Of a DNA stretch of 64,000 bases, positions 1-64,000 are shown piece by piece (within the stretch, counting starts at the first letter, position 1; the number at the start of each line of letters is the position of its first letter). Below the pieces are notes generated by a model. The model was given only the letters and a program-made list of their open reading frames with translations. It had not been told where the DNA came from and did no database searches. Source of the stretch: Thermoplasmata archaeon (GTDB taxonomy: Archaea; Thermoplasmatota; Thermoplasmata; Lutacidiplasmatales; UBA184); the NCBI GenBank assembly GCA_028864975.1, contig JAGWLG010000010.1, forward strand, positions 17,350 to 81,349, written 5' to 3'. The position numbers and the translations under genes are program-made.

Positions 1-1
1 C

Positions 2-211
2 TGTCCGCTCTGTGCCGAGCCGCTCACGGGGCGCGAGACCACCTGCCCCGGCTGCCAGGCCGACCTCAAGACCTTGGAAGAGGCGAAGGAGGGGTCGACG
101 GGGCCCAACGGGGCCCAGAAGTTCTTCCGTGGCGGCGGAGCGACTAAGATGGGGGTCGTGCTGCTCATGGCGGCCGGCGCGACGTTCCTCTCCTGGTTCG
201 TCCTACGTTAG
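2..211 (+). CDS. Partial (5'-truncated) zinc-ribbon protein with C-terminal transmembrane helix
   Basis: Manual translation from base 2 gives CPLC...CPGC followed by hydrophobic MGVVLLMAAGATFLSWFVLR and TAG at 209-211. Not in the ORF track. Confidence 0.7.
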   Translation, partial: CPLCAEPLTGRETTCPGCQADLKTLEEAKEGSTGPNGAQKFFRGGGATKMGVVLLMAAGATFLSWFVLR

Positions 212-2274
212 GTCGGTCCGCGCGCAGCGGATGCGGGGTCCTTTCCCCCGGCTCCGGCCGGTCTGTCCGCTTTTCCGTTACGGGGAGGTTTCCACTCGCG
301 GGCCGGGGGACGTCGGTGGCCCGTGCCCGGCTCCGTGTTCTCCTCGGGACGCTCACGCTGCTCGTCCTCGTTGGTCCCCTTGGGCGGTCGCGGTGCCTTC
401 GGCTTCAGGCCCCCGGACCCCCTCTCTCGGCGGGCCCGTTCGAGACGGTGGACCCGGGTGCGGAGCAGGATGATTGCCCCGATGACGGCCCCGAGGCCGC
501 CCACCTCGATCAGGAAGACCGGGATGAGCTGAGGGGGCACGGGGGGCACGGTCATGGTGAGCCGGATCTGCTGGTTGTCCGAGGTCACCTGCACCCGGGA
601 GGCGGGGGCGCTGTACCCCGTGCCCTGGGCGACCGCCGAGACCTCGTAGGCCCCCACGAAGGTGTCGAGCCCCTCGAGGGTGACGACGTCCGTGGGGAGG
701 AAGTGCCCGACATCCCCCTGCGCGTTCACCCCTAGGACCACGCAGGCGACGTTCGGGACCGTGCTGCACAACGAGACCTGGACCGAGGAGGCCGGGACCG
801 AGGGTGGGGAGATGGGTAGCACGCTCACCAGCACGTAGCGGAAGACATGCACGGCGACCTCGGCGGAGACCGTACTGATCCCGGCGATGGAGGCGGAAGC
901 ACCCCCCGTTGAGACGACCGTCGGGGTCCCCCAGTTGTAGACGCTCACGTTGGCGCTCCCCAGGACCGAGATCGCGGGCGCGCTCGCGTTCGTCAGGTTC
1001 ACCCAGGGATTGTAGAAGACCATCGGGAACCCGAAGTGGGAGCTTCCGTTGGCCGTGAAGTTCCCCGTGGCCGCCGAGGTCACGGACGCGGCGCCGGGTC
1101 CGAAGCTCGAGTTCTCGACAGCCACGTTGACCGAGGAGGCGACCGCGAGGACCGAAACCTGCGCATGGGCGATCGAGAGCTGGTGCAAGGGTCGAGCGAT
1201 GGTCAGGTCGTTCACGACGACCTGGTCCGACGCGCTCCCCGTGGAACCCAGGCTCACATCGGTGGTGGCGTTGAGCGCCACGCCCGAGAGGACCGCGTCG
1301 TCCACCCCGAAGGAGGTCACGCTTTGCGGCAGGGAGAGGTTGACCACATGGACCGGCACCGACGCCGAGACCCCTTGCAGGAGGACCTCGCCCACGCTCC
1401 CGCTCACGTTCAGCCAGTGGACATCGGAGCCCGAGTCGCTGAGCTCGGAGAGGGACCCCTCGAAGGACATCCGCGTGATCCGCGCGCCCCCCGGGGTCGC
1501 GCTGGGTCCGCCCGCGCTCCCGTCCAGCACCCCCCCGTTCGCCACCTGGACGTTCCCGCCTCCGGCGGCCAGAAGGCTCCCGTTGGTGTAGAAGAACCCC
1601 CCCGCGACGGAGAGCCGGGAGAACGGGCCGAGGATGAGCGTGGAGGTGGGCGAGAGGGTCAGGTTCCCTCCGGTGTCGATCGTGAGGCTCCCGCTCACGA
1701 AGAGCCGAAGCGAGAGGCCCTTCTCCACCGAGAGGAAGGAGCTCGGTCCCACGGTGAGGCCGCCCGCGACGTTCAGGAAGAGCGTGCCGTTGCCCGAGGC
1801 GGAAGCGTTGACCACGATGCCGTCCGCCCCTGAGACCACGAGGTTGCCGCCGGCGGCGATGTCCAGGTCCTCGTTGAGGTAGCAAGGAGAAGGGGTGGCG
1901 AACCCGGGAGGGGAGGCGGTGTTGAACGTGCTGGTCAAGGGGGAGATCAGACCCTGGGCGCTGACGCAGTTCGGGAGCGGCCCCTGGGGCGTCGCCCCGA
2001 TTTCGGGGCGTGCGCTCGGGAGCGAGGCAGGGGCGGGGTCGGAGGTAGTCGCGTGCGTCACGGTTCCCCTCTCGGAGGGGGCCGCCGTCAGAGATGTCGG
2101 CGCTCCCCCCCGTGCTCCGAGGTCTCGCGGGGCCGTGCTCGCGCCGAGAGCGTGGAGCGGGCCCTCCAAGCTGCCGAGGCTCAGGAGGAGCAGAACGAAG
2201 AGCGCGAGGCAGCTCGCCGCGAAGAGGTCCCCCCTCGCTCGTGCGGGATCGGAAGGCTCGCGGACGTCGCGCAT
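208..2274 (-). CDS. Secreted/surface protein with beta-strand-rich repeats, C-terminal TM anchor and charged cytoplasmic tail
   Basis: N-terminal hydrophobic signal (LALFVLLLLSL), G/S/N/V-rich beta-helix-like body, TM segment IPVFLIEVGGLGAVIGAIILL followed by a basic tail. Confidence 0.75.
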   Translation of the reverse strand: MRDVREPSDPARARGDLFAASCLALFVLLLLSLGSLEGPLHALGASTAPRDLGARGGAPTSLTAAPSERGTVTHATTSDPAPASLPSARPEIGATPQGPLPNCVSAQGLISPLTSTFNTASPPGFATPSPCYLNEDLDIAAGGNLVVSGADGIVVNASASGNGTLFLNVAGGLTVGPSSFLSVEKGLSLRLFVSGSLTIDTGGNLTLSPTSTLILGPFSRLSVAGGFFYTNGSLLAAGGGNVQVANGGVLDGSAGGPSATPGGARITRMSFEGSLSELSDSGSDVHWLNVSGSVGEVLLQGVSASVPVHVVNLSLPQSVTSFGVDDAVLSGVALNATTDVSLGSTGSASDQVVVNDLTIARPLHQLSIAHAQVSVLAVASSVNVAVENSSFGPGAASVTSAATGNFTANGSSHFGFPMVFYNPWVNLTNASAPAISVLGSANVSVYNWGTPTVVSTGGASASIAGISTVSAEVAVHVFRYVLVSVLPISPPSVPASSVQVSLCSTVPNVACVVLGVNAQGDVGHFLPTDVVTLEGLDTFVGAYEVSAVAQGTGYSAPASRVQVTSDNQQIRLTMTVPPVPPQLIPVFLIEVGGLGAVIGAIILLRTRVHRLERARRERGSGGLKPKAPRPPKGTNEDEQRERPEENTEPGTGHRRPPAREWKPPRNGKADRPAGAGGKDPASAARGPT

Positions 2275-2370
2275 GCCCAGGGTTCGACGGGGCCTCGAAG
2301 CCCAGGGGCCCAGAGAGGAGATGAAGTTCGCCCTCGCCCTGAAGGTCGTCGCCCGCGAGCGGCCCTCGAG

Positions 2371-2376
2371 CTTAAG
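2371..2376 (+). promoter_or_regulatory. Putative TATA box of hisS (CTTAAG)
   Basis: AT-rich hexamer ~31 nt before the ATG at 2408. The same hexamer occurs at the same spacing before two other genes. Confidence 0.5.
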
Positions 2377-2407
2377 GGCGTGAACGAGGTCCAGCAGGGG
2401 AGGTCCG

Positions 2408-3799
2408 ATGCCGTTCCAGGCTCTGCGGGGGTTCCGGGACTACCTGCCCGCGGACGCGGCCGCCCGTCGCGCGATCTTCGACACCGTCCGGTCGGTCACC
2501 CGCCGCTACGGCTTTGACGAGGTGGAGACCCCCAGCGTCGAGTCGCTCGAGCTGTTCAAGGTGAAGAGCGGAGAGGGGATCGTCGACGAGACCTTCTCGT
2601 TCAAGGACAAGGGCGGCCGGGAGGTCACCCTCGTCCCCGAGATCACCCCGTCCGTGGCGCGGATCTACGTCGACCGGGCGAAGATCGAACCCCTTCCCGT
2701 CAAGTGGTTCTCGGTGCAGAGGCTCTGGCGGTACGAGGAGCCTCAGTCCGGAAGGACCCGGGAGTTCTCCCAGGTCAACCTGGACATCCTGGGGGTCCCT
2801 GGTGTCGAGGGTGAGCTGGAGGTCCTTGCGGTCACGCGGCAGGTCATGGAGGAGATCGGGCTCGGCGGTCGCTATGTCTTCCGCACGAGCGACCGAAGGC
2901 TCGTGGAGGGGCTGGGAAGGGCGCTCGGGGCGAAGGAGACGGACCCTTTCTTCCGTGCGCTCGATCGGAGGGAGAAGCTCCCCTCCTCGGAGTTCCAGGG
3001 AGAGCTCGCGAAGGCCGGGCTCGGAGAGGACGCCCGAGGCCGTCTCACGAAGCTCCTGACGGACTGCGGCCCCGGCTTGTCCCCGAAGGAGGCCCCACGG
3101 GTGCTCGAGGAGGTCCGCGCGTGGCCTGGTCTGGGCGAGGAGGGCGTCCGGGGGGTCGAAGCGCTCCTCGAGCTCTTCCGTCGGGCCCAGGGCACCGAGC
3201 TCGAAGAGGTCCTGGTGTTCTACCCCTCCCTGGTCCGAGGACTGGCCTACTACACGTCCACCGTGTTCGAGGCGTGGGCCCGGACCGGGGAGGTCCGCGC
3301 CTTGTTCGGCGGGGGGCGCTACGACAAGCTGGTCGAGCTCTTCGGGGGCCCGAGCGTCCCCGCCTGCGGGCTGGCGATCGGGGACCAGACCCTCGAGATC
3401 CTCATGCGCGAGGCGAAGATCTGGCCCGAGCGCCCGCCCGGTCTCGACGTGTACGTCGCCACGGTCGACCCCTCCCTCGCGCCGCAAGCAAGGACGTGGG
3501 CGGAGCGACTCCGGAAGGAAGGGTTCCTGACCGACTACGACCTGCTCGCCCGACCCCTGTCGCGCCAGATGAAGGAAGGAGGGAGGCGCGGAGCTCGGTC
3601 GATCGTGCTCCTGGGTCCCCGAGAGCTCGCGAAGGGCGAGGTCACGCTCAGAAATATGCGGACCGGTCAACAGGTCGCCGTCGCTTCTGGGGAGGTTGTG
3701 CCGTTACTGAAGGCCGATGCGGATGTCGGGTCACCCTCGGCCGCTCCCGCTCGATCTCCCGCTCGGCCGTCTCCTCCGGGGACCTCGAGCGTACCGTAG
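2408..3799 (+). CDS. hisS: Histidine--tRNA ligase
   Basis: RGFRDY N-terminus, WRYEEPQSGRTREFSQ (motif 2), VRGLAYY, GGGRYD and a C-terminal anticodon-binding domain. Confidence 0.97.
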   Translation: MPFQALRGFRDYLPADAAARRAIFDTVRSVTRRYGFDEVETPSVESLELFKVKSGEGIVDETFSFKDKGGREVTLVPEITPSVARIYVDRAKIEPLPVKWFSVQRLWRYEEPQSGRTREFSQVNLDILGVPGVEGELEVLAVTRQVMEEIGLGGRYVFRTSDRRLVEGLGRALGAKETDPFFRALDRREKLPSSEFQGELAKAGLGEDARGRLTKLLTDCGPGLSPKEAPRVLEEVRAWPGLGEEGVRGVEALLELFRRAQGTELEEVLVFYPSLVRGLAYYTSTVFEAWARTGEVRALFGGGRYDKLVELFGGPSVPACGLAIGDQTLEILMREAKIWPERPPGLDVYVATVDPSLAPQARTWAERLRKEGFLTDYDLLARPLSRQMKEGGRRGARSIVLLGPRELAKGEVTLRNMRTGQQVAVASGEVVPLLKADADVGSPSAAPARSPARPSPPGTSSVP

Positions 3800-4622
3800 C
3801 GCCCGGTGCCGCCGCGTCCCTTCGGGGTGGGCGCGAGGGGACGTGGGACTCGGTCCAGGGGCGGGGGGCCAGCCCTTCGAGCGTCTCGCCATCGTAGAGG
3901 AGGATCCCGGGGGGGCTCTCGGCTCCTCGGGTGTGGCCGTGCCAGTAGACGACCGCCCCCTCCCCGAACATGTGCGTGTAGGGTTCGAGCTGCTTGCGCA
4001 GGTTGCGTCTGAGCTCCACATCGTCCCCGAAGTTCGCCTTCGATTCGATCCAGCAGACCTTCTGTCCGTCCAGGACGATGGGATGATCGAGCAGCGCGTC
4101 GGGGGTCTTCGCGAACTTCCCTCTCAGGTCCTTTTCGGTCCGGTAGGTCAACCCATGCTTCTTCAGCCAGTTCGCGAGGCGGGTCTCGCCCTTGATCCCC
4201 CGGGCCCGCTGGATCTCTCCGCCCTTGGGCGAGTAGACCCAGTCCGCCTCGAGTACCTCTATGACCTCGCGACGCAGGCGGGCGTCGGGGATGGCCTCCG
4301 GTCGCCGGAAGGCGTCCCAAAAGGTCCGTCGCGGGGTCTGGCGGGCCTTCTCGATGAGCTGGGCCATCAGCACCGGGGGGAAGCGGTACTGCCGCGCGAG
4401 GTCGAGGTAGCTCCGCCCCCGGTCCCACTCCTTGAGGAGCCGAGGGGCATCCTTCTGGACCACGTAGAACCGCTTGGTCGCGTCGCGGGTGACCCGGTGG
4501 GTGTAGATGACCATGAGAAGGTCCGGGTCGATCCCTTGCTCCCGGGCGATCCTGTCGACGTCCTCGTACTCCCGGAGCTGCCTCGAGAGCGATTGGTACT
4601 CGTCGCGGGAGAGCATTGTCAT
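3648..4622 (-). CDS. TPD-domain (CDIN1/C15orf41-like) PD-(D/E)xK nuclease-fold protein
   Basis: GIKGETRL...TEKDLRGKFAKTPD...CWIESKANFGD...QLEPY...FGEGAVVYWHG matches the C15orf41/TPD family pattern. Start set at MTMLSRDEY. Confidence 0.85.
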   Translation of the reverse strand: MTMLSRDEYQSLSRQLREYEDVDRIAREQGIDPDLLMVIYTHRVTRDATKRFYVVQKDAPRLLKEWDRGRSYLDLARQYRFPPVLMAQLIEKARQTPRRTFWDAFRRPEAIPDARLRREVIEVLEADWVYSPKGGEIQRARGIKGETRLANWLKKHGLTYRTEKDLRGKFAKTPDALLDHPIVLDGQKVCWIESKANFGDDVELRRNLRKQLEPYTHMFGEGAVVYWHGHTRGAESPPGILLYDGETLEGLAPRPWTESHVPSRPPRRDAAAPGATVRSRSPEETAEREIERERPRVTRHPHRPSVTAQPPQKRRRPVDRSAYF

Positions 4623-4752
4623 GGTGGGGGAAGGACCGTTCGGCCGCTCCGAAGACGGACCGCGCTTAACGGTAAGGGTCCGTCCACCCCCCGGGTAGCC
4701 TCCAGCCATGGTTCCCACCGGGCGAGAACCCGTGTCTGGCGAAGCAGACTAG

Positions 4753-4770
4753 TGTTGACATGCGTCAGCA
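4753..4770. promoter_or_regulatory. Inverted repeat TGTTGAC-ATGC-GTCAGCA, putative operator
   Basis: 7-bp arms with one mismatch, overlapping the ATG of the HTH-like remnant at 4770. Confidence 0.4.
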
Positions 4771-4886
4771 TGAGGCTCCCCCATCCGCTCGAGGACATCC
4801 TCTCCAACCGTTCGCGAATCCGCGTGGCCAGGGTTCTGCTCTCCATACGCGGGCGGAGTAGCCGACGGGCATCGGTGCTTCCTTGA
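4770..4886 (+). pseudogene. Truncated N-terminus of a winged-HTH (possibly HTH-nucleotidyltransferase) protein
   Basis: MRLPHPLEDILSNRSRIRVARVLL resembles the first helices of ArsR-like wHTH proteins. It ends after 38 aa, directly against the stop of the convergent gene. Confidence 0.4.
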
Positions 4887-5618
4887 CTAAAGTGTCGTGG
4901 AGCCCACGACCGTCTGTCCATTCAAGCCGTAGACCGCGAGTGACGCCTGAACGAGATTCACGCTGGGCGAAGCGACCAGGAGAAGGGTTTGACCCCCGGA
5001 GATGGTCACGGGCGCCGGCAGCGCGGAGAGGGAGGTGCATGGAGCCGCAGGGGGGCCCGTGCACTGTTGCCACCCCGCGCCCGAGAAGATGGCCCAGTTG
5101 CTGCCGGTCGAGCCAGGCGGGATGAGGAGGACGTACCAGCCCGCCGGGGCAGGAAACGCATAGCAGGTGCCGCTCGCTGAGGTCGACGCCGTTCCCGGCG
5201 CGGTCGATGAGGACCGGCCCGACTCGGTAAGCGACAGACCGAAATCCGAGGTGACGAGGGTGTGAGTAGTCCCACCGAGGCCGATGTTGAAGGTATTGTC
5301 GGGGCTCCCATCGGCAAGACACGTTCCCGCCGAGCCGGCGGTCATGGAGACGGAGACCGGCGAGGGACTGTTGGGGCTCCCGAGCATGTTCCCCTCGAGG
5401 ACGTGCAGGATGGCGGATAGGACAATGGAACTGACGACGAAGAGGACAACGACGAGGATCACGATCGTGACGACGTTGCTTTCCTTCTTAGGCGGCAGGG
5501 ATGCGACGGGGACAAGCACGTACTGAACGGCCGTCGGAGGGGGGGGAGGCGGGGGAGGGGGCAGATAGGGGGGCGGGGGCTCGGCGCTCACGCCTGAACC
5601 ATGGTCATGCCCCCTCAT
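4887..5618 (-). CDS. Membrane-anchored pilin/archaellin-like protein with Pro-rich N-terminus
   Basis: Poly-Pro stretch, then KKESNVVTIVILVVVLFVVSSIVLSAILHVL (resembles the archaeal pilin N-terminal helix), then an S/T/G-rich beta domain with 4 Cys. Confidence 0.6.
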   Translation of the reverse strand: MRGHDHGSGVSAEPPPPYLPPPPPPPPPTAVQYVLVPVASLPPKKESNVVTIVILVVVLFVVSSIVLSAILHVLEGNMLGSPNSPSPVSVSMTAGSAGTCLADGSPDNTFNIGLGGTTHTLVTSDFGLSLTESGRSSSTAPGTASTSASGTCYAFPAPAGWYVLLIPPGSTGSNWAIFSGAGWQQCTGPPAAPCTSLSALPAPVTISGGQTLLLVASPSVNLVQASLAVYGLNGQTVVGSTTL

Positions 5619-5628
5619 CGGCCCTTCG

Positions 5629-6435
5629 CTAGTCCCTCCAGTCGAGCCCAAGCGTCCTGAGCATGAGCTTCGGGATGGGCGGAGGTCGGCGCTTGTGGCG
5701 AAAGGTCCTCACGCGCCCCACGATGGCCTCGACGCGGTCCAAGGGGACCCCGGTCGCCCGTGCGATCTCCTCGGGCTCGAGCAATCGCTCCAGGCCGAAG
5801 AGGATCTGGTCGAGCATCGCATAGGGCATCCCTAGCTCCTCCTCGTCGGTCTGTCCCTCCCAGAGCCCGGCCGTCGGAGCCCGCTCTCGGACGCTCTTCG
5901 GAAGCTCGAGCTCCGCCGCGAGGTCCCACACCGAGGTCTTGTAGAGGTCCCCGATCGGCAGCAGGTCCACGCCACCGTCCCCGTACTTGGTGAAGTAGCC
6001 CAACAAGAGCTCCGACTTGTTGCCGGTCCCGGCCACGAGGGCGCCTCGACGGCGCGCCTCCTGGTACCAGACGACCATGCGCAGTCGGGCCTTCAGGTTC
6101 CCGCGGGCGACACGGTCATCCGTTTCCAGAAGCGGAAGGAACGGGATCTCGAGCGGAGCCAGTTCCACCTCGCTGAACCCCACGCGCAGGTCGCGGGCGT
6201 AATCGGCGACCTCCGCACGGAGCGCGGGGGGAGTGCGCTCGTCGGGTATCGAGACCGCCCAGACCCTCGAGGGGCCGAGCGCATCCTTCGACAGGCGGAG
6301 CACGAGGGCGCTGTCGATGCCCCCGCTCGATCCGATGACCACGCCCTTCGCTCCCGCCTCGCGCACGTGGGCCCGGAGAAAGCGGTGGATCGTCTCCCGA
6401 GCATGGGTCGGGAGCCGAGGGACGAGGGAGTCCAT
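5629..6435 (-). CDS. nadE: NH3-dependent NAD+ synthetase
   Basis: SGGIDS, GNLKARLRM, GTGNKSE, GYFTKYGDG, PTAGLWEGQTDE, HKR. Confidence 0.97.
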   Translation of the reverse strand: MDSLVPRLPTHARETIHRFLRAHVREAGAKGVVIGSSGGIDSALVLRLSKDALGPSRVWAVSIPDERTPPALRAEVADYARDLRVGFSEVELAPLEIPFLPLLETDDRVARGNLKARLRMVVWYQEARRRGALVAGTGNKSELLLGYFTKYGDGGVDLLPIGDLYKTSVWDLAAELELPKSVRERAPTAGLWEGQTDEEELGMPYAMLDQILFGLERLLEPEEIARATGVPLDRVEAIVGRVRTFRHKRRPPPIPKLMLRTLGLDWRD

Positions 6436-6511
6436 GGGCGAGCGACCCTGCGCTCATCGTGCATATCGTTTCTTCGGCGCGCCCGGGACGCGTCGTCGAT
6501 CGAGGTGTCGA

Positions 6512-7414
6512 CTAGAGCCCGGGTTCCTCTGTGGGAGCCGCGCGCTCCGGCGCTTTCGCGGGTGCGGGGGAGGAAGCGTCGGAGGGAGGAGAGGTCGGAG
6601 GGACCGCAGGAGGGGCCGAGGGAGGGACAGAGCGCCCCAACCCCGCGACCCGTGGCAGCCGGCGGAGCGCCTCGAAATAGGCGACAGCCAAAAGCCCATA
6701 GCTGACGAAGAGGGGCGAGAGGAAGTACGTGAGCGGCCCGAAGTCGGTGAAGAGCCATATCGGGGCGGTGAAAAAGGCCACGAAGAGGGTCGTGAACTGC
6801 GCCCCGATCATCGCCCCCGCGAGGATGGCCACGCCGAGCGACCAGCCGAAGCCGCTCCAGGCAAGCACCTTCCCGGATCGCCCGACCAGATGATCGACCA
6901 GAACGGCGAGTCCCAAGAAGAAGTTCGCGATGGCGAGCGCGATGAGCCCTCCGATGGTCCAGGCCACCACCGGCGGGGTCGAAGAGGCGGCGGCGGCACC
7001 GTGCACGCTCCCCAAAACTGCGATGCCGAGCACCGCGACCCCGAAGATGGCCGCCGCCGTCCACAGGAACTTGTGCCCGCGGTGGATGTTCTTCCGATGA
7101 AGGTCCGTCCACTCGTGACGACCGCGGTACATGACGTAGAAGCCGAAGATGGTGGTGGCGAGACCGAGATAGGTGAACCCCACCCACCCGGGTTGGTTCA
7201 CATCGTAGCTGACGAACTGGTAGATCTCGGTGGCACCTTCGATGGTGAACCCGATGAGGAACGTCGCGAGGGCCAGTCGGATCGTCTCGGTCAAGAACCG
7301 GCTCCCGTCGAGGCTCTCGCGCGCGATCCTCCACGGCCGAGCGACGGGGACCTTGCGCCCCACGGGCCTTCCGCGCCGGGGGATTCCTGCATTCAGAGGT
7401 CGATAGTGGGCCAA
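6512..7414 (-). CDS. Multi-pass membrane protein of unknown function
   Basis: About 6 hydrophobic segments and a Pro-rich C-tail. Start uncertain (GTG at 7363 is possible). Confidence 0.7.
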   Translation of the reverse strand: MAHYRPLNAGIPRRGRPVGRKVPVARPWRIARESLDGSRFLTETIRLALATFLIGFTIEGATEIYQFVSYDVNQPGWVGFTYLGLATTIFGFYVMYRGRHEWTDLHRKNIHRGHKFLWTAAAIFGVAVLGIAVLGSVHGAAAASSTPPVVAWTIGGLIALAIANFFLGLAVLVDHLVGRSGKVLAWSGFGWSLGVAILAGAMIGAQFTTLFVAFFTAPIWLFTDFGPLTYFLSPLFVSYGLLAVAYFEALRRLPRVAGLGRSVPPSAPPAVPPTSPPSDASSPAPAKAPERAAPTEEPGL

Positions 7415-7449
7415 CGATAAAGTGGCTGGGGTCCCTCCCCGCGGAGCGC

Positions 7450-10400
7450 ATGGCGGAGCCCGAGCCCGGGACCGTTCCTGGATCGGCGTCTGCCAAGGCC
7501 GTCAGGAACGCCCCTGGCATGCAGGATCGTCTCCCAGTGCCCTCGGAGGGGCTCGTAGGACGGAGCGAGGAGCTCTCGCACCTTCGGGGGCGCCTGACCG
7601 AGGTCCGAAGCGGCCGAGGGCATGCCTTGCTCCTGACCGGACCTGGAGGGATGGGCAAGACCCACCTGCTCCGATGGCTTGACCGAGCGGCATCGGACCA
7701 AGGGTTCCAGGTGCGATGGGGAACGTGCCTCAAGGAGGCTGTCGCGCCCTTCTTCGCCTTCGAGCAGGTCTTCCGACGGGTCGAGGGGCGCGAGGAGGCG
7801 GTGCCGCACGACGTCGGGACCGATCTCGGAGGGAGCTTGCCTCCCTTCCTGCTCATCGAAGAGGACCGTCCGACCGCTTCCCGAACGCGATGGTCGGCCG
7901 CAAAGGATCCCTCGCTCCTCCTGGTCGTCTCGCGCGACAGTGCGTCCACTCTAGCTTTCCGCGGGACGCCCCTTCCCCCCGCCGCCCATCTCCTCCGGAT
8001 GAGCCGTATCGGCGAGGAGGACTGCGTCCCTCCCGGACAACTGGACCTCCTTGGGGAGCGCACCTCGGCCCACCTACGTCGCGCCCCCGGGTCGATCGTG
8101 TCGCTGGAGGGGGCCGAGTACCTGGTGAGCCAGAACACCTTCGCGGGCTTCCTCCAGCTGGTCCAGTACCTACGCGACGTGGCCCAAGAGTCGGGAGGCC
8201 ACCTCGTGCTTTCGCTCAACCCCGAGGCCTTCGACCCTCGCGAGGTCTCACGGTTGGAGGCCGAGGCGGAGGTGCTCCGCCTGCGCCGGAGCGCCAAGGG
8301 TCACGGTCCCGACGCCCAAGGTGCCGACCGAGACTCGGAACCTCCGGCGGCGACGCTACTGCGCTACCTGGGAAGCTTGGAGTCCTCCGCGGCCCGGGCA
8401 CCTCAGCTCGTGGTCCTGGATGACCTCCACTGGGCAGACCCTTCGACGGGGCTGGCTTTCCAGTTCCTTGCCAGGAACTGCCGGGACCTTCCGGTGCTCC
8501 TCGTCGGAGCTGCGCGAGGGGAGGAGGTCTCCGAGGTGGTCACGGCGGAAGGGACCTCGCTCGGGGACCGTCTGGAGTCGATGGAGCGCGATGGCGTGCT
8601 GGAACGGCTTGTCCTGACGCCCTTCCTTGCCGCCGACGTGTACGCGCTCGCCGCACGCGTGCTCGGCTCCCGGCTCGCCGCGGGGTCGGATCCCGAGGTC
8701 TCCGAGCTCCTTCGCAGGACCGAGGGGAACCCGTACTTCCTTCGCGAGACGTTGCTCCAGCTCCGCGAGGACGGCGCCCTCCGAGTCGCCCCGGGAGGTG
8801 AGCTGCGCTTCGAGCGGTCTCGGACGGCCCACGGCCCTCCATTGCGGCTCCCTACGAGCCTCAAACGCCTCGTGCTCCGGCGCCTCTCGGCCCTCTCCCC
8901 TGAGGACCGTGGGCTGCTGGCGACCGCGGCCGCCGCGGGGAGCATCTTCGATGTCGCACCGGTGGCGGCGGTCCTGGGTCGGGATGCGGAGCAGGTCGAG
9001 GCTCGGTTCGAGGAGCTCTCCACACGTCATCGACTGCTCGAGAGGGCGGGAGGGGACCGGGCGCGGGAGTCGGACCGATGGGAGTTCTCCCATCCGCTCG
9101 TATGGGAGGCCACCTGGGAGGAGCTCGGCGTCGCGGGCCAGCGGCGAGAAGCACGCCGACTCTTCGCTTGGTGGTCAGAGGTCCGGTCGGACGAGGTGGA
9201 GTCGCTCGCGGCGCTAGGCCACGCGACCGGCGATCCCGCCCTGGGGCGACCCTGGCTCTCCCGGGCCTTCGGGCGCGCGATGGGTCGCGCGGCTCTCGAG
9301 ACCGCGAGCACCTACCTGCTCTGGGCGGCGGACCTGCGGCGGAGCGGGAGCGCGCCGATGGACCGGGACCTTCTCGAGGAAGAGGTGGGATTCGCCTGGC
9401 GCGTCGCTCAATCGGGTGGGGGGCGTCTGGTTCGACCCGCGCTCGAACGTCTTCTCTCAGAGCCTCTGCCGAGCTCCGTCCGGTGGGAGGCGACCTCGGC
9501 GCTGGTCTCCGGGCTCCTCACGATCGATTCCGAAGAGGCGGCGCGGGTCCTGGACGGGCTGGGGTCGGAGATCGCGCGGGCGGGAGATGCGGTCCCCTCC
9601 TCCGTCCGTCATCGCGTGGAGGCCGTTACCGTGAGCCTGAAGGCCCAGCAGGACCGCAACCAGGAGACCCTCGACCACGCGCTGCCGTTGCTCGCGATCC
9701 CTCCGGAGGAGATCGACCCCGACCTGCGAGCGATGATGGTCGTCGCGACCGTCAACGCCCAGGTGTACCTGGGTCGCCCCGTGGAGGCGGAGGCGCTCCT
9801 TCGGGCCGAGACCCCTCGACTGCTGCAACTGGGCGACATGGGTCTCGCCCGGGTCGAGAACCTGCGGATGATCTTCGCGCGTCTTTCGGGGGACGAGAAG
9901 GAGGCGATCCGTGCGGGTCGTGCCGCTCAAGATGCCCTGTGGCGTGCCGGCCGTGTGCTGGGGGCGGGCATCGCCGAGTACAACCTCGGGGGGGCCCTGG
10001 TCGAGCTCGGCCGCCTCGAGGAGGCGGATGGCATGGCCGAACGGTTGCTCGACCTCGGCAAGAAGTTCGACATGCCACGCCTGCGCTGCAGCGGGAGCTA
10101 CCTCAGGGCCGAGGTCCTGGTGGCGCGGGAGGCCTGGGCGGAAGCGCGCCCCTGGTCGGAGAGCGCCCTGAGGGACGCCGAGTCGATGAAGCGAGAGGAT
10201 GACCTGCTCGACTGCCGAGTGCTCCACACGCAGGTGCGGGGCCACCTCGGAGAGCTCGACACGGCCGTCCAAGCGCTGCAACAGATGGACCGGGACGGGG
10301 CCTTCTCCTCCCCCGCGAACGCTGCCGCCTATCTCGAGAAGCTTGCCGACCTCCTGGAGTTGCAGGGAGCGAAGGAGGAGTCCGCGACCGTATGGCGCAG

Positions 10401-10491
10401 GGCCCTCGAGGCCTCCCGTGTCGCAGGATATGCCCATACGGGGAAGGTGGCGCGAGACGCGCTCTCGCGACTTGGGGCGGCCGCCGAGTGA
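7450..10491 (+). CDS. STAND-class (AAA_16-like) ATPase with inserted DUF835 domain and C-terminal TPR-like repeats
   Basis: Walker A GPGGMGKT, Walker B LVVLDDLHWAD, GNPYFLRE, FSHPLVWE, helical repeat C-half. DUF835-like segment LEGAEYLVSQNTF...LRD...LSLNPEAFDPREVSRLEAE. Confidence 0.88.
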   Translation: MAEPEPGTVPGSASAKAVRNAPGMQDRLPVPSEGLVGRSEELSHLRGRLTEVRSGRGHALLLTGPGGMGKTHLLRWLDRAASDQGFQVRWGTCLKEAVAPFFAFEQVFRRVEGREEAVPHDVGTDLGGSLPPFLLIEEDRPTASRTRWSAAKDPSLLLVVSRDSASTLAFRGTPLPPAAHLLRMSRIGEEDCVPPGQLDLLGERTSAHLRRAPGSIVSLEGAEYLVSQNTFAGFLQLVQYLRDVAQESGGHLVLSLNPEAFDPREVSRLEAEAEVLRLRRSAKGHGPDAQGADRDSEPPAATLLRYLGSLESSAARAPQLVVLDDLHWADPSTGLAFQFLARNCRDLPVLLVGAARGEEVSEVVTAEGTSLGDRLESMERDGVLERLVLTPFLAADVYALAARVLGSRLAAGSDPEVSELLRRTEGNPYFLRETLLQLREDGALRVAPGGELRFERSRTAHGPPLRLPTSLKRLVLRRLSALSPEDRGLLATAAAAGSIFDVAPVAAVLGRDAEQVEARFEELSTRHRLLERAGGDRARESDRWEFSHPLVWEATWEELGVAGQRREARRLFAWWSEVRSDEVESLAALGHATGDPALGRPWLSRAFGRAMGRAALETASTYLLWAADLRRSGSAPMDRDLLEEEVGFAWRVAQSGGGRLVRPALERLLSEPLPSSVRWEATSALVSGLLTIDSEEAARVLDGLGSEIARAGDAVPSSVRHRVEAVTVSLKAQQDRNQETLDHALPLLAIPPEEIDPDLRAMMVVATVNAQVYLGRPVEAEALLRAETPRLLQLGDMGLARVENLRMIFARLSGDEKEAIRAGRAAQDALWRAGRVLGAGIAEYNLGGALVELGRLEEADGMAERLLDLGKKFDMPRLRCSGSYLRAEVLVAREAWAEARPWSESALRDAESMKREDDLLDCRVLHTQVRGHLGELDTAVQALQQMDRDGAFSSPANAAAYLEKLADLLELQGAKEESATVWRRALEASRVAGYAHTGKVARDALSRLGAAAE

Positions 10492-10511
10492 TCGAGGGGA
10501 GCTCTCCCGCC

Positions 10512-11570
10512 TCAGCCCGCTTCCGGGGCCAAGCCCTCCAGCCCTTGCTCCCATCGCCAGCGTTCCTGGCACGGGCAGGGCGGCAGGTCCGCGAGCGGGG
10601 CGAACTCCTGCGAGAGCGAGGCCTCCTCGATGGCCGCGAGCACGCTCGCATCGCACTCGAGGCAGTTGTGGACCCCCCTCGGGTTCCCCCCCGAGGTCGG
10701 GAAGCTGACGAGGCGGGTCCCCTCCCGCCGGGTCGGCGCGCCGCGGACGAGGGTCTCCACGAGGCTCCAGAGCCAGGGGGGACGGTAGAGCCCTCGGCGG
10801 AAGAGGTGCTCGACCACGGTACCCCCCTGGAGGTGGACCGGGTTGATGGAAAGGGTGTCGAAGTGCTCGCTCGCGAGCTTCACCGAGAGCACGGTGTCCT
10901 CGATCGCTTCGCGCTCGGTCAGGTAGGGAGGCTTCAGCAGGAGGTAGGCCTTCGGAGAACCTCCCCCTTCGCGAACACGACGGGCGGCCTCGAAGTACTC
11001 GGAAGGCGGCGAGTTCTTGTTCACCGCCCGGCGGAGCACCTCCTCCTGCGTGCTCTCCAACCCCAGGGCGACCTCGACCTCCCCGCCGCCGAACTCCTCC
11101 CGGAGCGACCCCACGTTCTGGGCGTTCACGAACTCAGGAAGGGTCTCGGTCAGGAACCGGCGGGCGCGGCCGCGGAAAGCCCGAACGACCACCGCCCGGG
11201 AGGTCTCGGGGACCTCCCGAGGGTCGAAGAAGCTCCCCGACGTGAAGACCTTGACGTAGGGCTCGCCCTGGTAGCGCTCGAGGGCACGGTCCACCTGTTC
11301 GGCGATCTCCTCCGGCGTCGCGGAGCGACCCAGGGTATCGCGGGCGTAGCCGCACATGGTGCATCCCTTGAGGTCCGCCCAGTAGCAGCCCCGGGTCCGA
11401 AGGATCAGGACGAAGGCGCGCACGCGTTCGCCATGCAGGGCCTCCTTCTCCGACCAGAGGTTCACGTAGCGCCGGGCGTCCGCCGGGGTCCCGGGGGCGG
11501 GCCGTCGTTGCTGGGCCACGGCCCGAGCCACCGAACGTGCGGCCCCGCCCGACCCAGGGGCCTGCGTCAT
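10512..11570 (-). CDS. Archaeosine biosynthesis radical SAM enzyme (RaSEA family)
   Basis: ILRTRGCYW...GCTMCGY atypical Cys motif, KVFTSGSFFD, KAYLLLKPPYLTE, YRPPWLWS, RGVHNCLEC. Confidence 0.9.
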   Translation of the reverse strand: MTQAPGSGGAARSVARAVAQQRRPAPGTPADARRYVNLWSEKEALHGERVRAFVLILRTRGCYWADLKGCTMCGYARDTLGRSATPEEIAEQVDRALERYQGEPYVKVFTSGSFFDPREVPETSRAVVVRAFRGRARRFLTETLPEFVNAQNVGSLREEFGGGEVEVALGLESTQEEVLRRAVNKNSPPSEYFEAARRVREGGGSPKAYLLLKPPYLTEREAIEDTVLSVKLASEHFDTLSINPVHLQGGTVVEHLFRRGLYRPPWLWSLVETLVRGAPTRREGTRLVSFPTSGGNPRGVHNCLECDASVLAAIEEASLSQEFAPLADLPPCPCQERWRWEQGLEGLAPEAG

Positions 11571-11575
11571 CGCGT

Positions 11576-12268
11576 TCAACTCCGGCGCCCCGTCGGTCGG
11601 GTCCCGTCCCCAACGACCATCTCGACGGTGTCGCCGTCCTTGAGCCGGAGCGCCCTGCGGAGCTCGACTGCGGCGATGAACTCGGCCACGTCGGAGTAGT
11701 GGGTGCGGTCCGGGACGATCAGGTGGCAGGGGCGTCCGTTCAGCTTGGAGGGGTAGCAGTTCGCACCCCCGAAGGTCCTGCCCTGGTCGGTGAACCCATC
11801 GATCCGCACCCCGGCCAAGGAGCGCACCTTCCCCAGCCGTGCGAGACCCTCGGGCGTGAGCTTCACGTTGAGCGTCCCGGGGAACGGTTTGTACCCGAGG
11901 CGGGAGCGGAACTGCGAGACGTACCCCCCGATCGAGAGGTAGTAGCGCCCCTCCCCGAGCCCGGAGACCACACCGCCGGTGAGCTCGAGCGGCGAGGGCC
12001 CTTCCACGATGCTCTTCAGCTCCTCGAGCTCCTTCCTCAGGACCTGGGCGCCCGCGGGAGTGAGCGAGAGGCCCTGCTTGCGCCCGGAGAGCGAGCGGGT
12101 GAGAAGTCCCTGTTGCGTGAGCGCGATGAGGTACTGGCTCGCGGCCTGTTGGGAGGCCCCGATCGCCTCCCCCAGCTCGCGGGAAGACAGGAAGACGGGC
12201 GCTTCCGATGCGCCCCGGGAGGCCAGCAGCTTGAGGACGCCGAAGGCCTCGCGGGAGAGCGCGCTCAC
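11576..12268 (-). CDS. ribK: CTP-dependent riboflavin kinase with N-terminal wHTH (RbkR-type)
   Basis: SSRELG...SQQAASQ HTH, VVSGLGEGRYY, PFPGTLN, PDRTHY, LRLKDGD. Confidence 0.93.
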   Translation of the reverse strand: MSALSREAFGVLKLLASRGASEAPVFLSSRELGEAIGASQQAASQYLIALTQQGLLTRSLSGRKQGLSLTPAGAQVLRKELEELKSIVEGPSPLELTGGVVSGLGEGRYYLSIGGYVSQFRSRLGYKPFPGTLNVKLTPEGLARLGKVRSLAGVRIDGFTDQGRTFGGANCYPSKLNGRPCHLIVPDRTHYSDVAEFIAAVELRRALRLKDGDTVEMVVGDGTRPTGRRS

Positions 12269-12537
12269 CGCCAGCGTGCCCCGGGTCGCGACTCCGTCGT
12301 GACCGCGGGAGCGGGCCCCAGTTTCTCCGCTTGGACCGCGATCACCTGACTTCCGCGTACCACCACCTTCCCGAGCTTGCGGGTCCTGGACTCGGTCGTT
12401 TCCTCGGCCTCTTCCAGCGAGAGGTTGATGAACTCGTCCCAGCCTTCGAGCTTTCCCTTGAGCGTGCGCGAGTCCTTGAGGACGACGACGACGACCTGCC
12501 CCTGGCTGCGGGCCAGGAAGTCCTTCGGGGCGACCAT
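12265..12537 (-). CDS. Sm-like archaeal protein (SmAP/Lsm)
   Basis: Sm1 motif LKGKLEGWDEFINLSL and Sm2 motif VVVRGSQVIAV. CTTAAG lies ~30 nt upstream (12567-12572). Confidence 0.92.
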   Translation of the reverse strand: MVAPKDFLARSQGQVVVVVLKDSRTLKGKLEGWDEFINLSLEEAEETTESRTRKLGKVVVRGSQVIAVQAEKLGPAPAVTTESRPGARWR

Positions 12538-12754
12538 GGGTCGATTCCTGACCACGAAGGGGTCGCCTTAAGTCTTGCGTGGAGCGCCCGACGGACGCAG
12601 ACGTGGGAGCCCTGAGGTAGCCGGAGGGCTCGGGGCCCGAAAGGGGACCCTTGTCGGTGAGGGTCAGGCCTTCCGGTCGAGGGCCGCAGAGCCACGTCTC
12701 GCGAGGCTCGGCCGGTCGGCCAGGAGTCCTGGGGGCGATGACCGCTGGACGGCC

Positions 12755-14677
12755 CTAGGTCGTGCCCTTGTCGTCGACCACCTTGAAGTCGGCGTCGACC
12801 GCGCCCTTCTTGCCCGGTCCTCCGCCCTTCGGTCCGCCGTCGTCGGACGGACCTGCCGTTTCGCCCCCGGCCTCCTCTTCGGCCGCCGGAGGTGGCGGGG
12901 GGCTGCCGCTGGCGGCACCCTCGCCGCGGGCACCCTGGTAGAGGCGGGTCGAGAGCTTGTGCATGGCCTGCGTGAGCTCATCGGCCTTCTGACGCAGGGC
13001 CGTGGGTTCCTTCTGCTTGAGCTCGTCGCGCAGGGCCGAGACCTTCTGCTCGATCTCCGAGCGCTCCTCGCTCGTCACCTTCTCGCCCAGGTCCTTGAGG
13101 AGCCGTTCGGCCTCGAAGGCGAGGCTCTCGGCCTTGTTGCGGGCCTCCACCGACTCGGCGCGCTTCTTGTCCTGGTCGGAGAAGCTCTGGGCCTCGCGGA
13201 CCATCCGCTCGACCTCGTCCTTCGCGAGCTTGTTGGACGCGGTGATGGTGATGCCCTGCTTCTTCTGTGTCCCCAGGTCCTTCGCCGTGACGTTGAGGAT
13301 CCCGTTGGCGTCGATGTCGAAGGCGACCTCGATCTGAGGGACCCCCTGCGGCGCGGGAGGGATCCCGGTGAGCATGAACGTCCCCAACGAGACGTTCTGG
13401 TCCGCCATCGGGCGCTCGCCCTGAAGGACCTTGATCTCGACGCTCGACTGGCTGTCCGAGGCTGTCGTGAAGATCTGGCTCTTGCGCGTCGGGATGGTCG
13501 TGTTCCGGTCGATGAGCTTGGTGAAGATCCCGCCCTTCGTCTCGACCCCGAGGGAGAGCGGCGTCACGTCGAGCAGGAGGATGTCCTTGACCTCTCCGCC
13601 GAGCACCCCGCCCTGGATGGACGCGCCCACCGCGACGCACTCCATCGGGTCGACCCCGCGTTCGATCTTCTTCCCGACCAGGTCCTCGACGAACTTCTGG
13701 ACGATCGGCATCCGTGTCGGTCCCCCGACGAGGACGATCTTGTCCACGTTGTCCTTGTTGAGCTTAGCATCCTTGAGCGCCTGCTCGAGCGGCTGGCGGC
13801 AACGCTGGATGATCGGGCGGATCAGTTCCTCGAGCTTCGCCCGCGTCAGGGTGAGCGTGAGGTGCTTGGGCCCCTCTTGCGTCGCGGTCAGGAACGGCAG
13901 GTTGATCGTCGTCTCGAGAACGCCCGAGAGCTCGATCTTCGCCTTCTCGGCCGCGTCCCGCACGCGCTGCATCGCCATCTTGTCCTTGCGGATGTCGATG
14001 CCGCTCTCCTTCTGGAACTCGGTGGCCACATACTCCGTGAGCGAGCTGTCCATGTCCGTCCCGCCGAGCTGGGTGTCCCCGCTCGTCGACAGGACCTCGA
14101 AGACCCCTTCGCCGAAGTCCATGAGCGTGACATCGAGCGTCCCGCCGCCTAGGTCGAAGACAAGGATCTTCTGGTTCTTCCCGGCCTTGTCCAGCCCGTA
14201 GGCGAGCGCGGCCGCGGTGGGCTCGTTGATGATCCGGACCACCTCGAGGCCCGCGATGGTCCCGGCGTCCTTCGTCGCCTGACGCTGGTTGTCGTTGAAG
14301 TAGGCGGGGACCGTGATGACCGCCTTCTCCACTTTCTCCCCCAGGAACGCCTCCGCGTCCCGCTTGATCTTCTGGAGGAGGAAGCCGGAGAGTTGCTGGG
14401 GGGTGTAGTCCTTGCCCCAGATCTTGTACTTGTGGTCCGTGCCCATCTTCCGCTTGAAGGCGTAGACGGTGCCCTCGGGGTTCGAGACGGCCTGGCGCCG
14501 CGCGGGCTCGCCCACGAGCAGCTGTCCGTCCTTGGTGAACGCGACGTAGGAGGGGAAGGCCTTGCCCCCGCCCACGGTGGTCCCCTCGGCGCTCGGGATG
14601 ATCGCAGGGCGCCCGCCCTCGAGGACAGCGGCCGCGGAATTGCTCGTGCCCAGGTCGATACCGATGATCTTCGCCAT
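12755..14677 (-). CDS. dnaK: Molecular chaperone DnaK (Hsp70)
   Basis: [53 protein letters not shown]-terminal VDADF. Lacks the ~23-aa Gram-negative insert. Confidence 0.98.
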
Positions 14678-14784
14678 GTTGCTTTCAGCTCCGGTGCTTT
14701 CGCTTCTCCCACGTGGTGGAACGTCAGCCTTCGGGGCGAGCGGACCGCCCTATTTCTCCCCTCGCTCGGATGTGCGTCGACCCT

Positions 14785-15267
14785 TCAGGCGACCGCCACT
14801 TTCCGTTCCGGGACGGGGTTCGCCTTCGGGACGGTCACCGTGAGGAGACCATCGCGGTAGAGAGCCCCGACCTTCTCCGGGAGGATGCTCTCGGGGAGTT
14901 CCAGGGCCCGGTGGAACCCCGAGTACGAGCGCTCCCGGCGGACGAAGTTCTTCGTCTTGGTCTCCTCCTCGGACGCGTGGTCCGCCCGGATGGTGAGGGT
15001 CGTGCCGGTCAAACGAACATCGATCTTCTCCTTCGGAATGCCGGGGAGGCCGACGTGGACCACGTAGCTCTTCTTGGTCTCCTCGACGTCCGAGAGGGCG
15101 GGGAGGGACCCGCCCGGGGTCGTCGCTCGCGGGTCGTCGGTCCAGAAGGAGGAGAAGAAGTGGTCGCGGAGTTCGTCGAACTTGCGGTCGATCTGCGTGG
15201 AGCCCGCCACGATCGGGAGGATCTCGCTCGGAGCCTCGGTCTTGCGCACCTTGAGCTTGGTCGTCAT
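14785..15267 (-). CDS. Small heat shock protein (Hsp20/alpha-crystallin)
   Basis: LPGIPKEKIDV, RRERSYSGFHRALELP, ALYRDGLLTVTVPK. AGGTG Shine-Dalgarno upstream. Confidence 0.93.
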   Translation of the reverse strand: MTTKLKVRKTEAPSEILPIVAGSTQIDRKFDELRDHFFSSFWTDDPRATTPGGSLPALSDVEETKKSYVVHVGLPGIPKEKIDVRLTGTTLTIRADHASEEETKTKNFVRRERSYSGFHRALELPESILPEKVGALYRDGLLTVTVPKANPVPERKVAVA

Positions 15268-15282
15268 GCGGCACCTTTCGCG

Positions 15283-15310
15283 CATAGCTATGTGAGTGCT
15301 CGTATATAAG
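15283..15310 (-). promoter_or_regulatory. hsp20(-dnaK) promoter: TATA box (CTTATATA, 15303-15310) with downstream palindrome CATAGCTATG (15283-15292)
   Basis: Strongly AT-rich patch in a GC-rich window. The perfect 10-bp palindrome lies between the TATA box and the expected start site. Confidence 0.6.
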
Positions 15311-15414
15311 GTATAATGTTACGCTTTTCGACATTTTTCGCCGAAGTTGGTATTCACCTCCGTGACCGCGGCGGCGGCGCTTCTTGCGCTCGAATGGGAC
15401 CGGGGCGGTCTCGC

Positions 15415-15861
15415 TCAGAGTCGGAAGGTCCTTCGGACCTGCCGCTCAAGGACGTGAGGGGTCACCATCCCCACGTGCCGGCGCACGAGCTCCCCCTCAT
15501 GAAAGAAGAGAAGCGTTGGGATGCTCCGGACCTCGAAGCGTTCGGCGAGACTGGGGTCCCGCTCGATGTTGACCCGACCGAACGCGACCTGGCCAGAGAA
15601 GCGCCCGGCCTCCGCATCGAAGATCGGTCGGAGCGCCCGGCAGGGGCGGCACCAGGCCGCCCAGAGGTCGAGCACGACGTTCTCGTTCTTCTTGAGGTAT
15701 TCCTTGGCCTCGAGCCCTGAGAGGTTGCGGGGTGACGTCCGCGGTGAGGTTCGCGTTCTTTCCCGCATCTCTCCCCCTTCCTCCGACCCCGCCCCACGAT
15801 CGTGGGTGACCTTGGGCTCACCGCTGCTCTGTGAGCCGAACAAGCGCGACAGCACCGACAT
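15415..15861 (-). CDS. trxA: Thioredoxin
   Basis: DLWAAWCRPC active-site motif and VRSIPTLLFF. Confidence 0.9.
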   Translation of the reverse strand: MSVLSRLFGSQSSGEPKVTHDRGAGSEEGGEMRERTRTSPRTSPRNLSGLEAKEYLKKNENVVLDLWAAWCRPCRALRPIFDAEAGRFSGQVAFGRVNIERDPSLAERFEVRSIPTLLFFHEGELVRRHVGMVTPHVLERQVRRTFRL

Positions 15862-15991
15862 GGCGGCCTTGGGGGAGCCCAGGCGCCAAATGGCGTTTGA
15901 AGCTCTCCGTGAATGGCGGTTGACCTAACCCTCCGTCGGCGACCCGGGTCCCCCCCTCGGTGGGGGGGGGAAGAACGGCGAGCGACCCGCT

Positions 15992-16246
15992 CTAGGCTCC
16001 GACGGCCTGGACCAGACCGAGGACCCCGGCCTGAAGCACGATGGAGATCCCGTTGAACACCCAGACGAGCATTATGGCCATGGCCACGTTCCCGTTCTTG
16101 AGCTCCTCCATCAACGGGACCCGGAGCGTGGCCTTGTGAGGAATGGAGATCCCCAGGTAGATGGCGAGGCCGGCGAGCCCGGTCGCCACGAACAGTTGGA
16201 CCAGTCCGAAGACAAGATGGACGATCTGGGTCACGAGGTCGACCAT
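15992..16246 (-). CDS. DUF350-like small membrane protein
   Basis: Two TM helices joined by EELKNGNVAMAI, the typical DUF350 signature. Confidence 0.75.
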   Translation of the reverse strand: MVDLVTQIVHLVFGLVQLFVATGLAGLAIYLGISIPHKATLRVPLMEELKNGNVAMAIMLVWVFNGISIVLQAGVLGLVQAVGA

Positions 16247-16410
16247 GCGCGGTCGCAGACCGTTCACGTGCTTCGTTCTCCACTCGACGAGCGTCGAGCG
16301 GCCCGCGTTCAGGTTTCGGTGGTGCTCTACGAGGTAGGATCGGGCCGACACCGTGGAACGCGACGGGGCTCTGGCGTCTCGGAGCGCCGCCCCGGGGGCC
16401 GACCGGCTCC

Positions 16411-16923
16411 TCAGCGCATGGCACGAGGTCCGGTGCGTTTCCCCCTGGCATGGGGGCGATTCTCGCGGCCCGTCCGCTTCCGATAGTCGCGGTCGAGAGA
16501 GCGAGCGAATCCGCGCCACAGGTCGAGCAGACCCGGCTCGTACTCTCGGCGCGAAGGTTGGCCCGGGTACATCTCCCGGGGGCGGCGGCGGGCCCGAATA
16601 TCCAGTTGCGTCCGACCCGCGGATAGCTCCCGCAGAGTATAGTCGAGAGACAGGACGCGCGATGTCCCATACGAGTCCACGTGCCACCGATCGGGGGGGA
16701 ACAGGAGGGTCCTGTTCTGATTCAGGAGCCACCGGTCCTTGGACTTCCAGAGGTCCTGCAGAACGATCTCGCTCGGGTCGCTTTGGAGCACTCTTCGGAC
16801 GAACGGTGCTCCCGCACGCTTCCCGTCGTCGCGCGTGTAATCGGTGCACCACCTGAAGACGTAGTCCAACGGTGCGTGGAACACGATGCGGATCCGGAAC
16901 ACCGGAGGGGGGAATCGAGCCAT
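16411..16923 (-). CDS. Hypothetical protein, probable SRPBCC/START-like fold
   Basis: FHAPLDYVFRWCTDY N-terminus and DYTLRELSAGRTQL pattern. CTTAAG lies 30 nt upstream (16953-16958). Confidence 0.65.
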   Translation of the reverse strand: MARFPPPVFRIRIVFHAPLDYVFRWCTDYTRDDGKRAGAPFVRRVLQSDPSEIVLQDLWKSKDRWLLNQNRTLLFPPDRWHVDSYGTSRVLSLDYTLRELSAGRTQLDIRARRRPREMYPGQPSRREYEPGLLDLWRGFARSLDRDYRKRTGRENRPHARGKRTGPRAMR

Positions 16924-17455
16924 CCGTAACCTCAACCGGATGGTGGGCGCCTCTTAAGTCCGCGCTCGACGACCGTCGAGCGGCCGCGTTCAGATCCTGG
17001 GAGCCGCTTCACCGGCCGACGGCGCCGCGGACCGCCAGAGGTGCGTGGGCCGGTGTCGGTCGAGGGAGAGCCACTTGAACCGAAAGCAGGTCTCGGGCCG
17101 GAGGACCGGTGCCTCCGTCCTGCGAGAAGCTCAAATTCTCCCGACTGAGGCCAGCGGGGACGCTTCCCCCGCGCGGACCTCGCGGGTTGGGTGGGTGGAG
17201 GTCAGAAAGGGCGAGCAAGGCCTCTTCCTCGGATCACCAGGGTCGAGGCCTCGATGCTGCGGCCGCTATCGGCGGTTCCCTTCTGACCCATGGTTCGGTC
17301 CCCGACCTCTCGACCTTTAGGCGCCCTCCGCACCGAAAGGTCTCCCCTCCCTTTGACATCGAGAGCGGGAGTAGGAGCCTCCCGTAGGCTCTCACCTTCC
17401 CTCCTCGGCACGCCACCGCAGAAAGCCCGAAGTATCCCACCACGTTCCGCCCGAC

Positions 17456-18697
17456 GTGCCCGCCCCCACTTCCCCTTCCTCTGACCCCTCGCTTCCGTTA
17501 TCCCCTCTCGAGGCCGAGCTCCAGGACATCCTGCCCAGAGCTTCGGCCTGGCGGCAGGCCATCCACCGCTCTCCCGAGCTCGCCTACGGCGAACGAGGGA
17601 CGCAAGCGACGGTCCTGGAGGTGCTCCGGCGGCTCGGGATCCCGGCGGAGAAGTTGGGCGACACGACCGCCGTGGTGGGCCTCATCGCACCCAAGGCGAA
17701 GGGTCGGTGCGTCGGGGTCCGGGCCGATATGGATGCGCTACCGATCTGCGAGGGGACCGGAGCGCCGTTCGCTTCGACCAACGGAGCGATGCATGCGTGC
17801 GGTCACGACGTCCACGTCGCTTCTCTCTTGGGCGCGGCCGCCTACTGGAAGGCCCACGAGGGCGACCTCCCCGGCCCCGTGAAGCTCCTCTTCCAGCCCG
17901 CGGAGGAGGAGGGGGCCACGGGAGGCGCACTCCCGATGGTCAAGGCCGGCGTCCTCGATTCCACACCCAGGGTCGATGCGGTCTTCGCGATCCACCTCAA
18001 GAACGTCCTACCGAACGCGACCTTCGGGGTCCGCCCAGGCCCCGCCATGGCCTCCCCGGACCACTTCGAAGTGAAGGTGCTGGGTCGTGGAGGGCATGCC
18101 GCCTACCCGCACAAGGCAATCGACCCCGTCGTCATGGCCAGCGAGGTTGTCGTTGGTCTCCAAGCTGTGGTGAGCCGCTATCGCGACCCTCTCGACCCGG
18201 TCGTAGTCTCCGTCTCGATGATCCACGGGGGCGAGAAGGACAACATCCTCCCCGACAAGGTCGAGCTGGAGGGCACGATCCGCACGGTACGCCCCGACAC
18301 CCGGGACCGCATCGAGAAGGTCTTCCATCAGCGGGTGCGCGGGATCGTCGAGAGCGCAGGCGGGAAGGTGGAGATCGTCTACCATCGGGGCTATCCCGTC
18401 ACGGTCAACCCCCCGAAGGTCGCGGCCCTCGTCGAGGAGGCGCTCCGCCAGGAGTTCCCTTCCGAACGGGTCCTCCATCTTGAGGAGCCCTACATGGGCG
18501 GGGAGGACTTCTCCCGTTTCTTGGAGGAGCGGCCCGGGCTCTACATGTTCGTGGGGACGGACGACGGCGGCGCCGGTGGCCAGGCGATGCATTCTGCGCG
18601 CTACCTCCCTCCTGAGCGCGCGGTCCTCACGAGCATGGCCGGGCATGTGTGCGCCGTGCGTGCGCTCCAGCATGCCCCTGCCAGCGCCCTCGGGTGA
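17456..18697 (+). CDS. M20 family amidohydrolase/carboxypeptidase
   Basis: HRSPEL, RADMDALP, MHACGHD, FQPAEE, GGHAAYPH, GEDF. Confidence 0.93.
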   Translation: MPAPTSPSSDPSLPLSPLEAELQDILPRASAWRQAIHRSPELAYGERGTQATVLEVLRRLGIPAEKLGDTTAVVGLIAPKAKGRCVGVRADMDALPICEGTGAPFASTNGAMHACGHDVHVASLLGAAAYWKAHEGDLPGPVKLLFQPAEEEGATGGALPMVKAGVLDSTPRVDAVFAIHLKNVLPNATFGVRPGPAMASPDHFEVKVLGRGGHAAYPHKAIDPVVMASEVVVGLQAVVSRYRDPLDPVVVSVSMIHGGEKDNILPDKVELEGTIRTVRPDTRDRIEKVFHQRVRGIVESAGGKVEIVYHRGYPVTVNPPKVAALVEEALRQEFPSERVLHLEEPYMGGEDFSRFLEERPGLYMFVGTDDGGAGGQAMHSARYLPPERAVLTSMAGHVCAVRALQHAPASALG

Positions 18698-18824
18698 GAC
18701 CCGGGACCTCCTCGAGCACCGTCCGGCAAGTGGGACCGACCCGCCAACCGTCCCGTCCGAACCGGTGAGGCCGAGGGTGAAAGGGTCTTGACCCTAGCAC
18801 CGTCCCCGGCCTCGGGTGCTGCCG

Positions 18825-19217
18825 ATGCTCGCGAAGTCCCAACTGGTGACCTTGGTGCCGATCAGGAACATGGACCGCGCGGTCAAGTTCTACACGAAGA
18901 CCTTGGGGGGGAAGCTCCTCATGCGCGCCACCGGGGAGATGAGGGACGGATGGGCCTCGGTGAAGGTCGGGGGCGACGAGCTCTGGCTCATTGTCCCCTC
19001 GAAGAGGGAGCGTCGGAGCGCGGCGTACTCGACCTTCGTCGTGAAGGACATTCGCAAGGTTGTCAAGGGACTTCTTCGACGGCGCGTCAAGTTCGACGCC
19101 GCGGAGCGGATGCCCGGCTCGAAGGCCGAGGGCCCGATCGCGGTCGCCCCTTGGGGCTCGTCCGCTTTCTTCCATGACACCGAAGGCAACCTCTTGATGC
19201 TCTGGCAGAACGCTTGA
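18825..19217 (+). CDS. VOC/glyoxalase family protein
   Basis: VPIRNMDRAVKFYTKTLG and AFFHDTEGNLLML. Confidence 0.88.
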   Translation: MLAKSQLVTLVPIRNMDRAVKFYTKTLGGKLLMRATGEMRDGWASVKVGGDELWLIVPSKRERRSAAYSTFVVKDIRKVVKGLLRRRVKFDAAERMPGSKAEGPIAVAPWGSSAFFHDTEGNLLMLWQNA

Positions 19218-19404
19218 GCCGGGGGCACGGGAATCCCGGGGGCTGGGAACCGACATGCCGAGATCCCCTCCCGCCGCACGTGGGGTACGGCACGGAGCCG
19301 TTCTCCCTCGGCGGAGGCCCGCGAGCCCTCGCATCGGGGGCGGGCGAGCGAGAAAGGGGCGGGGCCCAACACGCGAGAGCGTCTCGGACGCTGGGACCAA
19401 GGCG

Positions 19405-19740
19405 GTGGACGCCTACCTCCGAGGGGTGGCCCCGAAGTGGCGGGGGCTGCTCACGGAGATGCGAAGGACGATCCGCGAGGCGGCGCCCGAGGCCCGCGAG
19501 GGGATCTCGTACCGGATCCCCACGTTCTTCCACCATGGGAACCTGGTCCACTTCGCGGCCTTCGAGGGCCATGCGAGCTTCTTCCCCGGGAGCGGAAGGG
19601 CGCGCGAGAAGTTCCCCCGGGAACTGCGTTCCTTCCCCGGGACGAAGGGCTCGATCCACCTCACGCCGGAGCATCCCTTGCCCTCTGCGCTCGTGAAGCG
19701 GATCGTCCGCTGGCGCGTGCGGGAGAACGAGGGGCGATAG
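19405..19740 (+). CDS. DUF1801 (YdhG-like) protein
   Basis: VDAYL, IREAAPEAREGISYRIPTF, KGSIHL...PLP. Start uncertain (ORF is open from 19255). Confidence 0.85.
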   Translation: MDAYLRGVAPKWRGLLTEMRRTIREAAPEAREGISYRIPTFFHHGNLVHFAAFEGHASFFPGSGRAREKFPRELRSFPGTKGSIHLTPEHPLPSALVKRIVRWRVRENEGR

Positions 19741-19809
19741 CGGTCGGAAGGGGCGTGCGTGCCCTCTCCGCATCGCTTTGATAATCTTGCACGCTCCCGC
19801 CAGCCCGCC

Positions 19810-21045
19810 ATGGCCGCCCTGGTGCCCCGTTCTGACTTCCCGGCGCTCCAGCCTTCTCGAGGGAAGAGCGAGGTGCCGGCCTACCTCGACAGCGCTTGCA
19901 TGTCCCTCGTCCCGTCGACCGTCCTCGACGCGCTCCGCGCGTACTACACCGAGTACCCGGGGTGTGGGGGACGGTCCGTCCATCGGTGGGCGGAAGAGGT
20001 TACGCGCAGGTACGAGGACGCTCGGGAGACTTTCGCTCGGTTCCTCGGGGCCCCTGACCCCGCTCATCTCGTCCATGTCCGCAACACCACCGAAGGGATC
20101 AACGTCGTCGCACGCGGATTCCCGTTCCAGAGGGGCGACCGGGTCCTGGTCTCCGATCAGGAGCACAACTCGAACCTTGTCGTGTGGCAGTACTTGGTGA
20201 AGGAGAAGGGGATCCGCCTGGAGGTCCTCCCTCTTCCCGACGACCGCCCCTTCGACCCCGAGGCTCTCGAGCGGGCGCTCGCGAAGAAGGTCCGGCTCGT
20301 GAGCTTCTTCCACAGCTCGAACCTCGACGGACGTACCCTCCCCGCCAAGGAGATCGTCCAGCGGGCCCACGATCACGGAGCTCAGGTCCTCTTCGACGGC
20401 TCGCAGGCCGCCCCCCACGAACTCATCGACCTCAAGTCGCTCGGGGCCGACTTCTACGCGCTCTCCTTCCACAAGATGCTGGGGCCGACGGGGACCGGCC
20501 TCCTCTACGGCGCCCCGGGGGCGCTGGAGCAGCTCTCCCCCCTCCTCCGGGGCGGGGAGACCGTCGCCTGGTCCGACTACGACGCCCACGAGCTCCTCCC
20601 GCCTCCGCATCGTTTCGAGGCCGGTCTCCAGAACTACGCCGGCGTGCTGGGAGCACGCGCCGCGGTCGACTATCTGGCGAAGGTCGGGATGGAGAACATC
20701 CCTCCCCACCACGCGCGGCTGCAGCGCCGCGTCACGAAGGAGCTCGCCGACCTCCCCGGGCTTCGCTTGCTCGGCCCGCCTCGCCCTGAGGACCGTGGGA
20801 ACATCTTCGCCTTCGTCCTCGCGGGCATCAACCCCCATGACGTGGCGCTCTTCCTGGACGAGGGTCACGGGGTCCTGGTGCGCTCCGGGATGAACTGCGT
20901 TCACTCGTGGTATCGCGCCCGGGGGCTCGACGGGAACGCCCGGGCCTCGTTCTACCTCTACACGGACGAGGGGGACGTCGACCGGTTCATCGCGGGCGTG
21001 CGGGAGCTTCGGGAACGCATCCCCGCTCCCATGGTCCCCGCTTGA
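19810..21045 (+). CDS. Cysteine desulfurase, SufS-like class V PLP enzyme
   Basis: YLDSA, NTTEGIN, EHNSN, DGSQ, SFHKMLGPTG, RFEAG, RSGMNC (catalytic Cys), RASFYLY. Confidence 0.9.
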   Translation: MAALVPRSDFPALQPSRGKSEVPAYLDSACMSLVPSTVLDALRAYYTEYPGCGGRSVHRWAEEVTRRYEDARETFARFLGAPDPAHLVHVRNTTEGINVVARGFPFQRGDRVLVSDQEHNSNLVVWQYLVKEKGIRLEVLPLPDDRPFDPEALERALAKKVRLVSFFHSSNLDGRTLPAKEIVQRAHDHGAQVLFDGSQAAPHELIDLKSLGADFYALSFHKMLGPTGTGLLYGAPGALEQLSPLLRGGETVAWSDYDAHELLPPPHRFEAGLQNYAGVLGARAAVDYLAKVGMENIPPHHARLQRRVTKELADLPGLRLLGPPRPEDRGNIFAFVLAGINPHDVALFLDEGHGVLVRSGMNCVHSWYRARGLDGNARASFYLYTDEGDVDRFIAGVRELRERIPAPMVPA

Positions 21046-21169
21046 GGGGCACCCAAGAACGTCGTACCTCAGCGTCGCTCCCGCGCTTCGATGCGAACGA
21101 CCCATCTCGCGGCGGTCGGTGGGGTCGAGCCTTACCAGCGCCGAGCGGGACGGGGTCGCTCGGGACGGC

Positions 21170-21715
21170 CTATCCCCGTCGAACGGCCCCGTCCTGGCCA
21201 GAGGTGTGAGGCTTCGGGCGGGCCAGATGGCTTGGAACGAGCAGGACCGGGACATGGACCTTGGGGACGACCTTCGCCGAAACTTCCTCGACCAGCCAGT
21301 TGACCAGCGCACCGTGCTGGGTGGTCCCCAGGACCACAAGGTCCGCCTTGAGCTCCGAGCACTTCGCCGCGAGACGCTCTGCCGGATGACCCAGCTCAAC
21401 GAGCAGCGTCGCCCGGACGCCGACTTCCGCACCTTCGGCGACGAGCGGCTGGAAGCGCTCCAGATTGACCCTGACCATCGAGGCGCGCTCGCTCTCGTTC
21501 ATCCGCGCGACGGCGTCGTGGAGAAGGTCGATCAAGTGCAGGACCCACAGGTCGCTGCCATGTTGCTGCGCGATCTCCAGCGCGACGTGCCAGGCGGGTC
21601 CGGACCGGTCGTCCCCCTCGTATCCCACGAGGATGCGTCTCGGCGGTACCGAGTAGGTATGCGGCGCGGTGGGCGACGGGACGGACGGGTCGGCGGACGG
21701 TTCCTTCGGGACCAT
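21170..21715 (-). CDS. Universal stress protein (UspA family)
   Basis: RILVGYEG, GHPAERL, ADLVVLGT, VSAKVV...VPVLLVP. Confidence 0.88.
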   Translation of the reverse strand: MVPKEPSADPSVPSPTAPHTYSVPPRRILVGYEGDDRSGPAWHVALEIAQQHGSDLWVLHLIDLLHDAVARMNESERASMVRVNLERFQPLVAEGAEVGVRATLLVELGHPAERLAAKCSELKADLVVLGTTQHGALVNWLVEEVSAKVVPKVHVPVLLVPSHLARPKPHTSGQDGAVRRG

Positions 21716-21806
21716 GGCTCACCTTACCGCTCCCCCGTCCGATGGTGGCCGCCGCAGATGAACGTGTCGTCCACCCTTCTCCTGCGCTCCCCGAGGTCGG
21801 CACCGC

Positions 21807-23084
21807 TCATCCGCCCAGGGCTCCTTCGGAGCCTGTCGAGGCCCCCTCCGATGTCACCTCGTGCCGAAAGGTTCGCGCGACGTAGCGGTCAGCGACGATG
21901 TTGCCGGTCACGATCGAAAGGAGTGCGACCCCGAGGACCCCCGCCACCACCACATGGACCGTCGACGTGGGAAGTCCGGTCGAGGTGTGGAGCAGCCCTA
22001 ACGCTAGGACCACCGGGAGGGCCCCGCGGATGCCCGAGAGCGTCAGGACATGGTACCACTCCCTCGGGAGGCGGTGGTCCCGTCCGCTAGAGAGGGTCGC
22101 GAAGGGGATGTGAGCGTAGACCGAGAGGGCCCGTCCCACGAAAAGCAGCGCGAAGGTCAGGAGGATGAGCGGAAGGAAACCCTCCAAGCTGGAGACCGCG
22201 AAGAGGAGACCCATGGCGAGGAAGATGACCGAGTTGTCGATGTAGACCACCACGTTCCAGAAGACCACCACGGATTGCCGGACCTCGGGGTCCATGGCCC
22301 TCGGGGCCACGAAGGTCCCCACGGCGATTCCCGCCAGCGCGGTCGAGACGATGCCCGAGGCCCCTACCGAGGACGCGATGAGGTACGAGCCATAGGCGGC
22401 CACGACGGTGAGGGCCGTCTCCACGGCGGGGTCGTGCAGTTCGCGGTGCAGCACGTAGACCCCTCCCGCAACGAGGAGGCCGATCGCGGCCCCGCCTCCG
22501 ATGAGCCAGAAGAACTGCTCCACCGCCGGTAGGAGTTCGACCCGGCCGGTCGCCACCACCGTGAGCACGAGCGTGAAGAGGATGACCCCGACCGCGTCGT
22601 TCAGTAGGGACTCGCTCTCGACGATGGTCGAGAGCTCTTGGGGGACCCGGATCCGCTTGAAGAGGTCCACGATGCCGATCGGGTCCGTTGGGGAGAGGAT
22701 GGAGGCGAGGAGGAGCGCGGCCCCCAAGGGAAGAAGCCCCACGAGCACGAGCGCCTCCCCCGTGAAGATCGCGGTCAGGACCACTCCGACAAAGACGAGA
22801 AAGAGCACGGTCGCCGCCCTGGAACGAAGCGCTCGGAAGTTCACATGGATGGCCGCCTCAAAGACGATAGGGGGCAGCAACAGGTCGAAGAAGACCGAAG
22901 GCGTGAAGATGGAGGCCACCCCGGCGAGCGTCGGGCCGAGCCAGGACGTTTCGGAGAGGAGCCCCAGCAGGATCCCGAGCGCGACGAGCGCGATGGTCAG
23001 CGGGACCTTGACCCACTTGCTGGCCGCCACCACGGCCACCGCGAGGACGAGAAGGAGGAGGAAGGGAAGCAGCGAGAGGGTCAC
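21807..23084 (-). CDS. CPA1-family Na+(K+)/H+ antiporter (NhaP-like)
   Basis: LLPPIVFEAA, SPTDPI, ESESLLNDAVG, SGIRGALP and about 12 TM helices. Confidence 0.92.
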   Translation of the reverse strand: MTLSLLPFLLLLVLAVAVVAASKWVKVPLTIALVALGILLGLLSETSWLGPTLAGVASIFTPSVFFDLLLPPIVFEAAIHVNFRALRSRAATVLFLVFVGVVLTAIFTGEALVLVGLLPLGAALLLASILSPTDPIGIVDLFKRIRVPQELSTIVESESLLNDAVGVILFTLVLTVVATGRVELLPAVEQFFWLIGGGAAIGLLVAGGVYVLHRELHDPAVETALTVVAAYGSYLIASSVGASGIVSTALAGIAVGTFVAPRAMDPEVRQSVVVFWNVVVYIDNSVIFLAMGLLFAVSSLEGFLPLILLTFALLFVGRALSVYAHIPFATLSSGRDHRLPREWYHVLTLSGIRGALPVVLALGLLHTSTGLPTSTVHVVVAGVLGVALLSIVTGNIVADRYVARTFRHEVTSEGASTGSEGALGG

Positions 23085-23175
23085 AGTTCCTCGCTTCGCC
23101 GCTGCGGTCTGCGGCGGCGGGAAGCCGCGGCCCTCCGGGCGACGGGGCCTCGAGGGGCGGCAGTGGGCACGTGCT

Positions 23176-23907
23176 TCAGCGCCCCTGAGGGAGCCCGTAC
23201 CACTGGGCGAAACGCTTCAGGTTGGCGAGGCTCCCGATCACCAGCACGGCCGTCCCCACGTCGAAGCGCGTCGACGAGGGGGGGTTGATGACCGTTCGGT
23301 ATTCCTCCTTACCCGCTGGGCCCGGGCCCCGCACGATCCCAAGGACAAGGCAGTCGGAAGCCTGGCGAACCCGTCGTTCGGCCTCAAGGAGCGGGAGGCC
23401 TGCGATCGGAGCGCCCTCGAGCACACGGTACTCCTGGACGTCGGCCCCGTAGGCCGCCGTGGTCAGGTCCTCCAGGGTCTGAACGACCTCGGGACGGAAG
23501 GCGGCGGAGGCGCACATGCGTCCGCCCATGTCCTTGGTCGAGACGATGAAGGTGACCCCGGCCGCCTTGAGGGTCTTGCGAAGCTCAGGTCGATGGAGGC
23601 TCACGACGACCCGGACCGTCGGATGCACGTTCCGAGTGAAGAGCGCCGCGATGAGGTTCACAGTGTCCTCGGAGTGGCAGAGGATCAGGGACGCGGCCTT
23701 CCCCACCTCGGCCCGCTCGAGGGTCTCGGGACTGGTCAGGTCGCCCCGAACAACGGGCGTCCTCTCAGGGCGGACCGCACCCCGAGCGGCCTCCTCCTCC
23801 TTCGCGTTCTCGGCGATGACCACGACCTCCCTGCCGCTCGCGAGCAGTTCGCGGACCGCCGCGGCGCCAACGGTCGTGAAGCCCCCGACGATGACGTGGC
23901 CCTTCAT
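23176..23907 (-). CDS. Stand-alone TrkA/RCK (N+C) regulatory protein
   Basis: Rossmann-like HVIVGGFTTVG, GDLTSPETLERAEV, and RCK-C INPPSSTRFDVG. Confidence 0.85.
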   Translation of the reverse strand: MKGHVIVGGFTTVGAAAVRELLASGREVVVIAENAKEEEAARGAVRPERTPVVRGDLTSPETLERAEVGKAASLILCHSEDTVNLIAALFTRNVHPTVRVVVSLHRPELRKTLKAAGVTFIVSTKDMGGRMCASAAFRPEVVQTLEDLTTAAYGADVQEYRVLEGAPIAGLPLLEAERRVRQASDCLVLGIVRGPGPAGKEEYRTVINPPSSTRFDVGTAVLVIGSLANLKRFAQWYGLPQGR

Positions 23908-24767
23908 CGCACTTCTCCCGGGGCCCTGCCGTGCTTCCTCGTCCGGGAAAGAGCGGGCCGGCGGGCCCCAGCCCCCGTTAGCCGCACCCTCACCGGCGGT
24001 GGGGTCAGCTGCATCGTGACCTGGGATAGGTCGCCGACCGGGACCACCCGGGTCCCTCGAGACGGCGCTCCCGGACCCGTGCTCGGAGGTGAAGCGGACC
24101 GCCCCTCGCTACGGCCGAGGGCGAAGACCGCCAGCATGCCGGCGGCCTGGGCGCCGGCCACGTCCTCGGGGGCGTCCCCGACGTGGACCGTTTCCCGGGA
24201 GCGGACCCCCATCTCGTCGAGGCACATCTGGAAGATGCGAGGGTCCGGCTTGCACCAAGGAAGTTCCTCGCTGAGCGACAGGACATCGAAGTGCCGCAGC
24301 AGCCGATGCTCGGCGAGAAGCCAGCGAACGCTCTCGGCAGGCTCGGAGAGCAGGTTCGACACCACTCCCAAGCGGACCCCCTGCGCCTCCAGGCGGGGGA
24401 ACAATCGGAGGACCTCCCGATCCACATGCACCGGCAGCTTCCTCACCAGGGGGTCGAGCCTGCGGGCGATGGCCCCGGGTTGGTGGAGGCGTCCTGCGAG
24501 CTCGGCCGCGTGACGGCTCTGCTTCTCGATCGACGCCGACCGCCCTCGGGCGGCGCACGCTTGGGCCTCCTTCCAGGCCGCCTTGACCGCCGCGCGTGGC
24601 GGGGTGGGTCGGGCGGCGAGGTCGCCTCGGGCCGCCCACGAGCTCACTTCCTCTTCCCAGATCTCCAGGCGGCGCCGCTCGTACCGACGAGCTTCGGAGG
24701 GCTCGAGCCGGAAGATCGTGCCCCATAGGTCGAAGGTCATGCCGCGGACCTCGGTGCCCCACAACAT
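23904..24767 (-). CDS. HAD-superfamily hydrolase
   Basis: Motif I FDLWGT, motif II VVSN, KPDPRIF, HVGD...DVAGAQAAGM. Confidence 0.88.
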   Translation of the reverse strand: MLWGTEVRGMTFDLWGTIFRLEPSEARRYERRRLEIWEEEVSSWAARGDLAARPTPPRAAVKAAWKEAQACAARGRSASIEKQSRHAAELAGRLHQPGAIARRLDPLVRKLPVHVDREVLRLFPRLEAQGVRLGVVSNLLSEPAESVRWLLAEHRLLRHFDVLSLSEELPWCKPDPRIFQMCLDEMGVRSRETVHVGDAPEDVAGAQAAGMLAVFALGRSEGRSASPPSTGPGAPSRGTRVVPVGDLSQVTMQLTPPPVRVRLTGAGARRPALSRTRKHGRAPGEVR

Positions 24768-24799
24768 GCGTCGTCCCGCGGGATGGGCAGCCCCTCGCG

Positions 24800-24916
24800 C
24801 TAGAGCCCCCTGTAGAGAAGGTACAGGACGACCAGCAGGGAAAGGGCCACGGCGGCCACCAGGAACACGAGCAGGCGCTGCCGGGTCCTCTTCGTGCCGT
24901 GGAAGCGTCTCGCCAT
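24800..24916 (-). CDS. 38-aa single-TM small protein
   Basis: MARRFHGTKRTRQR basic N-terminus plus a hydrophobic helix, GGAG upstream, and a position inside a co-directional gene string. Confidence 0.5.
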   Translation of the reverse strand: MARRFHGTKRTRQRLLVFLVAAVALSLLVVLYLLYRGL

Positions 24917-24998
24917 CTGCTCCCCCCACCACGCCTGGAACGTCCCCGAGGCGGGGCCGAAGGGAGAGGTAGGCCCGGCGAGGAGGAGTTCCCCGGCG

Positions 24999-25775
24999 CT
25001 AGCTCGCAATCGACCACCTCCGTCGGGGGCGTCGTAGCGCTTCCAGGACGAGGGAGACCCGTCGGTTCGCCTCCGTGGCGACCGGCTCACGGTCCTGAGG
25101 TCTGCGGACGAAGAGGACCAGCGAGAGCTCCGCCACCCCCGGGGTCCTCGCACGGTTGGTCAGGATCGGTGGGAACCTGGGGTCGAGACGAGGGCGGAGC
25201 CGGCTCAGGCTCTTGCGCACCTCGCTCTCGAAGGAGGGGAGGTCCACGTTGTTGTCGAGCGTGACAGGGATGACCACCTCGCGCCAGGCGTTGGGGGTGA
25301 GGTTGAGCACCACCTCGCGGACGAAGGTGGAGTTCGGGACGGAGACCAGGTGGTCGTCCTCGGAAAGGAGCACGGTGCTGATCGGATTGATCTCGATGAC
25401 CTTGCCGGCGTGGTTGCCCACCTGGACCGTGTCCCCGGCCTTGAACGGCACGTAGACATCCGAGAAGTACTTCGCCCCCAGGTTCTCGAGCGGCACGCGG
25501 AAGGCGACCACCAGGGCGACCCCTGCGATGGCCACGACGAGAAGCAGGATGTCCGTCGCGACCCCGAGGGTCTGGACGGCGATCACGATGCCCACGACCC
25601 AGATGAGCGCGGAGGAAAGGCGGACGGCGGTCGCCGCCACGTGAGGCACGCTCTCCTGCATCGCCGCACGGAGGATCCCGCCCACGCCCCGCGCAACGAG
25701 CCAGGTGACCACGAGCACGATCCCCGCGAGGGCGACCGGCTCGACCGGTCCCAGCTGGTCCAGATAGGGGAGCAT
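24999..25775 (-). CDS. mscS: Small-conductance mechanosensitive channel (MscS family)
   Basis: Three TM helices followed by PFKAGDTVQVG...GKVIEI...VSVPNS. Confidence 0.9.
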   Translation of the reverse strand: MLPYLDQLGPVEPVALAGIVLVVTWLVARGVGGILRAAMQESVPHVAATAVRLSSALIWVVGIVIAVQTLGVATDILLLVVAIAGVALVVAFRVPLENLGAKYFSDVYVPFKAGDTVQVGNHAGKVIEINPISTVLLSEDDHLVSVPNSTFVREVVLNLTPNAWREVVIPVTLDNNVDLPSFESEVRKSLSRLRPRLDPRFPPILTNRARTPGVAELSLVLFVRRPQDREPVATEANRRVSLVLEALRRPRRRWSIAS

Positions 25776-27155
25776 CTACGCCTCCGCGAGCTCTTCCATG
25801 AGCTTGGATTCCTCGATGGCCGCGTTGTCCAGCGAGCAGAGCGAGGAGGTCCGGTACCCCTCGTCTCCCATCATGGAACGGAGCTCGGGGTCGTTGAGGA
25901 GGGTCTCTATCTGGGCGGCGAGGGTGACTTCGTCCGCCGGGTCGAAGGTGAGGCCGTTGCGGCCCGAACGGATGATCTCGGTGATCCCGGCCTCCCGGGA
26001 AACGAGCGTCGGGCGACGATGTAACCAGCTTTCGACGACGACCAGCCCGAAGCCCTCCTTCGAGGAAGGTAGGACTGTGAAGAGGCTGCGCTCGTAGAGC
26101 GCGTCCAGGGTCTCCTGGGTGACGTGGCCGGTGAACAGGACGCGTGCGTCGAGGCCAAGCCGATGGACCAGCAACTCGAGCTCGGAGCGCCACTGGGCGG
26201 ACTTTGACAGCGCAAGCCCTCCCTTTGCCCCCGAGAAGCTGCCGTTCCCGACCAGTACCAGCTTGAGACGAGGGAACTTCCGGGCAATCCGCGCGAAAGC
26301 GCGGATCGCGCGGTCCTGACCCTTCGCGGGGTCCATCCTGGCGACCAACAGCCCCACCTCGTCCTCGGGCCGAAGACCCAAGGCCGCACAGCGAGAGGCG
26401 ATCTCCGGGGGCGAGGGATACCCATACTCCTTGGGGTCCACGTAGGGGTAGAGCCTTCGCGTGTCCCCCTGATACCCGAAGTCCCGGAGGGCCGAGCGGT
26501 AGCGGTCCGTGCTGACGACGACCGTGTCGTAGTGGGAGAGGTACTCCTCGAACGTGGCCCCCCACTCGGGGGGGACCGTCGTGGGACCGAACGGGATGTG
26601 CCAGCGGAAGAGCTTCGGTTTCAGCCCGCCCAGCATCGCACCCACCTGGAGCTGCTGGAAGTCGTGGATGTAGAACAGGTGGAAATCGTACTTGCGATCG
26701 AGCCGACGTAAGAGCTCGGCGGTCGAGCGATTGTAATAGGCGTACTCGGAGAAGTCGTCCGTCCAGAGGAGGTCCGAGGGGCGCCCCGGGGTCCTGAGCC
26801 CGTGGGCGAGGCGCCAGATCGCCTCCTTGACCACTCCGTACCCCAGCATGCGGGCGCGTCCAATCGAGACGTTGTGGAGCGCGAGGTCGTGGTAGCGCAT
26901 CTTGGGAGGGGCGTTGGGGTTCAACGCCACCCAGTGCGCTTTCCCCAGGGTTCCTCGCGACCGGAGCCGTTCGACCAGGGGGAGCACCATCCGGGTCACT
27001 CCCCCCGGCGAGAGCCGGTAGTCCTGGCCTTCCTTGAGCCGGTCGAGGTCGAGCTCCTTCGCGACCCGTCGCTGCCGTGAAGTGGCGGGCCAAGGGGACA
27101 ACAGCTGGACAAGAGGGGTCTGCGTGTTGATGCAGATGCTCAGAGGTTCCTCCAT
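25776..27155 (-). CDS. Family 4 glycosyltransferase, probably trehalose(-6-phosphate) synthase-like
   Basis: SPGGVT, IHDFQQL, WHIPF, ARMDPAKGQ, EGFGLVVVES. Confidence 0.85.
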   Translation of the reverse strand: MEEPLSICINTQTPLVQLLSPWPATSRQRRVAKELDLDRLKEGQDYRLSPGGVTRMVLPLVERLRSRGTLGKAHWVALNPNAPPKMRYHDLALHNVSIGRARMLGYGVVKEAIWRLAHGLRTPGRPSDLLWTDDFSEYAYYNRSTAELLRRLDRKYDFHLFYIHDFQQLQVGAMLGGLKPKLFRWHIPFGPTTVPPEWGATFEEYLSHYDTVVVSTDRYRSALRDFGYQGDTRRLYPYVDPKEYGYPSPPEIASRCAALGLRPEDEVGLLVARMDPAKGQDRAIRAFARIARKFPRLKLVLVGNGSFSGAKGGLALSKSAQWRSELELLVHRLGLDARVLFTGHVTQETLDALYERSLFTVLPSSKEGFGLVVVESWLHRRPTLVSREAGITEIIRSGRNGLTFDPADEVTLAAQIETLLNDPELRSMMGDEGYRTSSLCSLDNAAIEESKLMEELAEA

Positions 27156-27309
27156 CTTCGTCGGCTCTCCCGCGTCCAGAACGGCCGCTCCACCTCCCGT
27201 TCGACCTCTCCGCCGCGGGCCCTCTCCTCGAGGCGGGGAACCCCCCGGAGCTCCGGAGGGGGAGCCGTAGTTGGAACCTGAAAGAAGAGCGAGAAGATGG
27301 TTTCTTACC

Positions 27310-27321
27310 CCAACATGTTGG
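27310..27321. promoter_or_regulatory. Perfect 12-bp palindrome CCAACATGTTGG upstream of the GT4 operon
   Basis: Lies in an AT-rich intergenic patch ~155 nt before the GT4 start. Confidence 0.35.
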
Positions 27322-27348
27322 ATTTCTACATCGAGAGCGACATCCGCC

Positions 27349-27765
27349 CTAGAGCATCCCCCACGTCGCATTGAACCACACGGGCACGGGACCGTAGCCG
27401 CCGCTCTGGTAGCCCGCCCAGCACTCGTACATTCCACCGTTGGACCAGAAGGAGTAGGAGTCCCCGTCCGTCATGCGGGCGTGGTTGTACATCATGCCGC
27501 CCCCGGGTCCGTTCATGGAGTACATCATCGGTTCCGCTCCGTGGTAGGAGGCGTGCATCGTCGCGTAGACCGAGGATGGCAGGGCCATGCTCGCCGTGGA
27601 GCCTCCCGCCGTGGAGACGAGGACCTTCTGCGAAGCCGAGTTCACCGGCAGATAGATCGCGGCCAGGACCGCAGCGAGGGCGGCAACGACCACGACAACA
27701 GCCACAAGGATCGCAACGCGCTTCCTTCCCTTCCGGACCGGGGCCCCCGGTGGTAGTGTCGACAT
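27349..27765 (-). CDS. Membrane-anchored hypothetical protein with Met/Tyr-rich extracellular domain
   Basis: RKGRKR followed by a long hydrophobic helix and a MMYSMNGPGGGMMY segment. Confidence 0.7.
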   Translation of the reverse strand: MSTLPPGAPVRKGRKRVAILVAVVVVVAALAAVLAAIYLPVNSASQKVLVSTAGGSTASMALPSSVYATMHASYHGAEPMMYSMNGPGGGMMYNHARMTDGDSYSFWSNGGMYECWAGYQSGGYGPVPVWFNATWGML

Positions 27766-28066
27766 GCCCGAGAAATGAGAAGGCGAGAGAAAGACGACTT
27801 CGTCAAATCGGGGCCGCTGAGCGGACGCGGTCGTGTCGCGAGGCAGTCCCCGCCGCGAGGGAGGCCAGAGGACGTTCGGCTCGGGGTGGCCGTGGTCGCG
27901 GGAGGGTGCCCCAGCGCCCCGGGTCCCTCTCCTGGACAGGGTCGCCTAGGACGGCCGCTTCACTCACCGTGAGTGACCTCCCCACGTGCCTACTCCTTAT
28001 CCGAACAACCCCCGATGCCTCATCAGGGACGCCCCAAGCGTCAGTCGATCCCGGGGGAGGTGCTGC

Positions 28067-29080
28067 ATGGATTCGAAGCACGCGATCATGGTCGAGGACC
28101 TGGTCAAGACCTATCCTCCCGACGTGCATGCCGTGAAGGGGATCAGCTTCCAGGTCCCCCCAGGGCAGATCTTCGGCTTCCTGGGCCCCAACGGCGCGGG
28201 CAAGACGACGACGGTCTCGATGCTGACCACGCTCCTCCGCCCCACGAAAGGGCGGGCCGTCGTGGGAGGGATCGACGTGGCAGAGGAGCCTCGACGGGTC
28301 CGAAGGGCTATCGGTCTGGTCTTCCAGGATTCGACGGCGGATGGCGAGCTCACGGGACGCGAGAACATGGAGGTCGCGGCCGGGCTCTTCGGCATGTCCT
28401 CCGCCGAATGCCGAGGACGGATCGATGAGCTCCTCGCGAGCATGGACCTGAAGGAAGCGGCAGGTCGAAGGGTGAAAGGCTACTCGGGGGGGATGAAACG
28501 CCGGCTCGAGCTCGCGGTGAGCCTGGTCCATACCCCCGAGGTCCTCTTCCTCGATGAGCCGACGATCGGGCTGGACCCTCAGGGGCGAGCCGGGTTCTGG
28601 CGATACATCAGCCAGATGCGAAAGGAGCAGGAGGTCACGGTCTTCATGACGACGCACTACCTCGACGAGGTCGAGAACCTCGCCGACCGCGTCTCGATCA
28701 TCGACCACGGCAAGATCATCGCGAGCGGCTCCAACGACGCCCTGAAGGAACGTGTGGGGGGCGACGAGATCGAGGTCCGTGTGGGCAAGGGAACTCCGGT
28801 CCTCACGACCGCCCTGTCGGCCGTTCCCACCGTCCGCGAGGTCAAGCGCGAAGGGGACCTCTATCGAGTGAAGTGTCCGAGAGGCGAAGCGGTCCTCTCC
28901 TCGCTCGTGAAGGCCTGCGACCTTCCCGGCGCGTCCATCGAGGGGATTCGCGTCCTGCGGCCGAGCCTGGACCGGGTCTTCCTCGAGCTCACGGGCAAGG
29001 CCTACCGCGAAGAAGGGTACGATGAAGGACGCGCGGCGGCGTCCTCGGCGTTCCACCGCCGGCGACAGGGAGGGGGTTGA
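28067..29080 (+). CDS. ABC-2 exporter ATP-binding subunit (DrrA-like)
   Basis: GPNGAGKT, YSGGMKRR, LFLDEPT, TTHY, PSLDRVFL. GGAGGTG RBS. Confidence 0.95.
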   Translation: MDSKHAIMVEDLVKTYPPDVHAVKGISFQVPPGQIFGFLGPNGAGKTTTVSMLTTLLRPTKGRAVVGGIDVAEEPRRVRRAIGLVFQDSTADGELTGRENMEVAAGLFGMSSAECRGRIDELLASMDLKEAAGRRVKGYSGGMKRRLELAVSLVHTPEVLFLDEPTIGLDPQGRAGFWRYISQMRKEQEVTVFMTTHYLDEVENLADRVSIIDHGKIIASGSNDALKERVGGDEIEVRVGKGTPVLTTALSAVPTVREVKREGDLYRVKCPRGEAVLSSLVKACDLPGASIEGIRVLRPSLDRVFLELTGKAYREEGYDEGRAAASSAFHRRRQGGG

Positions 29081-29913
29081 TGTATCGCGAGCTCGCCGCC
29101 CTCCTCCGACGGGAGTATCTGCGATGGGTCCGAGCCCCCATGTGGATCGTGGCCGGCCTGATGATGCCCATCCTCTATCTCGCACTCTTCGGCCAGGCCT
29201 TCGACCTCGGGAAACTTGTCCCCCCCAATCCCCAGGCTCAGGCCGGACTTTCCTCGGCGCTCCTGGGCGCCCCGGACTACTTCTCGTACTTCGCGGTCGG
29301 CATGGTGGGGATGGTCGCGGTCACTTCCTCCCTCTTCGCCGGAACTGGGGTCATCTTTGACAAGCAGTTGGGCATCCTCCAGAGGACCATCTCGACCCCG
29401 GCCCGCCGGAGCGTGATCTTCGCTTCTTCGCTCATCTTCCGCGGCTTCTTGGTGGTCCTTCCGATCTTCATCGTCCTGGGTCTGGCCCGGCTCCTCGCTT
29501 TCATCCCCGGGTTCACGGGACTCACTGTCGTGGAGAACGTCGGTCCCGCCGGGGTCCTCGAGATCGTCGTGGGCATCCTCGCGATCTCGATGGCCTTCAC
29601 CTCGCTCTTCCTCGCCTTTGGGTTCCTGTTCACCCGGGTCGAGTCCTACTTCGGAGTGGTCAATCTGTTGAACCTTCCGATCCTTTTCACGTCGAACGCG
29701 CTCTACCCCGCGGGGACTTCCCCGCTCTGGCTCCAGCACATCACGGCGTACAACCCGATCTCGCTCGCCGTGAATGTGATGCGGGAGAACTTCTTCGGGG
29801 CCTCCTACTACGCCTACCCCGCTTACGTCTATCTTGGCGGGCTCCTGGCATGGGCCGCGGCACTGATCCTCCTCGCCCTCGCGTTGGGGTCGAGGGCGCT
29901 CAAGACGAAGTAA
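29077..29913 (+). CDS. ABC-2 exporter permease
   Basis: Six TM helices, FTSNALYP, WLQ...YNPIS. Overlaps the ATPase stop. Confidence 0.93.
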   Translation: MMYRELAALLRREYLRWVRAPMWIVAGLMMPILYLALFGQAFDLGKLVPPNPQAQAGLSSALLGAPDYFSYFAVGMVGMVAVTSSLFAGTGVIFDKQLGILQRTISTPARRSVIFASSLIFRGFLVVLPIFIVLGLARLLAFIPGFTGLTVVENVGPAGVLEIVVGILAISMAFTSLFLAFGFLFTRVESYFGVVNLLNLPILFTSNALYPAGTSPLWLQHITAYNPISLAVNVMRENFFGASYYAYPAYVYLGGLLAWAAALILLALALGSRALKTK

Positions 29914-30337
29914 CGGGCCCGGGCGGAGGTCTCGGCCCTCGACGGTGCCCGACCCTCCGTAGCTCCCCCCTCAAGAAGAGGAGGAGCCACTCGACCTCAA
30001 AGATCCCCGGCGTGAGGAGCTCGAGGCACTGCCACCAGGGGACCCGGACCGTGGGAAGATGCTCTCGCCCCGTCCAGATCGCTTTGGAGATCCGGTGACG
30101 CCCGTCCAGGGCGATCTGGTACCACCTCCTTCCCGCGATAATGATGGGGAAGTCGAGGTCCGCCCGGTCCAGGAAGCTTGGGATGAGGCGAAGCGCCCAG
30201 CCGATCGCCCGTCGCGACAGCCGGGGCAGCTCCGTCAGCGGGGTCTCGACCACGGGCACGGGGTGTCGCCTGAGATGGCGTACCGCAAGGAAGACCCCGG
30301 GCCGGAAGTGGAAGGCGAACTCTGAGGAATCGACCAT
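29900..30337 (-). CDS. Small ParB/Srx-like domain protein
   Basis: ADLDFPIII...LDGRHRISKA motif. GGAGG RBS. Confidence 0.65.
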   Translation of the reverse strand: MVDSSEFAFHFRPGVFLAVRHLRRHPVPVVETPLTELPRLSRRAIGWALRLIPSFLDRADLDFPIIIAGRRWYQIALDGRHRISKAIWTGREHLPTVRVPWWQCLELLTPGIFEVEWLLLFLRGELRRVGHRRGPRPPPGPVTSS

Positions 30338-30528
30338 GTCTCCTCCCCTTCCATCGAGCCGACCTCCCCGTCCCCTACAGGCCCAGCCTGGAAACACGAC
30401 ATCAGGCGCCTGTCAACTTCGGTCGACCTGACGCGCGCGTCGACCCTCCCCCTGCGACCGGGGACGCCCGCAGGAGATCCGACGAGTCCCTACCGAGAAC
30501 CCGTCGAACGAGCCCTTCCGAACATTCC

Positions 30529-31137
30529 CTACTTCGCCTTTCTCCTTCGGGGTCGCTTGGGCTCCACGGGGTGGCGCCTCGCCCACTCCCGGGCCCCAGA
30601 TATGAGGGCCGCCCTCGGAGGGGGCCATCTTCCGTGGAGCACACGACGGAAGATCCAGAACGTGTTGGGGGGTTCAACGTCCATCTGCCAGAGCATGGCC
30701 TCCACTTCCCCCAGGTGGAGGAGATGCTCGGTCAAGCACTGCGCGAGCGCGGCATCGCGCGTGAGACGAAGGGGGTACTTCCTCGACGCGACCCACACGG
30801 CAGGCTTCGAGAGCTCTTTCGGGGTGTTCCACTTCTTGAACCGTGCGTTCCCCATCGCCTCGACCTCCTTGAGCCTCTTTCGTACCTCGGCGATGCTCAG
30901 GTACCGGTCCCTGGGGATGTTCATCACCTCGTACATCCAGGGGGTGGCGCGGTTCTCGCAGAATTCGGTCACGTGCTGCTCCTCGACGTAGGCCAGGTGG
31001 AGGAAGATGTCCCGGAAGGAGTGCATGCTCACTCCGCGGTCCTTGGTGAATGCCTTCCACCCAAGCTTCGCGGCTCGCTCGAAGAAGTCGCAGCGGAGCT
31101 CGTGGACGAAGTCCATCAGGTCGATGGTCGAAACCAT
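30529..31137 (-). CDS. DinB/YfiT family protein
   Basis: SFRDIFLHLAYVE and EHLLHLGEV His motifs. Confidence 0.85.
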   Translation of the reverse strand: MVSTIDLMDFVHELRCDFFERAAKLGWKAFTKDRGVSMHSFRDIFLHLAYVEEQHVTEFCENRATPWMYEVMNIPRDRYLSIAEVRKRLKEVEAMGNARFKKWNTPKELSKPAVWVASRKYPLRLTRDAALAQCLTEHLLHLGEVEAMLWQMDVEPPNTFWIFRRVLHGRWPPPRAALISGAREWARRHPVEPKRPRRRKAK

Positions 31138-31228
31138 GGAGTCCCTACCGGACCGGGCTCATAGCGCGAGCGTCGCGTCTTCACGTTCGGGCCACGACCC
31201 GGGTCGCCAAGGTCGTGTGACGAACGGG

Positions 31229-32035
31229 TCAGAGCTTCGCGCCGCAACTGTAGCAGAACGCGCCTTCCTGTTCCGCTTCTCCGCAAGCACGGCAGACCGA
31301 GGCGGGGCCGGCGGCCGGGGCTTCGTCGGGGGTGGCTGCCACTGGAGGGCTGGCGGGCGGTCGAGCTTTGGGCCCGGTAAGGGGCGCGCCGCACGAGCCG
31401 CAGCGCTTGTCGGTGATCTGGACCAGCGCGGAGCAGTAGGGACATGGGACCTTGACGATCTCTCGGATCGTCTCCTTCTCCTTCACGATCACCTGAGGCG
31501 AGGGCGGGGCCTGAGGGGCGGCCGCCCGATGGAGCGCTGCGATCCGAGCTTGAGCCTCCGCTTGGGCCTGGGCGGCCGCGCGGCGGGTCGAAGGCAACAC
31601 CTGCTGGATGGCGTCGCGGATCCCGTCCGTCGTCAAGCTCCGTTGGGCCGGGGACATGTCGCCGACCACGGCGAAGGGGCTCCATCCCCCTCTCCAGCGT
31701 ACCCGCAGGAACGGCCACTGCAGGTTCCCCGGGACTGGGATCATCTCGGTCACGACGGAGTCGATCGCGTCCAAGGGGACCTCGAAGGACGGGGGCACCG
31801 GGACCTCATAGTACACCGGGTTCCCGACGATCGTGGAGCTCTTCGCCGCAGGGACCATGAAGAGACGCTGGTAGGTCAGGACCAGGCATCCGGAAGGCGT
31901 CTGTCGCCAGGTCGCGAAGGAGGAATTGGCGCCAGGGGCGAACGGCCCCTTCACGCTCCAGGTCCCGCAGACCCCCTCCGAAGGGCGGAGGAAGGAAGGC
32001 AGGGCGGACGAGAACTGGGATGCCGAGACTTTCAT
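31229..32035 (-). CDS. PH-like domain protein with two C-terminal zinc ribbons
   Basis: GCLVLTYQRLF...EVPLDAIDSV (PH/GRAM-like), then CPYC..CGSC and CRAC..CYSC. Confidence 0.7.
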   Translation of the reverse strand: MKVSASQFSSALPSFLRPSEGVCGTWSVKGPFAPGANSSFATWRQTPSGCLVLTYQRLFMVPAAKSSTIVGNPVYYEVPVPPSFEVPLDAIDSVVTEMIPVPGNLQWPFLRVRWRGGWSPFAVVGDMSPAQRSLTTDGIRDAIQQVLPSTRRAAAQAQAEAQARIAALHRAAAPQAPPSPQVIVKEKETIREIVKVPCPYCSALVQITDKRCGSCGAPLTGPKARPPASPPVAATPDEAPAAGPASVCRACGEAEQEGAFCYSCGAKL

Positions 32036-32081
32036 GGCCCTCGTGGTGCGGTACCGATCGCTAGCTGGGAGGTTCGCATGC

Positions 32082-33206
32082 TCATTTCTCGGGAGGGACA
32101 GCAGGGGTCGCTTCGTGGGTCTGTGCCGGGGCGGCGGCGGGTGAAGTCGGCGCCGACGGGGCTGCAGGTGCCGCGGTGCTCATCTGGGCCTTGATGGCCT
32201 CGAGCTCCTGGCGCAGGCGCTGGACCTCTTCGGAGGGCGCGGTCGGGGTAGGGGATCGTGCGCCCGCTGTATCGGGGGCAGCCTCACGCTTCCAGTACGA
32301 TCTCAGGCCTAGGCTTCCAACGAGGAGTAAGGCGAAACCTCCCAGGTCGAGGAAAAGCGCCGTGGAGGGTCCCCACGAGACCGTGCCAGTCGCGTTGGAA
32401 CCGCTCGAGCCTCCTCCTCCACCCCCACTGTTGCCTCCGAAGTTCACGGCGCAGGACCCCATCGGTGAAAAGTTCGGCCCACCCCCGCCGTTCCCACCAT
32501 TGCAGAGCGGGCCAACGAGGAATCCTGTGACGAGGGTCAGGATGACGAAGAGGATGAGGCCGCCGACGAGAGCGAGTACGGCCCCCGAGCGGGTGAGCGA
32601 GTACGGTTTCTTGAGCCCCTTCCGAGTGGCGGGAGCGCTGCCCGTGCGTAGACCCAGGATCGCTCCCGCCGCCGCGAGCGCGACCCCGAGGAGTAAAAGG
32701 ACAGCCCCGGCAGCAAGGAGCAGGACCACGAACTCGAGACCCTGACTGCCACCACCGGATCCCGCGAGCCCGGCGTAGGCCAGACATTCTCCGGGAACTA
32801 GGGGGTTGTTGTTGCCCGAGTTGTTGTTGGAGCCGTTGTTCGAGGCGCCCTCGGGGCGTGCAGATTCTGGGGAGGAGCTCATCCTGCCTTGGGCGAGGGG
32901 GGACGCGGCGTGGCCCTGGTGCAGAGGCGGAGAGGAAGGGGCGGCGAAGCCGTGGTTCCCAGCGTTGCTGGACTCGCTCAGGCAGACCGAGAACGAGTCA
33001 AAGTCGGCGGTCGCATGGAGGAACTCGGACCCTGAGGAAACGTTGACCGCGACCACGGTCCAGGGAAACAGGAGTGTGAGCAGGAGCAAGGCCGCCCCTC
33101 CAAGGACAAGGAAGGAATAGATCGGCGACGCCGGGGGCGGCAGACGCACGTCAGGGTTCCCCGGCGGAACGCGGCGTGGTGCGGTGGCAGGTCCAGAGGC
33201 ACTCAT
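32082..33206 (-). CDS. Four-TM membrane protein with Cys-paired, G/N/S-rich extracellular loops and coiled-coil tail
   Basis: LLFPW after TM1, WGPSTALFL before TM4, EVQRLRQELEAIKAQM tail. Start overlaps the upstream stop. Confidence 0.72.
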   Translation of the reverse strand: MSASGPATAPRRVPPGNPDVRLPPPASPIYSFLVLGGAALLLLTLLFPWTVVAVNVSSGSEFLHATADFDSFSVCLSESSNAGNHGFAAPSSPPLHQGHAASPLAQGRMSSSPESARPEGASNNGSNNNSGNNNPLVPGECLAYAGLAGSGGGSQGLEFVVLLLAAGAVLLLLGVALAAAGAILGLRTGSAPATRKGLKKPYSLTRSGAVLALVGGLILFVILTLVTGFLVGPLCNGGNGGGGPNFSPMGSCAVNFGGNSGGGGGGSSGSNATGTVSWGPSTALFLDLGGFALLLVGSLGLRSYWKREAAPDTAGARSPTPTAPSEEVQRLRQELEAIKAQMSTAAPAAPSAPTSPAAAPAQTHEATPAVPPEK

Positions 33207-36200
33207 GTTGAGGGCCCGACCTCCACCACGGGAGACCCACAACTGTCGCAGAAGCCGGCGCCGGCTTCGACTTCCGCCCCGCAGGACGTGCATTTCCTCA
33301 CGCCGGCCGCGGGCGGTGGAGCCTGCGTCCCAGCGCCCGGTTCCGCCGGGGGCCCAGCGGGCGGAGCTGTATCCCCGACGATGGAGGGAGGCTCGACCGG
33401 GGTGGCCGCCGGTACCGTCACTGGCCAGGCCGTCGACATCGGTGTGGAACCCCCGCTAGCTCCTCCGAGGGTCGCTGCCGCACCTGCCTCGATCAACGCC
33501 TTACGGCGTCGGCGAGCGAGCGCGAACTGTGCGATCCCGGCGGCGAAGAGGCCGACGACCGCGATCAGCACGACAAGCGTGGGGACCCCTCCTGGCGCCC
33601 CGAGGTTGAGCGGCCCTCCGGAGCCGATCCCACCGGTTCCCGGACCACTACCGGGGGTCACGTGCACGATGCCGCTGGTGTAGGCCTTGTTCCCAACGTG
33701 GTCCGTCGCCGTCAGGTTGACGTAGTAATCCCCCGGGTTCTGGAACGTGTAGTTGATGCCCGAGGTGGAGAAGTAGGTGGAATTCTCGATGTTCCAGCGG
33801 AAGGTGTAAGGTGGGACCCCTCCGGTCGCGCTCGCCTGACAGGAGATCGAGAGAGGTGCCGTGCCGCCAGGGGGGCCGTTCGAGGTCGAGGGTTGGCACT
33901 TGACGTTCACACTGAGGGAGTTCCCCGGCCCTCCCGCTCCGACGGTGACGTTCGTGTAGTGTCTGTTGACCTGCGACGGGGGGCTCGAATCCGAGAGTTC
34001 GGCCTCGACCATGTAGGTCCCCCGGTTCGAATAGGTGTGCTGGAAGGTGGGACAATTGGGGGAGGAGCAGTTCTGCCAGAAGCTGGGTGTGCCGTCCGCG
34101 AGGAACCAGACCCACGTGTAGGGGCCCTTTCCTCCCTGGATCGACGAGGCGAGGCTCACGGAGAGCGGAGGCGTCCCCGAGAGCGGGCTCAAGGTGACGG
34201 TGGAAGAGAGCGGGGAGGTCGAGCCTGGGACGGTGACACTGACGAATAGGCTGTGCTCCGCACTCGCCCCGGACGCATCGGTCGCCCTCAACGAGACCTG
34301 GAAGTTCCCGCCGGCCGTGAACGTGTGCGCGACGCGGACGGTGGTGCTCGTGTTGGTCCAGTTGAGGGAGGTGCCATCGCCGAACGTCCAGAGGAACGCG
34401 TAGGGGGAGGAGCCTCCGGACGCACTGCCCTGGAAGTACACGGTGAGCGGATAGGGCCCTGTGGTCGGGTTGGCGCTCAGCGCGACCGAGGGGGGTGGGG
34501 AAGTTCCCACGGCGAGGGTCACCGTCTGCCAGGCCGTGCTCCCGACCTGATCGGTCGCTGTGAGATTCGCGACGAAGGTCCCGGTACTGGCGTAGGTGTA
34601 TGCGATGCGTCCTCCCGTGCTGGCGTTGGACCAGGTGACGACCGAGCCATCGCCGAAGCTCCAGCGGAAGGTGTAGGGTCCCGTGCCGCCCGACGCACCG
34701 CCGTTGAAGTAGACCGTGAGCGGAGGCGACCCCCCGGAGGGATTCGCGGAGAGCGAGACCGCGACTGAGCTGGCCGGGGTGACGGTGATGGTCGCGGTCT
34801 TGTACCCGACGGCCCCGTTCGAGTCGCGAACGGTCAGGTTCGCGATGAAGGTGCCCGCCCTCGGGTAGGTGTGCGACAGGCTCGAGCAACAATTGTTGTA
34901 CGAGCCATCCCCGAACGAGTAGTTCCACGAGTAGGGGGGGGTTCCTCCGGTGGCCGTGCCCGAGAAGAATACCGCGAGGGGAGCCGTGCCGCTCGTGCGA
35001 TTCGCGCTGATCCCGACCGTGAGGGCGGGGAGCGAAACCGGGCCGGCGAAGGACCATGTGCTGGAGCCGGAGAACTGGGTCCCCCATCCCCCGAACCCCA
35101 GAATGGCAGTGTAGGAGGGATCGTAGTCCATGTTCCAGGCGTCGGGTCCTGGGGAGCCGGAGGTCCCAGCGGTCACGTTCGACCATCTTCCCGCGGCGAA
35201 CTGCCAGGTGTCCCCGTAGAACCCGGTGGGGGGAGCGGTCGTGGACCCGCCCTGGAAGTCCCCTTTCCATCCGCCGTAGAACATCAGGACGTTCGCCGCC
35301 GTGTCGGAGCTCCCTTCCATGAACCCGCGGGGTGAGGGCGAGTTGACCGGGGCGAGAGAGGTCCAGGTCACTCCCGAGAGCTCCCACGTGTCGCCCGTGG
35401 TGTAGCAGGGGTTGCCGCACCCGGTAATGCCCCCGAAGAGCACCGAATATCCGTCGGTCGCGTCGTACGCGAACCCCGCCCCCGCTCGGGGGCCGGGGCC
35501 GGGGTTCGTCGATAGGGGGCTCCAGGTCCCGGACCGGAAGGCCCAGGTGTCGTACGCTGACGACCCGCAGAGGTACCCCAGGAAGTACGTGCATCCCCCG
35601 AAGAGGACGACGCGGGTCGCAGCGGAATCGTACGTGATCGCCGCATCCGACCTCGGTGAAGGGGGGGTGCCCGCCGAGGCCGTGAGGTTCGTCCAGGTCC
35701 CTCCCGCGAACGCCCACGTGTCCGACTGGTCGTAGCAGCCGGTGTTGCCCACAAGATGGGCCCCGGAAGTGGAGACACACCCCCCGAAGAGCAGGACCTC
35801 ATGGTCGAGCCCATCGTACACCATGGCGCCCCCCGCCCGAGCGGGGGGCGTGCTCACCGTTGTCCCCGTGAGGTTCTTCCAGCTCCCTCCGTAGAGGGCC
35901 CACGTGAAGGGCCAGACCGGGACCCCGCCACCCGCACAACTGGCCCCGGAGACGCCACAGCCGGCGCCGCCGAAGAGCAGAAGGTAGCCGTCCTGGGCGT
36001 CGTAGACGAGCCCGTTGTCCGCGAGCGGGGGTGGGGAGTTCGAGATCGAGCTCGTGAGGTTCGTCCAGCCCGTCGCGTCGGGCACGAGGTGGGAGGTGGG
36101 GGCCTTCGGCGAAGTTGCCGACGCAAGGCGAACAGGATCCCCATGCAAGGCCCACGGGGGCCCGAGCATGTGGAGCGGCGAGGCGCCCGCCGCGAGCGTC

Positions 36201-36355
36201 GTCGCGGGAAGCGCGAGGAGCAAGAACAGGAGGACCAACGAGAGGCGGCTCCACCCACGGGCCGCCGTGCCCTGCGCGGATCGACGCCAGAAGCGTCCCG
36301 CGGAGAGGGGCCCCCGTTCCCCGCAGGTCGACACGCCCAGCGATGGCATCCTCAT
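33203..36355 (-). CDS. Surface protein: Kelch beta-propeller, ~5 PKD domains, TM helix and cytoplasmic zinc ribbon
   Basis: Repeated YD...LLFGG...DTW (Kelch), repeated GG.PY...W.FGDG...HTY...G.F (PKD), TM, then CTSC...FCDSC. Confidence 0.88.
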   Translation of the reverse strand: MRMPSLGVSTCGERGPLSAGRFWRRSAQGTAARGWSRLSLVLLFLLLALPATTLAAGASPLHMLGPPWALHGDPVRLASATSPKAPTSHLVPDATGWTNLTSSISNSPPPLADNGLVYDAQDGYLLLFGGAGCGVSGASCAGGGVPVWPFTWALYGGSWKNLTGTTVSTPPARAGGAMVYDGLDHEVLLFGGCVSTSGAHLVGNTGCYDQSDTWAFAGGTWTNLTASAGTPPSPRSDAAITYDSAATRVVLFGGCTYFLGYLCGSSAYDTWAFRSGTWSPLSTNPGPGPRAGAGFAYDATDGYSVLFGGITGCGNPCYTTGDTWELSGVTWTSLAPVNSPSPRGFMEGSSDTAANVLMFYGGWKGDFQGGSTTAPPTGFYGDTWQFAAGRWSNVTAGTSGSPGPDAWNMDYDPSYTAILGFGGWGTQFSGSSTWSFAGPVSLPALTVGISANRTSGTAPLAVFFSGTATGGTPPYSWNYSFGDGSYNNCCSSLSHTYPRAGTFIANLTVRDSNGAVGYKTATITVTPASSVAVSLSANPSGGSPPLTVYFNGGASGGTGPYTFRWSFGDGSVVTWSNASTGGRIAYTYASTGTFVANLTATDQVGSTAWQTVTLAVGTSPPPSVALSANPTTGPYPLTVYFQGSASGGSSPYAFLWTFGDGTSLNWTNTSTTVRVAHTFTAGGNFQVSLRATDASGASAEHSLFVSVTVPGSTSPLSSTVTLSPLSGTPPLSVSLASSIQGGKGPYTWVWFLADGTPSFWQNCSSPNCPTFQHTYSNRGTYMVEAELSDSSPPSQVNRHYTNVTVGAGGPGNSLSVNVKCQPSTSNGPPGGTAPLSISCQASATGGVPPYTFRWNIENSTYFSTSGINYTFQNPGDYYVNLTATDHVGNKAYTSGIVHVTPGSGPGTGGIGSGGPLNLGAPGGVPTLVVLIAVVGLFAAGIAQFALARRRRKALIEAGAAATLGGASGGSTPMSTAWPVTVPAATPVEPPSIVGDTAPPAGPPAEPGAGTQAPPPAAGVRKCTSCGAEVEAGAGFCDSCGSPVVEVGPST

Positions 36356-36457
36356 GGTTCTCACACAAGAGGTATACTTATCAACGGTCCCGACCCGGAA
36401 GGCCCCCGCGGCGAACCCCGCTTTAAAAAGGAGCTCCACCTTGCGGGTCCCTCGGGT

Positions 36458-37471
36458 ATGAGCCCACCGACCACCGGCCCCATCTGTCCGTCGTGCGGTG
36501 GGCTCAACAAGCCTTCCGCCAAGTTCTGCCGAAGCTGCGGGAAGCCGCTCGGCACGGCGGGCACCGCCACGCCGTCTCCCCCGAACGCGGGCCCGGCCCC
36601 TTCCCCCGCTCCCCTCACCATCGGGGCCTCGGCCCCCACTTCGGCGCCACGTCCCGCCCCTCTTCCGCGCGCTGACGACATGGAGAGCCGGTCGCGGATC
36701 GTGGAGGAGCGAGAGCTCGGGCTCCAACGCTTGCGCGAGGACCTCGACCGCCGAGCTTCGGAGTTGAGTGCGCGAAACGAGGAGCTGGAGCGCACCCGGG
36801 CTTCGCTCGAGACCCGCGAAAGGTCCCTCGCTCCCGCCGAGGCCAAGATCACCCAGCGGACCCAGGAGCTCGACCAACGGGAAGCGGCGCTCGAAGCGAG
36901 GGCCGCTTCGCAGCGGACCCAGGAGGAAGAGCTCTCGGGGAAGGAGAAGCAGCTCGCGGAAGGACAGCAGGGGATGGAGACGCGCGAGAAGGAACTGCGC
37001 ACTCAGCTCCAGGACCTCGAGCAGCAGAAGGGGCTGCTTCGTCGCCAGGCCAAGATGCTCGACCAACGGGAGGCCGACCTTCGGAGGAGGGAGCTCGCGG
37101 CCGCCTCGGCCGAGCCCGAGTCCCTAGGCGCCGGAGCTTCATCGCCCTCGGTCCCGCCACCGTCCCCTCCGGTCCGCACCGAGGCCCCCGTCGCCCCGCC
37201 CTCCCCCGCGGGTCCCGTTCCAATCGTACCCGTGGGCGTGGGCGCGAGTGCGGGTGGGAGTGCGCCCCCCACGCCGCCTCCACCGCCTCCGGCCCAAGCG
37301 CCCCTTCCCCCGCCCCACGCCCCGGGGGGCCCACCCGCCTATCCGCCCCCTCCCCCCACGAGTTCCGAGGAGCGGCCGCTCTTCTGCCAGGAGTGTGGCT
37401 CACCGAACCGACGGAGGCACCGGTTCTGCCACAAGTGCGGCGCCAAGCTTCCGGTGCAGAGCGCCCCCTAG
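36458..37471 (+). CDS. Zinc ribbon - long coiled coil - Pro-rich - zinc ribbon protein
   Basis: CPSC..FCRSC N-terminus, E/R/L heptad repeats, FCQEC..FCHKC C-terminus. TTTAAAAA TATA at 36422-36429. Confidence 0.8.
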   Translation: MSPPTTGPICPSCGGLNKPSAKFCRSCGKPLGTAGTATPSPPNAGPAPSPAPLTIGASAPTSAPRPAPLPRADDMESRSRIVEERELGLQRLREDLDRRASELSARNEELERTRASLETRERSLAPAEAKITQRTQELDQREAALEARAASQRTQEEELSGKEKQLAEGQQGMETREKELRTQLQDLEQQKGLLRRQAKMLDQREADLRRRELAAASAEPESLGAGASSPSVPPPSPPVRTEAPVAPPSPAGPVPIVPVGVGASAGGSAPPTPPPPPPAQAPLPPPHAPGGPPAYPPPPPTSSEERPLFCQECGSPNRRRHRFCHKCGAKLPVQSAP

Positions 37472-37654
37472 GTGTCCTCTCCTCGTCCCTCGCCGAGGGC
37501 AGGACCGGCGGCCCCGCGCGCGAAGCGTCCCGCGGCCCGGCCCCGGCCGAGCTACGTGGGGCCGACGGCGAGGCAGGGTTACGCCCGGTGGGGGGCTCGG
37601 GCGGGACCTGCGGAGGGCGCCCTCTTCGTCGCGGTTCGGGGGATGCGCGTCCTC

Positions 37655-38191
37655 TCAGGCCGCCGAGGTGGCGCTGTAGCCTTCCTCCGCCGGGGCCGAG
37701 GGCGCGGCGAGCCAGAGTGCGAGCGCGCCAAGGAGCGCGAGCGTCCCTCCGACCATGGCCAGGTAGAAGCCCACGCCCGCGCTGTCGAGGAAGAGCGCCC
37801 CCCATAGCGACCGGGCCCCCGTGTTGAACCGGAACGCCGCGACGAGCGGCAGGGCGAAGACGCCCAGCGCGACCAAGGTGGCGGCGAGCTTCGGGAGGGT
37901 CTCGTGGGCGCGTCCCGTTCCCCAGACCCGAGGACGGACCAGGGCGGCGGCCAGGATGACGAGGCCAATGGCCCCTGCGGCGAGAACGGCGAGCTCGGGG
38001 AGGTGGCCCATGAGGTCGACCCCATTGAGCCCGCGGACCGGTCCCAGGGCGCTGAAGGTGTACCACGGCAGCACGAGGGCGAGGAGGACCAGCAGGCCAC
38101 CCGCCGCGAGAAGGAAACAGGGGAACCGCGACGGCGAGGCCTCGCGGTGGAAGAGGACCTCCTCGTCCCACGGCGCCCGGCCCGCGCTCAT
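37655..38191 (-). CDS. Four-TM membrane protein (claudin/tetraspan-like topology)
   Basis: LVLPWY after TM1 and AGVGFYL before TM4. Translationally coupled to the 1515-aa gene. Confidence 0.72.
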   Translation of the reverse strand: MSAGRAPWDEEVLFHREASPSRFPCFLLAAGGLLVLLALVLPWYTFSALGPVRGLNGVDLMGHLPELAVLAAGAIGLVILAAALVRPRVWGTGRAHETLPKLAATLVALGVFALPLVAAFRFNTGARSLWGALFLDSAGVGFYLAMVGGTLALLGALALWLAAPSAPAEEGYSATSAA

Positions 38192-41100
38192 GCGTCCTCC
38201 GCGGGGCTCGAGGCGTCCTCGCCCTTGATCTCAGGACCCGCAGCGGGACCCGAGCCCTCCGGCTCCACGGTCGAGGACGGGGAGGGTCGCGTGGGGGCGG
38301 ACGACGCGGCGGGGGCCGTGGACGGTCGGTCCGTGTCCGCCGCCCCATCCGCGTCGTCCCCTGCGGTGGGGAGAGACCCCCCGCGGGCGCCCTGCGTCCT
38401 ATCGGACCCCCTACCGCGCGGGGAGGGCTCCCTTCCCCTCCGGTGGAGCACCATCGCGAGCAGACCCATCGCCAGGATCGCCACGAGCCCGGCGAGGAGG
38501 GCGATCGGCGCCAGGCTCGCGTTGTCGATGCTCACCGTCTGCGAGAAGCTGCGGCTCTCTCCGAGCGAGTTCACTGCCGTGACGGTGACCAGGTGGTGCC
38601 CGTTGGGATACTGCGCGGTGTTGAGGCTCATCGACGCGGTGACCGGCGTGCCGCTCGCCGGGGCGAGCTCCATCGCGACCTGGGGGCCGCCATCGATCTG
38701 GAACCAGGCCGCCTGGAGGCCAGCAGGGTCGCTCAAGGTGACCGTGTAGGTCACGGTGCCGCTGAGGACCGGCACGCCCGGCTCCGCGAAGGCGGCGACC
38801 GTGCCGCTAAGGTCGATCTCGAAGGTGACGCTCGCCACCGCTTCGCGGTTCCCGGCGAGGTCCGTCCCGTAGTAGTAGACCGTGGTCGCCCCGGTGGTGG
38901 TGTACGTCAAGGGCGTCAGGTAAACGTGCCACGGGCCGTTCGCAGAAGCATTGCTGTAGAGGATCGTGTCGACCCCGCTGCCACCGTTGTCCGTCGCCGA
39001 GAGCGAGAGCGCGACCGGCGTTGCGTACCATCCGGAGGCCGTGAGGTTCCCCGAGAGCGAGGCCGCGGTCACCGGCGGGGTCGAGTCGATGCGGACCGTC
39101 TGCGACTCGACGGGCTCGACAAGCCCCGAGCCGCTCACCGAGTAGAACCGCAGGGCGTGCACGCCGTCGCCCGCGACGAGGAGGGCACTCCCCCGCGTCC
39201 AGTTCGAACCGTCCAGGCTCCAGTAGGTGGAAGCGATGCCGCTTGGTCCCCCCTTGGCCGTCAGGGTGACCGGGACGCTGGAGGCCGTGTACCACCCTCC
39301 TTGCACGTTGGAGGTCGTCAACGGGACCACGGCATCGACCTCGATCGTAACCGTCGAGCTCGGTCCTTGGACCCCGGAGTTCGAGACGGCGTAGGCGCTC
39401 AAGAGCGTCGAACCCAGGGCGGAGATCGAGAACGGTCCCGTGTAGATGGTCGGAGCGCCCGAGCCGACCTGGTCGACGATCTCACGCACGCCGCTCGGAC
39501 CGGGGCTCGCCGAGAGCGAGACCGTGACCGGCCCGGTATACCACCCAGAGGTCCCGAGGGGGCCGGTGAGGACGATGGCCACAGACGGGGCGACCGGGTC
39601 CACGATCGTCGAGGCCTCTGACCCGGGGAACGTCCCGCGGTTGCCCGCGAGGTCCTGCCCCACGGCCGCGAACTCGTACGTACCGGCCCCGGGGGCGCTG
39701 AACGTGAACGGGCTGGCCGTGATGAGGGTGGTCGACGCGAGCGACCAGGTGGTCCCCGAGCTGTTGGACCAGTAGATCCAGACCCCGGCGACGCCGCTCC
39801 CTCCAGGGTCGCTCGCGGACCACGGGACGGGGAAGGACATCGCGGTCTCGAACGCGGGCAATGGCAGGACCGTGGCGCGCGGCGGCTGGGTGTCGACCAT
39901 GAAGCGCTCCGAGCTCGACCAGCCCGCCGTACCGCCGGAGGCCGAGACGGCCTCGACACGCCAGTACCAGTTCCCGTCCGTCAGGACCACGCCGAGCGAG
40001 GTGCCCGCGAGGCCGCCGTAGGTCTGGGTCCCGGGGCCGAAGGTCGCGCTGGAGGAGACCTGCGCCGTGTAGGACGCGTTCGCGTTCGCCACCGGAGACC
40101 AGACGAGGGTCGCCCCGCTCGAGTTGACGAAGCTTCCCGTGAGCGGGGAAACCGGGGTCGGGACCGCGAGGGCCCAGACGTTGAAGGGGACGCTCGGGGC
40201 CACGTTGGGAGGGATCGCCTGGTCATAGGCCCCGAGCTGCTGCACGCCGGGGGTCGAGGGCACGGTGAAGGCGACCGCTCCCCAGCCCTGCGCGTTCGTG
40301 CCGACGGTGGTCCCGAACAGCGGCAGGCCGTTCCACGAGAGGGTGACCGCGTTGGAGGCCGCGAAGCCCGCGAGCAGGACCGACACCGAGTTCCCCTCGT
40401 AGGTCGAGGTCGTCGTCGGGAAGATCTTCGGGGTCTCCGTGAACGCGACGGAGTTGGGGACGTTCCCGAGGCTGTCGTACCCGCTGATCGCGTGCGCTCC
40501 GGCGGGCGCCGCCGGGACCGTGAAGGCGATGACCACCGTGCCCAGCACGTTCGTCATCTGTTGGATGCCGGTGGGTCCACCGTCCCAGGTGACCTGGACG
40601 TAGGAGAGGGCGCCCATGCCCTGGTAGGTGAGCGTGTCCACCGACAGGAACGGACCGCTGGTGGCCGACTCGGAGAGCGAGGGCTCGACCGTGAAGTTCG
40701 CGAGCGCGCTGTGGGCGGCGCTGTCGTTCGCCCAGACCGGGTAGGGGCCGGCCGCGCGCGTGGGGACCGTGAACGTGGTGGCGAAGACCCCCGTCGCGTT
40801 GGCACTCGCCGTGGCGAGCGCGGTGGCGATCCCCTTCCAGAAGATCGAGACGGTGGCGCTAGGACCAAAGTTGAACCCCAGCGCGGTAACGGTCGAGTTG
40901 ACCACGCCGGCGTTGGGCACGAGGAGGAGCACCGGGCCCACGAGGAAGAAAGCCGGGGCCACCACCCCGTTGGCGTCGAGCGCGACCACGGGGTGGACAC
41001 CGCGGTATGCCCCGACCGGGACCGTCCACGTGCCGAAGGCGGCCGGGAGGACCGCGCCCGTCGCGTTCGAAGTGATCCCGGCCCCGAACCCGAAGATGGT

Positions 41101-42735
41101 CCGCTGCGTCGCGAGACCGTAGTCCCAGAGGAGGGCGACCCCGGCGTTCGCGCTCAGCCCTTCCGCGTAGGTGATCAGGACCGTGCTCCCCGCGGCTCCG
41201 GCGAAGGGGCGCAGGGTGAGCGAGGCCTCGATGGTGAAGGTGGCTCCGGCGGAGGGACCCGTCGCCGGGGTGAAGGTCACGGTGTGGCCCCCGTTCCACG
41301 CCGGGGGGGCGCCGTTGGAGAAGGAGAACCCGCCCCGGGTGTTGGTGGCCCCGGTGGCGAGGGTGTGCTGGTCCCCGAGCCCGAAATCCCAGTAGACCGT
41401 GATCGCCGAGGAGCCCGCGAAGCCGGTCCCCACCCCCGAGAAGGCCGTTCCCACCGGGCCGCTCGCCGGGGCGAGGAGGACCTGGGGGACGATCTGGAAG
41501 TTGTCGGTGGCACCGTGGCCGGCGACGTCGAGGCCCTCGACGGTGTGCGAGCCCGCCGTGTCCGCGGGGATCGTGACCCCGACCACGAAGCTCCCGGCGG
41601 GGTCCGTGGTCCCGCTCGCCAGGAGCGCCCGGTTCGGTCCCGTGGGGGACCAGATCACCTGGTAGGAGGTCAAGGGCGAGAACCCGTCGCCCGCTACGGT
41701 CGCGGTGCTGCCCACGAACCCCGAGCCCGGCGAGATCGACACCGACGCGGCGAGCGCGAAGGGGGCGGAGGCGGTGTCACCGGCATCGTCCGTCATCTGG
41801 ACGATGTAGATGCCGGCCGGGTCCGCGGGGACGTTGAACCCGCAGTTGATCCCGCCGTTGCCGCTCAGGCCCGAGCCCGTGCAGCTGTCGCCGGGTAGAC
41901 CTCCGGCCCCGTTCCACGTGAGCGAGACGATGTTCCCGCCGTTGTCATAGCCCGTTCCGACGACGGTGATCCCCTGGCCGACGTTCCCGGTCGCAGGGAA
42001 CAGCTGGAGGTCGGTCACGGTGATGAAGGTCGCGGTCGCGGTGTAGCCGTTGTTGTCGCGCAGGGTGACGAAGTGGTTCCCCGCCACGCTCGAGGGGACC
42101 GTGAACGAGCAGGTGACGTTCCCCTGGGCGTCGATCCCGGCACCGTTGCAGCTGCTGCCCCCAAGGGGGCCGCCCGACCCGTCCCAGGAGATCCGGTTGA
42201 TGGTCCCGCCGGTGCTCCAGCCGGTCCCCGTGACGCTGACCACGGTGTTCACCGGGCCCGAGGAGGGGCTCATTGCGAACGTGGGGCTGACCGTGAAGGA
42301 CGCGGTCGCGGTGTTTACCCCCTGGACCACGGCGACGTTGGCCGTTCCCGCGTTGCCCCACCACAGGTCGATCGTGACGTCGAGGTTGCCCCCGGCGGAG
42401 GTCGTGCAGCTCCCTGCGAGCGCTCCGGGGCCTCCCGCCTGGCAGAAGAGGAGGATCTGGCCCCCGGCGAACGTGATGGTGCCAGTGACGGCGGCGGTCG
42501 CGCCCCATCCCCCGCCGGTGATGCGCAGCGGGGTCCCCACGGTGGCCGTGGTCGGGTTCACGGAGATAGAGGCCGCCGGTAGCGCGTGTGCGCCGGGAAC
42601 CAACATCATGAGCATCAGCCCCACGACCAGGAAGGCGACGCGAACGGTCGGGCGACGGAGCCGCGGGGCGAGGGCCCCCACAGGCGAGTTCGGCGCAACC
42701 CCGGCGGCCCTGCACTCAGCTACCTCTGCTTGCAT
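38188..42735 (-). CDS. Large multi-Ig/IPT-repeat surface protein with C-terminal TM anchor
   Basis: Signal peptide, about 8 repeats of P.SG.VG..VTV.G.GF...F.VP....G.H.V, FN3/Ig-like modules (GSGV...D.AGN.E), TM LAPIALLAGLVAILAMGLLAMVL. AAGGAGG RBS. Confidence 0.88.
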   Translation of the reverse strand: MQAEVAECRAAGVAPNSPVGALAPRLRRPTVRVAFLVVGLMLMMLVPGAHALPAASISVNPTTATVGTPLRITGGGWGATAAVTGTITFAGGQILLFCQAGGPGALAGSCTTSAGGNLDVTIDLWWGNAGTANVAVVQGVNTATASFTVSPTFAMSPSSGPVNTVVSVTGTGWSTGGTINRISWDGSGGPLGGSSCNGAGIDAQGNVTCSFTVPSSVAGNHFVTLRDNNGYTATATFITVTDLQLFPATGNVGQGITVVGTGYDNGGNIVSLTWNGAGGLPGDSCTGSGLSGNGGINCGFNVPADPAGIYIVQMTDDAGDTASAPFALAASVSISPGSGFVGSTATVAGDGFSPLTSYQVIWSPTGPNRALLASGTTDPAGSFVVGVTIPADTAGSHTVEGLDVAGHGATDNFQIVPQVLLAPASGPVGTAFSGVGTGFAGSSAITVYWDFGLGDQHTLATGATNTRGGFSFSNGAPPAWNGGHTVTFTPATGPSAGATFTIEASLTLRPFAGAAGSTVLITYAEGLSANAGVALLWDYGLATQRTIFGFGAGITSNATGAVLPAAFGTWTVPVGAYRGVHPVVALDANGVVAPAFFLVGPVLLLVPNAGVVNSTVTALGFNFGPSATVSIFWKGIATALATASANATGVFATTFTVPTRAAGPYPVWANDSAAHSALANFTVEPSLSESATSGPFLSVDTLTYQGMGALSYVQVTWDGGPTGIQQMTNVLGTVVIAFTVPAAPAGAHAISGYDSLGNVPNSVAFTETPKIFPTTTSTYEGNSVSVLLAGFAASNAVTLSWNGLPLFGTTVGTNAQGWGAVAFTVPSTPGVQQLGAYDQAIPPNVAPSVPFNVWALAVPTPVSPLTGSFVNSSGATLVWSPVANANASYTAQVSSSATFGPGTQTYGGLAGTSLGVVLTDGNWYWRVEAVSASGGTAGWSSSERFMVDTQPPRATVLPLPAFETAMSFPVPWSASDPGGSGVAGVWIYWSNSSGTTWSLASTTLITASPFTFSAPGAGTYEFAAVGQDLAGNRGTFPGSEASTIVDPVAPSVAIVLTGPLGTSGWYTGPVTVSLSASPGPSGVREIVDQVGSGAPTIYTGPFSISALGSTLLSAYAVSNSGVQGPSSTVTIEVDAVVPLTTSNVQGGWYTASSVPVTLTAKGGPSGIASTYWSLDGSNWTRGSALLVAGDGVHALRFYSVSGSGLVEPVESQTVRIDSTPPVTAASLSGNLTASGWYATPVALSLSATDNGGSGVDTILYSNASANGPWHVYLTPLTYTTTGATTVYYYGTDLAGNREAVASVTFEIDLSGTVAAFAEPGVPVLSGTVTYTVTLSDPAGLQAAWFQIDGGPQVAMELAPASGTPVTASMSLNTAQYPNGHHLVTVTAVNSLGESRSFSQTVSIDNASLAPIALLAGLVAILAMGLLAMVLHRRGREPSPRGRGSDRTQGARGGSLPTAGDDADGAADTDRPSTAPAASSAPTRPSPSSTVEPEGSGPAAGPEIKGEDASSPAEDA

Positions 42736-42967
42736 GCGATGTCCTCCTTCGGATGGCGAAGGAGCATGATCCGGGACCCCGGGGCTCCCGAGGGGAAGGA
42801 CGCCCCGCCAGCGTCACGGCTGCGAGGGGCGGGTCGCGGGGCCGGTGGAGGGAAGGCGCTCCGTCCGACGGTCCTCCCCAAGACCCGCTCAAGATGCCGC
42901 GTTGGACCCTCGGCGGGCCTCGGACGTACCATCGAACGACCACTACCCTGTCCGGAGGAGACATCCT

Positions 42968-42987
42968 TTTTGGCGCAAGGCCCGAAC
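42968..42987 (-). promoter_or_regulatory. Conserved motif copy A (GTTCGG-N8-CCAAAA)
   Basis: Plus-strand TTTTGGCGCAAGGCCCGAAC, near-identical to the copies at 44277 and 45232. Confidence 0.65.
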
Positions 42988-43080
42988 CGCGGCACCGACG
43001 CGCGTTCCGTCGATCCCGAGGGCAGACGGCCGACGCGGAGGGCGACACCCTCCGAGACCGTCCGCGCGAGGGGCCACGCA

Positions 43081-44235
43081 TCAGGTCGAGCATCGCGGGC
43101 AGGAGAGCACCCTCACTCCGGTGAGCGCCGAGGGGATCAGGGAGCTTCCACATCGTCGGCAAGCGGGAAAGGCGGGTCGAGCGCCGCCCCTTCCCATCTT
43201 CACCGAGGAGGACGCGAGCGCGTCCTTCGACGGCGTGGCCCGCGCTCGGACCGCGACCGTACCCAGGACGACCGCGAGCAGCGCGGCGGCCGCGATCGTC
43301 CCCAGGACCGGGGGCGAGAGGACCCAAGCCGGCACCAGCGCCCTCGGGAAGTGTAGGGTGCTAAGGGCCACCGTGGGATCGTAGGAGAGCGAAGCATAAC
43401 CGCCAGGGGCTCCGACGAAGAGCAGGTCGACGGACGAACTCTGGTCGTCGCTCGAGCCCTGGACGGAGCTCACGACGGAGACGGAAGCGCCAGCGCCGCC
43501 AGGGTAGCTGACCGAGGCCGTCGGTCCCCAGGTCAGACTAGCGATCGGCGAGCCCGAGCCGCCCCCCGACTCCTCGACGTCCTCCCCCGAGCTTCCGGAG
43601 GTGAGGTTCGTCGCTTGGGCCGCGCGGGCACCGAGCACCAATCCCAGGCTGTCCGAGGGATCCTGCCACGGCCAGCCCGAGGCCTGGACGTCGAACTTCA
43701 CCCTCCAGTCGGAGCTGCCGCCGCTGTTCGAGAGATGGAAGGTCAAGGCGACGTCGATCGGGGTGGAGTTCCCGTAGACGTAGTCGAGAGGCTCCGAGGT
43801 GTTCCAGGTCCCCGTCGCGGGAGAGGCGCTCGGCGTGCCCGTGAGCTGCACAAGGACTCCTGAGGAGGTGGTCGACCAGGAGAGGTTCCAGCCGGGATCA
43901 CCGTCTCCCAAGGGGGCGTACGCCACAACCTCCCCTGACGGCGCGACCTCGGCGAGACCCACAGCAGAGGCGCTGAAGTTCACCCGGCCATCCTGCACAG
44001 AAGAGACCCAGAACGTGGGGGTCTCTCCGGCGAACTGGAGCCGGACCTCTCCGTTCGTCCAGGTGAAAGGTGCAGGGTGCGGGTCCTCCGACGGCGCGCC
44101 CGGCGTGTCGGCACGGGCGGAGGAGGCCCCCAGGGTGAGGAGCAGGAGGGCGGCTACGAAGGTCGCGAGGAGGGTGGGGAGAGCTCGGCCCCGGAAGGCG
44201 GCGGTCCGGCGAGAGAGGAAGGTCGAGTCGTTCAC
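43081..44235 (-). CDS. Secreted beta-sandwich protein with C-terminal TM and cytoplasmic CxxC-CxxC
   Basis: Signal peptide ending ARA, VKFDVQASGWPW and YDP motifs, TM, then CRRC...CPRC. GTG start chosen 41 nt after motif B. Confidence 0.75.
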   Translation of the reverse strand: MNDSTFLSRRTAAFRGRALPTLLATFVAALLLLTLGASSARADTPGAPSEDPHPAPFTWTNGEVRLQFAGETPTFWVSSVQDGRVNFSASAVGLAEVAPSGEVVAYAPLGDGDPGWNLSWSTTSSGVLVQLTGTPSASPATGTWNTSEPLDYVYGNSTPIDVALTFHLSNSGGSSDWRVKFDVQASGWPWQDPSDSLGLVLGARAAQATNLTSGSSGEDVEESGGGSGSPIASLTWGPTASVSYPGGAGASVSVVSSVQGSSDDQSSSVDLLFVGAPGGYASLSYDPTVALSTLHFPRALVPAWVLSPPVLGTIAAAALLAVVLGTVAVRARATPSKDALASSSVKMGRGGARPAFPACRRCGSSLIPSALTGVRVLSCPRCST

Positions 44236-44276
44236 GGTCGTTCCTGACCGGTCTAGTTCGGCCAGATGGTCAAGCG

Positions 44277-44308
44277 TTTTGGCGCAGGGTCCGAACTGGC
44301 TGGTGCAA
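44277..44308 (-). promoter_or_regulatory. Conserved motif copy B (TTGCACCA-N4-GTTCGG-N4-TGCGCCAAAA)
   Basis: 27/32 identical to copy C when both are read in gene-sense orientation. Confidence 0.7.
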
Positions 44309-44350
44309 GCTCTGGAGGGGGACGGCTCCCGGACACCGACCGCCATGGGT

Positions 44351-44875
44351 TCATTCCCTCAGGAGGCCGACGAAGGCCTCCAGGAACCGGTCCACGAGGC
44401 GATCATCGAAGCTCTCGCGGTAGGACCGGAGGAGCCCCTGCACACGGGCGGGGGAGGTCGGGCGGTAGCGGCGCGACTCGCCCTCCAGGTAGCTCTCGAC
44501 GACCCCTCGCTCGATCATGTGGCGGAGATGGAAGGAGACCGTGGACCGGCTGAGCCCCACCCGGGAGGGGAGCTCCGCGAACGTGAGCCCCGGGGATGCG
44601 AGCATCTCGACGAGCAGCACGCGTTCGGCTGGGCTGCGGAGGAAGAGGAGGATCTTTCGGTCCTCCCACGTCATCTCCTGGGGGAAGTAGCGGTCGCGTC
44701 CGCCCGCCCGCTCGCGGCGTAGCGCGCCGCCGCGCGTGAGCTGGTCCAAGTGGTACGCGGTCTGCCCCCAGCCCAGATGGAGCGCTCGTTGCAGCTCTCG
44801 CGCGCTGATCCCGGGGTTCGCGCGCACCGCTTCGAAGATGCGGCGACGGGTGCCTTGCTGGAGGAGCTCATCCAT
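44351..44875 (-). CDS. Tandem (double) winged-HTH transcriptional regulator
   Basis: Two ArsR-like repeats: RRRIFEAVRANPGISAREL...YHLDQL and LLVEMLASPGLTFAEL...STVSFHLRHM. Confidence 0.88.
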   Translation of the reverse strand: MDELLQQGTRRRIFEAVRANPGISARELQRALHLGWGQTAYHLDQLTRGGALRRERAGGRDRYFPQEMTWEDRKILLFLRSPAERVLLVEMLASPGLTFAELPSRVGLSRSTVSFHLRHMIERGVVESYLEGESRRYRPTSPARVQGLLRSYRESFDDRLVDRFLEAFVGLLRE

Positions 44876-45167
44876 GCCCGGGGACCGTGGCGGTGGGCCT
44901 CCGTCGGACCACGGAGAGGTAAAGCAGGCCCGCGGCCGCCACGAGGATCATGAGCGGGAGCGAGGCGACCTGAAGACGCGCGCCGTAGAGGGGCGAGACC
45001 TCACCCACCAACGCGGCCACCCCGACCGCAGCGAGGAGGGTGAACGAGCCGGCAATGAAGTAGAGCCGCCGCTCCTCGTACCGTTTCGCCGCGAGGACGG
45101 CGATGAGGGCGAGAGTTCCCGCGAGACCCGCCAGAAGGACCGCCAAGAAGACCGAGATGAGGTCCAC
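44868..45167 (-). CDS. Small three-TM membrane protein coupled to the wHTH regulator
   Basis: Three hydrophobic helices with an AKRYEERRL loop. Its stop overlaps the HTH start. Confidence 0.72.
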   Translation of the reverse strand: MDLISVFLAVLLAGLAGTLALIAVLAAKRYEERRLYFIAGSFTLLAAVGVAALVGEVSPLYGARLQVASLPLMILVAAAGLLYLSVVRRRPTATVPGHG

Positions 45168-45219
45168 GGCGTCTGCACGGACCTGTTGGCTATGAGGGCT
45201 CGGTGTGGGCGGCTGGGGG

Positions 45220-45251
45220 TTGCACCACACCGTTCGGAGCCTGCACCAAAA
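45220..45251 (+). promoter_or_regulatory. Conserved motif copy C (TTGCACCA-N4-GTTCGG-N4-TGCACCAAAA)
   Basis: Lies in the divergent intergenic region, 45 nt before the ATG at 45297. Confidence 0.7.
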
Positions 45252-45296
45252 GCCTAGTCCCCTTCGTGGCGCCTCGAGGGTCCAGAGGTCGACAAC

Positions 45297-45545
45297 ATGG
45301 GCGCACTACCCTTGGTGCTGCTGGCCGTGATCGGGGCGACCGCCCTGGTCGCGCCGGCCGTCGTGCACCTCCCGGCGTTTTCCCATCCGGCCTCCGGTAG
45401 CGGAGCTTCCGGGTGTCCATCGGACACCCAGCCGAGCCCGGGGGACGGATCGGACGGACCCGGAGAGAACGAGAGCGAGATGGAGTACGAGAACGAGTCG
45501 AGCGACGATGGCTCCGATGGCGGCTCGGGCTCCTGCGGCTCGTGA
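45297..45545 (+). CDS. Small secreted/anchored acidic low-complexity protein
   Basis: Hydrophobic N-terminus and a D/E/S/G-rich body (ENESEMEYENESSDD) bracketed by two Cys. GAGGT RBS. Confidence 0.6.
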   Translation: MGALPLVLLAVIGATALVAPAVVHLPAFSHPASGSGASGCPSDTQPSPGDGSDGPGENESEMEYENESSDDGSDGGSGSCGS

Positions 45546-45550
45546 GCACG

Positions 45551-47407
45551 ATGAGCGGACCTAGCGGTCAACGGCACCGTCCGCCGACCGGAAGCAGGGA
45601 CCCCCGCGCCTCGAGGGCGGGCGGGGTCCCTGAACCCTTTCCCACCCCCGCGCGAGGACTCGCGAAGGCGAAGGAGGCGGGTCGCGGGAACTTCGCTTCG
45701 TCCCTGCCGCACCCACCGATCGCGCTCCTCCCCGGCTCCTTGCCGCGGCCCACATCGCCCGTTCCCTCGCCCATCCGAGGGCCGCGCCCTCGCCATCACA
45801 CTGCGTCTGGCCTTCGTGTTCCCATCCTGTTCCTTTCCGCGTGCCTGGTCTCGATGGTCCCGGGGTCGGTCGCCCATCCGACGATCGCCGGTGCCGCGAG
45901 CTGGACCCAGTTCCATGGCGACGCCGCGCTCACCGGCACGACGACGACCGGCGCCCCCGGTGGGACGACGCTCTACAGTGTCGACCTGACGCGCGACCTC
46001 GGGGCCGGCGTCGCGGACCCGCTCGGGAACGACTTCCCCTACCAAGCCTCCCCCGTCACGGACGGCACCAGCGTGTACGTCGCGCTCAACAACGCCGTGG
46101 TGTCCGTTTCCGCTGCCAGCGGGAGCTTCGAGTGGCTGCGCGGGATGCCGGGCGGCAGCGGCAATGGTCCGGTCGTCGGGACCCCGCTGCTCGACAACGG
46201 GATGCTCTATCTCGACCAGGATGGCGGCCCAAACGAGCTCGCCGCCCTCTACCCGGGGAACGGCACGATCGCCTGGACCCTCACGTCGCCGAGCGGAGGC
46301 AACCCCTCCGCTTCCTCCGTCGTCGAGGAAGGGGGTATGCTCGTCCTGGCGGACACCTCGGGTGGGTTCTTCTGGCACCCTCCCTCTTCCACCGGCCTCT
46401 GGGGGGCTCCGGCGGTCCCCGGAGTGGCCGAGTATTTCGCGACGCCGAGCTTCACGGTCGTGAACGGGCAGGGTGCGGCGTGGGTACTGCCGGACCGTGG
46501 GAACCGTTCCCTCGACGCCTGGAGCCTGAGCGGGGTGCCCCTTCCAGGGTTCCCGGTCGCGACGGGACAGTCCCTGGACCGGCTCTTCTCGTCAGCGGCC
46601 CTCGTGAACCTGACCGCGCCGAGCGGTGCGGTCTCCACATGGGCCATCTTCGGAGGGGAGGGTGGGACAGGCGCCGCGAGCCACCTCTACGCGGTCGACG
46701 TTTCGTCGCCCCAGGGCGTGCTGGCGCTCACGGTTCCCGCCCTCGGGAGCGGCGACGCGGGGGTCCGTTCGACCCCGGCGGTCGTCGCTTCCGGCGCCAC
46801 TGCTTCGATCTACTTCGGGAGCCGTGCGGGGACCGTCTCCTCGGTCGAGCTCGATCCTTTCGCCGCCACGCCGCGGGCCCAATGGACCTGGGTCTGGAAC
46901 GCGTCGACCGGCGGGCCCGTCGAGGCCTCTCCCGTCGTCGTTGGAGGCGAGGTGATCGCCCCGTCCGAGGACGGCAACGTCTACGGGCTCGCGCTCGGAA
47001 CGGGCGTCCAGCTCTGGAGGGTGGGGACCGGCGCGCCGATCTACGCGAGCCCGGCCCTCGCCGGCGGGGTCGCCTGGGTCGTGAACGCCAACGGCCTGCT
47101 CACCGCGATCGGCGGTGTGGGCCCCTCGTCTCCCCCCGGTGGCTCCCCGGGGCCTTCCCCGACCTCGGACAACTCGCTTGCCTCGATGGCCCCCTGGCTG
47201 ATCGCGGCGGTCGCGGTGGCCGCTCTCGCGCTGTTCCTGATCGTGGGCTACGTACGGCGTCGCCGCCGGCCGCACGTCGGCGCTTCCGCCTCCTCAGGGA
47301 GCCCTTCCCCCGCGATGCCCCCCGCTCCCCCGCCTCCTCCACCTCCACCCCCTCCGGCTCAGAGAGCAACCACTAAGGTCGCGGCCGCCTGGACGGGAGG
47401 ACGTTGA
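45551..47407 (+). CDS. PQQ-like (BamB-type) beta-propeller surface protein with C-terminal TM
   Basis: WTQFHGD, repeated ASP.V...VY...G..W blades, TM followed by RRRRR and a poly-Pro tail. Start uncertain. Confidence 0.85.
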   Translation: MSGPSGQRHRPPTGSRDPRASRAGGVPEPFPTPARGLAKAKEAGRGNFASSLPHPPIALLPGSLPRPTSPVPSPIRGPRPRHHTASGLRVPILFLSACLVSMVPGSVAHPTIAGAASWTQFHGDAALTGTTTTGAPGGTTLYSVDLTRDLGAGVADPLGNDFPYQASPVTDGTSVYVALNNAVVSVSAASGSFEWLRGMPGGSGNGPVVGTPLLDNGMLYLDQDGGPNELAALYPGNGTIAWTLTSPSGGNPSASSVVEEGGMLVLADTSGGFFWHPPSSTGLWGAPAVPGVAEYFATPSFTVVNGQGAAWVLPDRGNRSLDAWSLSGVPLPGFPVATGQSLDRLFSSAALVNLTAPSGAVSTWAIFGGEGGTGAASHLYAVDVSSPQGVLALTVPALGSGDAGVRSTPAVVASGATASIYFGSRAGTVSSVELDPFAATPRAQWTWVWNASTGGPVEASPVVVGGEVIAPSEDGNVYGLALGTGVQLWRVGTGAPIYASPALAGGVAWVVNANGLLTAIGGVGPSSPPGGSPGPSPTSDNSLASMAPWLIAAVAVAALALFLIVGYVRRRRRPHVGASASSGSPSPAMPPAPPPPPPPPPPAQRATTKVAAAWTGGR

Positions 47408-47934
47408 CCGTTCCGAGTTCCTCCACCCCCGCGCCTTCCGGTCCCGCTCCAGCGCTGCCACGTGCGGCGAGCCTGACCTCGTTTCTGGGCACGACACGGA
47501 CCCTGACGTGGGTGTGGGTCCTCCTCGCGGGGCTGGTGGCCTTGATCGATCTCTTGGAGATCCTCCTGACCATCTTCGCCCTTCGGTTCCCCCTGGGGGG
47601 ATTGGAAGGGCTCGCCTATGCTGTGATCTGGGGCGTCGTCGACCTGTTCATCCTGGCGAGGATCGGCGGCTGGAGGAGCGAACTGGAGCGCGGCAGGTAC
47701 GCGGCCCTCCAGGAGCCCTTCCTGCTGTGGGGGATCCTCGGGACGATCTTCGGGATCCTTCCGGGGCTGCTCCTTCTGGTCGCCTACGTCCGCGTGCTTC
47801 CGTGGTCCGATGAACCCGCGGGCTCGGCGGGGGCGTCCTCCGCGTCGCCGTCGGCGACGAACCCCCCTCCTCCACCCTACGGGGTCTCTCCTTCCGCCCC
47901 CGGCGGTGCTGCCACGAAAGCCGGGGAGAACTGA
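47404..47934 (+). CDS. Membrane protein of unknown function
   Basis: Three to four hydrophobic segments, WGILGTIFGILPGLLLLVAY. Overlaps the upstream stop. Confidence 0.7.
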   Translation: MTVPSSSTPAPSGPAPALPRAASLTSFLGTTRTLTWVWVLLAGLVALIDLLEILLTIFALRFPLGGLEGLAYAVIWGVVDLFILARIGGWRSELERGRYAALQEPFLLWGILGTIFGILPGLLLLVAYVRVLPWSDEPAGSAGASSASPSATNPPPPPYGVSPSAPGGAATKAGEN

Positions 47935-47949
47935 CCCGGAGGGGGGACG

Positions 47950-48588
47950 ATGGTCTTCGAGAAGTTCGAGAACTGGAACTTCGAGGCACCGGCGCCGGCC
48001 GAGGTCTTCCCTCAGGCCTGGAACTTCTGGTCCCAGCGAGGCTACCAGCTCCAGTCGACGGGGCCCACGTCCTTCCGAGGCCGCTCCTTCCAGTCGAAGC
48101 TCGGCATTCACCGTGTCGCCGACCTCACCATCGCGAGCTCGGGGAGCGGGACGAGCGTACAGGTCCACTTCCGCGCCGACGTGCGGGCGGACGTGGCCGC
48201 CGGCGGCGTGGTCGTGGCGGTGCTGCTCCTGCCCGTGGCGGTGGTCGGTGCGGCCATCTCCTGGCACGAGTACGAGAAGGACTGGTCCCAGGAGCGCTCC
48301 GCCTTCTGGGACTTTCTGGTCCATGCCGCGGGGGCTCGGCCGGCGGCCGGGATGGTGCCGCCGCCACCCCCCTCCTCACCGCTCTTCGCTTCCTCGCCGT
48401 CCGCCCCTGCGCCTCCGCCGAGTGTAGCGGGGCCACCTGCGAGCACCCCTGTTTCCGCGGGTGTCCCAGCTCCCTCTCCGGTTCCGAGCGTCACTCCCCC
48501 CGTCCGGTCATGTCCCGCGTGCGGAGCGCCCGCATCGGGAGAAGGAAAGTTCTGCGCGAGCTGCGCCGCCCCGATGGTCCGGGCGTGA
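47950..48588 (+). CDS. Membrane-associated protein with C-terminal zinc ribbon
   Basis: Hydrophobic hairpin, Pro-rich linker, CPAC...FCASC. GGAGG RBS. Confidence 0.78.
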   Translation: MVFEKFENWNFEAPAPAEVFPQAWNFWSQRGYQLQSTGPTSFRGRSFQSKLGIHRVADLTIASSGSGTSVQVHFRADVRADVAAGGVVVAVLLLPVAVVGAAISWHEYEKDWSQERSAFWDFLVHAAGARPAAGMVPPPPPSSPLFASSPSAPAPPPSVAGPPASTPVSAGVPAPSPVPSVTPPVRSCPACGAPASGEGKFCASCAAPMVRA

Positions 48589-48727
48589 CGTGCCTGGGGC
48601 CGCGGTCGACCGGGTTGGGCCACGAATCACGTTGGCCGGAGGATCGTGCGCTTGCGTCGCCCTCTGCCCGCGATCGAGAAGCGGAGCCGATTGGAGCTGC
48701 CCCGACCGCTATCCTAGCGGTGTCGGG

Positions 48728-48835
48728 TCACTGGCCCCGCATCCGGTGCTCGCGCATCCGCCTGCGCATGCGCTTCTTGCGCCACTTCCAGCGCATGTGG
48801 CCGCGCTTCTTCCAGACTCGTGAGCTTCGTTTCAT
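48728..48835 (-). CDS. rpl41e: Ribosomal protein eL41 (eS32), long archaeal form
   Basis: MKRSSRVWKKRGHMRWKWRKKRMRR matches the eL41 MRxKWRKKRMRR core. Own TATA (CTTATAA, 48879-48885). Confidence 0.88.
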   Translation of the reverse strand: MKRSSRVWKKRGHMRWKWRKKRMRRRMREHRMRGQ

Positions 48836-48878
48836 CCCGGGACGTCCCTCGAGAGCCCCGCGCCCTATTCTGAGGGCG

Positions 48879-49502
48879 TTATAAGGGTGGCGAAACGGCG
48901 GGTCGGTGTCTCGCACCGGAGCGCACCGACCCTCGTGCGGTACGTCGGCCCGGAGGCGTGTCGGCCCCCGTTGTCCCTCGCCGAAGATAGGCGTGGACCT
49001 CCTCCAGTACCGCTTCGAGCGGTCGTGAGGTATCCACGGTGAGGCGCGATTCTGTCCAGGCCAGGTACTCTCGTGCCATCACTTCGGACCAGGACGGCGA
49101 CGGGAGCGGCGGGGTCGGGGACCTGCGTGCCTCCACCCGCGCACGGTGGAGCGCGATGTCCGAGCACACGAGCTCGACGGTCCACCGCGGGGCGGAGAGC
49201 TCCTCCGCGAGCTCGCTCCACATCTCCCGGGCCTCCGCGACCCCGTTCACCGCGTCGATGACCACCAAGTGTCCTAAACGGAGGTGGTCCCGCGCCTGAT
49301 CTCGAACGGCGAGGTAGGCCGCGAGACCCGTCCCATGCGAGCGGGGCAATCCTGCCGCAAGCATGGCGGCTTCGACCGTATCGACGCGAAGCCAGATCGC
49401 TCCGGTGCGCTCCGCCAGCGCCCGCGCGAGCGTCGACTTGCCGGTCCCGGGCAGTCCCGCGAGCACGACGAGCCCTCGTGGGGGAGGTGGCCTGGACGCC
49501 AT
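48879..49502 (-). CDS. P-loop kinase (AAA_33-like predicted nucleotide kinase)
   Basis: GLPGTGKSTLA, LRVDTVE, VVIDAVN, HRARVEAR lid. Confidence 0.82.
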   Translation of the reverse strand: MASRPPPPRGLVVLAGLPGTGKSTLARALAERTGAIWLRVDTVEAAMLAAGLPRSHGTGLAAYLAVRDQARDHLRLGHLVVIDAVNGVAEAREMWSELAEELSAPRWTVELVCSDIALHRARVEARRSPTPPLPSPSWSEVMAREYLAWTESRLTVDTSRPLEAVLEEVHAYLRRGTTGADTPPGRRTARGSVRSGARHRPAVSPPL

Positions 49503-49582
49503 GCCATGAGGAGACCGCCCCACGGTAAGGTTCGGCTTCCCCTCTTCGGTCGGCGTCGGCACCGCCGCCTCCCTCGGACGCC

Positions 49583-50788
49583 TCACGATGGGCCCGGAGC
49601 TCGCGAGAGCCTTCGAAGCGTTTCCTCGATCTGCCCGAAGGGCACGGTGACCGCCCATCGAACGTATGCGGTTCCCGAGGGACCAAAGGCCGCACCCGGG
49701 GTGACAAGGATGCCATGCTTCGCCAAGAGCTCGTCCGCCCAGGCCGACCCGTCGCCCAAAGGCGCGTGCTGCCAGAGGTAGAGGGACCCCCGCGGGCGGG
49801 TCACGTCGTAGCCCAGAGCGCGCAGCCCCTCCGAGAGCCGACGAAGGCGCCGACCATACTCGTCAACAGAACGCTCCACTTCCGGTGGACGGGCCGCGGA
49901 CCGGTAGAGGTCCAGCGCGGCAGCGGCCGCGGCTTGGATCGGACGCGCGGCGCCCGAATCGTTCTGGCTCTTGTACTTCACGAGAGAGGCGAGGACCTCC
50001 CGGTTCCCCACCGCGAACCCGATCCTCCAGCCGGCCATGCCGAAGGTCTTGGAGAACGAATGGAACTCGATGGCGTGATCGATCGCTCCCGGGACCTGGA
50101 GGATGGAGGGGGCCGAGAACCCCTCGAACGTCACCTCACTGTAGGCGTTGTCGTAGGCGAGCCACATCCCCCGGTCGCGCGCGATATCGACCGCGGGTCT
50201 CACCTGGTCGAGCGTCGCCGTCCCGCCGGTCGGGTTGTTCGGATAGTTGAGGAACATCAGTCGTCCCTCCGTTGGGACCGAGTCCCAATCTGGTAGCCAC
50301 CCTCGGGAGGGGAGGAGAGGGAAGCTCTGCACCTCGGCATGCGCGAGGCGGGTCCCTCGAGTGTAAGGCGGATACCCCGGGTCCGGAACGAGGACCGCCT
50401 CCCCCGGATCGGCGAGCACATGCGGAAGCCCCCCGATTCCCTCCTTCGACCCCAAGAGGACTGCGACCTCCTTCTCGGGGTCCACTTTCACGTCGAACCT
50501 TCGCTCCATCCAGCGCGCGATGGCCTCCAGAAGGACGCGGTCGCCGCGGGAGGTCGGGTAGCGGTGGGACCCCTCGGCCACGAGCGCCTTTCGCGCCGCC
50601 TCCACCACCGTCGGGGGGGGCGGGAGGTCGGGGTCCCCGATCGAGAGGTTGATCGCCCTTTCCTTCCCCCGGCTCCAAGCGGCGGCCTTTCGTTCGAGCT
50701 CGGCGAACGGGTAGGGGGGGACCTCTTGAACGACCCTCGAACTCGGTCTTCGGGTCGGTCGGGGAGAGGAAGCGGTACCTGGGCTCAT
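49583..50788 (-). CDS. dapL: LL-diaminopimelate aminotransferase (class I/II PLP)
   Basis: PPYPFAEL, LGSKEG, NYPNNPTG, DNAYSE, SFSKTFGMAGWRIG. Located in the dap operon. Confidence 0.82.
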   Translation of the reverse strand: MSPGTASSPRPTRRPSSRVVQEVPPYPFAELERKAAAWSRGKERAINLSIGDPDLPPPPTVVEAARKALVAEGSHRYPTSRGDRVLLEAIARWMERRFDVKVDPEKEVAVLLGSKEGIGGLPHVLADPGEAVLVPDPGYPPYTRGTRLAHAEVQSFPLLPSRGWLPDWDSVPTEGRLMFLNYPNNPTGGTATLDQVRPAVDIARDRGMWLAYDNAYSEVTFEGFSAPSILQVPGAIDHAIEFHSFSKTFGMAGWRIGFAVGNREVLASLVKYKSQNDSGAARPIQAAAAAALDLYRSAARPPEVERSVDEYGRRLRRLSEGLRALGYDVTRPRGSLYLWQHAPLGDGSAWADELLAKHGILVTPGAAFGPSGTAYVRWAVTVPFGQIEETLRRLSRAPGPS

Positions 50789-50816
50789 CGCGAGGTCCGC
50801 GAGCGATGAGGGCGTA

Positions 50817-52175
50817 TCAACTCCCCGTCGGGCCCGCCAAGGCGCCGGGAGCCGAGGCGGCTGCACGGGATAGCTCGGAGGGCGACGGTTCCCAGACCCC
50901 GGTATGCGACCAAAGGTCCTCCAGGGTCTCGCGCCGGCGAACGAGCACGGCGTGCCCGTCGCGCACGAGCACCTCCGCGGGACGGGGACGAGTGTTGTAC
51001 TGGCTCGACATCGAGAAGCCGTAGGCCCCGGCGTTCCCGATCGCGAGAAGGTCCCCGGCGGCGAGCGCGGGAAGACGGCGGGACCGCGCAAGGACGTCCG
51101 TGTTCTCGCAGACGGGGCCGACGACATGGACCGGGCGGGCCGGCCGTTCTCCCAGCTGGGTGGCCGCGTACATCGGATGGTACGCCCCGTAGAGCGCCGG
51201 GCGGAGCAGGGTCTGCATCCCAGCGTCCACGCCCACGAAAGGGACCCGTCCCTCCTTTCGGTGGGTCACCCGCGTCAGCAGCACCGTGGTGTCCGCCATC
51301 AGGTACCTCCCGGGTTCCGTCCAGAGCTCGCAGGAGCGATCGACCGAACCCTCGAGCTCGCGCGCCACCCCCCGGGCGACCGCCTCCAGGTCCAGCGGCA
51401 GCTCGTGGGATCGGTACGGGACCCCGAGCCCTCCCCCCATGTCCAGGAAAGAAGGCGATGCCCCCGTCGCGCGTCGCAGGACCCTCGCGGAGCGGCCGAG
51501 GAACCGGGCGACGAGACGGAAGTGCTCGGGGTTCAGGATGTTCGACCCCGGCATCGTGTGCATGCCGAGCTCGTGAATGCCCGATCGCCGAGCGGTCCGA
51601 TACGCCGCGAGCGCCCGTGAGAGCTTCGTCCCGAACTTGCTCTCCCCGGAGAAGCGAAGCCCCTCGGGACCGCTCTCGGTGGGTCCCGGGTTCAGGCGAA
51701 AGGAGAGCGCGCGAGGCGTGCCGTGGGAGAGCAGACGAGGGAGGAGCGCAGGGTCGTCGAGGTTCACGGCCGTCCCCGCTCGAACGGCGAAGGCGAGCTC
51801 GTCCTCCCTTGGAAAGACGCTCGTGTAGAGGATCTTCGAAGCGGGGACCCCCGCCCGACGGGCGATCTCGATCTCCGCCGGGGAGGAACAATCGGCCCCG
51901 CACCCTTCGCTGCGAAGGGCTCGAACGATCTCGGGGTTGTTGTTCGCTTTGACGGCGTAGAGCAGGCGGAACGGCTCCCAGCTCGTCTCGAAGGCGTGGC
52001 GGAGGCGACGTGCGTTCGACCTAAGGCGTGCCTCCGAGGTCACGTAGAGCGGGGTCCCGAACCGCTCGGCAAGCTCGCGCACCGATAGCCCTTCCAGCGT
52101 GAGCTCGGCACCCTCGGCCGCGAACGGAGCGGGGAGCTCGCGCTCATCGCCCCAAGGCGAGATCGCCCTCCTCAT
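50817..52175 (-). CDS. lysA: Diaminopimelate decarboxylase
   Basis: FGTPLYV, YAVKAN, ESKFG, DMGGG, EPGRY, RPALYGAYH, GPVCENTD, GAYG. Confidence 0.95.
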   Translation of the reverse strand: MRRAISPWGDERELPAPFAAEGAELTLEGLSVRELAERFGTPLYVTSEARLRSNARRLRHAFETSWEPFRLLYAVKANNNPEIVRALRSEGCGADCSSPAEIEIARRAGVPASKILYTSVFPREDELAFAVRAGTAVNLDDPALLPRLLSHGTPRALSFRLNPGPTESGPEGLRFSGESKFGTKLSRALAAYRTARRSGIHELGMHTMPGSNILNPEHFRLVARFLGRSARVLRRATGASPSFLDMGGGLGVPYRSHELPLDLEAVARGVARELEGSVDRSCELWTEPGRYLMADTTVLLTRVTHRKEGRVPFVGVDAGMQTLLRPALYGAYHPMYAATQLGERPARPVHVVGPVCENTDVLARSRRLPALAAGDLLAIGNAGAYGFSMSSQYNTRPRPAEVLVRDGHAVLVRRRETLEDLWSHTGVWEPSPSELSRAAASAPGALAGPTGS

Positions 52176-53389
52176 GGGGCCCCCTTCACGGCAGGGGGTC
52201 CGCGCCGGGGAGCGAGGAACGCTTGTTCCACGTCGGAGACGAACAGGTGGAGCTCCCCCCGACCCCGCGTCGCCCCCACGAGCTCGGAGGAGGGCCCGAG
52301 GGCAGCTTCGGAGGGCGGACCCTCCCCCCCTCCGAGGGGAAGGGAGAGCCGCGACAGCCCTCGTCGTGCGACCACGGTCCGGAACGCTCCCGAGGCGTGG
52401 AGCAAGTGCTGGAACTCCGGGGCACGCTCCTCATCGACGAAGACGGTAACCAGACCGGGAACGGCGGAGAGACCATACCATCCTTCGGACGGGAGCGCTT
52501 GGCGAACGGCTTCCAGGCCCTCGGCCCCCTCCGACTCCAAGGCGCTCACCGCCGCAAGCCGGGCCGAGCCAGGGCCCGAGCGCTCGCCTCGCTCCAGCGG
52601 CGGCGCACACCTTCGAGCCGATACCAGGGTGCCGATGGGCGCCCCGAGCGATGCGCCGAACGGGAGCACCCGCAGGAGGAGGCCGGGGGCGAGGAGCCGG
52701 GCCGCCTCGGGAGCTACCACCGGACTCCCGGCCTCGGCCATCTCTAGGAGGTCCTCGGAGGAGACTTCCGGAAGGGTCCGGGCTTCGGGCACGTTACCTG
52801 GGTCGGCGTCAAGGACACCGGGGACCTCCTTGACCAGCAGGACCTCCGGCGCTCCCAGGAGCCGCCCCAAGGCGATGGCGCTCGTGTCGCTCCCGCCTCG
52901 GGCGAGGGTCGTGACGCGCCCGTCCTGTCGCCCGACGAAGCCACAAACGACCACGATGGTCTCCTCGAGCAATTGGGAGAGGTCGCCGGCACTCTCGCGG
53001 CTCGCCTCCAGGTCCACCGTCGCCCCGAGCGGTCCCCCGCGGGTGACGATCGGCCACTCGGCGTCCTCCGGCTCCAGGGCCCGCGCCCGGGCCCCGTGGG
53101 AGCGAAGGACGCTGGTGAGCAATCGTGCGCTCATGCGCTCCCCGAGGGAAAGGAGCCTGGCGACCTCCCACGCGTCGAGCGGGAGGGCGACGCCGCGCAC
53201 CCGAGAGAGCAGCTGATCGGTCTCGTCCCCCGGGGCGCTCACGACGACGAGCTTCCGACGGAGCGGGGCGGAGAGGACGAGCTCGGCCGCCCGCGCGACG
53301 TTCTCTCCCGTGGCGAGGATCGAACCCCCGAACTTCACGATGAGAAGGTCGTCCTCCGGGCGGTAGGGCCCGGACGCGGGGGCCGTCAT
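52172..53389 (-). CDS. lysC: Aspartate kinase
   Basis: VKFGGS, VVVSA, GERMSA, TTLARGGSDTSA, GVLDADP, degenerate ACT-like C-terminus. Confidence 0.85.
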   Translation of the reverse strand: MTAPASGPYRPEDDLLIVKFGGSILATGENVARAAELVLSAPLRRKLVVVSAPGDETDQLLSRVRGVALPLDAWEVARLLSLGERMSARLLTSVLRSHGARARALEPEDAEWPIVTRGGPLGATVDLEASRESAGDLSQLLEETIVVVCGFVGRQDGRVTTLARGGSDTSAIALGRLLGAPEVLLVKEVPGVLDADPGNVPEARTLPEVSSEDLLEMAEAGSPVVAPEAARLLAPGLLLRVLPFGASLGAPIGTLVSARRCAPPLERGERSGPGSARLAAVSALESEGAEGLEAVRQALPSEGWYGLSAVPGLVTVFVDEERAPEFQHLLHASGAFRTVVARRGLSRLSLPLGGGEGPPSEAALGPSSELVGATRGRGELHLFVSDVEQAFLAPRRGPPAVKGAP

Positions 53390-54285
53390 GGTCGCGGGTC
53401 GGCAGTCGGAGCGCTCCGCCTCGAAGCGAGAACGTCCTCGAGCCCGTAGCGCCCCGGCGCCCTTGGCCCTGAGAGGGGGGCATGGAGCCAGCGGGCCGCC
53501 TCCAGAATCCCGTCCGCGAAGGCCTCCCGACCGAAGGCGACGTGCTCGAACCGCAGCACTTCGTGATAGCCCGCGACCTGGAGGGTGTGGATCCCCGGCA
53601 CGTCGCCAGCGCGCAGGGACGCGATCTCCACGCAGCCGTCATGGCGCTCACCGGTCGCGGGCGCCCAACCTCGAACACCCGAGGGCGCGAGGGCCGCGGC
53701 AAGGGTGCGGGCCGTCCCCGAAGGACAGTCCCTCTTCCCGCGCCGATGGGTCTCGGTGATGGAAAGGTCGTACGCTTCCGGGAGCGGCCCGAGGGAGGAG
53801 GCCGCCCGGAACAAGAGATGCGCCCCCACCGAGAAGTTGCTGTCGACCACCAGGGGGACGACCTGAGCGATGAGGTCGAGGGCCTCCTCCGCCGGAGTTC
53901 CCTCGAGCCCCGTGGTGGCGATCACCGCGGGGATCCGACGGCTCGCGACGGCGGGGAGATTGGTCGCTTCCGCGGCGGGAGTGGCGGCGCTCACGAAGAG
54001 GTCGGCGCGCTCGAGCGCATGAGTGAGCTCGGAGGGGGGTAGGAGGGGAAGCTGCGAAGAGCCTGGCCCCCATCGGTCCACCGGGGCCCTCGTCGAACCG
54101 GCGCGGGGCCCGGTGATGACCGCGGTGACCGGGAACCCCGCGCCCAATGCACTCCGAACGAGGGCGGACCCGAGCCTTCCGGTCCCTCCCGCGATGACAA
54201 GGCGGGGCAGGGGCTGAGGGGGCGGTGCCGGGGCAGAAGCGAGTGGCGCCGACCTCAAGGTCGCCTCGAGCTCAGTAGCGCTCAT
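53386..54285 (-). CDS. dapB: 4-hydroxy-tetrahydrodipicolinate reductase
   Basis: GGTGRLG, ATTG, SNFSVG, ETHRRGKRDCPSGTA, SLRAG...GIH. Confidence 0.9.
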   Translation of the reverse strand: MSATELEATLRSAPLASAPAPPPQPLPRLVIAGGTGRLGSALVRSALGAGFPVTAVITGPRAGSTRAPVDRWGPGSSQLPLLPPSELTHALERADLFVSAATPAAEATNLPAVASRRIPAVIATTGLEGTPAEEALDLIAQVVPLVVDSNFSVGAHLLFRAASSLGPLPEAYDLSITETHRRGKRDCPSGTARTLAAALAPSGVRGWAPATGERHDGCVEIASLRAGDVPGIHTLQVAGYHEVLRFEHVAFGREAFADGILEAARWLHAPLSGPRAPGRYGLEDVLASRRSAPTADPRP

Positions 54286-55315
54286 AGGCCACTCCACGCC
54301 ACGGGCCAGGGCTCGCGAGGCGTTCTGCCACACTCACACCAAAGTGTCGCTCGATGGGAGAGAAGATTTCGGGGTCGCGTCCCCGCGCCTCCCGCAGCGA
54401 CCCTACGAGCCGCTCCAGCCCGAGCGGGGTCAGGCGTCCCAGCGGAGCGCGGCAGAGGCCCCCGGGCAGCCCGAGGACGGCGAGCGCGGCCTTGACGGGC
54501 ACCGGGTTGCGGCTCACGACGGGGACCTCGCCTCGTGGGGTCGGCTCCTGAACGCGGATCGTCACGTTCTGGAAGAGCGGCTCGAGGGCCTGGGCCGCTC
54601 GCTCCGCCCGCTCCCATGCCCCGTCAAGGGCTGCGTCGACGAAAGCCCGAACGCTGAAGGGGGCGAGGTTCGACGCGACGGAGACCACTCCGTCCGCGGC
54701 GGACGCGGGGTTGCGCATCATGGAAAGGGTCCGAGCATCGTCCCCCGAGAGGAGGGAGAACGGGCGTGGGAGGAGCGAGCGGACCCCGCGAGAGTACGTG
54801 TCGTCCCCGCAGGCATCCTTGAGCGCGGAGACGTTCGCGTGCTCCTCGTGGAGCAGCGCGAGGTCGATCGGGTGCATCCGGGTCCCGGTCCTTGCCGGGA
54901 TGCTGTAGACCAGGAACTGCAGGTCGGGGAACTGGGAAGCGAGCGGTCCTAGGAACTCACGACGCACCTCGGGAGAGCTCGGAGCGTTGTAGTAGGGTTC
55001 GACGACCATCGCGTCCTGGACCCCCGCCTCTCTCGCGAACCGGGCCAACCCGCACGTCTCCTCGAGGCTGTTCTTCCCGACGCCCATGACCACCCGAACT
55101 CGGGAGGGGAGCTCTTCGAGCGCCAGCCGGACCAGGCGCTCGAGCTCGCCGTGGGAGAGCGTAGGGGACTCGCCCGTGGTCCCCCCGAGCACCACGCCGT
55201 CGACCCGGGCCTTCGCCTGGAAGGAAAGCAGGCTTCGCGTTCCTTCCCAGTCGATCTCGCCCCGGCCACGTGTGGGCGTCACGAGCGCCGTGAACACCCC
55301 GCGCATCGGCTGCAT
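54272..55315 (-). CDS. dapA: 4-hydroxy-tetrahydrodipicolinate synthase
   Basis: TALVTP, GTTGESPTL, PYYN, YSIPARTG, ALKDA (Schiff-base Lys), SGDD, NPVPVK. Confidence 0.93.
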   Translation of the reverse strand: MQPMRGVFTALVTPTRGRGEIDWEGTRSLLSFQAKARVDGVVLGGTTGESPTLSHGELERLVRLALEELPSRVRVVMGVGKNSLEETCGLARFAREAGVQDAMVVEPYYNAPSSPEVRREFLGPLASQFPDLQFLVYSIPARTGTRMHPIDLALLHEEHANVSALKDACGDDTYSRGVRSLLPRPFSLLSGDDARTLSMMRNPASAADGVVSVASNLAPFSVRAFVDAALDGAWERAERAAQALEPLFQNVTIRVQEPTPRGEVPVVSRNPVPVKAALAVLGLPGGLCRAPLGRLTPLGLERLVGSLREARGRDPEIFSPIERHFGVSVAERLASPGPWRGVAYERY

Positions 55316-55340
55316 GGGCGCGCCCACACGGAAGCGCGCA

Positions 55341-55382
55341 GATAAGGGTTTCTCGATTTTCGGCTTAGTTCAACGATTTTCG
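55341..55382 (-). promoter_or_regulatory. dap operon promoter with two CGAAAATCG boxes upstream of BRE/TATA
   Basis: TATA-like CTTATC at 55341-55346. Identical semi-palindromic 9-mers at 55354-55362 and 55374-55382. Confidence 0.6.
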
Positions 55383-55391
55383 TCTATTCCG

Positions 55392-55463
55392 TCAGGGGAG
55401 TGGCCTCCCCTTCATCGTCGGGCCGGCAACCGCGAGCCATGCGCTCGTATCGACAAGGTTCAC
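55392..55463 (-). pseudogene. VapC/PIN toxin remnant
   Basis: GTG overlaps the antitoxin stop (GTGA). Translates as MNLVDTSAWLAVAG..., the PIN N-terminal motif, then stops after 23 aa. Confidence 0.7.
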
Positions 55464-55711
55464 CGTCGAACCGGGTAGAGGTGCTTGTCGTGGTCCCGGC
55501 TGGTCCAGTGCTTGGGGCCCTTCCCCTTCTTCAGGGGGAAGATCTCGAAGAGAGGATCGCTCGGGACGAACCTGTCGGGAAAGAGGTAGGTATGGAGCGC
55601 CTCCCGGATGACCTCCTGGAGTGTCCGCCGTTCTCTCCGGGCCCGCTCCTTGAGCGCATCATACTCTGCATCGGGGACGCGCGTCCGAACTAGCTTCATG
55701 TAATCTGTCAT
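55460..55711 (-). CDS. Ribbon-helix-helix (CopG/VapB-like) antitoxin
   Basis: MKLVRTRVPDAEYDALKERARRERRTLQEVIREAL RHH, then DPLF and SRDHDKHLY, a typical VapB C-terminus. Confidence 0.82.
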   Translation of the reverse strand: MTDYMKLVRTRVPDAEYDALKERARRERRTLQEVIREALHTYLFPDRFVPSDPLFEIFPLKKGKGPKHWTSRDHDKHLYPVRR

Positions 55712-55802
55712 CGGTGTTCGACTATGAGTGCCCCTCGGGCCAACCCACGGCGACCCGTGCGGGATCGCGCGTCCCCCAAGCGAGGCGAGGAGCAAGCCAC
55801 CG

Positions 55803-56510
55803 ATGAGCGAGCTTCCCGGCCGCCTCGCCTGCTGGAACATCGAATTGGAGTACGGGGTCGCCTCTGACGGGACGCTCTTCGCTCTCTCGGGCAAGTCCGA
55901 TGACGAGCTCCCCCTCCTCGTCGTCCTACGCTACGACGGCGGACACCTTCTCTTCTTCCATCCGAAGGTCCCGCGCCTCGCGCGACTTCGGCTCGACGAG
56001 CTGGGGGAGGAGGCCGTGCTGGAGCATCCCGAGAATATCGTGGACGTTCTGCGGGAGAACCGGGTCGCGGGCCCGCGGGTCGTTGCAAGCCCGTTCTACG
56101 AAGGCCTTCATTTCGCGGTGGCACCCACGCCGCTCGAGAGTCCCGAGGTCGTGGAGGAACGTGGCAGCTTCCGGGTGCTCCGCGACGGCCGCGCTGTGAC
56201 GAAGGCGTGGACGGTGCGGGAGAACGCCTGGGCGGCCGAGGTCGCTGTCGAGACACTACCGGACTTCCGTCGCCAAGGGCTGGCCCGCCAGGTCACCGCC
56301 GCGTGGGGGCATCGAGTCCTGGCCTCGGGGCGAGTGGCCTTCTTTTCTCACAGACGTGATGACTTCGCCTCGGCCGCCCTCGCGCGGAGCCTTGGGCTGA
56401 GCCACTACGCGACCACTCGGGAGTACTCCAACCATGCGACGGATCGACCCGACGGGCAGTCGGCACACCTTGGGGGGAGTCGACGTGAAGTGCCCTTCCT
56501 CGGGCAGTGA
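55803..56510 (+). CDS. GNAT family N-acetyltransferase
   Basis: VETLPDFRRQGLA acetyl-CoA motif and ASAALARSLG. Confidence 0.85.
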   Translation: MSELPGRLACWNIELEYGVASDGTLFALSGKSDDELPLLVVLRYDGGHLLFFHPKVPRLARLRLDELGEEAVLEHPENIVDVLRENRVAGPRVVASPFYEGLHFAVAPTPLESPEVVEERGSFRVLRDGRAVTKAWTVRENAWAAEVAVETLPDFRRQGLARQVTAAWGHRVLASGRVAFFSHRRDDFASAALARSLGLSHYATTREYSNHATDRPDGQSAHLGGSRREVPFLGQ

Positions 56511-56619
56511 ACCCGCAGGGTAGGCGACTGAGCGCGACCTCCGGGGCCCGCACGCCTCCGAAGGAAAGCGCGCCCGCCTCGGGGCGTCCATATGGGTGGG
56601 CATGCTCATGTTACGAACG

Positions 56620-56859
56620 ATGACCGTCGTTCGGATCGTCCTTTCCCAAGCGGAGTACGAGCTCCTCCGGCGCAGATCCAAGACCGAAGGGCGCTCCAAG
56701 CAAGAGATAGTACGCGAGGCGCTACGAGCCTATCTGCTTCCCGACCGCTTCGTTCCCGATGACCCGCTCTTCAAGGCGTTCCCCCGGGCACGAGGGCGGC
56801 GGGGCACCGACCGCACCTCCGAGCGCGTGGATGATGTCGTCTACGGGAGCAGGCGGTAA
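56620..56859 (+). CDS. Ribbon-helix-helix (CopG/VapB-like) antitoxin, paralog of 55460-55711
   Basis: REALRAYLLPDRFVPDDPLF versus REALHTYLFPDRFVPSDPLF. SERVDDVVYG tail. Confidence 0.82.
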   Translation: MTVVRIVLSQAEYELLRRRSKTEGRSKQEIVREALRAYLLPDRFVPDDPLFKAFPRARGRRGTDRTSERVDDVVYGSRR

Positions 56860-56927
56860 TCCTCGTCGACCCATCTTCGGCGCGCGCGACGTCTTCAAGC
56901 CACCGACCCGCTCGCCGCAGCCCATGA
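56856..56927 (+). pseudogene. Degenerate VapC/PIN N-terminal remnant
   Basis: The frame overlapping the antitoxin stop reads (GTA)VILVDPSS, consistent with a lost GTG start and a decayed ILVDTS motif. Confidence 0.45.
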
Positions 56928-57355
56928 TCGACGAGGAGGACCTCGCCTCCACGGTGCTGACCTTCCTCGGCGCCAGTTTCGGTTACGAGCGGACGGTCCC
57001 GATCGAGGGCACGTCGTTCCTCCTCTTCACACGCCGTGAGACCGAGAGCGAAGCAAAGTTCCGACCCAAGACGGTGCGGAGGTGGGTCCTCCTTCCGCAG
57101 GAGTGGGTCTTCACCGACCGGAACCAGGAGGTCCTGGTCCTCGGCAAGGACGGTAAACGACCAAAGGGCGGCGGGCTCGTCGCCCTTCAGAGCTCGGACG
57201 GAACACGTCCCCCGGCCGAGTTCCAAGAGCAGGGGATCGACTTTGTCACCCGCAAGTTCCCGGGGGACCTCGAGCTCTACCTCGTGAGGTCCTTAATCGG
57301 GGCCTTGCTCACGACGAAGGGACTCGAGTCCCTAGGCCTTCCCGCCCCGCTTTGA
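56924..57355 (+). CDS. Hypothetical protein
   Basis: 143-aa ORF from MIDEEDL with globular composition and host-like codon usage. Confidence 0.65.
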   Translation: MIDEEDLASTVLTFLGASFGYERTVPIEGTSFLLFTRRETESEAKFRPKTVRRWVLLPQEWVFTDRNQEVLVLGKDGKRPKGGGLVALQSSDGTRPPAEFQEQGIDFVTRKFPGDLELYLVRSLIGALLTTKGLESLGLPAPL

Positions 57356-57364
57356 CGTCGGCCG

Positions 57365-57538
57365 CTAGATCGGCAGACGCCGCCGTCGGAGCTCCGGGAA
57401 CAGGATGTACGATTGGCCATTGATGGCTAGGAGCGTGCGACCGGCCTCCGCGAAGGCCCGGTCCGCCAGCCCCTGCCAGTCCTTTTCTTTCCTTCGTGGC
57501 CACCGGAGGGCCCGGAGGTCGAGCTTCATCGAGGCCAT
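57365..57538 (-). CDS. 57-aa hypothetical protein
   Basis: Manual translation MASMKLDLRALRWPRRKEKDW...YILFPELRRRRLPI. Starts 6 nt after the upstream stop and is below the ORF-track cutoff. Confidence 0.45.
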   Translation of the reverse strand: MASMKLDLRALRWPRRKEKDWQGLADRAFAEAGRTLLAINGQSYILFPELRRRRLPI

Positions 57539-57544
57539 CGTTTC

Positions 57545-57784
57545 TCACTCCTCGTCGCCGTCCGCGCCTTCGTCCCCGACCTCGGAGGGGTGCACCGGAA
57601 CTGGGGGGCGGGGTGGCACGAACGGTAGACCCGGTCGTTTTTCGCTGGCATCGACCAGGACCCGGTCCTTCGCCTTCCTCGCGAGGACCCCTCCACTCTC
57701 CACTTTGGGAGCCAAGGTCGCAGACGCGCTCTGCTTCCGCCGGGACCATTCCTCGTAGTCGACCACCTTCACGGCCGCCATCAT
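57545..57784 (-). CDS. 79-aa hypothetical protein with acidic tail
   Basis: MMAAVKVVDYEEW..., preceded by a GAAGGTGGGAG SD-like sequence. Confidence 0.5.
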   Translation of the reverse strand: MMAAVKVVDYEEWSRRKQSASATLAPKVESGGVLARKAKDRVLVDASEKRPGLPFVPPRPPVPVHPSEVGDEGADGDEE

Positions 57785-57976
57785 TCTCCCACCTTCTTTC
57801 CCGCCCTCTTCGGGGCTTGTGAATGCGTATCCGCCCGCGTACCGTATGAACTCCGGGACAATCGCTCGGGCTTCGTCTTGGACACCGCGGCACACCGTGA
57901 CGTGGGGCTCCGCGAAGGGCCTTCCCTCAAGGACAGCACCGAAAGGTGCATGAGCTCCTCGCGGTGATTCCCCCCG

Positions 57977-58294
57977 ATGCCGCTGCTCTTCCCGGACACC
58001 GCCGTGAGCCACGACACGATGGTCCAGCTCTACCAGGAGTTCGTCAAGGAGCTCGAAGGGGAGCAGAAGATCCTGCTCGCTCCCCCGGTGGAGGTTTCCG
58101 ACCCGCTTCGCTTGCAGACGGCGAGGGAGCTCCTCGACGACGCCCTCCACGCCGTCCGCCACGCGGACCCCGCGAAGATGTCGCGGGAGGAGCTCCGCGC
58201 GTGGGTGAACCTACAATACGACCTGAGCAAGGTCGCGGTCGAGTACCTCAAGACGTGCCTCGCGATGCCGTCGGTCCCGAAGAAGAGGAGCTAG
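57977..58294 (+). CDS. Hypothetical helical protein
   Basis: 105 aa, GGTGA SD upstream, strong GC3 codon pattern. Confidence 0.7.
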   Translation: MPLLFPDTAVSHDTMVQLYQEFVKELEGEQKILLAPPVEVSDPLRLQTARELLDDALHAVRHADPAKMSREELRAWVNLQYDLSKVAVEYLKTCLAMPSVPKKRS

Positions 58295-61200
58295 GGCGAG
58301 GGCTCCCCTCTCCTCGACCATACGGCAACCGGGCCGCAGCAAGCACACCGCAGCGTTCGTACATCTGCCACGCCTCGGACCGATGGGCCGATGCGTCCTC
58401 GACCCGGCCCTCCCTCTCCTCCCAATCGGCCTGGACCGCCCGTACGTTCGCGGCCTCGACCAGGTTCCCATCTCCCCGGGCCATCACGTACGCCTCCTCC
58501 AGCCTGGACCAGCCCACCCCCGGAGCTCCGGTCGCCAAGGCCAGCTCCCCGCGAACGCGGAGCAACGTGGGGACGATCATGCGCTGGAGGACCTTCTGGA
58601 CGGCCGCGACCCGTTGGAGCTCCTCCTCCGAGCGTGCGGTCAGCCCCAGGGAGAGCGACGCTTCGGCCATGGCGAGGTCGCAGGCCGCCTCCATCTCGCG
58701 ATGCCCGATCCTCCGGTAGCCGTCGCGGGCCCGTACAAGGACCTCGTGCGCCTGAGCGGGCCTTCCCTGACGAAGGCGAAGGTCGCCCTCGACCCTCGGG
58801 ACCCCCACATCGCCTTGCGGCAGTCCGAAGCGCTGGGCGAGCCGCCGGGCCTCGCTCAGGGCCACCTCCGCCGCGCCGAACTCCCCCCGTCGGGCGCAGG
58901 TCGACGCGAGGTTGAGCGCATCCAGGACGGCGCCGGAGACATGCCCGATCTGACGGTCGATGACGAGGGTCCGCTCGAACGCGCTCTGACATGCCGCGAG
59001 GTCGCCCGAGATCTCGGCCAGGGCCCCCTCCAGCACGAGGCAGTAGGTCTCGAGGCGAGGAGAGCCCAAACGTCGCGAAACGGACCAGACGTCCTCGAGG
59101 ACCTTGCGAGCGTCCTCGATCCTACCGAGCTCCTTGAGCGCCCAACCGGAATTGTAGAGCGCCATCAACCGTGCCCCCGCCAGCTCCTCCTCCATCCTCG
59201 CGTCCGCGATTCTGCGAAGGCTCTCCTGGGAGAGTTCGAGCGCTCGGGCGTAGTTCCCGGAGCGCTGGAGGGCGGTGACCCTCTGATTGACCGCGCTCGT
59301 CCAGACCTTGAGGGGGACCTTGTCCCCGTTCCGCGCGATCTCCTCCTCGAACTTCTCCAACCGCTCTCGGGCGGCGGGAGGGTCGAAAGGACGCAGGAGG
59401 GTGATCATCGCCGACTCGAGATACCACGACGCGGGGGGGTCGGCGCCGAGACGCTCGAGGCTCTGGGCCATGCGCAGGGCCTGGGGGGTCGACCCCTGGT
59501 CCGCCAGCATCGCGGAGATGGCGCGGAGCCCCTCCTCCACCCGGGGCTGGGAGCTGTCCCCACGAAGGGCGAGAAGCTCCTGGAGCCATCCATGGAAGCG
59601 TTCGGCCCCCTCCGCATGATGGGCGCGGATCGCCTGGTCGATGGCCCGTCGTGCCCAAGGCAACCCCTCCGAGGGCTCTCGTGCCTCGTACCAAAGCCGA
59701 GCGACCTCGTCCACGCGGTCCGGTCGGTGCGTGGCCCACCACTCCGCGAGGGTGCGAGAGAGGGCCTTTCGACGCCCGTCGGGGGTGGAGGCAACCGCGC
59801 ACTCCCAGAGCAGCGGGTGGGTGAATCGCCAACGGTCCTCCTCTTCTTCGAACGCAAAGAGCCTCGAAGAGCTTCCCAGGCGCTGGAGCTCCTGTGTCAG
59901 GGTCTCCCGTTCCATCCCGAGGACGCTCGCAAGGGGAGGAAGTTCGAAGCGGCTTCCGACGAGGGCGGCCACTTCGACCAGCGCGCGGTCGGGGTCGCTG
60001 AGCCCTTCGAGCTGCCGCGTCAGCATCCGGCGCAGCGATTCCGGGATCTCGTGCGCGGCCGCTTCCGGCGATGGAACTTGGATCTTGCCATCCACACGAG
60101 GGAACCGACCGGACGCGAGCCCCGCCCGGACCGCCTCGGTCAGGAAGTACGGGTTCCCTCCCGTCCGTTCTCGTAAGGCACGGAGACCCTCCTCCGAGGC
60201 CTCCCGGGCGACGGGCGACCCCGACACGGATCCGACCAGGCGCTCGACCTCGGGCTCCGTCAGTCCCTGCAGGTCGATCCGCCGAGCGAGCCGGTCCTCC
60301 TGCATCTTCGCGAGGACCTCGGCCAGCACGGTCCCTGGCTGGACCCCCTCTCCTCGACCTTCGGTTCGAAGGCTCGCCACGATGAGGACGCGCAGCGAGA
60401 TCGCGTTCCGTGCGAGAAAATGGAAGGTCCGCAGCGAAGGCTCGTCGGTCCACTGCAGGTCGTCCAGGAGCAGGAGCTGGGGGGAGGCCCGTTGTCGGCG
60501 CTCGAGCTCATCGAGGTAGGCGAGCATCCTTTCACTAGGCGGAGCAGAGCGGTCGGGGCCACGTTCCTCCTCACCGGTCAAGGGAACGACCTCGCCTTCC
60601 GCCTGGAGGAGGCTCATCTGCCGCGGCTCGAGCGTCTTGGGGTTCAGGACCAGAATGATCGAACCGCCGTTCCGGAGCGCCTCGTCCCGCACCGCCTGGA
60701 CGAACTTCAGCACCGGCACGAACCCGTTGTAGCTTACGAGATAGTCCAGGGCAGCGAGGACGACGGCCTCTCCCCGGCGGTCTCGCAAATGCGAGAGGAC
60801 CCGGTCGGCGACGATGTCCAGGAGCTCGGGCGCCAGGTGGGCGTCGGAAGCGGCGCGGCTCAGAAGGACCTTCGTCCCGCCGTCCTGAAGAGGAAGCGCA
60901 AAGGCGCGGTCGGGGAGCGAGCCTGCCCGGGCAAGGAGGAGCGGGTGCCGCCCCTTGACCGAGTCCGCGAGCTCCTTCCAGAACCGTTCCTCCGCGGCGC
61001 CCCGGACCAGGAGGAGCGGTGGTGGCTCCCTTTCGCCCAATCGACGGACGACGGCCGCCGCGGCATTCCCCTCGCGAGGTCGCAGGAGCTGTTCGAAGGC
61101 GAAGAAGGGAGAGGCGGCTTCGCGCACCCCGTAGCCCCAGGAGGTTTCGAACCCCCCCCTTCGGGCTGTCGACTCGAGCCATCTCATCAGCTGGGTCTTG

Positions 61201-61328
61201 CCCATCCCCACCGTGGCCGAGACCACCCACGCCCCTCCCGCGCCGGTCCGTGCGTGTTCGAGCGCGTCCGAGAGCTGCTCCTGTTCAGTCGAGCGCCCCA
61301 CGATGGGGAGCTCGATGGACGAGGTCAT
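58248..61328 (-). CDS. STAND-class ATPase with inserted DUF835 domain and TPR repeats (paralog of 7450-10491)
   Basis: Walker A variant ATVGMGKT, SPFFAFEQ, DUF835-like LDYLVSYNGFVPVLKFVQAVRD...LNPKTLEPRQMSLL, Walker B LLLLDDLQWTD, GGNPYFL, FTHPLLWE. Confidence 0.88.
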   Translation of the reverse strand: MTSSIELPIVGRSTEQEQLSDALEHARTGAGGAWVVSATVGMGKTQLMRWLESTARRGGFETSWGYGVREAASPFFAFEQLLRPREGNAAAAVVRRLGEREPPPLLLVRGAAEERFWKELADSVKGRHPLLLARAGSLPDRAFALPLQDGGTKVLLSRAASDAHLAPELLDIVADRVLSHLRDRRGEAVVLAALDYLVSYNGFVPVLKFVQAVRDEALRNGGSIILVLNPKTLEPRQMSLLQAEGEVVPLTGEEERGPDRSAPPSERMLAYLDELERRQRASPQLLLLDDLQWTDEPSLRTFHFLARNAISLRVLIVASLRTEGRGEGVQPGTVLAEVLAKMQEDRLARRIDLQGLTEPEVERLVGSVSGSPVAREASEEGLRALRERTGGNPYFLTEAVRAGLASGRFPRVDGKIQVPSPEAAAHEIPESLRRMLTRQLEGLSDPDRALVEVAALVGSRFELPPLASVLGMERETLTQELQRLGSSSRLFAFEEEEDRWRFTHPLLWECAVASTPDGRRKALSRTLAEWWATHRPDRVDEVARLWYEAREPSEGLPWARRAIDQAIRAHHAEGAERFHGWLQELLALRGDSSQPRVEEGLRAISAMLADQGSTPQALRMAQSLERLGADPPASWYLESAMITLLRPFDPPAARERLEKFEEEIARNGDKVPLKVWTSAVNQRVTALQRSGNYARALELSQESLRRIADARMEEELAGARLMALYNSGWALKELGRIEDARKVLEDVWSVSRRLGSPRLETYCLVLEGALAEISGDLAACQSAFERTLVIDRQIGHVSGAVLDALNLASTCARRGEFGAAEVALSEARRLAQRFGLPQGDVGVPRVEGDLRLRQGRPAQAHEVLVRARDGYRRIGHREMEAACDLAMAEASLSLGLTARSEEELQRVAAVQKVLQRMIVPTLLRVRGELALATGAPGVGWSRLEEAYVMARGDGNLVEAANVRAVQADWEEREGRVEDASAHRSEAWQMYERCGVLAAARLPYGRGEGSPRPSSSSSGPTASRGTS

Positions 61329-61446
61329 GCTCGAAGAGCGTGCTACCACCGTCGGTTCACCTCCCCGGAGGAGATCCGCCTCGAAAGCGCCGGTTCGTCA
61401 AGACCCCCGGATTGCCCGCCCATCGCTCAGTTCGCTCTCCCCCCGC

Positions 61447-62052
61447 TCAACATGAGAGCGATGGCGGCGCGTCCACCACGACCTCCCCGAAGGTGAAGCC
61501 GGACCCGCCGTAGCCGGGCGCGGTGGCGTTGACAAGGAGGATTCCGCCGGCGGGATATCCGGGACGGATCGACCCGTGCAGCCAGGTGAAGTGGGCGACT
61601 CCTCCCGTGTCGGTCGCGGCGGAAGCGGCCGGGGATGCATGGAAGCTCTCGATCCCCTGGTCGATGGTGAGGGAAGCCATCGCCCCCGGGACGGGGGATC
61701 CGTCCGAGCCCAGTACGCGTACATCCACCGCGTCAGTCCCCGTGGGGGAGTCGACCACGAAGGTGCAGTTGTGCGGTACGCTCATGGAGGGCAAGGGTAC
61801 GAAGGAGCCATCGGTAGAATTCACGATCGCGCCCCCGGTCCCTGCAACGTCGACGGTGATCGTCGAGATCGCTTTGCCAGAACTCCCCTTCGGGGCACCG
61901 GCGGGATGGCTCTCGAAGTAGAGATAAGTCCCTCCGATCGCCAAGGCCGCGATCAGGATCGCGGCGATCGCGAGGCCGCGGAGCGCACGTTGTTCCCCGC
62001 GGCGACCCTCCCCCCGCCGTGCAGGCCTCGGGTCATCCGGAGACTCGGTCAT
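61447..62052 (-). CDS. Membrane-anchored protein with Ig-like extracellular domain
   Basis: N-terminal TM and VRVLGSDGSPVPGA...ATDTGGVAHF Ig/Big-1-like pattern. Confidence 0.68.
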   Translation of the reverse strand: MTESPDDPRPARRGEGRRGEQRALRGLAIAAILIAALAIGGTYLYFESHPAGAPKGSSGKAISTITVDVAGTGGAIVNSTDGSFVPLPSMSVPHNCTFVVDSPTGTDAVDVRVLGSDGSPVPGAMASLTIDQGIESFHASPAASAATDTGGVAHFTWLHGSIRPGYPAGGILLVNATAPGYGGSGFTFGEVVVDAPPSLSC

Positions 62053-62148
62053 CCGCTCCGCGGGCCACGCGCCGCTCGACCCGGTAGGGAGCGCGGTTCT
62101 TCAATCCACGCTGTGAGCGGACGGGGGAGACTCTCGGTACTCTCCCCA

Positions 62149-63294
62149 TCAAAGGATGCCCATCTCGGTGAGCTTCTCCGGCAGGTAGGTCTGGGTCACG
62201 TAGTTGAGCCCGTACTTGGCGAGGGACTGCTGCTCCGCTTTCTTCCCGTTCTTGAGCATGAGCTCGATCTCGCTCTTCCAGAGGTCCTCGTTGAACCGGG
62301 GGTCCGTGAGCTCCGCCTTCAGGGCCTGGATGTCGCGGTCGGTCAACTTGTCGCTCGGGAGCTTGTAGTTCTCGATGTCGGAGGCCGTGACCCCCAGGAA
62401 CTGCGCGCCGGGGGTCGCGAGGTAGTGGGAGATGTGCGCCGTCTTGATCGCCCCGTACGCCACGGACGCGAAGATGCGGAAGGACCACGGGTCCCCATCG
62501 GTGAACACCACGACGGGGAGCTTCAGCTCCTCGTTCAAGCGCTTCAAGAACCGACGTGTCGAGCGCGCCGGCTGTCCCTTCAGGTGGACGAGGAGGGCAT
62601 CGTTGGACTCGTCGAACCCGTTCTCGGCCAGCCGGTCGACCATGCCCCCGCACTCGATCGCAAGGACGAACTTCGCCCCGTGGTCGACGAAGCTGATCTT
62701 CTCCTTCTCGACGTTGGCGGGCAGCTGGTAGCCACCGTCGCCCACGTCGTCACGGCAATTGATCTTCTTCTTCTGGCCCTTGCGGTTGATCTCAGTGATC
62801 GTAAGGTCCCCGATGACGGAGGCGCCGTTCTCCTCCGGGCGCAGCCGGAAGTCCTCTCGCATCCGCTCGCACATGACCTCCAGGTCCTCGACCAGGAGGT
62901 TCGACTCGTTCTCGCTGTGGAACTTCGCCTCCTCCCACTGCTCGCTGATGTAGTAGAGCTCCCTCAACGTCGAGTGCTTGTTCTCCCGGGCCATGTCCTC
63001 GATGAAGTCGACGAGCCAGAAGGTCCGTAGGAGCATCAGCGCCCCGTCGAGCTTCCTCGCCGAGCGCACGCCGCTCTGACTCCCGAGCCGCCATACCCCA
63101 TCACGCGCGCTGAACGCGATGTTCTGCTTCGTCCGGAGCGGGAGCTTCATCCGGGGAATGTCCCCCTTGTCGAGCTGGGTGTAGATCTGCTGGGCCAAGT
63201 CCAGCGTCGGCTGGAGGACCCGCTTGTCGGTCGAGGGCAGGGGCCCTCGATGCTCACTCTTCGTCGCTGACGGACTCTTTCCCTTCGGCGGCAT
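62149..63294 (-). CDS. top6A: DNA topoisomerase VI subunit A
   Basis: STLRELYY (catalytic Tyr), KGQPARSTRRF, FTDGDPW (toprim), KAEQQSL. Confidence 0.97.
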   Translation of the reverse strand: MPPKGKSPSATKSEHRGPLPSTDKRVLQPTLDLAQQIYTQLDKGDIPRMKLPLRTKQNIAFSARDGVWRLGSQSGVRSARKLDGALMLLRTFWLVDFIEDMARENKHSTLRELYYISEQWEEAKFHSENESNLLVEDLEVMCERMREDFRLRPEENGASVIGDLTITEINRKGQKKKINCRDDVGDGGYQLPANVEKEKISFVDHGAKFVLAIECGGMVDRLAENGFDESNDALLVHLKGQPARSTRRFLKRLNEELKLPVVVFTDGDPWSFRIFASVAYGAIKTAHISHYLATPGAQFLGVTASDIENYKLPSDKLTDRDIQALKAELTDPRFNEDLWKSEIELMLKNGKKAEQQSLAKYGLNYVTQTYLPEKLTEMGIL

Positions 63295-64000
63295 CGTAGT
63301 CCACCTCCTCTTCTCCTTCGGCGGGCGTCGGTCGGGCCGCGGCGATCTGCGCGTCCTCGGCGGCCTCGACCAGCGCGGCCGGGAGCCTCACGTCCCAGTC
63401 ACCCGGCAGCGGGTCGGCCCCCAGTAGGTGCGCCTCATCGACCCCTGCGACGTAGATATCGACGTCGTCGGGCTCGAGCTCCTCGCCCGTGGGCCACGTG
63501 AGGGTGTAGGTCGCCTTGGCGTTGGGCGCGAGCTTCAGGAGCGGGAAGGTGACGCGTCCCAGATCGGGGCTCACGGTCTCGGGCTTCGGTTCGCTCGTGA
63601 AGCCTTCCTTCGTCGCCTCGAGCGGGAGCTCCAGGAAGAGCTCGATCGGTCGATTACGGGCCGTGTAGTTCGTCAGGATGATGGTGGTCTTGGGGGAAGC
63701 CTTGGTGGGGTCCTCCCCCGTTCCCTTTACCTCGACGGCCACGACGTCCATGATCCGCGTGATCACCCGGGTAAGGTCCGGGACCGGCTTCTGTACGATC
63801 CCGCTCGCCTTCTCCGCCATCTTGGGGAGGATCTTCTGGATGATCGTGAACTTCTCCATGGCCTGGTCGCGCCGCGTGCGGCGTGAGAGGTGGAGCTTCA
63901 TGTTCCGGGCGGCGGCCTGGACCGCGAGTTCGATCTCCCGCGTGAGGTCCTCGGTCTGGGCGACGGCCTCCTTTGCCTCGGAGGTGAACGGCACCTTGGT
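63254..64000 (-). CDS. top6B: DNA topoisomerase VI subunit B, C-terminal part (runs off the window)
   Basis: KVPFTSEAKEAVA transducer motif, directly upstream of top6A. Confidence 0.92.
   Translation of the reverse strand, partial: TKVPFTSEAKEAVAQTEDLTREIELAVQAAARNMKLHLSRRTRRDQAMEKFTIIQKILPKMAEKASGIVQKPVPDLTRVITRIMDVVAVEVKGTGEDPTKASPKTTIILTNYTARNRPIELFLELPLEATKEGFTSEPKPETVSPDLGRVTFPLLKLAPNAKATYTLTWPTGEELEPDDVDIYVAGVDEAHLLGADPLPGDWDVRLPAALVEAAEDAQIAAARPTPAEGEEEVDYDAAEGKESVSDEE

What the first reader, a model, noticed from the sequence alone, without database searches (positions are those of the whole stretch)
42968..45545. Candidate undescribed envelope regulon: three-TM protein + double-wHTH regulator with a shared motif before three surface-protein units
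Seen in sequence: GTTCGG-N8-CCAAAA occurs three times within 2.3 kb (42968-42987 minus, 44277-44296 minus, 45232-45251 plus), each time oriented with the downstream gene. Copies B and C extend to 32 bp at 27/32 identity and contain a TGC(A/G)CCA direct repeat spaced 21 bp (two helical turns). They end 41 and 45 nt before start codons. The CCAAAA end sits where a BRE is expected, followed only by poor TATA-like sequence. The downstream units are the 1515-aa Ig-repeat protein with its 4-TM partner, the secreted beta-sandwich protein, and the acidic peptide/PQQ-propeller string. A coupled small membrane protein and tandem wHTH gene pair lies between them. Established: archaeal activators often bind just upstream of the BRE at weak promoters. 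Inference: the double wHTH reads this motif and activates surface genes, the membrane protein acts as sensor or anti-activator (functionally like ECF/anti-sigma), and site C may also autoregulate the pair.
Basis: partly seen in the sequence, partly recalled or inferred. Interest (0 to 1): 0.85.

Follow-up and report, generated by a model that had tools for sequence, protein, structure and literature searches.

The report
Conserved operator of archaeal surface regulon
A repeated 21-base DNA signal sits in front of the gene sets that surround a small membrane protein and a two-headed DNA-binding protein, and the same layout is kept in dozens of related uncultured archaea, so it is very probably the switch through which that protein controls a few cell-surface genes.

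Summary
GTTCGG-N8-CCAAAA occurs three times in the window (0 expected). It occurs nowhere else in the 3.6-Mb genome.

Each copy is the promoter-proximal unit of a 21-bp tandem direct repeat, [GTTCGG-N4-TGCRCCAA-N3]x2. Its A-tract lies where a BRE is expected, a few bases before a weak TATA-like box.

The layout is a strong phylogenetic footprint. In 51 Thermoplasmata loci that encode a relative of the regulator:
- 45 carry the element.
- 36 have it just after the regulator gene, facing a conserved membrane-anchored beta-sandwich protein.
- 18 have it divergent from the membrane-protein gene.

This is about 100-fold denser than the genome background.

Relatives also carry unlinked copies before PKD, PQQ-propeller, glycosyltransferase and small-peptide genes.

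The adjacent protein is a single-chain double wHTH (PF24266 plus an ArsR-type domain). It is translationally coupled to an unannotated 3-TM protein.

Binding by this protein is inferred, not shown. Whether it activates or represses, and what the membrane protein does, remain open. Site A lies 232 nt from the 1515-aa gene and is not conserved.

Verdict: a real, undescribed local regulon. It is a new variant of a known kind.

The parts
44277..44317 (-). Operator B. Two 21-bp units: distal 44317-44297 with TTGCACCA, proximal 44296-44277 GTTCGGACCCTGCGCCAAAA. A weak TATA-like position follows at about 44273-44266. It faces the beta-sandwich membrane-protein gene.
   Evidence: The equivalent site is found 12-134 nt after the regulator's stop in 36 of 51 related loci.
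45211..45251 (+). Operator C. Distal unit 45211-45231 with TTGCACCA, proximal unit 45232-45251 GTTCGGAGCCTGCACCAAAA. A weak TATA-like position follows at about 45255-45262. It faces pep82 and the PQQ-propeller gene and is shared with the divergent membrane-protein/regulator promoter.
   Evidence: An equivalent divergent site is present in 18 of 51 related loci.
42968..42987 (-). Site A. Proximal unit only (GTTCGGGCCTTGCGCCAAAA); the upstream unit is degenerate. It lies 232 nt before ATG 42735 of the 1515-aa ORF.
   Evidence: No counterpart was found before a homologue of the 1515-aa gene in the 14 relatives' loci searched with it.
45191..45195 (-). TATA-like box (CATAG on the minus strand) of the membrane-protein/regulator operon, about 23 nt before GTG 45167. 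Relatives have AAATA, ATATA, ACTTA or AATTA at the same place.
   Evidence: read by eye in 17 related loci plus the window; not a statistical test.
44868..45167 (-). Small 3-TM membrane protein (99 aa, GTG start). Its stop overlaps the regulator's ATG by 8 nt (ATGGATGA).
   Evidence: tblastn finds it directly upstream of the regulator in 38 of 51 loci. No Pfam or NCBIfam family. Weak likeness to DUF7471 and DUF7521.
44351..44875 (-). Single-chain double wHTH regulator (174 aa). PF24266 N-domain at residues 9-75, an ArsR/MarR-type wHTH at residues 85-140, and two C-terminal helices.
   Evidence: 77.2 bits, cut-off 31. (NF033788 58.3 bits, cut-off 55). Model pLDDT 90.8.
43081..44235 (-). Conserved first target. 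It has a signal peptide, an all-beta ectodomain of about 270 aa (motifs GWPW, DSLG, GGYxxLxYDP), a C-terminal TM helix and, here, a cytoplasmic CxxC...CxxC tail.
   Evidence: Found by tblastn in 41 of 51 loci. No Pfam family.
45297..45545 (+). 82-aa peptide with an N-terminal hydrophobic segment and an acidic Gly/Ser-rich tail. It is the first gene after operator C.
   Evidence: A 36%-identical homologue sits behind its own copy of the operator in one same-genus genome. Similar small peptides follow unlinked sites.
45551..47407 (+). PQQ-like beta-propeller protein (618 aa from ATG 45551). It starts 5 nt after the pep82 stop.
   Evidence: PF13360, 56.9 bits. It is the divergent neighbour of the pair in 8 of 14 and 8 of 51 related loci.
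47404..48588 (+). Two further membrane-protein genes on the same strand: 176 aa (47404-47934) and 212 aa with a C-terminal zinc ribbon (47950-48588). They are probably in the same transcription unit.
   Evidence: Homologues follow the PQQ gene in same-genus loci. The operon status is inferred.
37655..42735 (-). 1515-aa surface protein (38188-42735) and its overlapping 178-aa 4-TM partner (37655-38191). This is a possible third unit behind site A.
   Evidence: OmpL47-type beta-barrel domains. The link to site A is inferred only.

Best explanation
The three motif copies are operator-promoter modules of a small regulon that, in this genome, is confined to one locus.

Each full module is a tandem direct repeat of a 21-bp unit, GTTCGG-N4-TGCRCCAA-N3. 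The A-tract of the promoter-proximal unit occupies the BRE position, 3-4 nt before a TATA-like box. The start codon follows 32-54 nt after the motif, so the mRNAs are leaderless or have short leaders.

The most likely binder is the adjacent single-chain double-wHTH protein (inferred). In this model one chain binds per 21-bp unit. Its two winged helices sit in successive major grooves, because the half-site centres are about 10.5 bp apart, and two chains bind head to tail.

From that position it would control three units:
- the beta-sandwich membrane protein;
- the pep82/PQQ-propeller string;
- probably its own divergent operon.

Site A may add the 1515-aa surface protein.

I favour activation by recruiting TFB/TBP to weak core promoters, at about 55:45 over repression.

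The translationally coupled 3-TM protein is proposed to set the activity of the regulator from the membrane (inferred, about 50%).

The confidence given is for the core claim: a functional operator-promoter that is read by the adjacent regulator.
For: Shown:
- Rarity. There are 3 copies against 0 expected in the window. They are the only 3 in 3.61 Mb.
- Linkage to the regulator. In 51 loci found with a regulator alignment, the element (3 or fewer mismatches, plus CCAAA) lies within 250 nt after the regulator's stop on the same strand in 36. It lies upstream and divergent in 18, and both in 17.
- Enrichment. 45 of 51 loci hold at least one copy. That is 72 hits in 401,722 bases, against 9 in the 3,613,232 bases of this genome, of which 6 lie outside the locus and all have 3 mismatches.
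- Conservation not forced by the search. Among 70 non-redundant proximal sites, the unit 21 nt upstream reads G 59, C 58, A/G 65, C 56, C 60, A 57 of 70. Downstream there is A at +24 in 39 of 70, T at +27 in 46 of 70 and C at +32 in 52 of 70.
- Fixed spacing. 21 of 33 loci with the element before the beta-sandwich gene have an in-frame start codon 32-36 nt after the motif. The other 12 have one at about 38-54 nt.
- Co-occurrence. The strict pattern gives 41 hits against 1 control hit in the 14 same-family genomes with an orthologue (E of 1e-49 or lower). It gives 0 hits in the 4 genomes with no homologue better than 6e-4.
- Regulator architecture. Two wHTH domains in one chain.
- Helix and half-site conservation. 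The first recognition helix (GWGETAYHL) and the TGCRCCAA half-site are both nearly invariant. The second helix and the GTTCGG half-site both vary, as TTACGG, TTCGAG and GTTTCG.
- Paralogues. The two paralogous pairs in this genome carry a conserved block with TTGCWCCA before a TATA-like box upstream of their own operon.
- Shared operator. The divergent site lies between two core promoters, with the nearest half-site about 45 nt before the membrane-protein start.

For activation, by my reading: the whole operator lies upstream of the TATA position. The TATA-like boxes here (TAGTCC, TTGACC, ATGTCT) are much poorer than those I read before tRNA genes of the same genome.
Against: - No binding, expression or start-site data exist. 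The binder is inferred from linkage alone.
- In a sister family of the same order, three genomes keep a perfect tandem operator with a TTATATA box before a 401-aa signal-peptide/TM protein. No regulator gene is nearby there. The regulator homologues of those genomes (33-37% identical) have a different first recognition helix and no operator beside them. So another protein could read the element, or the link is looser than it looks.
- 6 of 51 related loci have no copy.
- Several second copies of the regulator within one genome share the same operator type, so specificity is not one-to-one.
- The helix and half-site covariation follows phylogeny and was not tested with independent contrasts.
- Against activation: the ArsR/SmtB relatives named in the PDB matches are mostly repressors. 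The proximal unit overlaps the BRE position. One genus has good TATA boxes (ATATA, TTAAT) at these promoters.
- Site A has one unit only and is 232 nt from the ORF.
Confidence: 0.68

Rival explanations
1. Same operator and same binder, but the double wHTH is an autorepressor. It occludes the BRE of the target promoters. A signal makes the 3-TM partner capture or inactivate it at the membrane, which de-represses the surface genes. This is the logic of SdpR and SdpI in Bacillus subtilis.
For: - Both wHTH domains are ArsR/SmtB/MarR-like. The named PDB relatives are mostly repressors.
- There is a weak match of the N-domain to the SdpR autorepressor model (25.5 bits).
- The proximal unit runs into the BRE position.
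- The regulator and a small membrane protein are one translationally coupled operon.
- Promoters of one genus have good TATA boxes.
Against: - The operator lies wholly upstream of the TATA position, at about -37 to -78 by my estimate. This is the usual place of archaeal activators as I recall them.
- At the divergent membrane-protein promoter the nearest half-site is about 45 nt upstream of the start, a poor place for repression.
- The core promoters in this genus are weak.
- The SdpR match is far below its cut-off of 100 bits.
Confidence: 0.3
2. The element is a real promoter element, but something else reads it: an unlinked transcription factor, or an alternative TFB that recognises an extended BRE. 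The membrane-protein/regulator pair is then only one more member of that regulon.
For: - In the sister family the operator persists with no regulator gene nearby. The homologues there have a different first recognition helix.
- Unlinked copies exist in relatives.
- No binding data exist.
Against: - Tight physical linkage to the regulator gene across genera, on one or both sides, in 45 of 51 loci.
- Genomes with no homologue better than 6e-4 have no copy, 0 of 4.
- A bipartite 21-bp unit repeated in tandem suits a two-wHTH chain and is not explained by a BRE alone.
- Paralogous pairs keep TTGCWCCA before their own operon.
Confidence: 0.2
3. The copies are recombination or mobile-element sequences. 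They would be inverted repeats that flank an invertible or transposable two-gene cassette, not regulatory sites.
For: B and C are inverted with respect to each other and bracket exactly the membrane-protein/regulator pair.
Against: - The order and orientation PQQ(-), membrane protein(+), regulator(+), beta-sandwich(+) is the same in every locus that has these genes. No inverted form was seen.
- Contigs of 4 DNA runs from 2 studies are colinear with the window, with no joints. One contig spans 43969-45700 and so covers both B and C.
- The distance to start codons is fixed.
- I looked for no recombinase gene, so its absence is not claimed.
Confidence: 0.02

Closest known systems
SdpR/SdpI of Bacillus subtilis: an ArsR-family autorepressor held at the membrane by a multi-pass membrane protein of the same operon. 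The mechanism is recalled from Ellermeier et al. 2006, which I did not see. For PMC2910880 I saw the search listing and the start of the abstract only.
   Same: An ArsR-type wHTH regulator and a small multi-pass membrane protein are encoded together. The locus looks autoregulated, and the targets are envelope-related.
   Different: - The regulator here is a fused double wHTH. Its match to the SdpR model is 25.5 bits against a cut-off of 100.
- The 3-TM protein matches no SdpI or other family.
- The gene order is reversed.
- This is an archaeal BRE/TATA promoter with the operator upstream of TATA.
- No toxin gene is evident.
Archaeal activators that bind an upstream element abutting the BRE: Ptr2, GvpE with its divergent PA/PD promoters, TFB-RF1 and EarA. 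All are recalled; no paper was read.
   Same: Repeated sites lie directly upstream of or touching the BRE. The core promoter elements are weak. One operator is shared by two divergent promoters.
   Different: The protein family differs: Ptr2 is Lrp-like and GvpE is bZIP-like. The operator here is a head-to-tail 21-bp repeat with two unlike half-sites. Activation is not shown here.
Iteron-binding plasmid initiators (RepE, RepA, pi): two winged-helix domains in one chain, with monomers bound to direct repeats of about 19-22 bp. Recalled.
   Same: One chain carries two winged helices, and the DNA target is a direct, not palindromic, repeat of about 21 bp with two unlike halves.
   Different: No Rep protein appears among the listed Foldseek matches. 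There is no sequence relation. The sites sit in promoters and not at an origin. The binding mode is inferred.
ECF sigma / anti-sigma pairs
   Same: A transcription factor is co-encoded with a small membrane protein next to envelope genes that it is thought to control.
   Different: Archaea have no sigma factors. The regulator has no sigma domains among its 20 Pfam matches. The membrane protein has no anti-sigma domain.
Small membrane protein plus wHTH gene pairs of archaea (DUF7521 and DUF7471 proteins). One example is HVO_B0192/HVO_B0193 of Haloferax volcanii, which a preprint mentions as a strongly regulated pair (10.1101/2025.11.10.687552, passages read with find).
   Same: A protein of about 100 aa with 3-4 TM segments lies beside an ArsR-type regulator. 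This genome has two DUF7521 plus single-wHTH pairs, one of them at 26.8 bits just under the 27-bit cut-off. It also has three pairs of the present type.
   Different: - The membrane protein here is below the Pfam cut-offs of those families.
- The regulator is the double-wHTH PF24266 type.
- I found no function, operator or regulon in print for any of these pairs.

Membership tests
Pfam PF24266 (HTH_HVO_0163_N) double-wHTH proteins | The N-terminal domain scores above the family's gathering cut-off. | tested here: met
   77.2 bits against a cut-off of 31, residues 9-75. The family also rings in M. jannaschii, H. volcanii and M. acetivorans.
Pfam PF24266 (HTH_HVO_0163_N) double-wHTH proteins | A second wHTH follows in the same chain. 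| tested here: met
   HTH_24, MarR_2 and HTH_5 match residues 85-136. The model (pLDDT 90.8) shows two helix-helix-helix-wing units and two C-terminal helices.
ArsR/SmtB metalloregulators | A wHTH matching the family model over its cut-off. | tested here: met
   NF033788 58.3 bits against a cut-off of 55. A profile search of the PDB gives ArsR/SmtB/HlyU chains, best E 4e-8.
ArsR/SmtB metalloregulators | A single-wHTH chain of about 100-120 aa that forms a homodimer on a palindromic operator. | tested here: not met
   The 174-aa chain has two wHTH domains. The operator is a direct repeat.
ArsR/SmtB metalloregulators | Metal-binding ligand sets (alpha3N or alpha5 sites). | not tested
   I did not map ligand residues.
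SdpR/SdpI signalling pair | The regulator matches the SdpR-family model over its cut-off. | tested here: not met
   NF033789 25.5 bits against a cut-off of 100.
SdpR/SdpI signalling pair | The membrane partner belongs to the SdpI family. | tested here: not met
   No Pfam or NCBIfam family for the 3-TM protein at E of 0.01 or lower. Homologues are named only as hypothetical proteins.
SdpR/SdpI signalling pair | Signal-dependent sequestration of the regulator at the membrane. | not testable with these tools
   This needs localisation or interaction experiments.
ECF sigma / anti-sigma | Sigma-70 region 2 and region 4 domains in the regulator. | tested here: not met
   None among the 20 Pfam families matched.
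Iteron-binding Rep initiators (WH1-WH2) | Fold match of the two-domain chain to RepE, RepA or pi. | tested here: not met
   The listed Foldseek matches are ScpB, DIP2311, SelB, RPC62 and ArsR/SmtB chains. No Rep initiator appears. The two-domain TM-scores are about 0.3.
Archaeal BRE/TATA promoter with an upstream operator | An A-rich BRE-like tract directly 5' of a TATA-like box, about 25-30 nt before the transcription start. | tested here: inconclusive
   The positions fit if transcripts start at or near the start codons. There is A at +24 and T at +27 after the motif start, and start codons lie 32-36 nt after the motif in 21 of 33 loci. No start site was mapped.
DUF7521 / DUF7471 small archaeal membrane proteins | A score above the Pfam gathering cut-off. 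| tested here: inconclusive
   The window's protein has no match. Of the 31 aligned family members, 10 touch DUF7471 (best E 0.0013) and 5 touch DUF7521 (best E 0.0012). The Atlas feature score to DUF7521 clusters is 0.94.

The most novel reading that the evidence does not exclude
Small 3-4-TM proteins paired with ArsR-type wHTH regulators may be a widespread, undescribed archaeal way of carrying a signal across the membrane in one step. It would play the part that ECF sigma/anti-sigma or SdpI/SdpR pairs play in bacteria. This locus is its first readable example. A single-chain double wHTH would read iteron-like 21-bp direct repeats fused to the BRE. Under control of its membrane partner, it would switch on a set of surface glycoproteins, PQQ propellers, PKD proteins and small secreted peptides.
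Probability: 0.3. Interest if true: 0.75.

Novelty: new variant of a known kind. Interest (0 to 1): 0.55.

Why it matters
Almost nothing is known about gene regulation in the uncultured soil and mine-drainage Thermoplasmata. Little is known about how archaea couple envelope signals to transcription without sigma factors.

This locus supplies four things that can be tested at once:
- a defined 42-bp operator;
- a candidate binder from an uncharacterised Pfam family (PF24266);
- a co-conserved membrane partner;
- a short list of target genes.

The operator gives a clear structural prediction: two unlike half-sites one helical turn apart, repeated head to tail. If the membrane partner does control the regulator, the many similar gene pairs in archaea become candidates for the same mechanism. 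This genome alone has five such pairs.

If it does not, the result is still a clean, ordinary local regulon.

Tried and rejected
- Complex prediction of the regulator with the 3-TM protein (alignments of 51 and 31 rows). The verdict was 'no answer', with scores 0.00 and 0.00 against a mark of 0.32, and the controls were not run. This is no evidence either way.
- Expression and start sites. No RNA holder was listed for 42700-45700. The 8 rows are all DNA contigs from 2 studies, so start sites could not be mapped.
- Inversion. Contigs of 4 runs laid on 42700-45700 show no joints. Contigs cannot exclude rare variants.
- Rfam on 42500-45700. The only match is a chance-level miRNA hit (E 0.82), so no known RNA element lies in the 232-nt gap after site A.
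- The sigma-70 promoter and terminator scan does not suit an archaeon and gave nothing useful.
- Fold of the beta-sandwich protein. The model is good (pLDDT 82), but the matches are weak. The best is the GLMP luminal domain at E 1e-4 with TM 0.36-0.43. Beta-sandwich domains of GH38 mannosidases and LacZ follow. I name no function from this. The Atlas gave only unnamed archaeal clusters, all at 0.84 or lower.
- The 401-aa protein behind the sister-family operator. I could not show that it is homologous to the beta-sandwich protein. It is 17% identical in the alignment and gives no tblastn hit.
- A 71-codon ORF starts 36 nt after site A. I judged it non-coding. It is Arg/Pro-rich and is not among the high-GC3 frames.
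- Literature.
  - 'HVO_0163' gave 1 paper, an acetylome study, seen as a listing only.
  - 'tandem winged helix' + archaea + transcription gave 19 papers. The 15 listed titles concern Pol I/III, SMC and helicases.
  - DUF7521 / DUF7471 / PF24266 / PF24365 / PF24283 gave 3 records of one preprint, of which I read passages.
  - 'Lutacidiplasmatales' gave 17 papers, seen as listings.
  - Supplements were not consulted and may hold expression tables that bear on homologues.

Full report
**Observation.** The pattern GTTCGG-N8-CCAAAA occurs three times in the window. The copies are at 42968-42987 (-), 44277-44296 (-) and 45232-45251 (+). None of 100 dinucleotide-preserving shuffles gave a match.

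The window lies in a 3.61-Mb assembly of 124 contigs with 67% G+C. In that assembly these are the only three copies. The 10-mer TGC[AG]CCAAAA also occurs only at these three places. Looser forms give the same three.

Copies B and C match at 27 of 32 positions. Each carries TGCACCA 21 nt upstream of TGC(G/A)CCA. They end 41 and 45 nt before GTG 44235 and ATG 45297.

Copy A differs in two ways. Its upstream unit is degenerate. The first possible start of the 1515-aa ORF (ATG 42735, behind a GGAGG) is 232 nt away.

**Genes.** I used codon-position G+C to pick real frames. The minus strand carries, in order of transcription:
- a 99-aa protein with three hydrophobic segments (44868-45167, GTG start);
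- a 174-aa regulator (44351-44875), whose ATG overlaps the stop of the first gene by 8 nt;
- operator B;
- a 384-aa protein with a signal peptide, an all-beta ectodomain, a C-terminal TM helix and a CxxC...CxxC tail (43081-44235);
- site A;
- the 1515-aa protein (38188-42735);
- an overlapping 178-aa 4-TM protein (37655-38191).

On the plus strand, operator C is followed by four genes:
- an 82-aa peptide (45297-45545);
- a PQQ-like beta-propeller protein (45551-47407), which starts 5 nt after the peptide's stop;
- two more membrane proteins (47404-47934 and 47950-48588).

These readings rest.

The regulator matches PF24266 (HTH_HVO_0163_N, 77.2 bits, cut-off 31) at residues 9-75. It matches ArsR/MarR-type wHTH models at residues 85-140. 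It passes the NCBIfam ArsR/SmtB model (58.3 bits against 55). Its AlphaFold model (pLDDT 90.8) shows two winged helices and two C-terminal helices. The 3-TM protein and the 384-aa protein match no Pfam or NCBIfam family.

**Anatomy of the element.** Across related loci the element is a tandem direct repeat of a 21-bp unit, GTTCGG-N4-TGCRCCAA-N3. Some loci have three units.

I collected 70 non-redundant promoter-proximal units and looked at the columns that the search did not force.
- The unit 21 nt upstream reads G 59, C 58, A or G 65, C 56, C 60, A 57 and A 43 of 70.
- Downstream there is A at +24 (39 of 70), T at +27 (46 of 70) and C at +32 (52 of 70).
- This is a TATA-like box that begins 3-4 nt after CCAAAA.
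- In one genus the box is good (ATATA, TTAAT). In this genus it is poor: TAGTCC, TTGACC and ATGTCT in the window.
- By my reading of the 70 nt before the tRNA genes of this genome, ordinary promoters there have clear A/T-rich boxes.

The centres of the two half-sites are about 10.5 bp apart and the units are 21 bp apart. All four half-sites therefore face one side of the helix. This follows from the sequence.

**Conservation.** A search of 41 related genomes with the regulator found a match in 36. Full-length orthologues (51-63% identical) were found in 14 same-family genomes.

In the 14 loci fetched around the orthologues:
- the beta-sandwich protein gene is present in 14 of 14;
- the 3-TM gene is present in 13 of 14;
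- a divergent PQQ-propeller gene is present in 8 of 14;
- the 1515-aa gene is present in 0 of 14;
- the element flanks the pair.

A second, wider set came from the search for related loci with the regulator alignment. It holds 51 loci, all titled Thermoplasmata or Thermoplasmatota MAGs, except one labelled only 'bacterium' and two (one MAG) titled Candidatus Lutacidiplasmatales. The two sets overlap and are not independent. In the 51 loci:
- the element lies within 250 nt after the regulator's stop, on the same strand, in 36;
- it lies upstream and divergent in 18;
- it does both in 17;
- 45 hold at least one copy;
- tblastn finds the regulator in 51, the beta-sandwich gene in 41, the 3-TM gene in 38 and the PQQ gene in 8.

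The density is 72 hits in 401,722 bases. This genome has 9 hits in 3,613,232 bases, of which 6 lie outside the locus and all have 3 mismatches. That is roughly a hundredfold enrichment.

**Co-occurrence.** A strict pattern (TTC-N7-GCNCCAAAA) was scanned in the same 41 genomes.
- The 14 same-family genomes with an orthologue have 41 hits against 1 hit of the reversed control pattern. 12 of the 14 have at least one hit.
- The 4 same-family genomes with no homologue better than E 6e-4 have none.
- The other 6 same-family genomes have homologues of E 2.8e-9 to 7.6e-39. Five of them have one hit each, and one of those hits lies 37 nt after that homologue.

Related genomes are not independent, so I give counts only.

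**Promoter geometry.** In 33 loci the element lies within 400 nt before the beta-sandwich gene. In 21 of these an in-frame start codon lies 32-36 nt after the motif. In the other 12 it lies at about 38-54 nt. In the window the figures are 41 and 45 nt.

With the TATA-like T seven bases after the motif, the box centre is about 27-30 nt before those start codons. This is what leaderless archaeal mRNAs show, as I recall. The A-tract of CCAAAA then falls at the BRE position, and the operator spans roughly -37 to -78. These numbers are inferred. Start sites could not be mapped here.

At the divergent site there is a second TATA-like box (AAATA, ATATA, ACTTA; CATAG in the window). It lies 22-27 nt before the start of the 3-TM gene and 13-17 nt from the distal unit. 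I read this by eye in 17 loci plus the window. One operator therefore sits between two core promoters.

**Regulon content.** In this genome the element is confined to the locus. The assembly is 89.6% complete. Relatives carry further full copies elsewhere. These lie before:
- PKD-repeat proteins of 831 and 860 aa;
- PQQ-propeller proteins of 635 and 1048 aa;
- a 591-aa family-2 glycosyltransferase;
- small hydrophobic-then-Gly/Ser-rich peptides like pep82;
- a homologue of the 176-aa membrane protein.

The 1515-aa protein carries OmpL47-type beta-barrel domains.

The ectodomain of the conserved 384-aa protein models well (pLDDT 82). It resembles only loosely the beta-sandwich domains of GLMP and GH38 enzymes. 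I assign no function to it.

**Who binds.** This step is inferred. Four observations point to the adjacent regulator.
- The linkage just described.
- Site architecture. A unit of two unlike half-sites one helical turn apart, repeated head to tail, suits a chain with two different winged helices. It does not suit a symmetric dimer.
- Matching conservation. The first recognition helix (GWGETAYHL) is nearly invariant in 51 sequences, and so is TGCRCCAA. The second helix varies (LS[KRN]STV, LSLSTT, LSRSSI, VSKSTL). The other half-site varies along with it (GTTCGG, TTACGG/TTGCGG, GTTTCG, TTCGAG). This follows the tree and was not tested with independent contrasts.
- Paralogues. The two paralogous 3-TM plus PF24266 pairs of this genome share only one conserved block upstream of their operon. 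It reads GAGAATTGCWCCA-N8-TTCATRAA, which again is TTGCNCCA before a TATA-like box. The two loci are duplicates of each other and count once. By my estimate, the chance of one TTGCNCCA in 300 bp is about 0.02.

**Evidence against the link.** In a sister family of the same order, three genomes keep a perfect tandem operator with a TTATATA box. There it precedes a 401-aa signal-peptide/TM protein, and no regulator gene is nearby.

The regulator homologues of those genomes are 33-37% identical and also follow a small 3-TM gene. They have a different first helix (GLAMGMLTYHL, GLEVGTLDYHL) and no operator beside them. Either they still read the element, or another protein does.

**Activator or repressor.** For activation:
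- the whole operator is upstream of the TATA position;
- the core elements in this genus are weak;
- at the divergent promoter the nearest half-site is about 45 nt upstream of the start.

For repression:
- the named ArsR/SmtB relatives are mostly repressors;
- the proximal unit overlaps the BRE position;
- one genus has good TATA boxes.

I put it at about 55:45 for activation.

**The membrane protein.** Three things are shown:
- translational coupling;
- co-conservation, in 38 of 51 loci by tblastn, in both paralogous pairs of this genome and in the four sister-family loci whose upstream frames I read;
- conserved residues, namely R30, R35, G50 and P72.

Its family holds only hypothetical proteins. 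It resembles DUF7471 and DUF7521 below their cut-offs.

This genome also has two DUF7521 genes, each overlapping a single-wHTH ArsR-type gene. One scores 49.6 bits and the other 26.8 bits, against a cut-off of 27. Small membrane protein plus wHTH is therefore a recurrent pairing here, with five pairs in all.

That the membrane protein controls the regulator is an inference from these facts and from the SdpI/SdpR precedent, which I recall.

**Comparison and novelty.** The system works like a local autoregulated transcription factor with a membrane partner. It is not a member of the SdpR/SdpI, ECF or Rep-initiator families by the tests I could run. It is a member of PF24266 and of the ArsR-type wHTH superfamily.

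I found nothing in print on the function, operator or regulon of PF24266 proteins or of their membrane partners. One preprint mentions a Haloferax transmembrane-protein/regulator pair as strongly regulated, without further study.

I rate the finding as a new variant of a known kind.

Noticed in passing
G000 contigs C8:17163-17980 and C84:3968-4784 (loci L108, L109): There are two paralogous 3-TM plus PF24266 double-wHTH pairs, with regulators 34-36% identical to the window's. Each lies beside an AbrB-like small protein, a CxxC protein and a convergent secreted protein of about 280 aa. The two loci share a conserved upstream block, GAGAATTGCWCCA...TTCATRAA.
   Followed up: partly
G000 contigs C64:27939-28723 and C59:49001-49719 (loci L106, L107): Two single-wHTH (HTH_20/ArsR) genes each overlap a DUF7521 small membrane-protein gene. 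One scores 49.6 bits and the other 26.8 bits, against a cut-off of 27. The gene order is regulator first, the reverse of the window's pair.
   Followed up: partly
L044 4019-4100 (G025), L045 3990-4090 (G027), L105 about 1610-1700 (G030): Sister-family genomes with 42-51% G+C keep a near-perfect tandem operator followed by TTATATA or a similar box. It precedes a 401-aa signal-peptide/TM protein, is not linked to any regulator homologue, and follows a deacetylase-like gene.
   Followed up: partly
window 43081-43200, 47950-48588, 33203-37066: Several surface proteins of this locus end in a TM helix followed by a cytoplasmic zinc-ribbon-like CxxC...CxxC tail. These are the 384-aa protein, the 212-aa protein and the 1287-aa PKD/Kelch protein. 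In the 384-aa family the tail is present only in some genera.
   Followed up: partly
window 42736-42967: A 232-nt stretch between site A and the 1515-aa ORF has no convincing ORF and no Rfam match. It is either a long 5' leader or a sign that site A is a relic of a promoter for a lost small gene. In one same-genus genome a third operator copy drives a pep82 homologue at the equivalent place.
   Followed up: partly
L034 4037/4098, L036 4032/4093 (same-genus genomes): At an unlinked locus, two full operators stand back to back about 60 bp apart. One drives a PKD-repeat protein of 831 aa and the other a small pep82-like peptide, divergently. This genome has no such second locus in the assembly.
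   Followed up: partly
L043 3433-3963 (G015): The homologue of the window's 176-aa membrane protein sits behind an unlinked operator copy. It weakly resembles the PspC/LiaF transmembrane region (22.3 bits, cut-off 27).
   Followed up: no
L052, L095, L056, L092, L094, L051, L057: In some related loci my coordinates for the 3-TM or beta-sandwich gene contain an internal stop (L052, L095). In others the 3-TM frame runs on for 200-290 codons without a stop. This may reflect assembly errors, pseudogenes or chance open frames in high-G+C DNA.
   Followed up: no
window 42700-45700: DNA contigs of 8 public runs from 2 studies, labelled mine drainage and soil metagenomes, hold 44-97% of the sampled words of this stretch. 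Four runs were laid and were colinear, with one base difference at 43963.
   Followed up: partly
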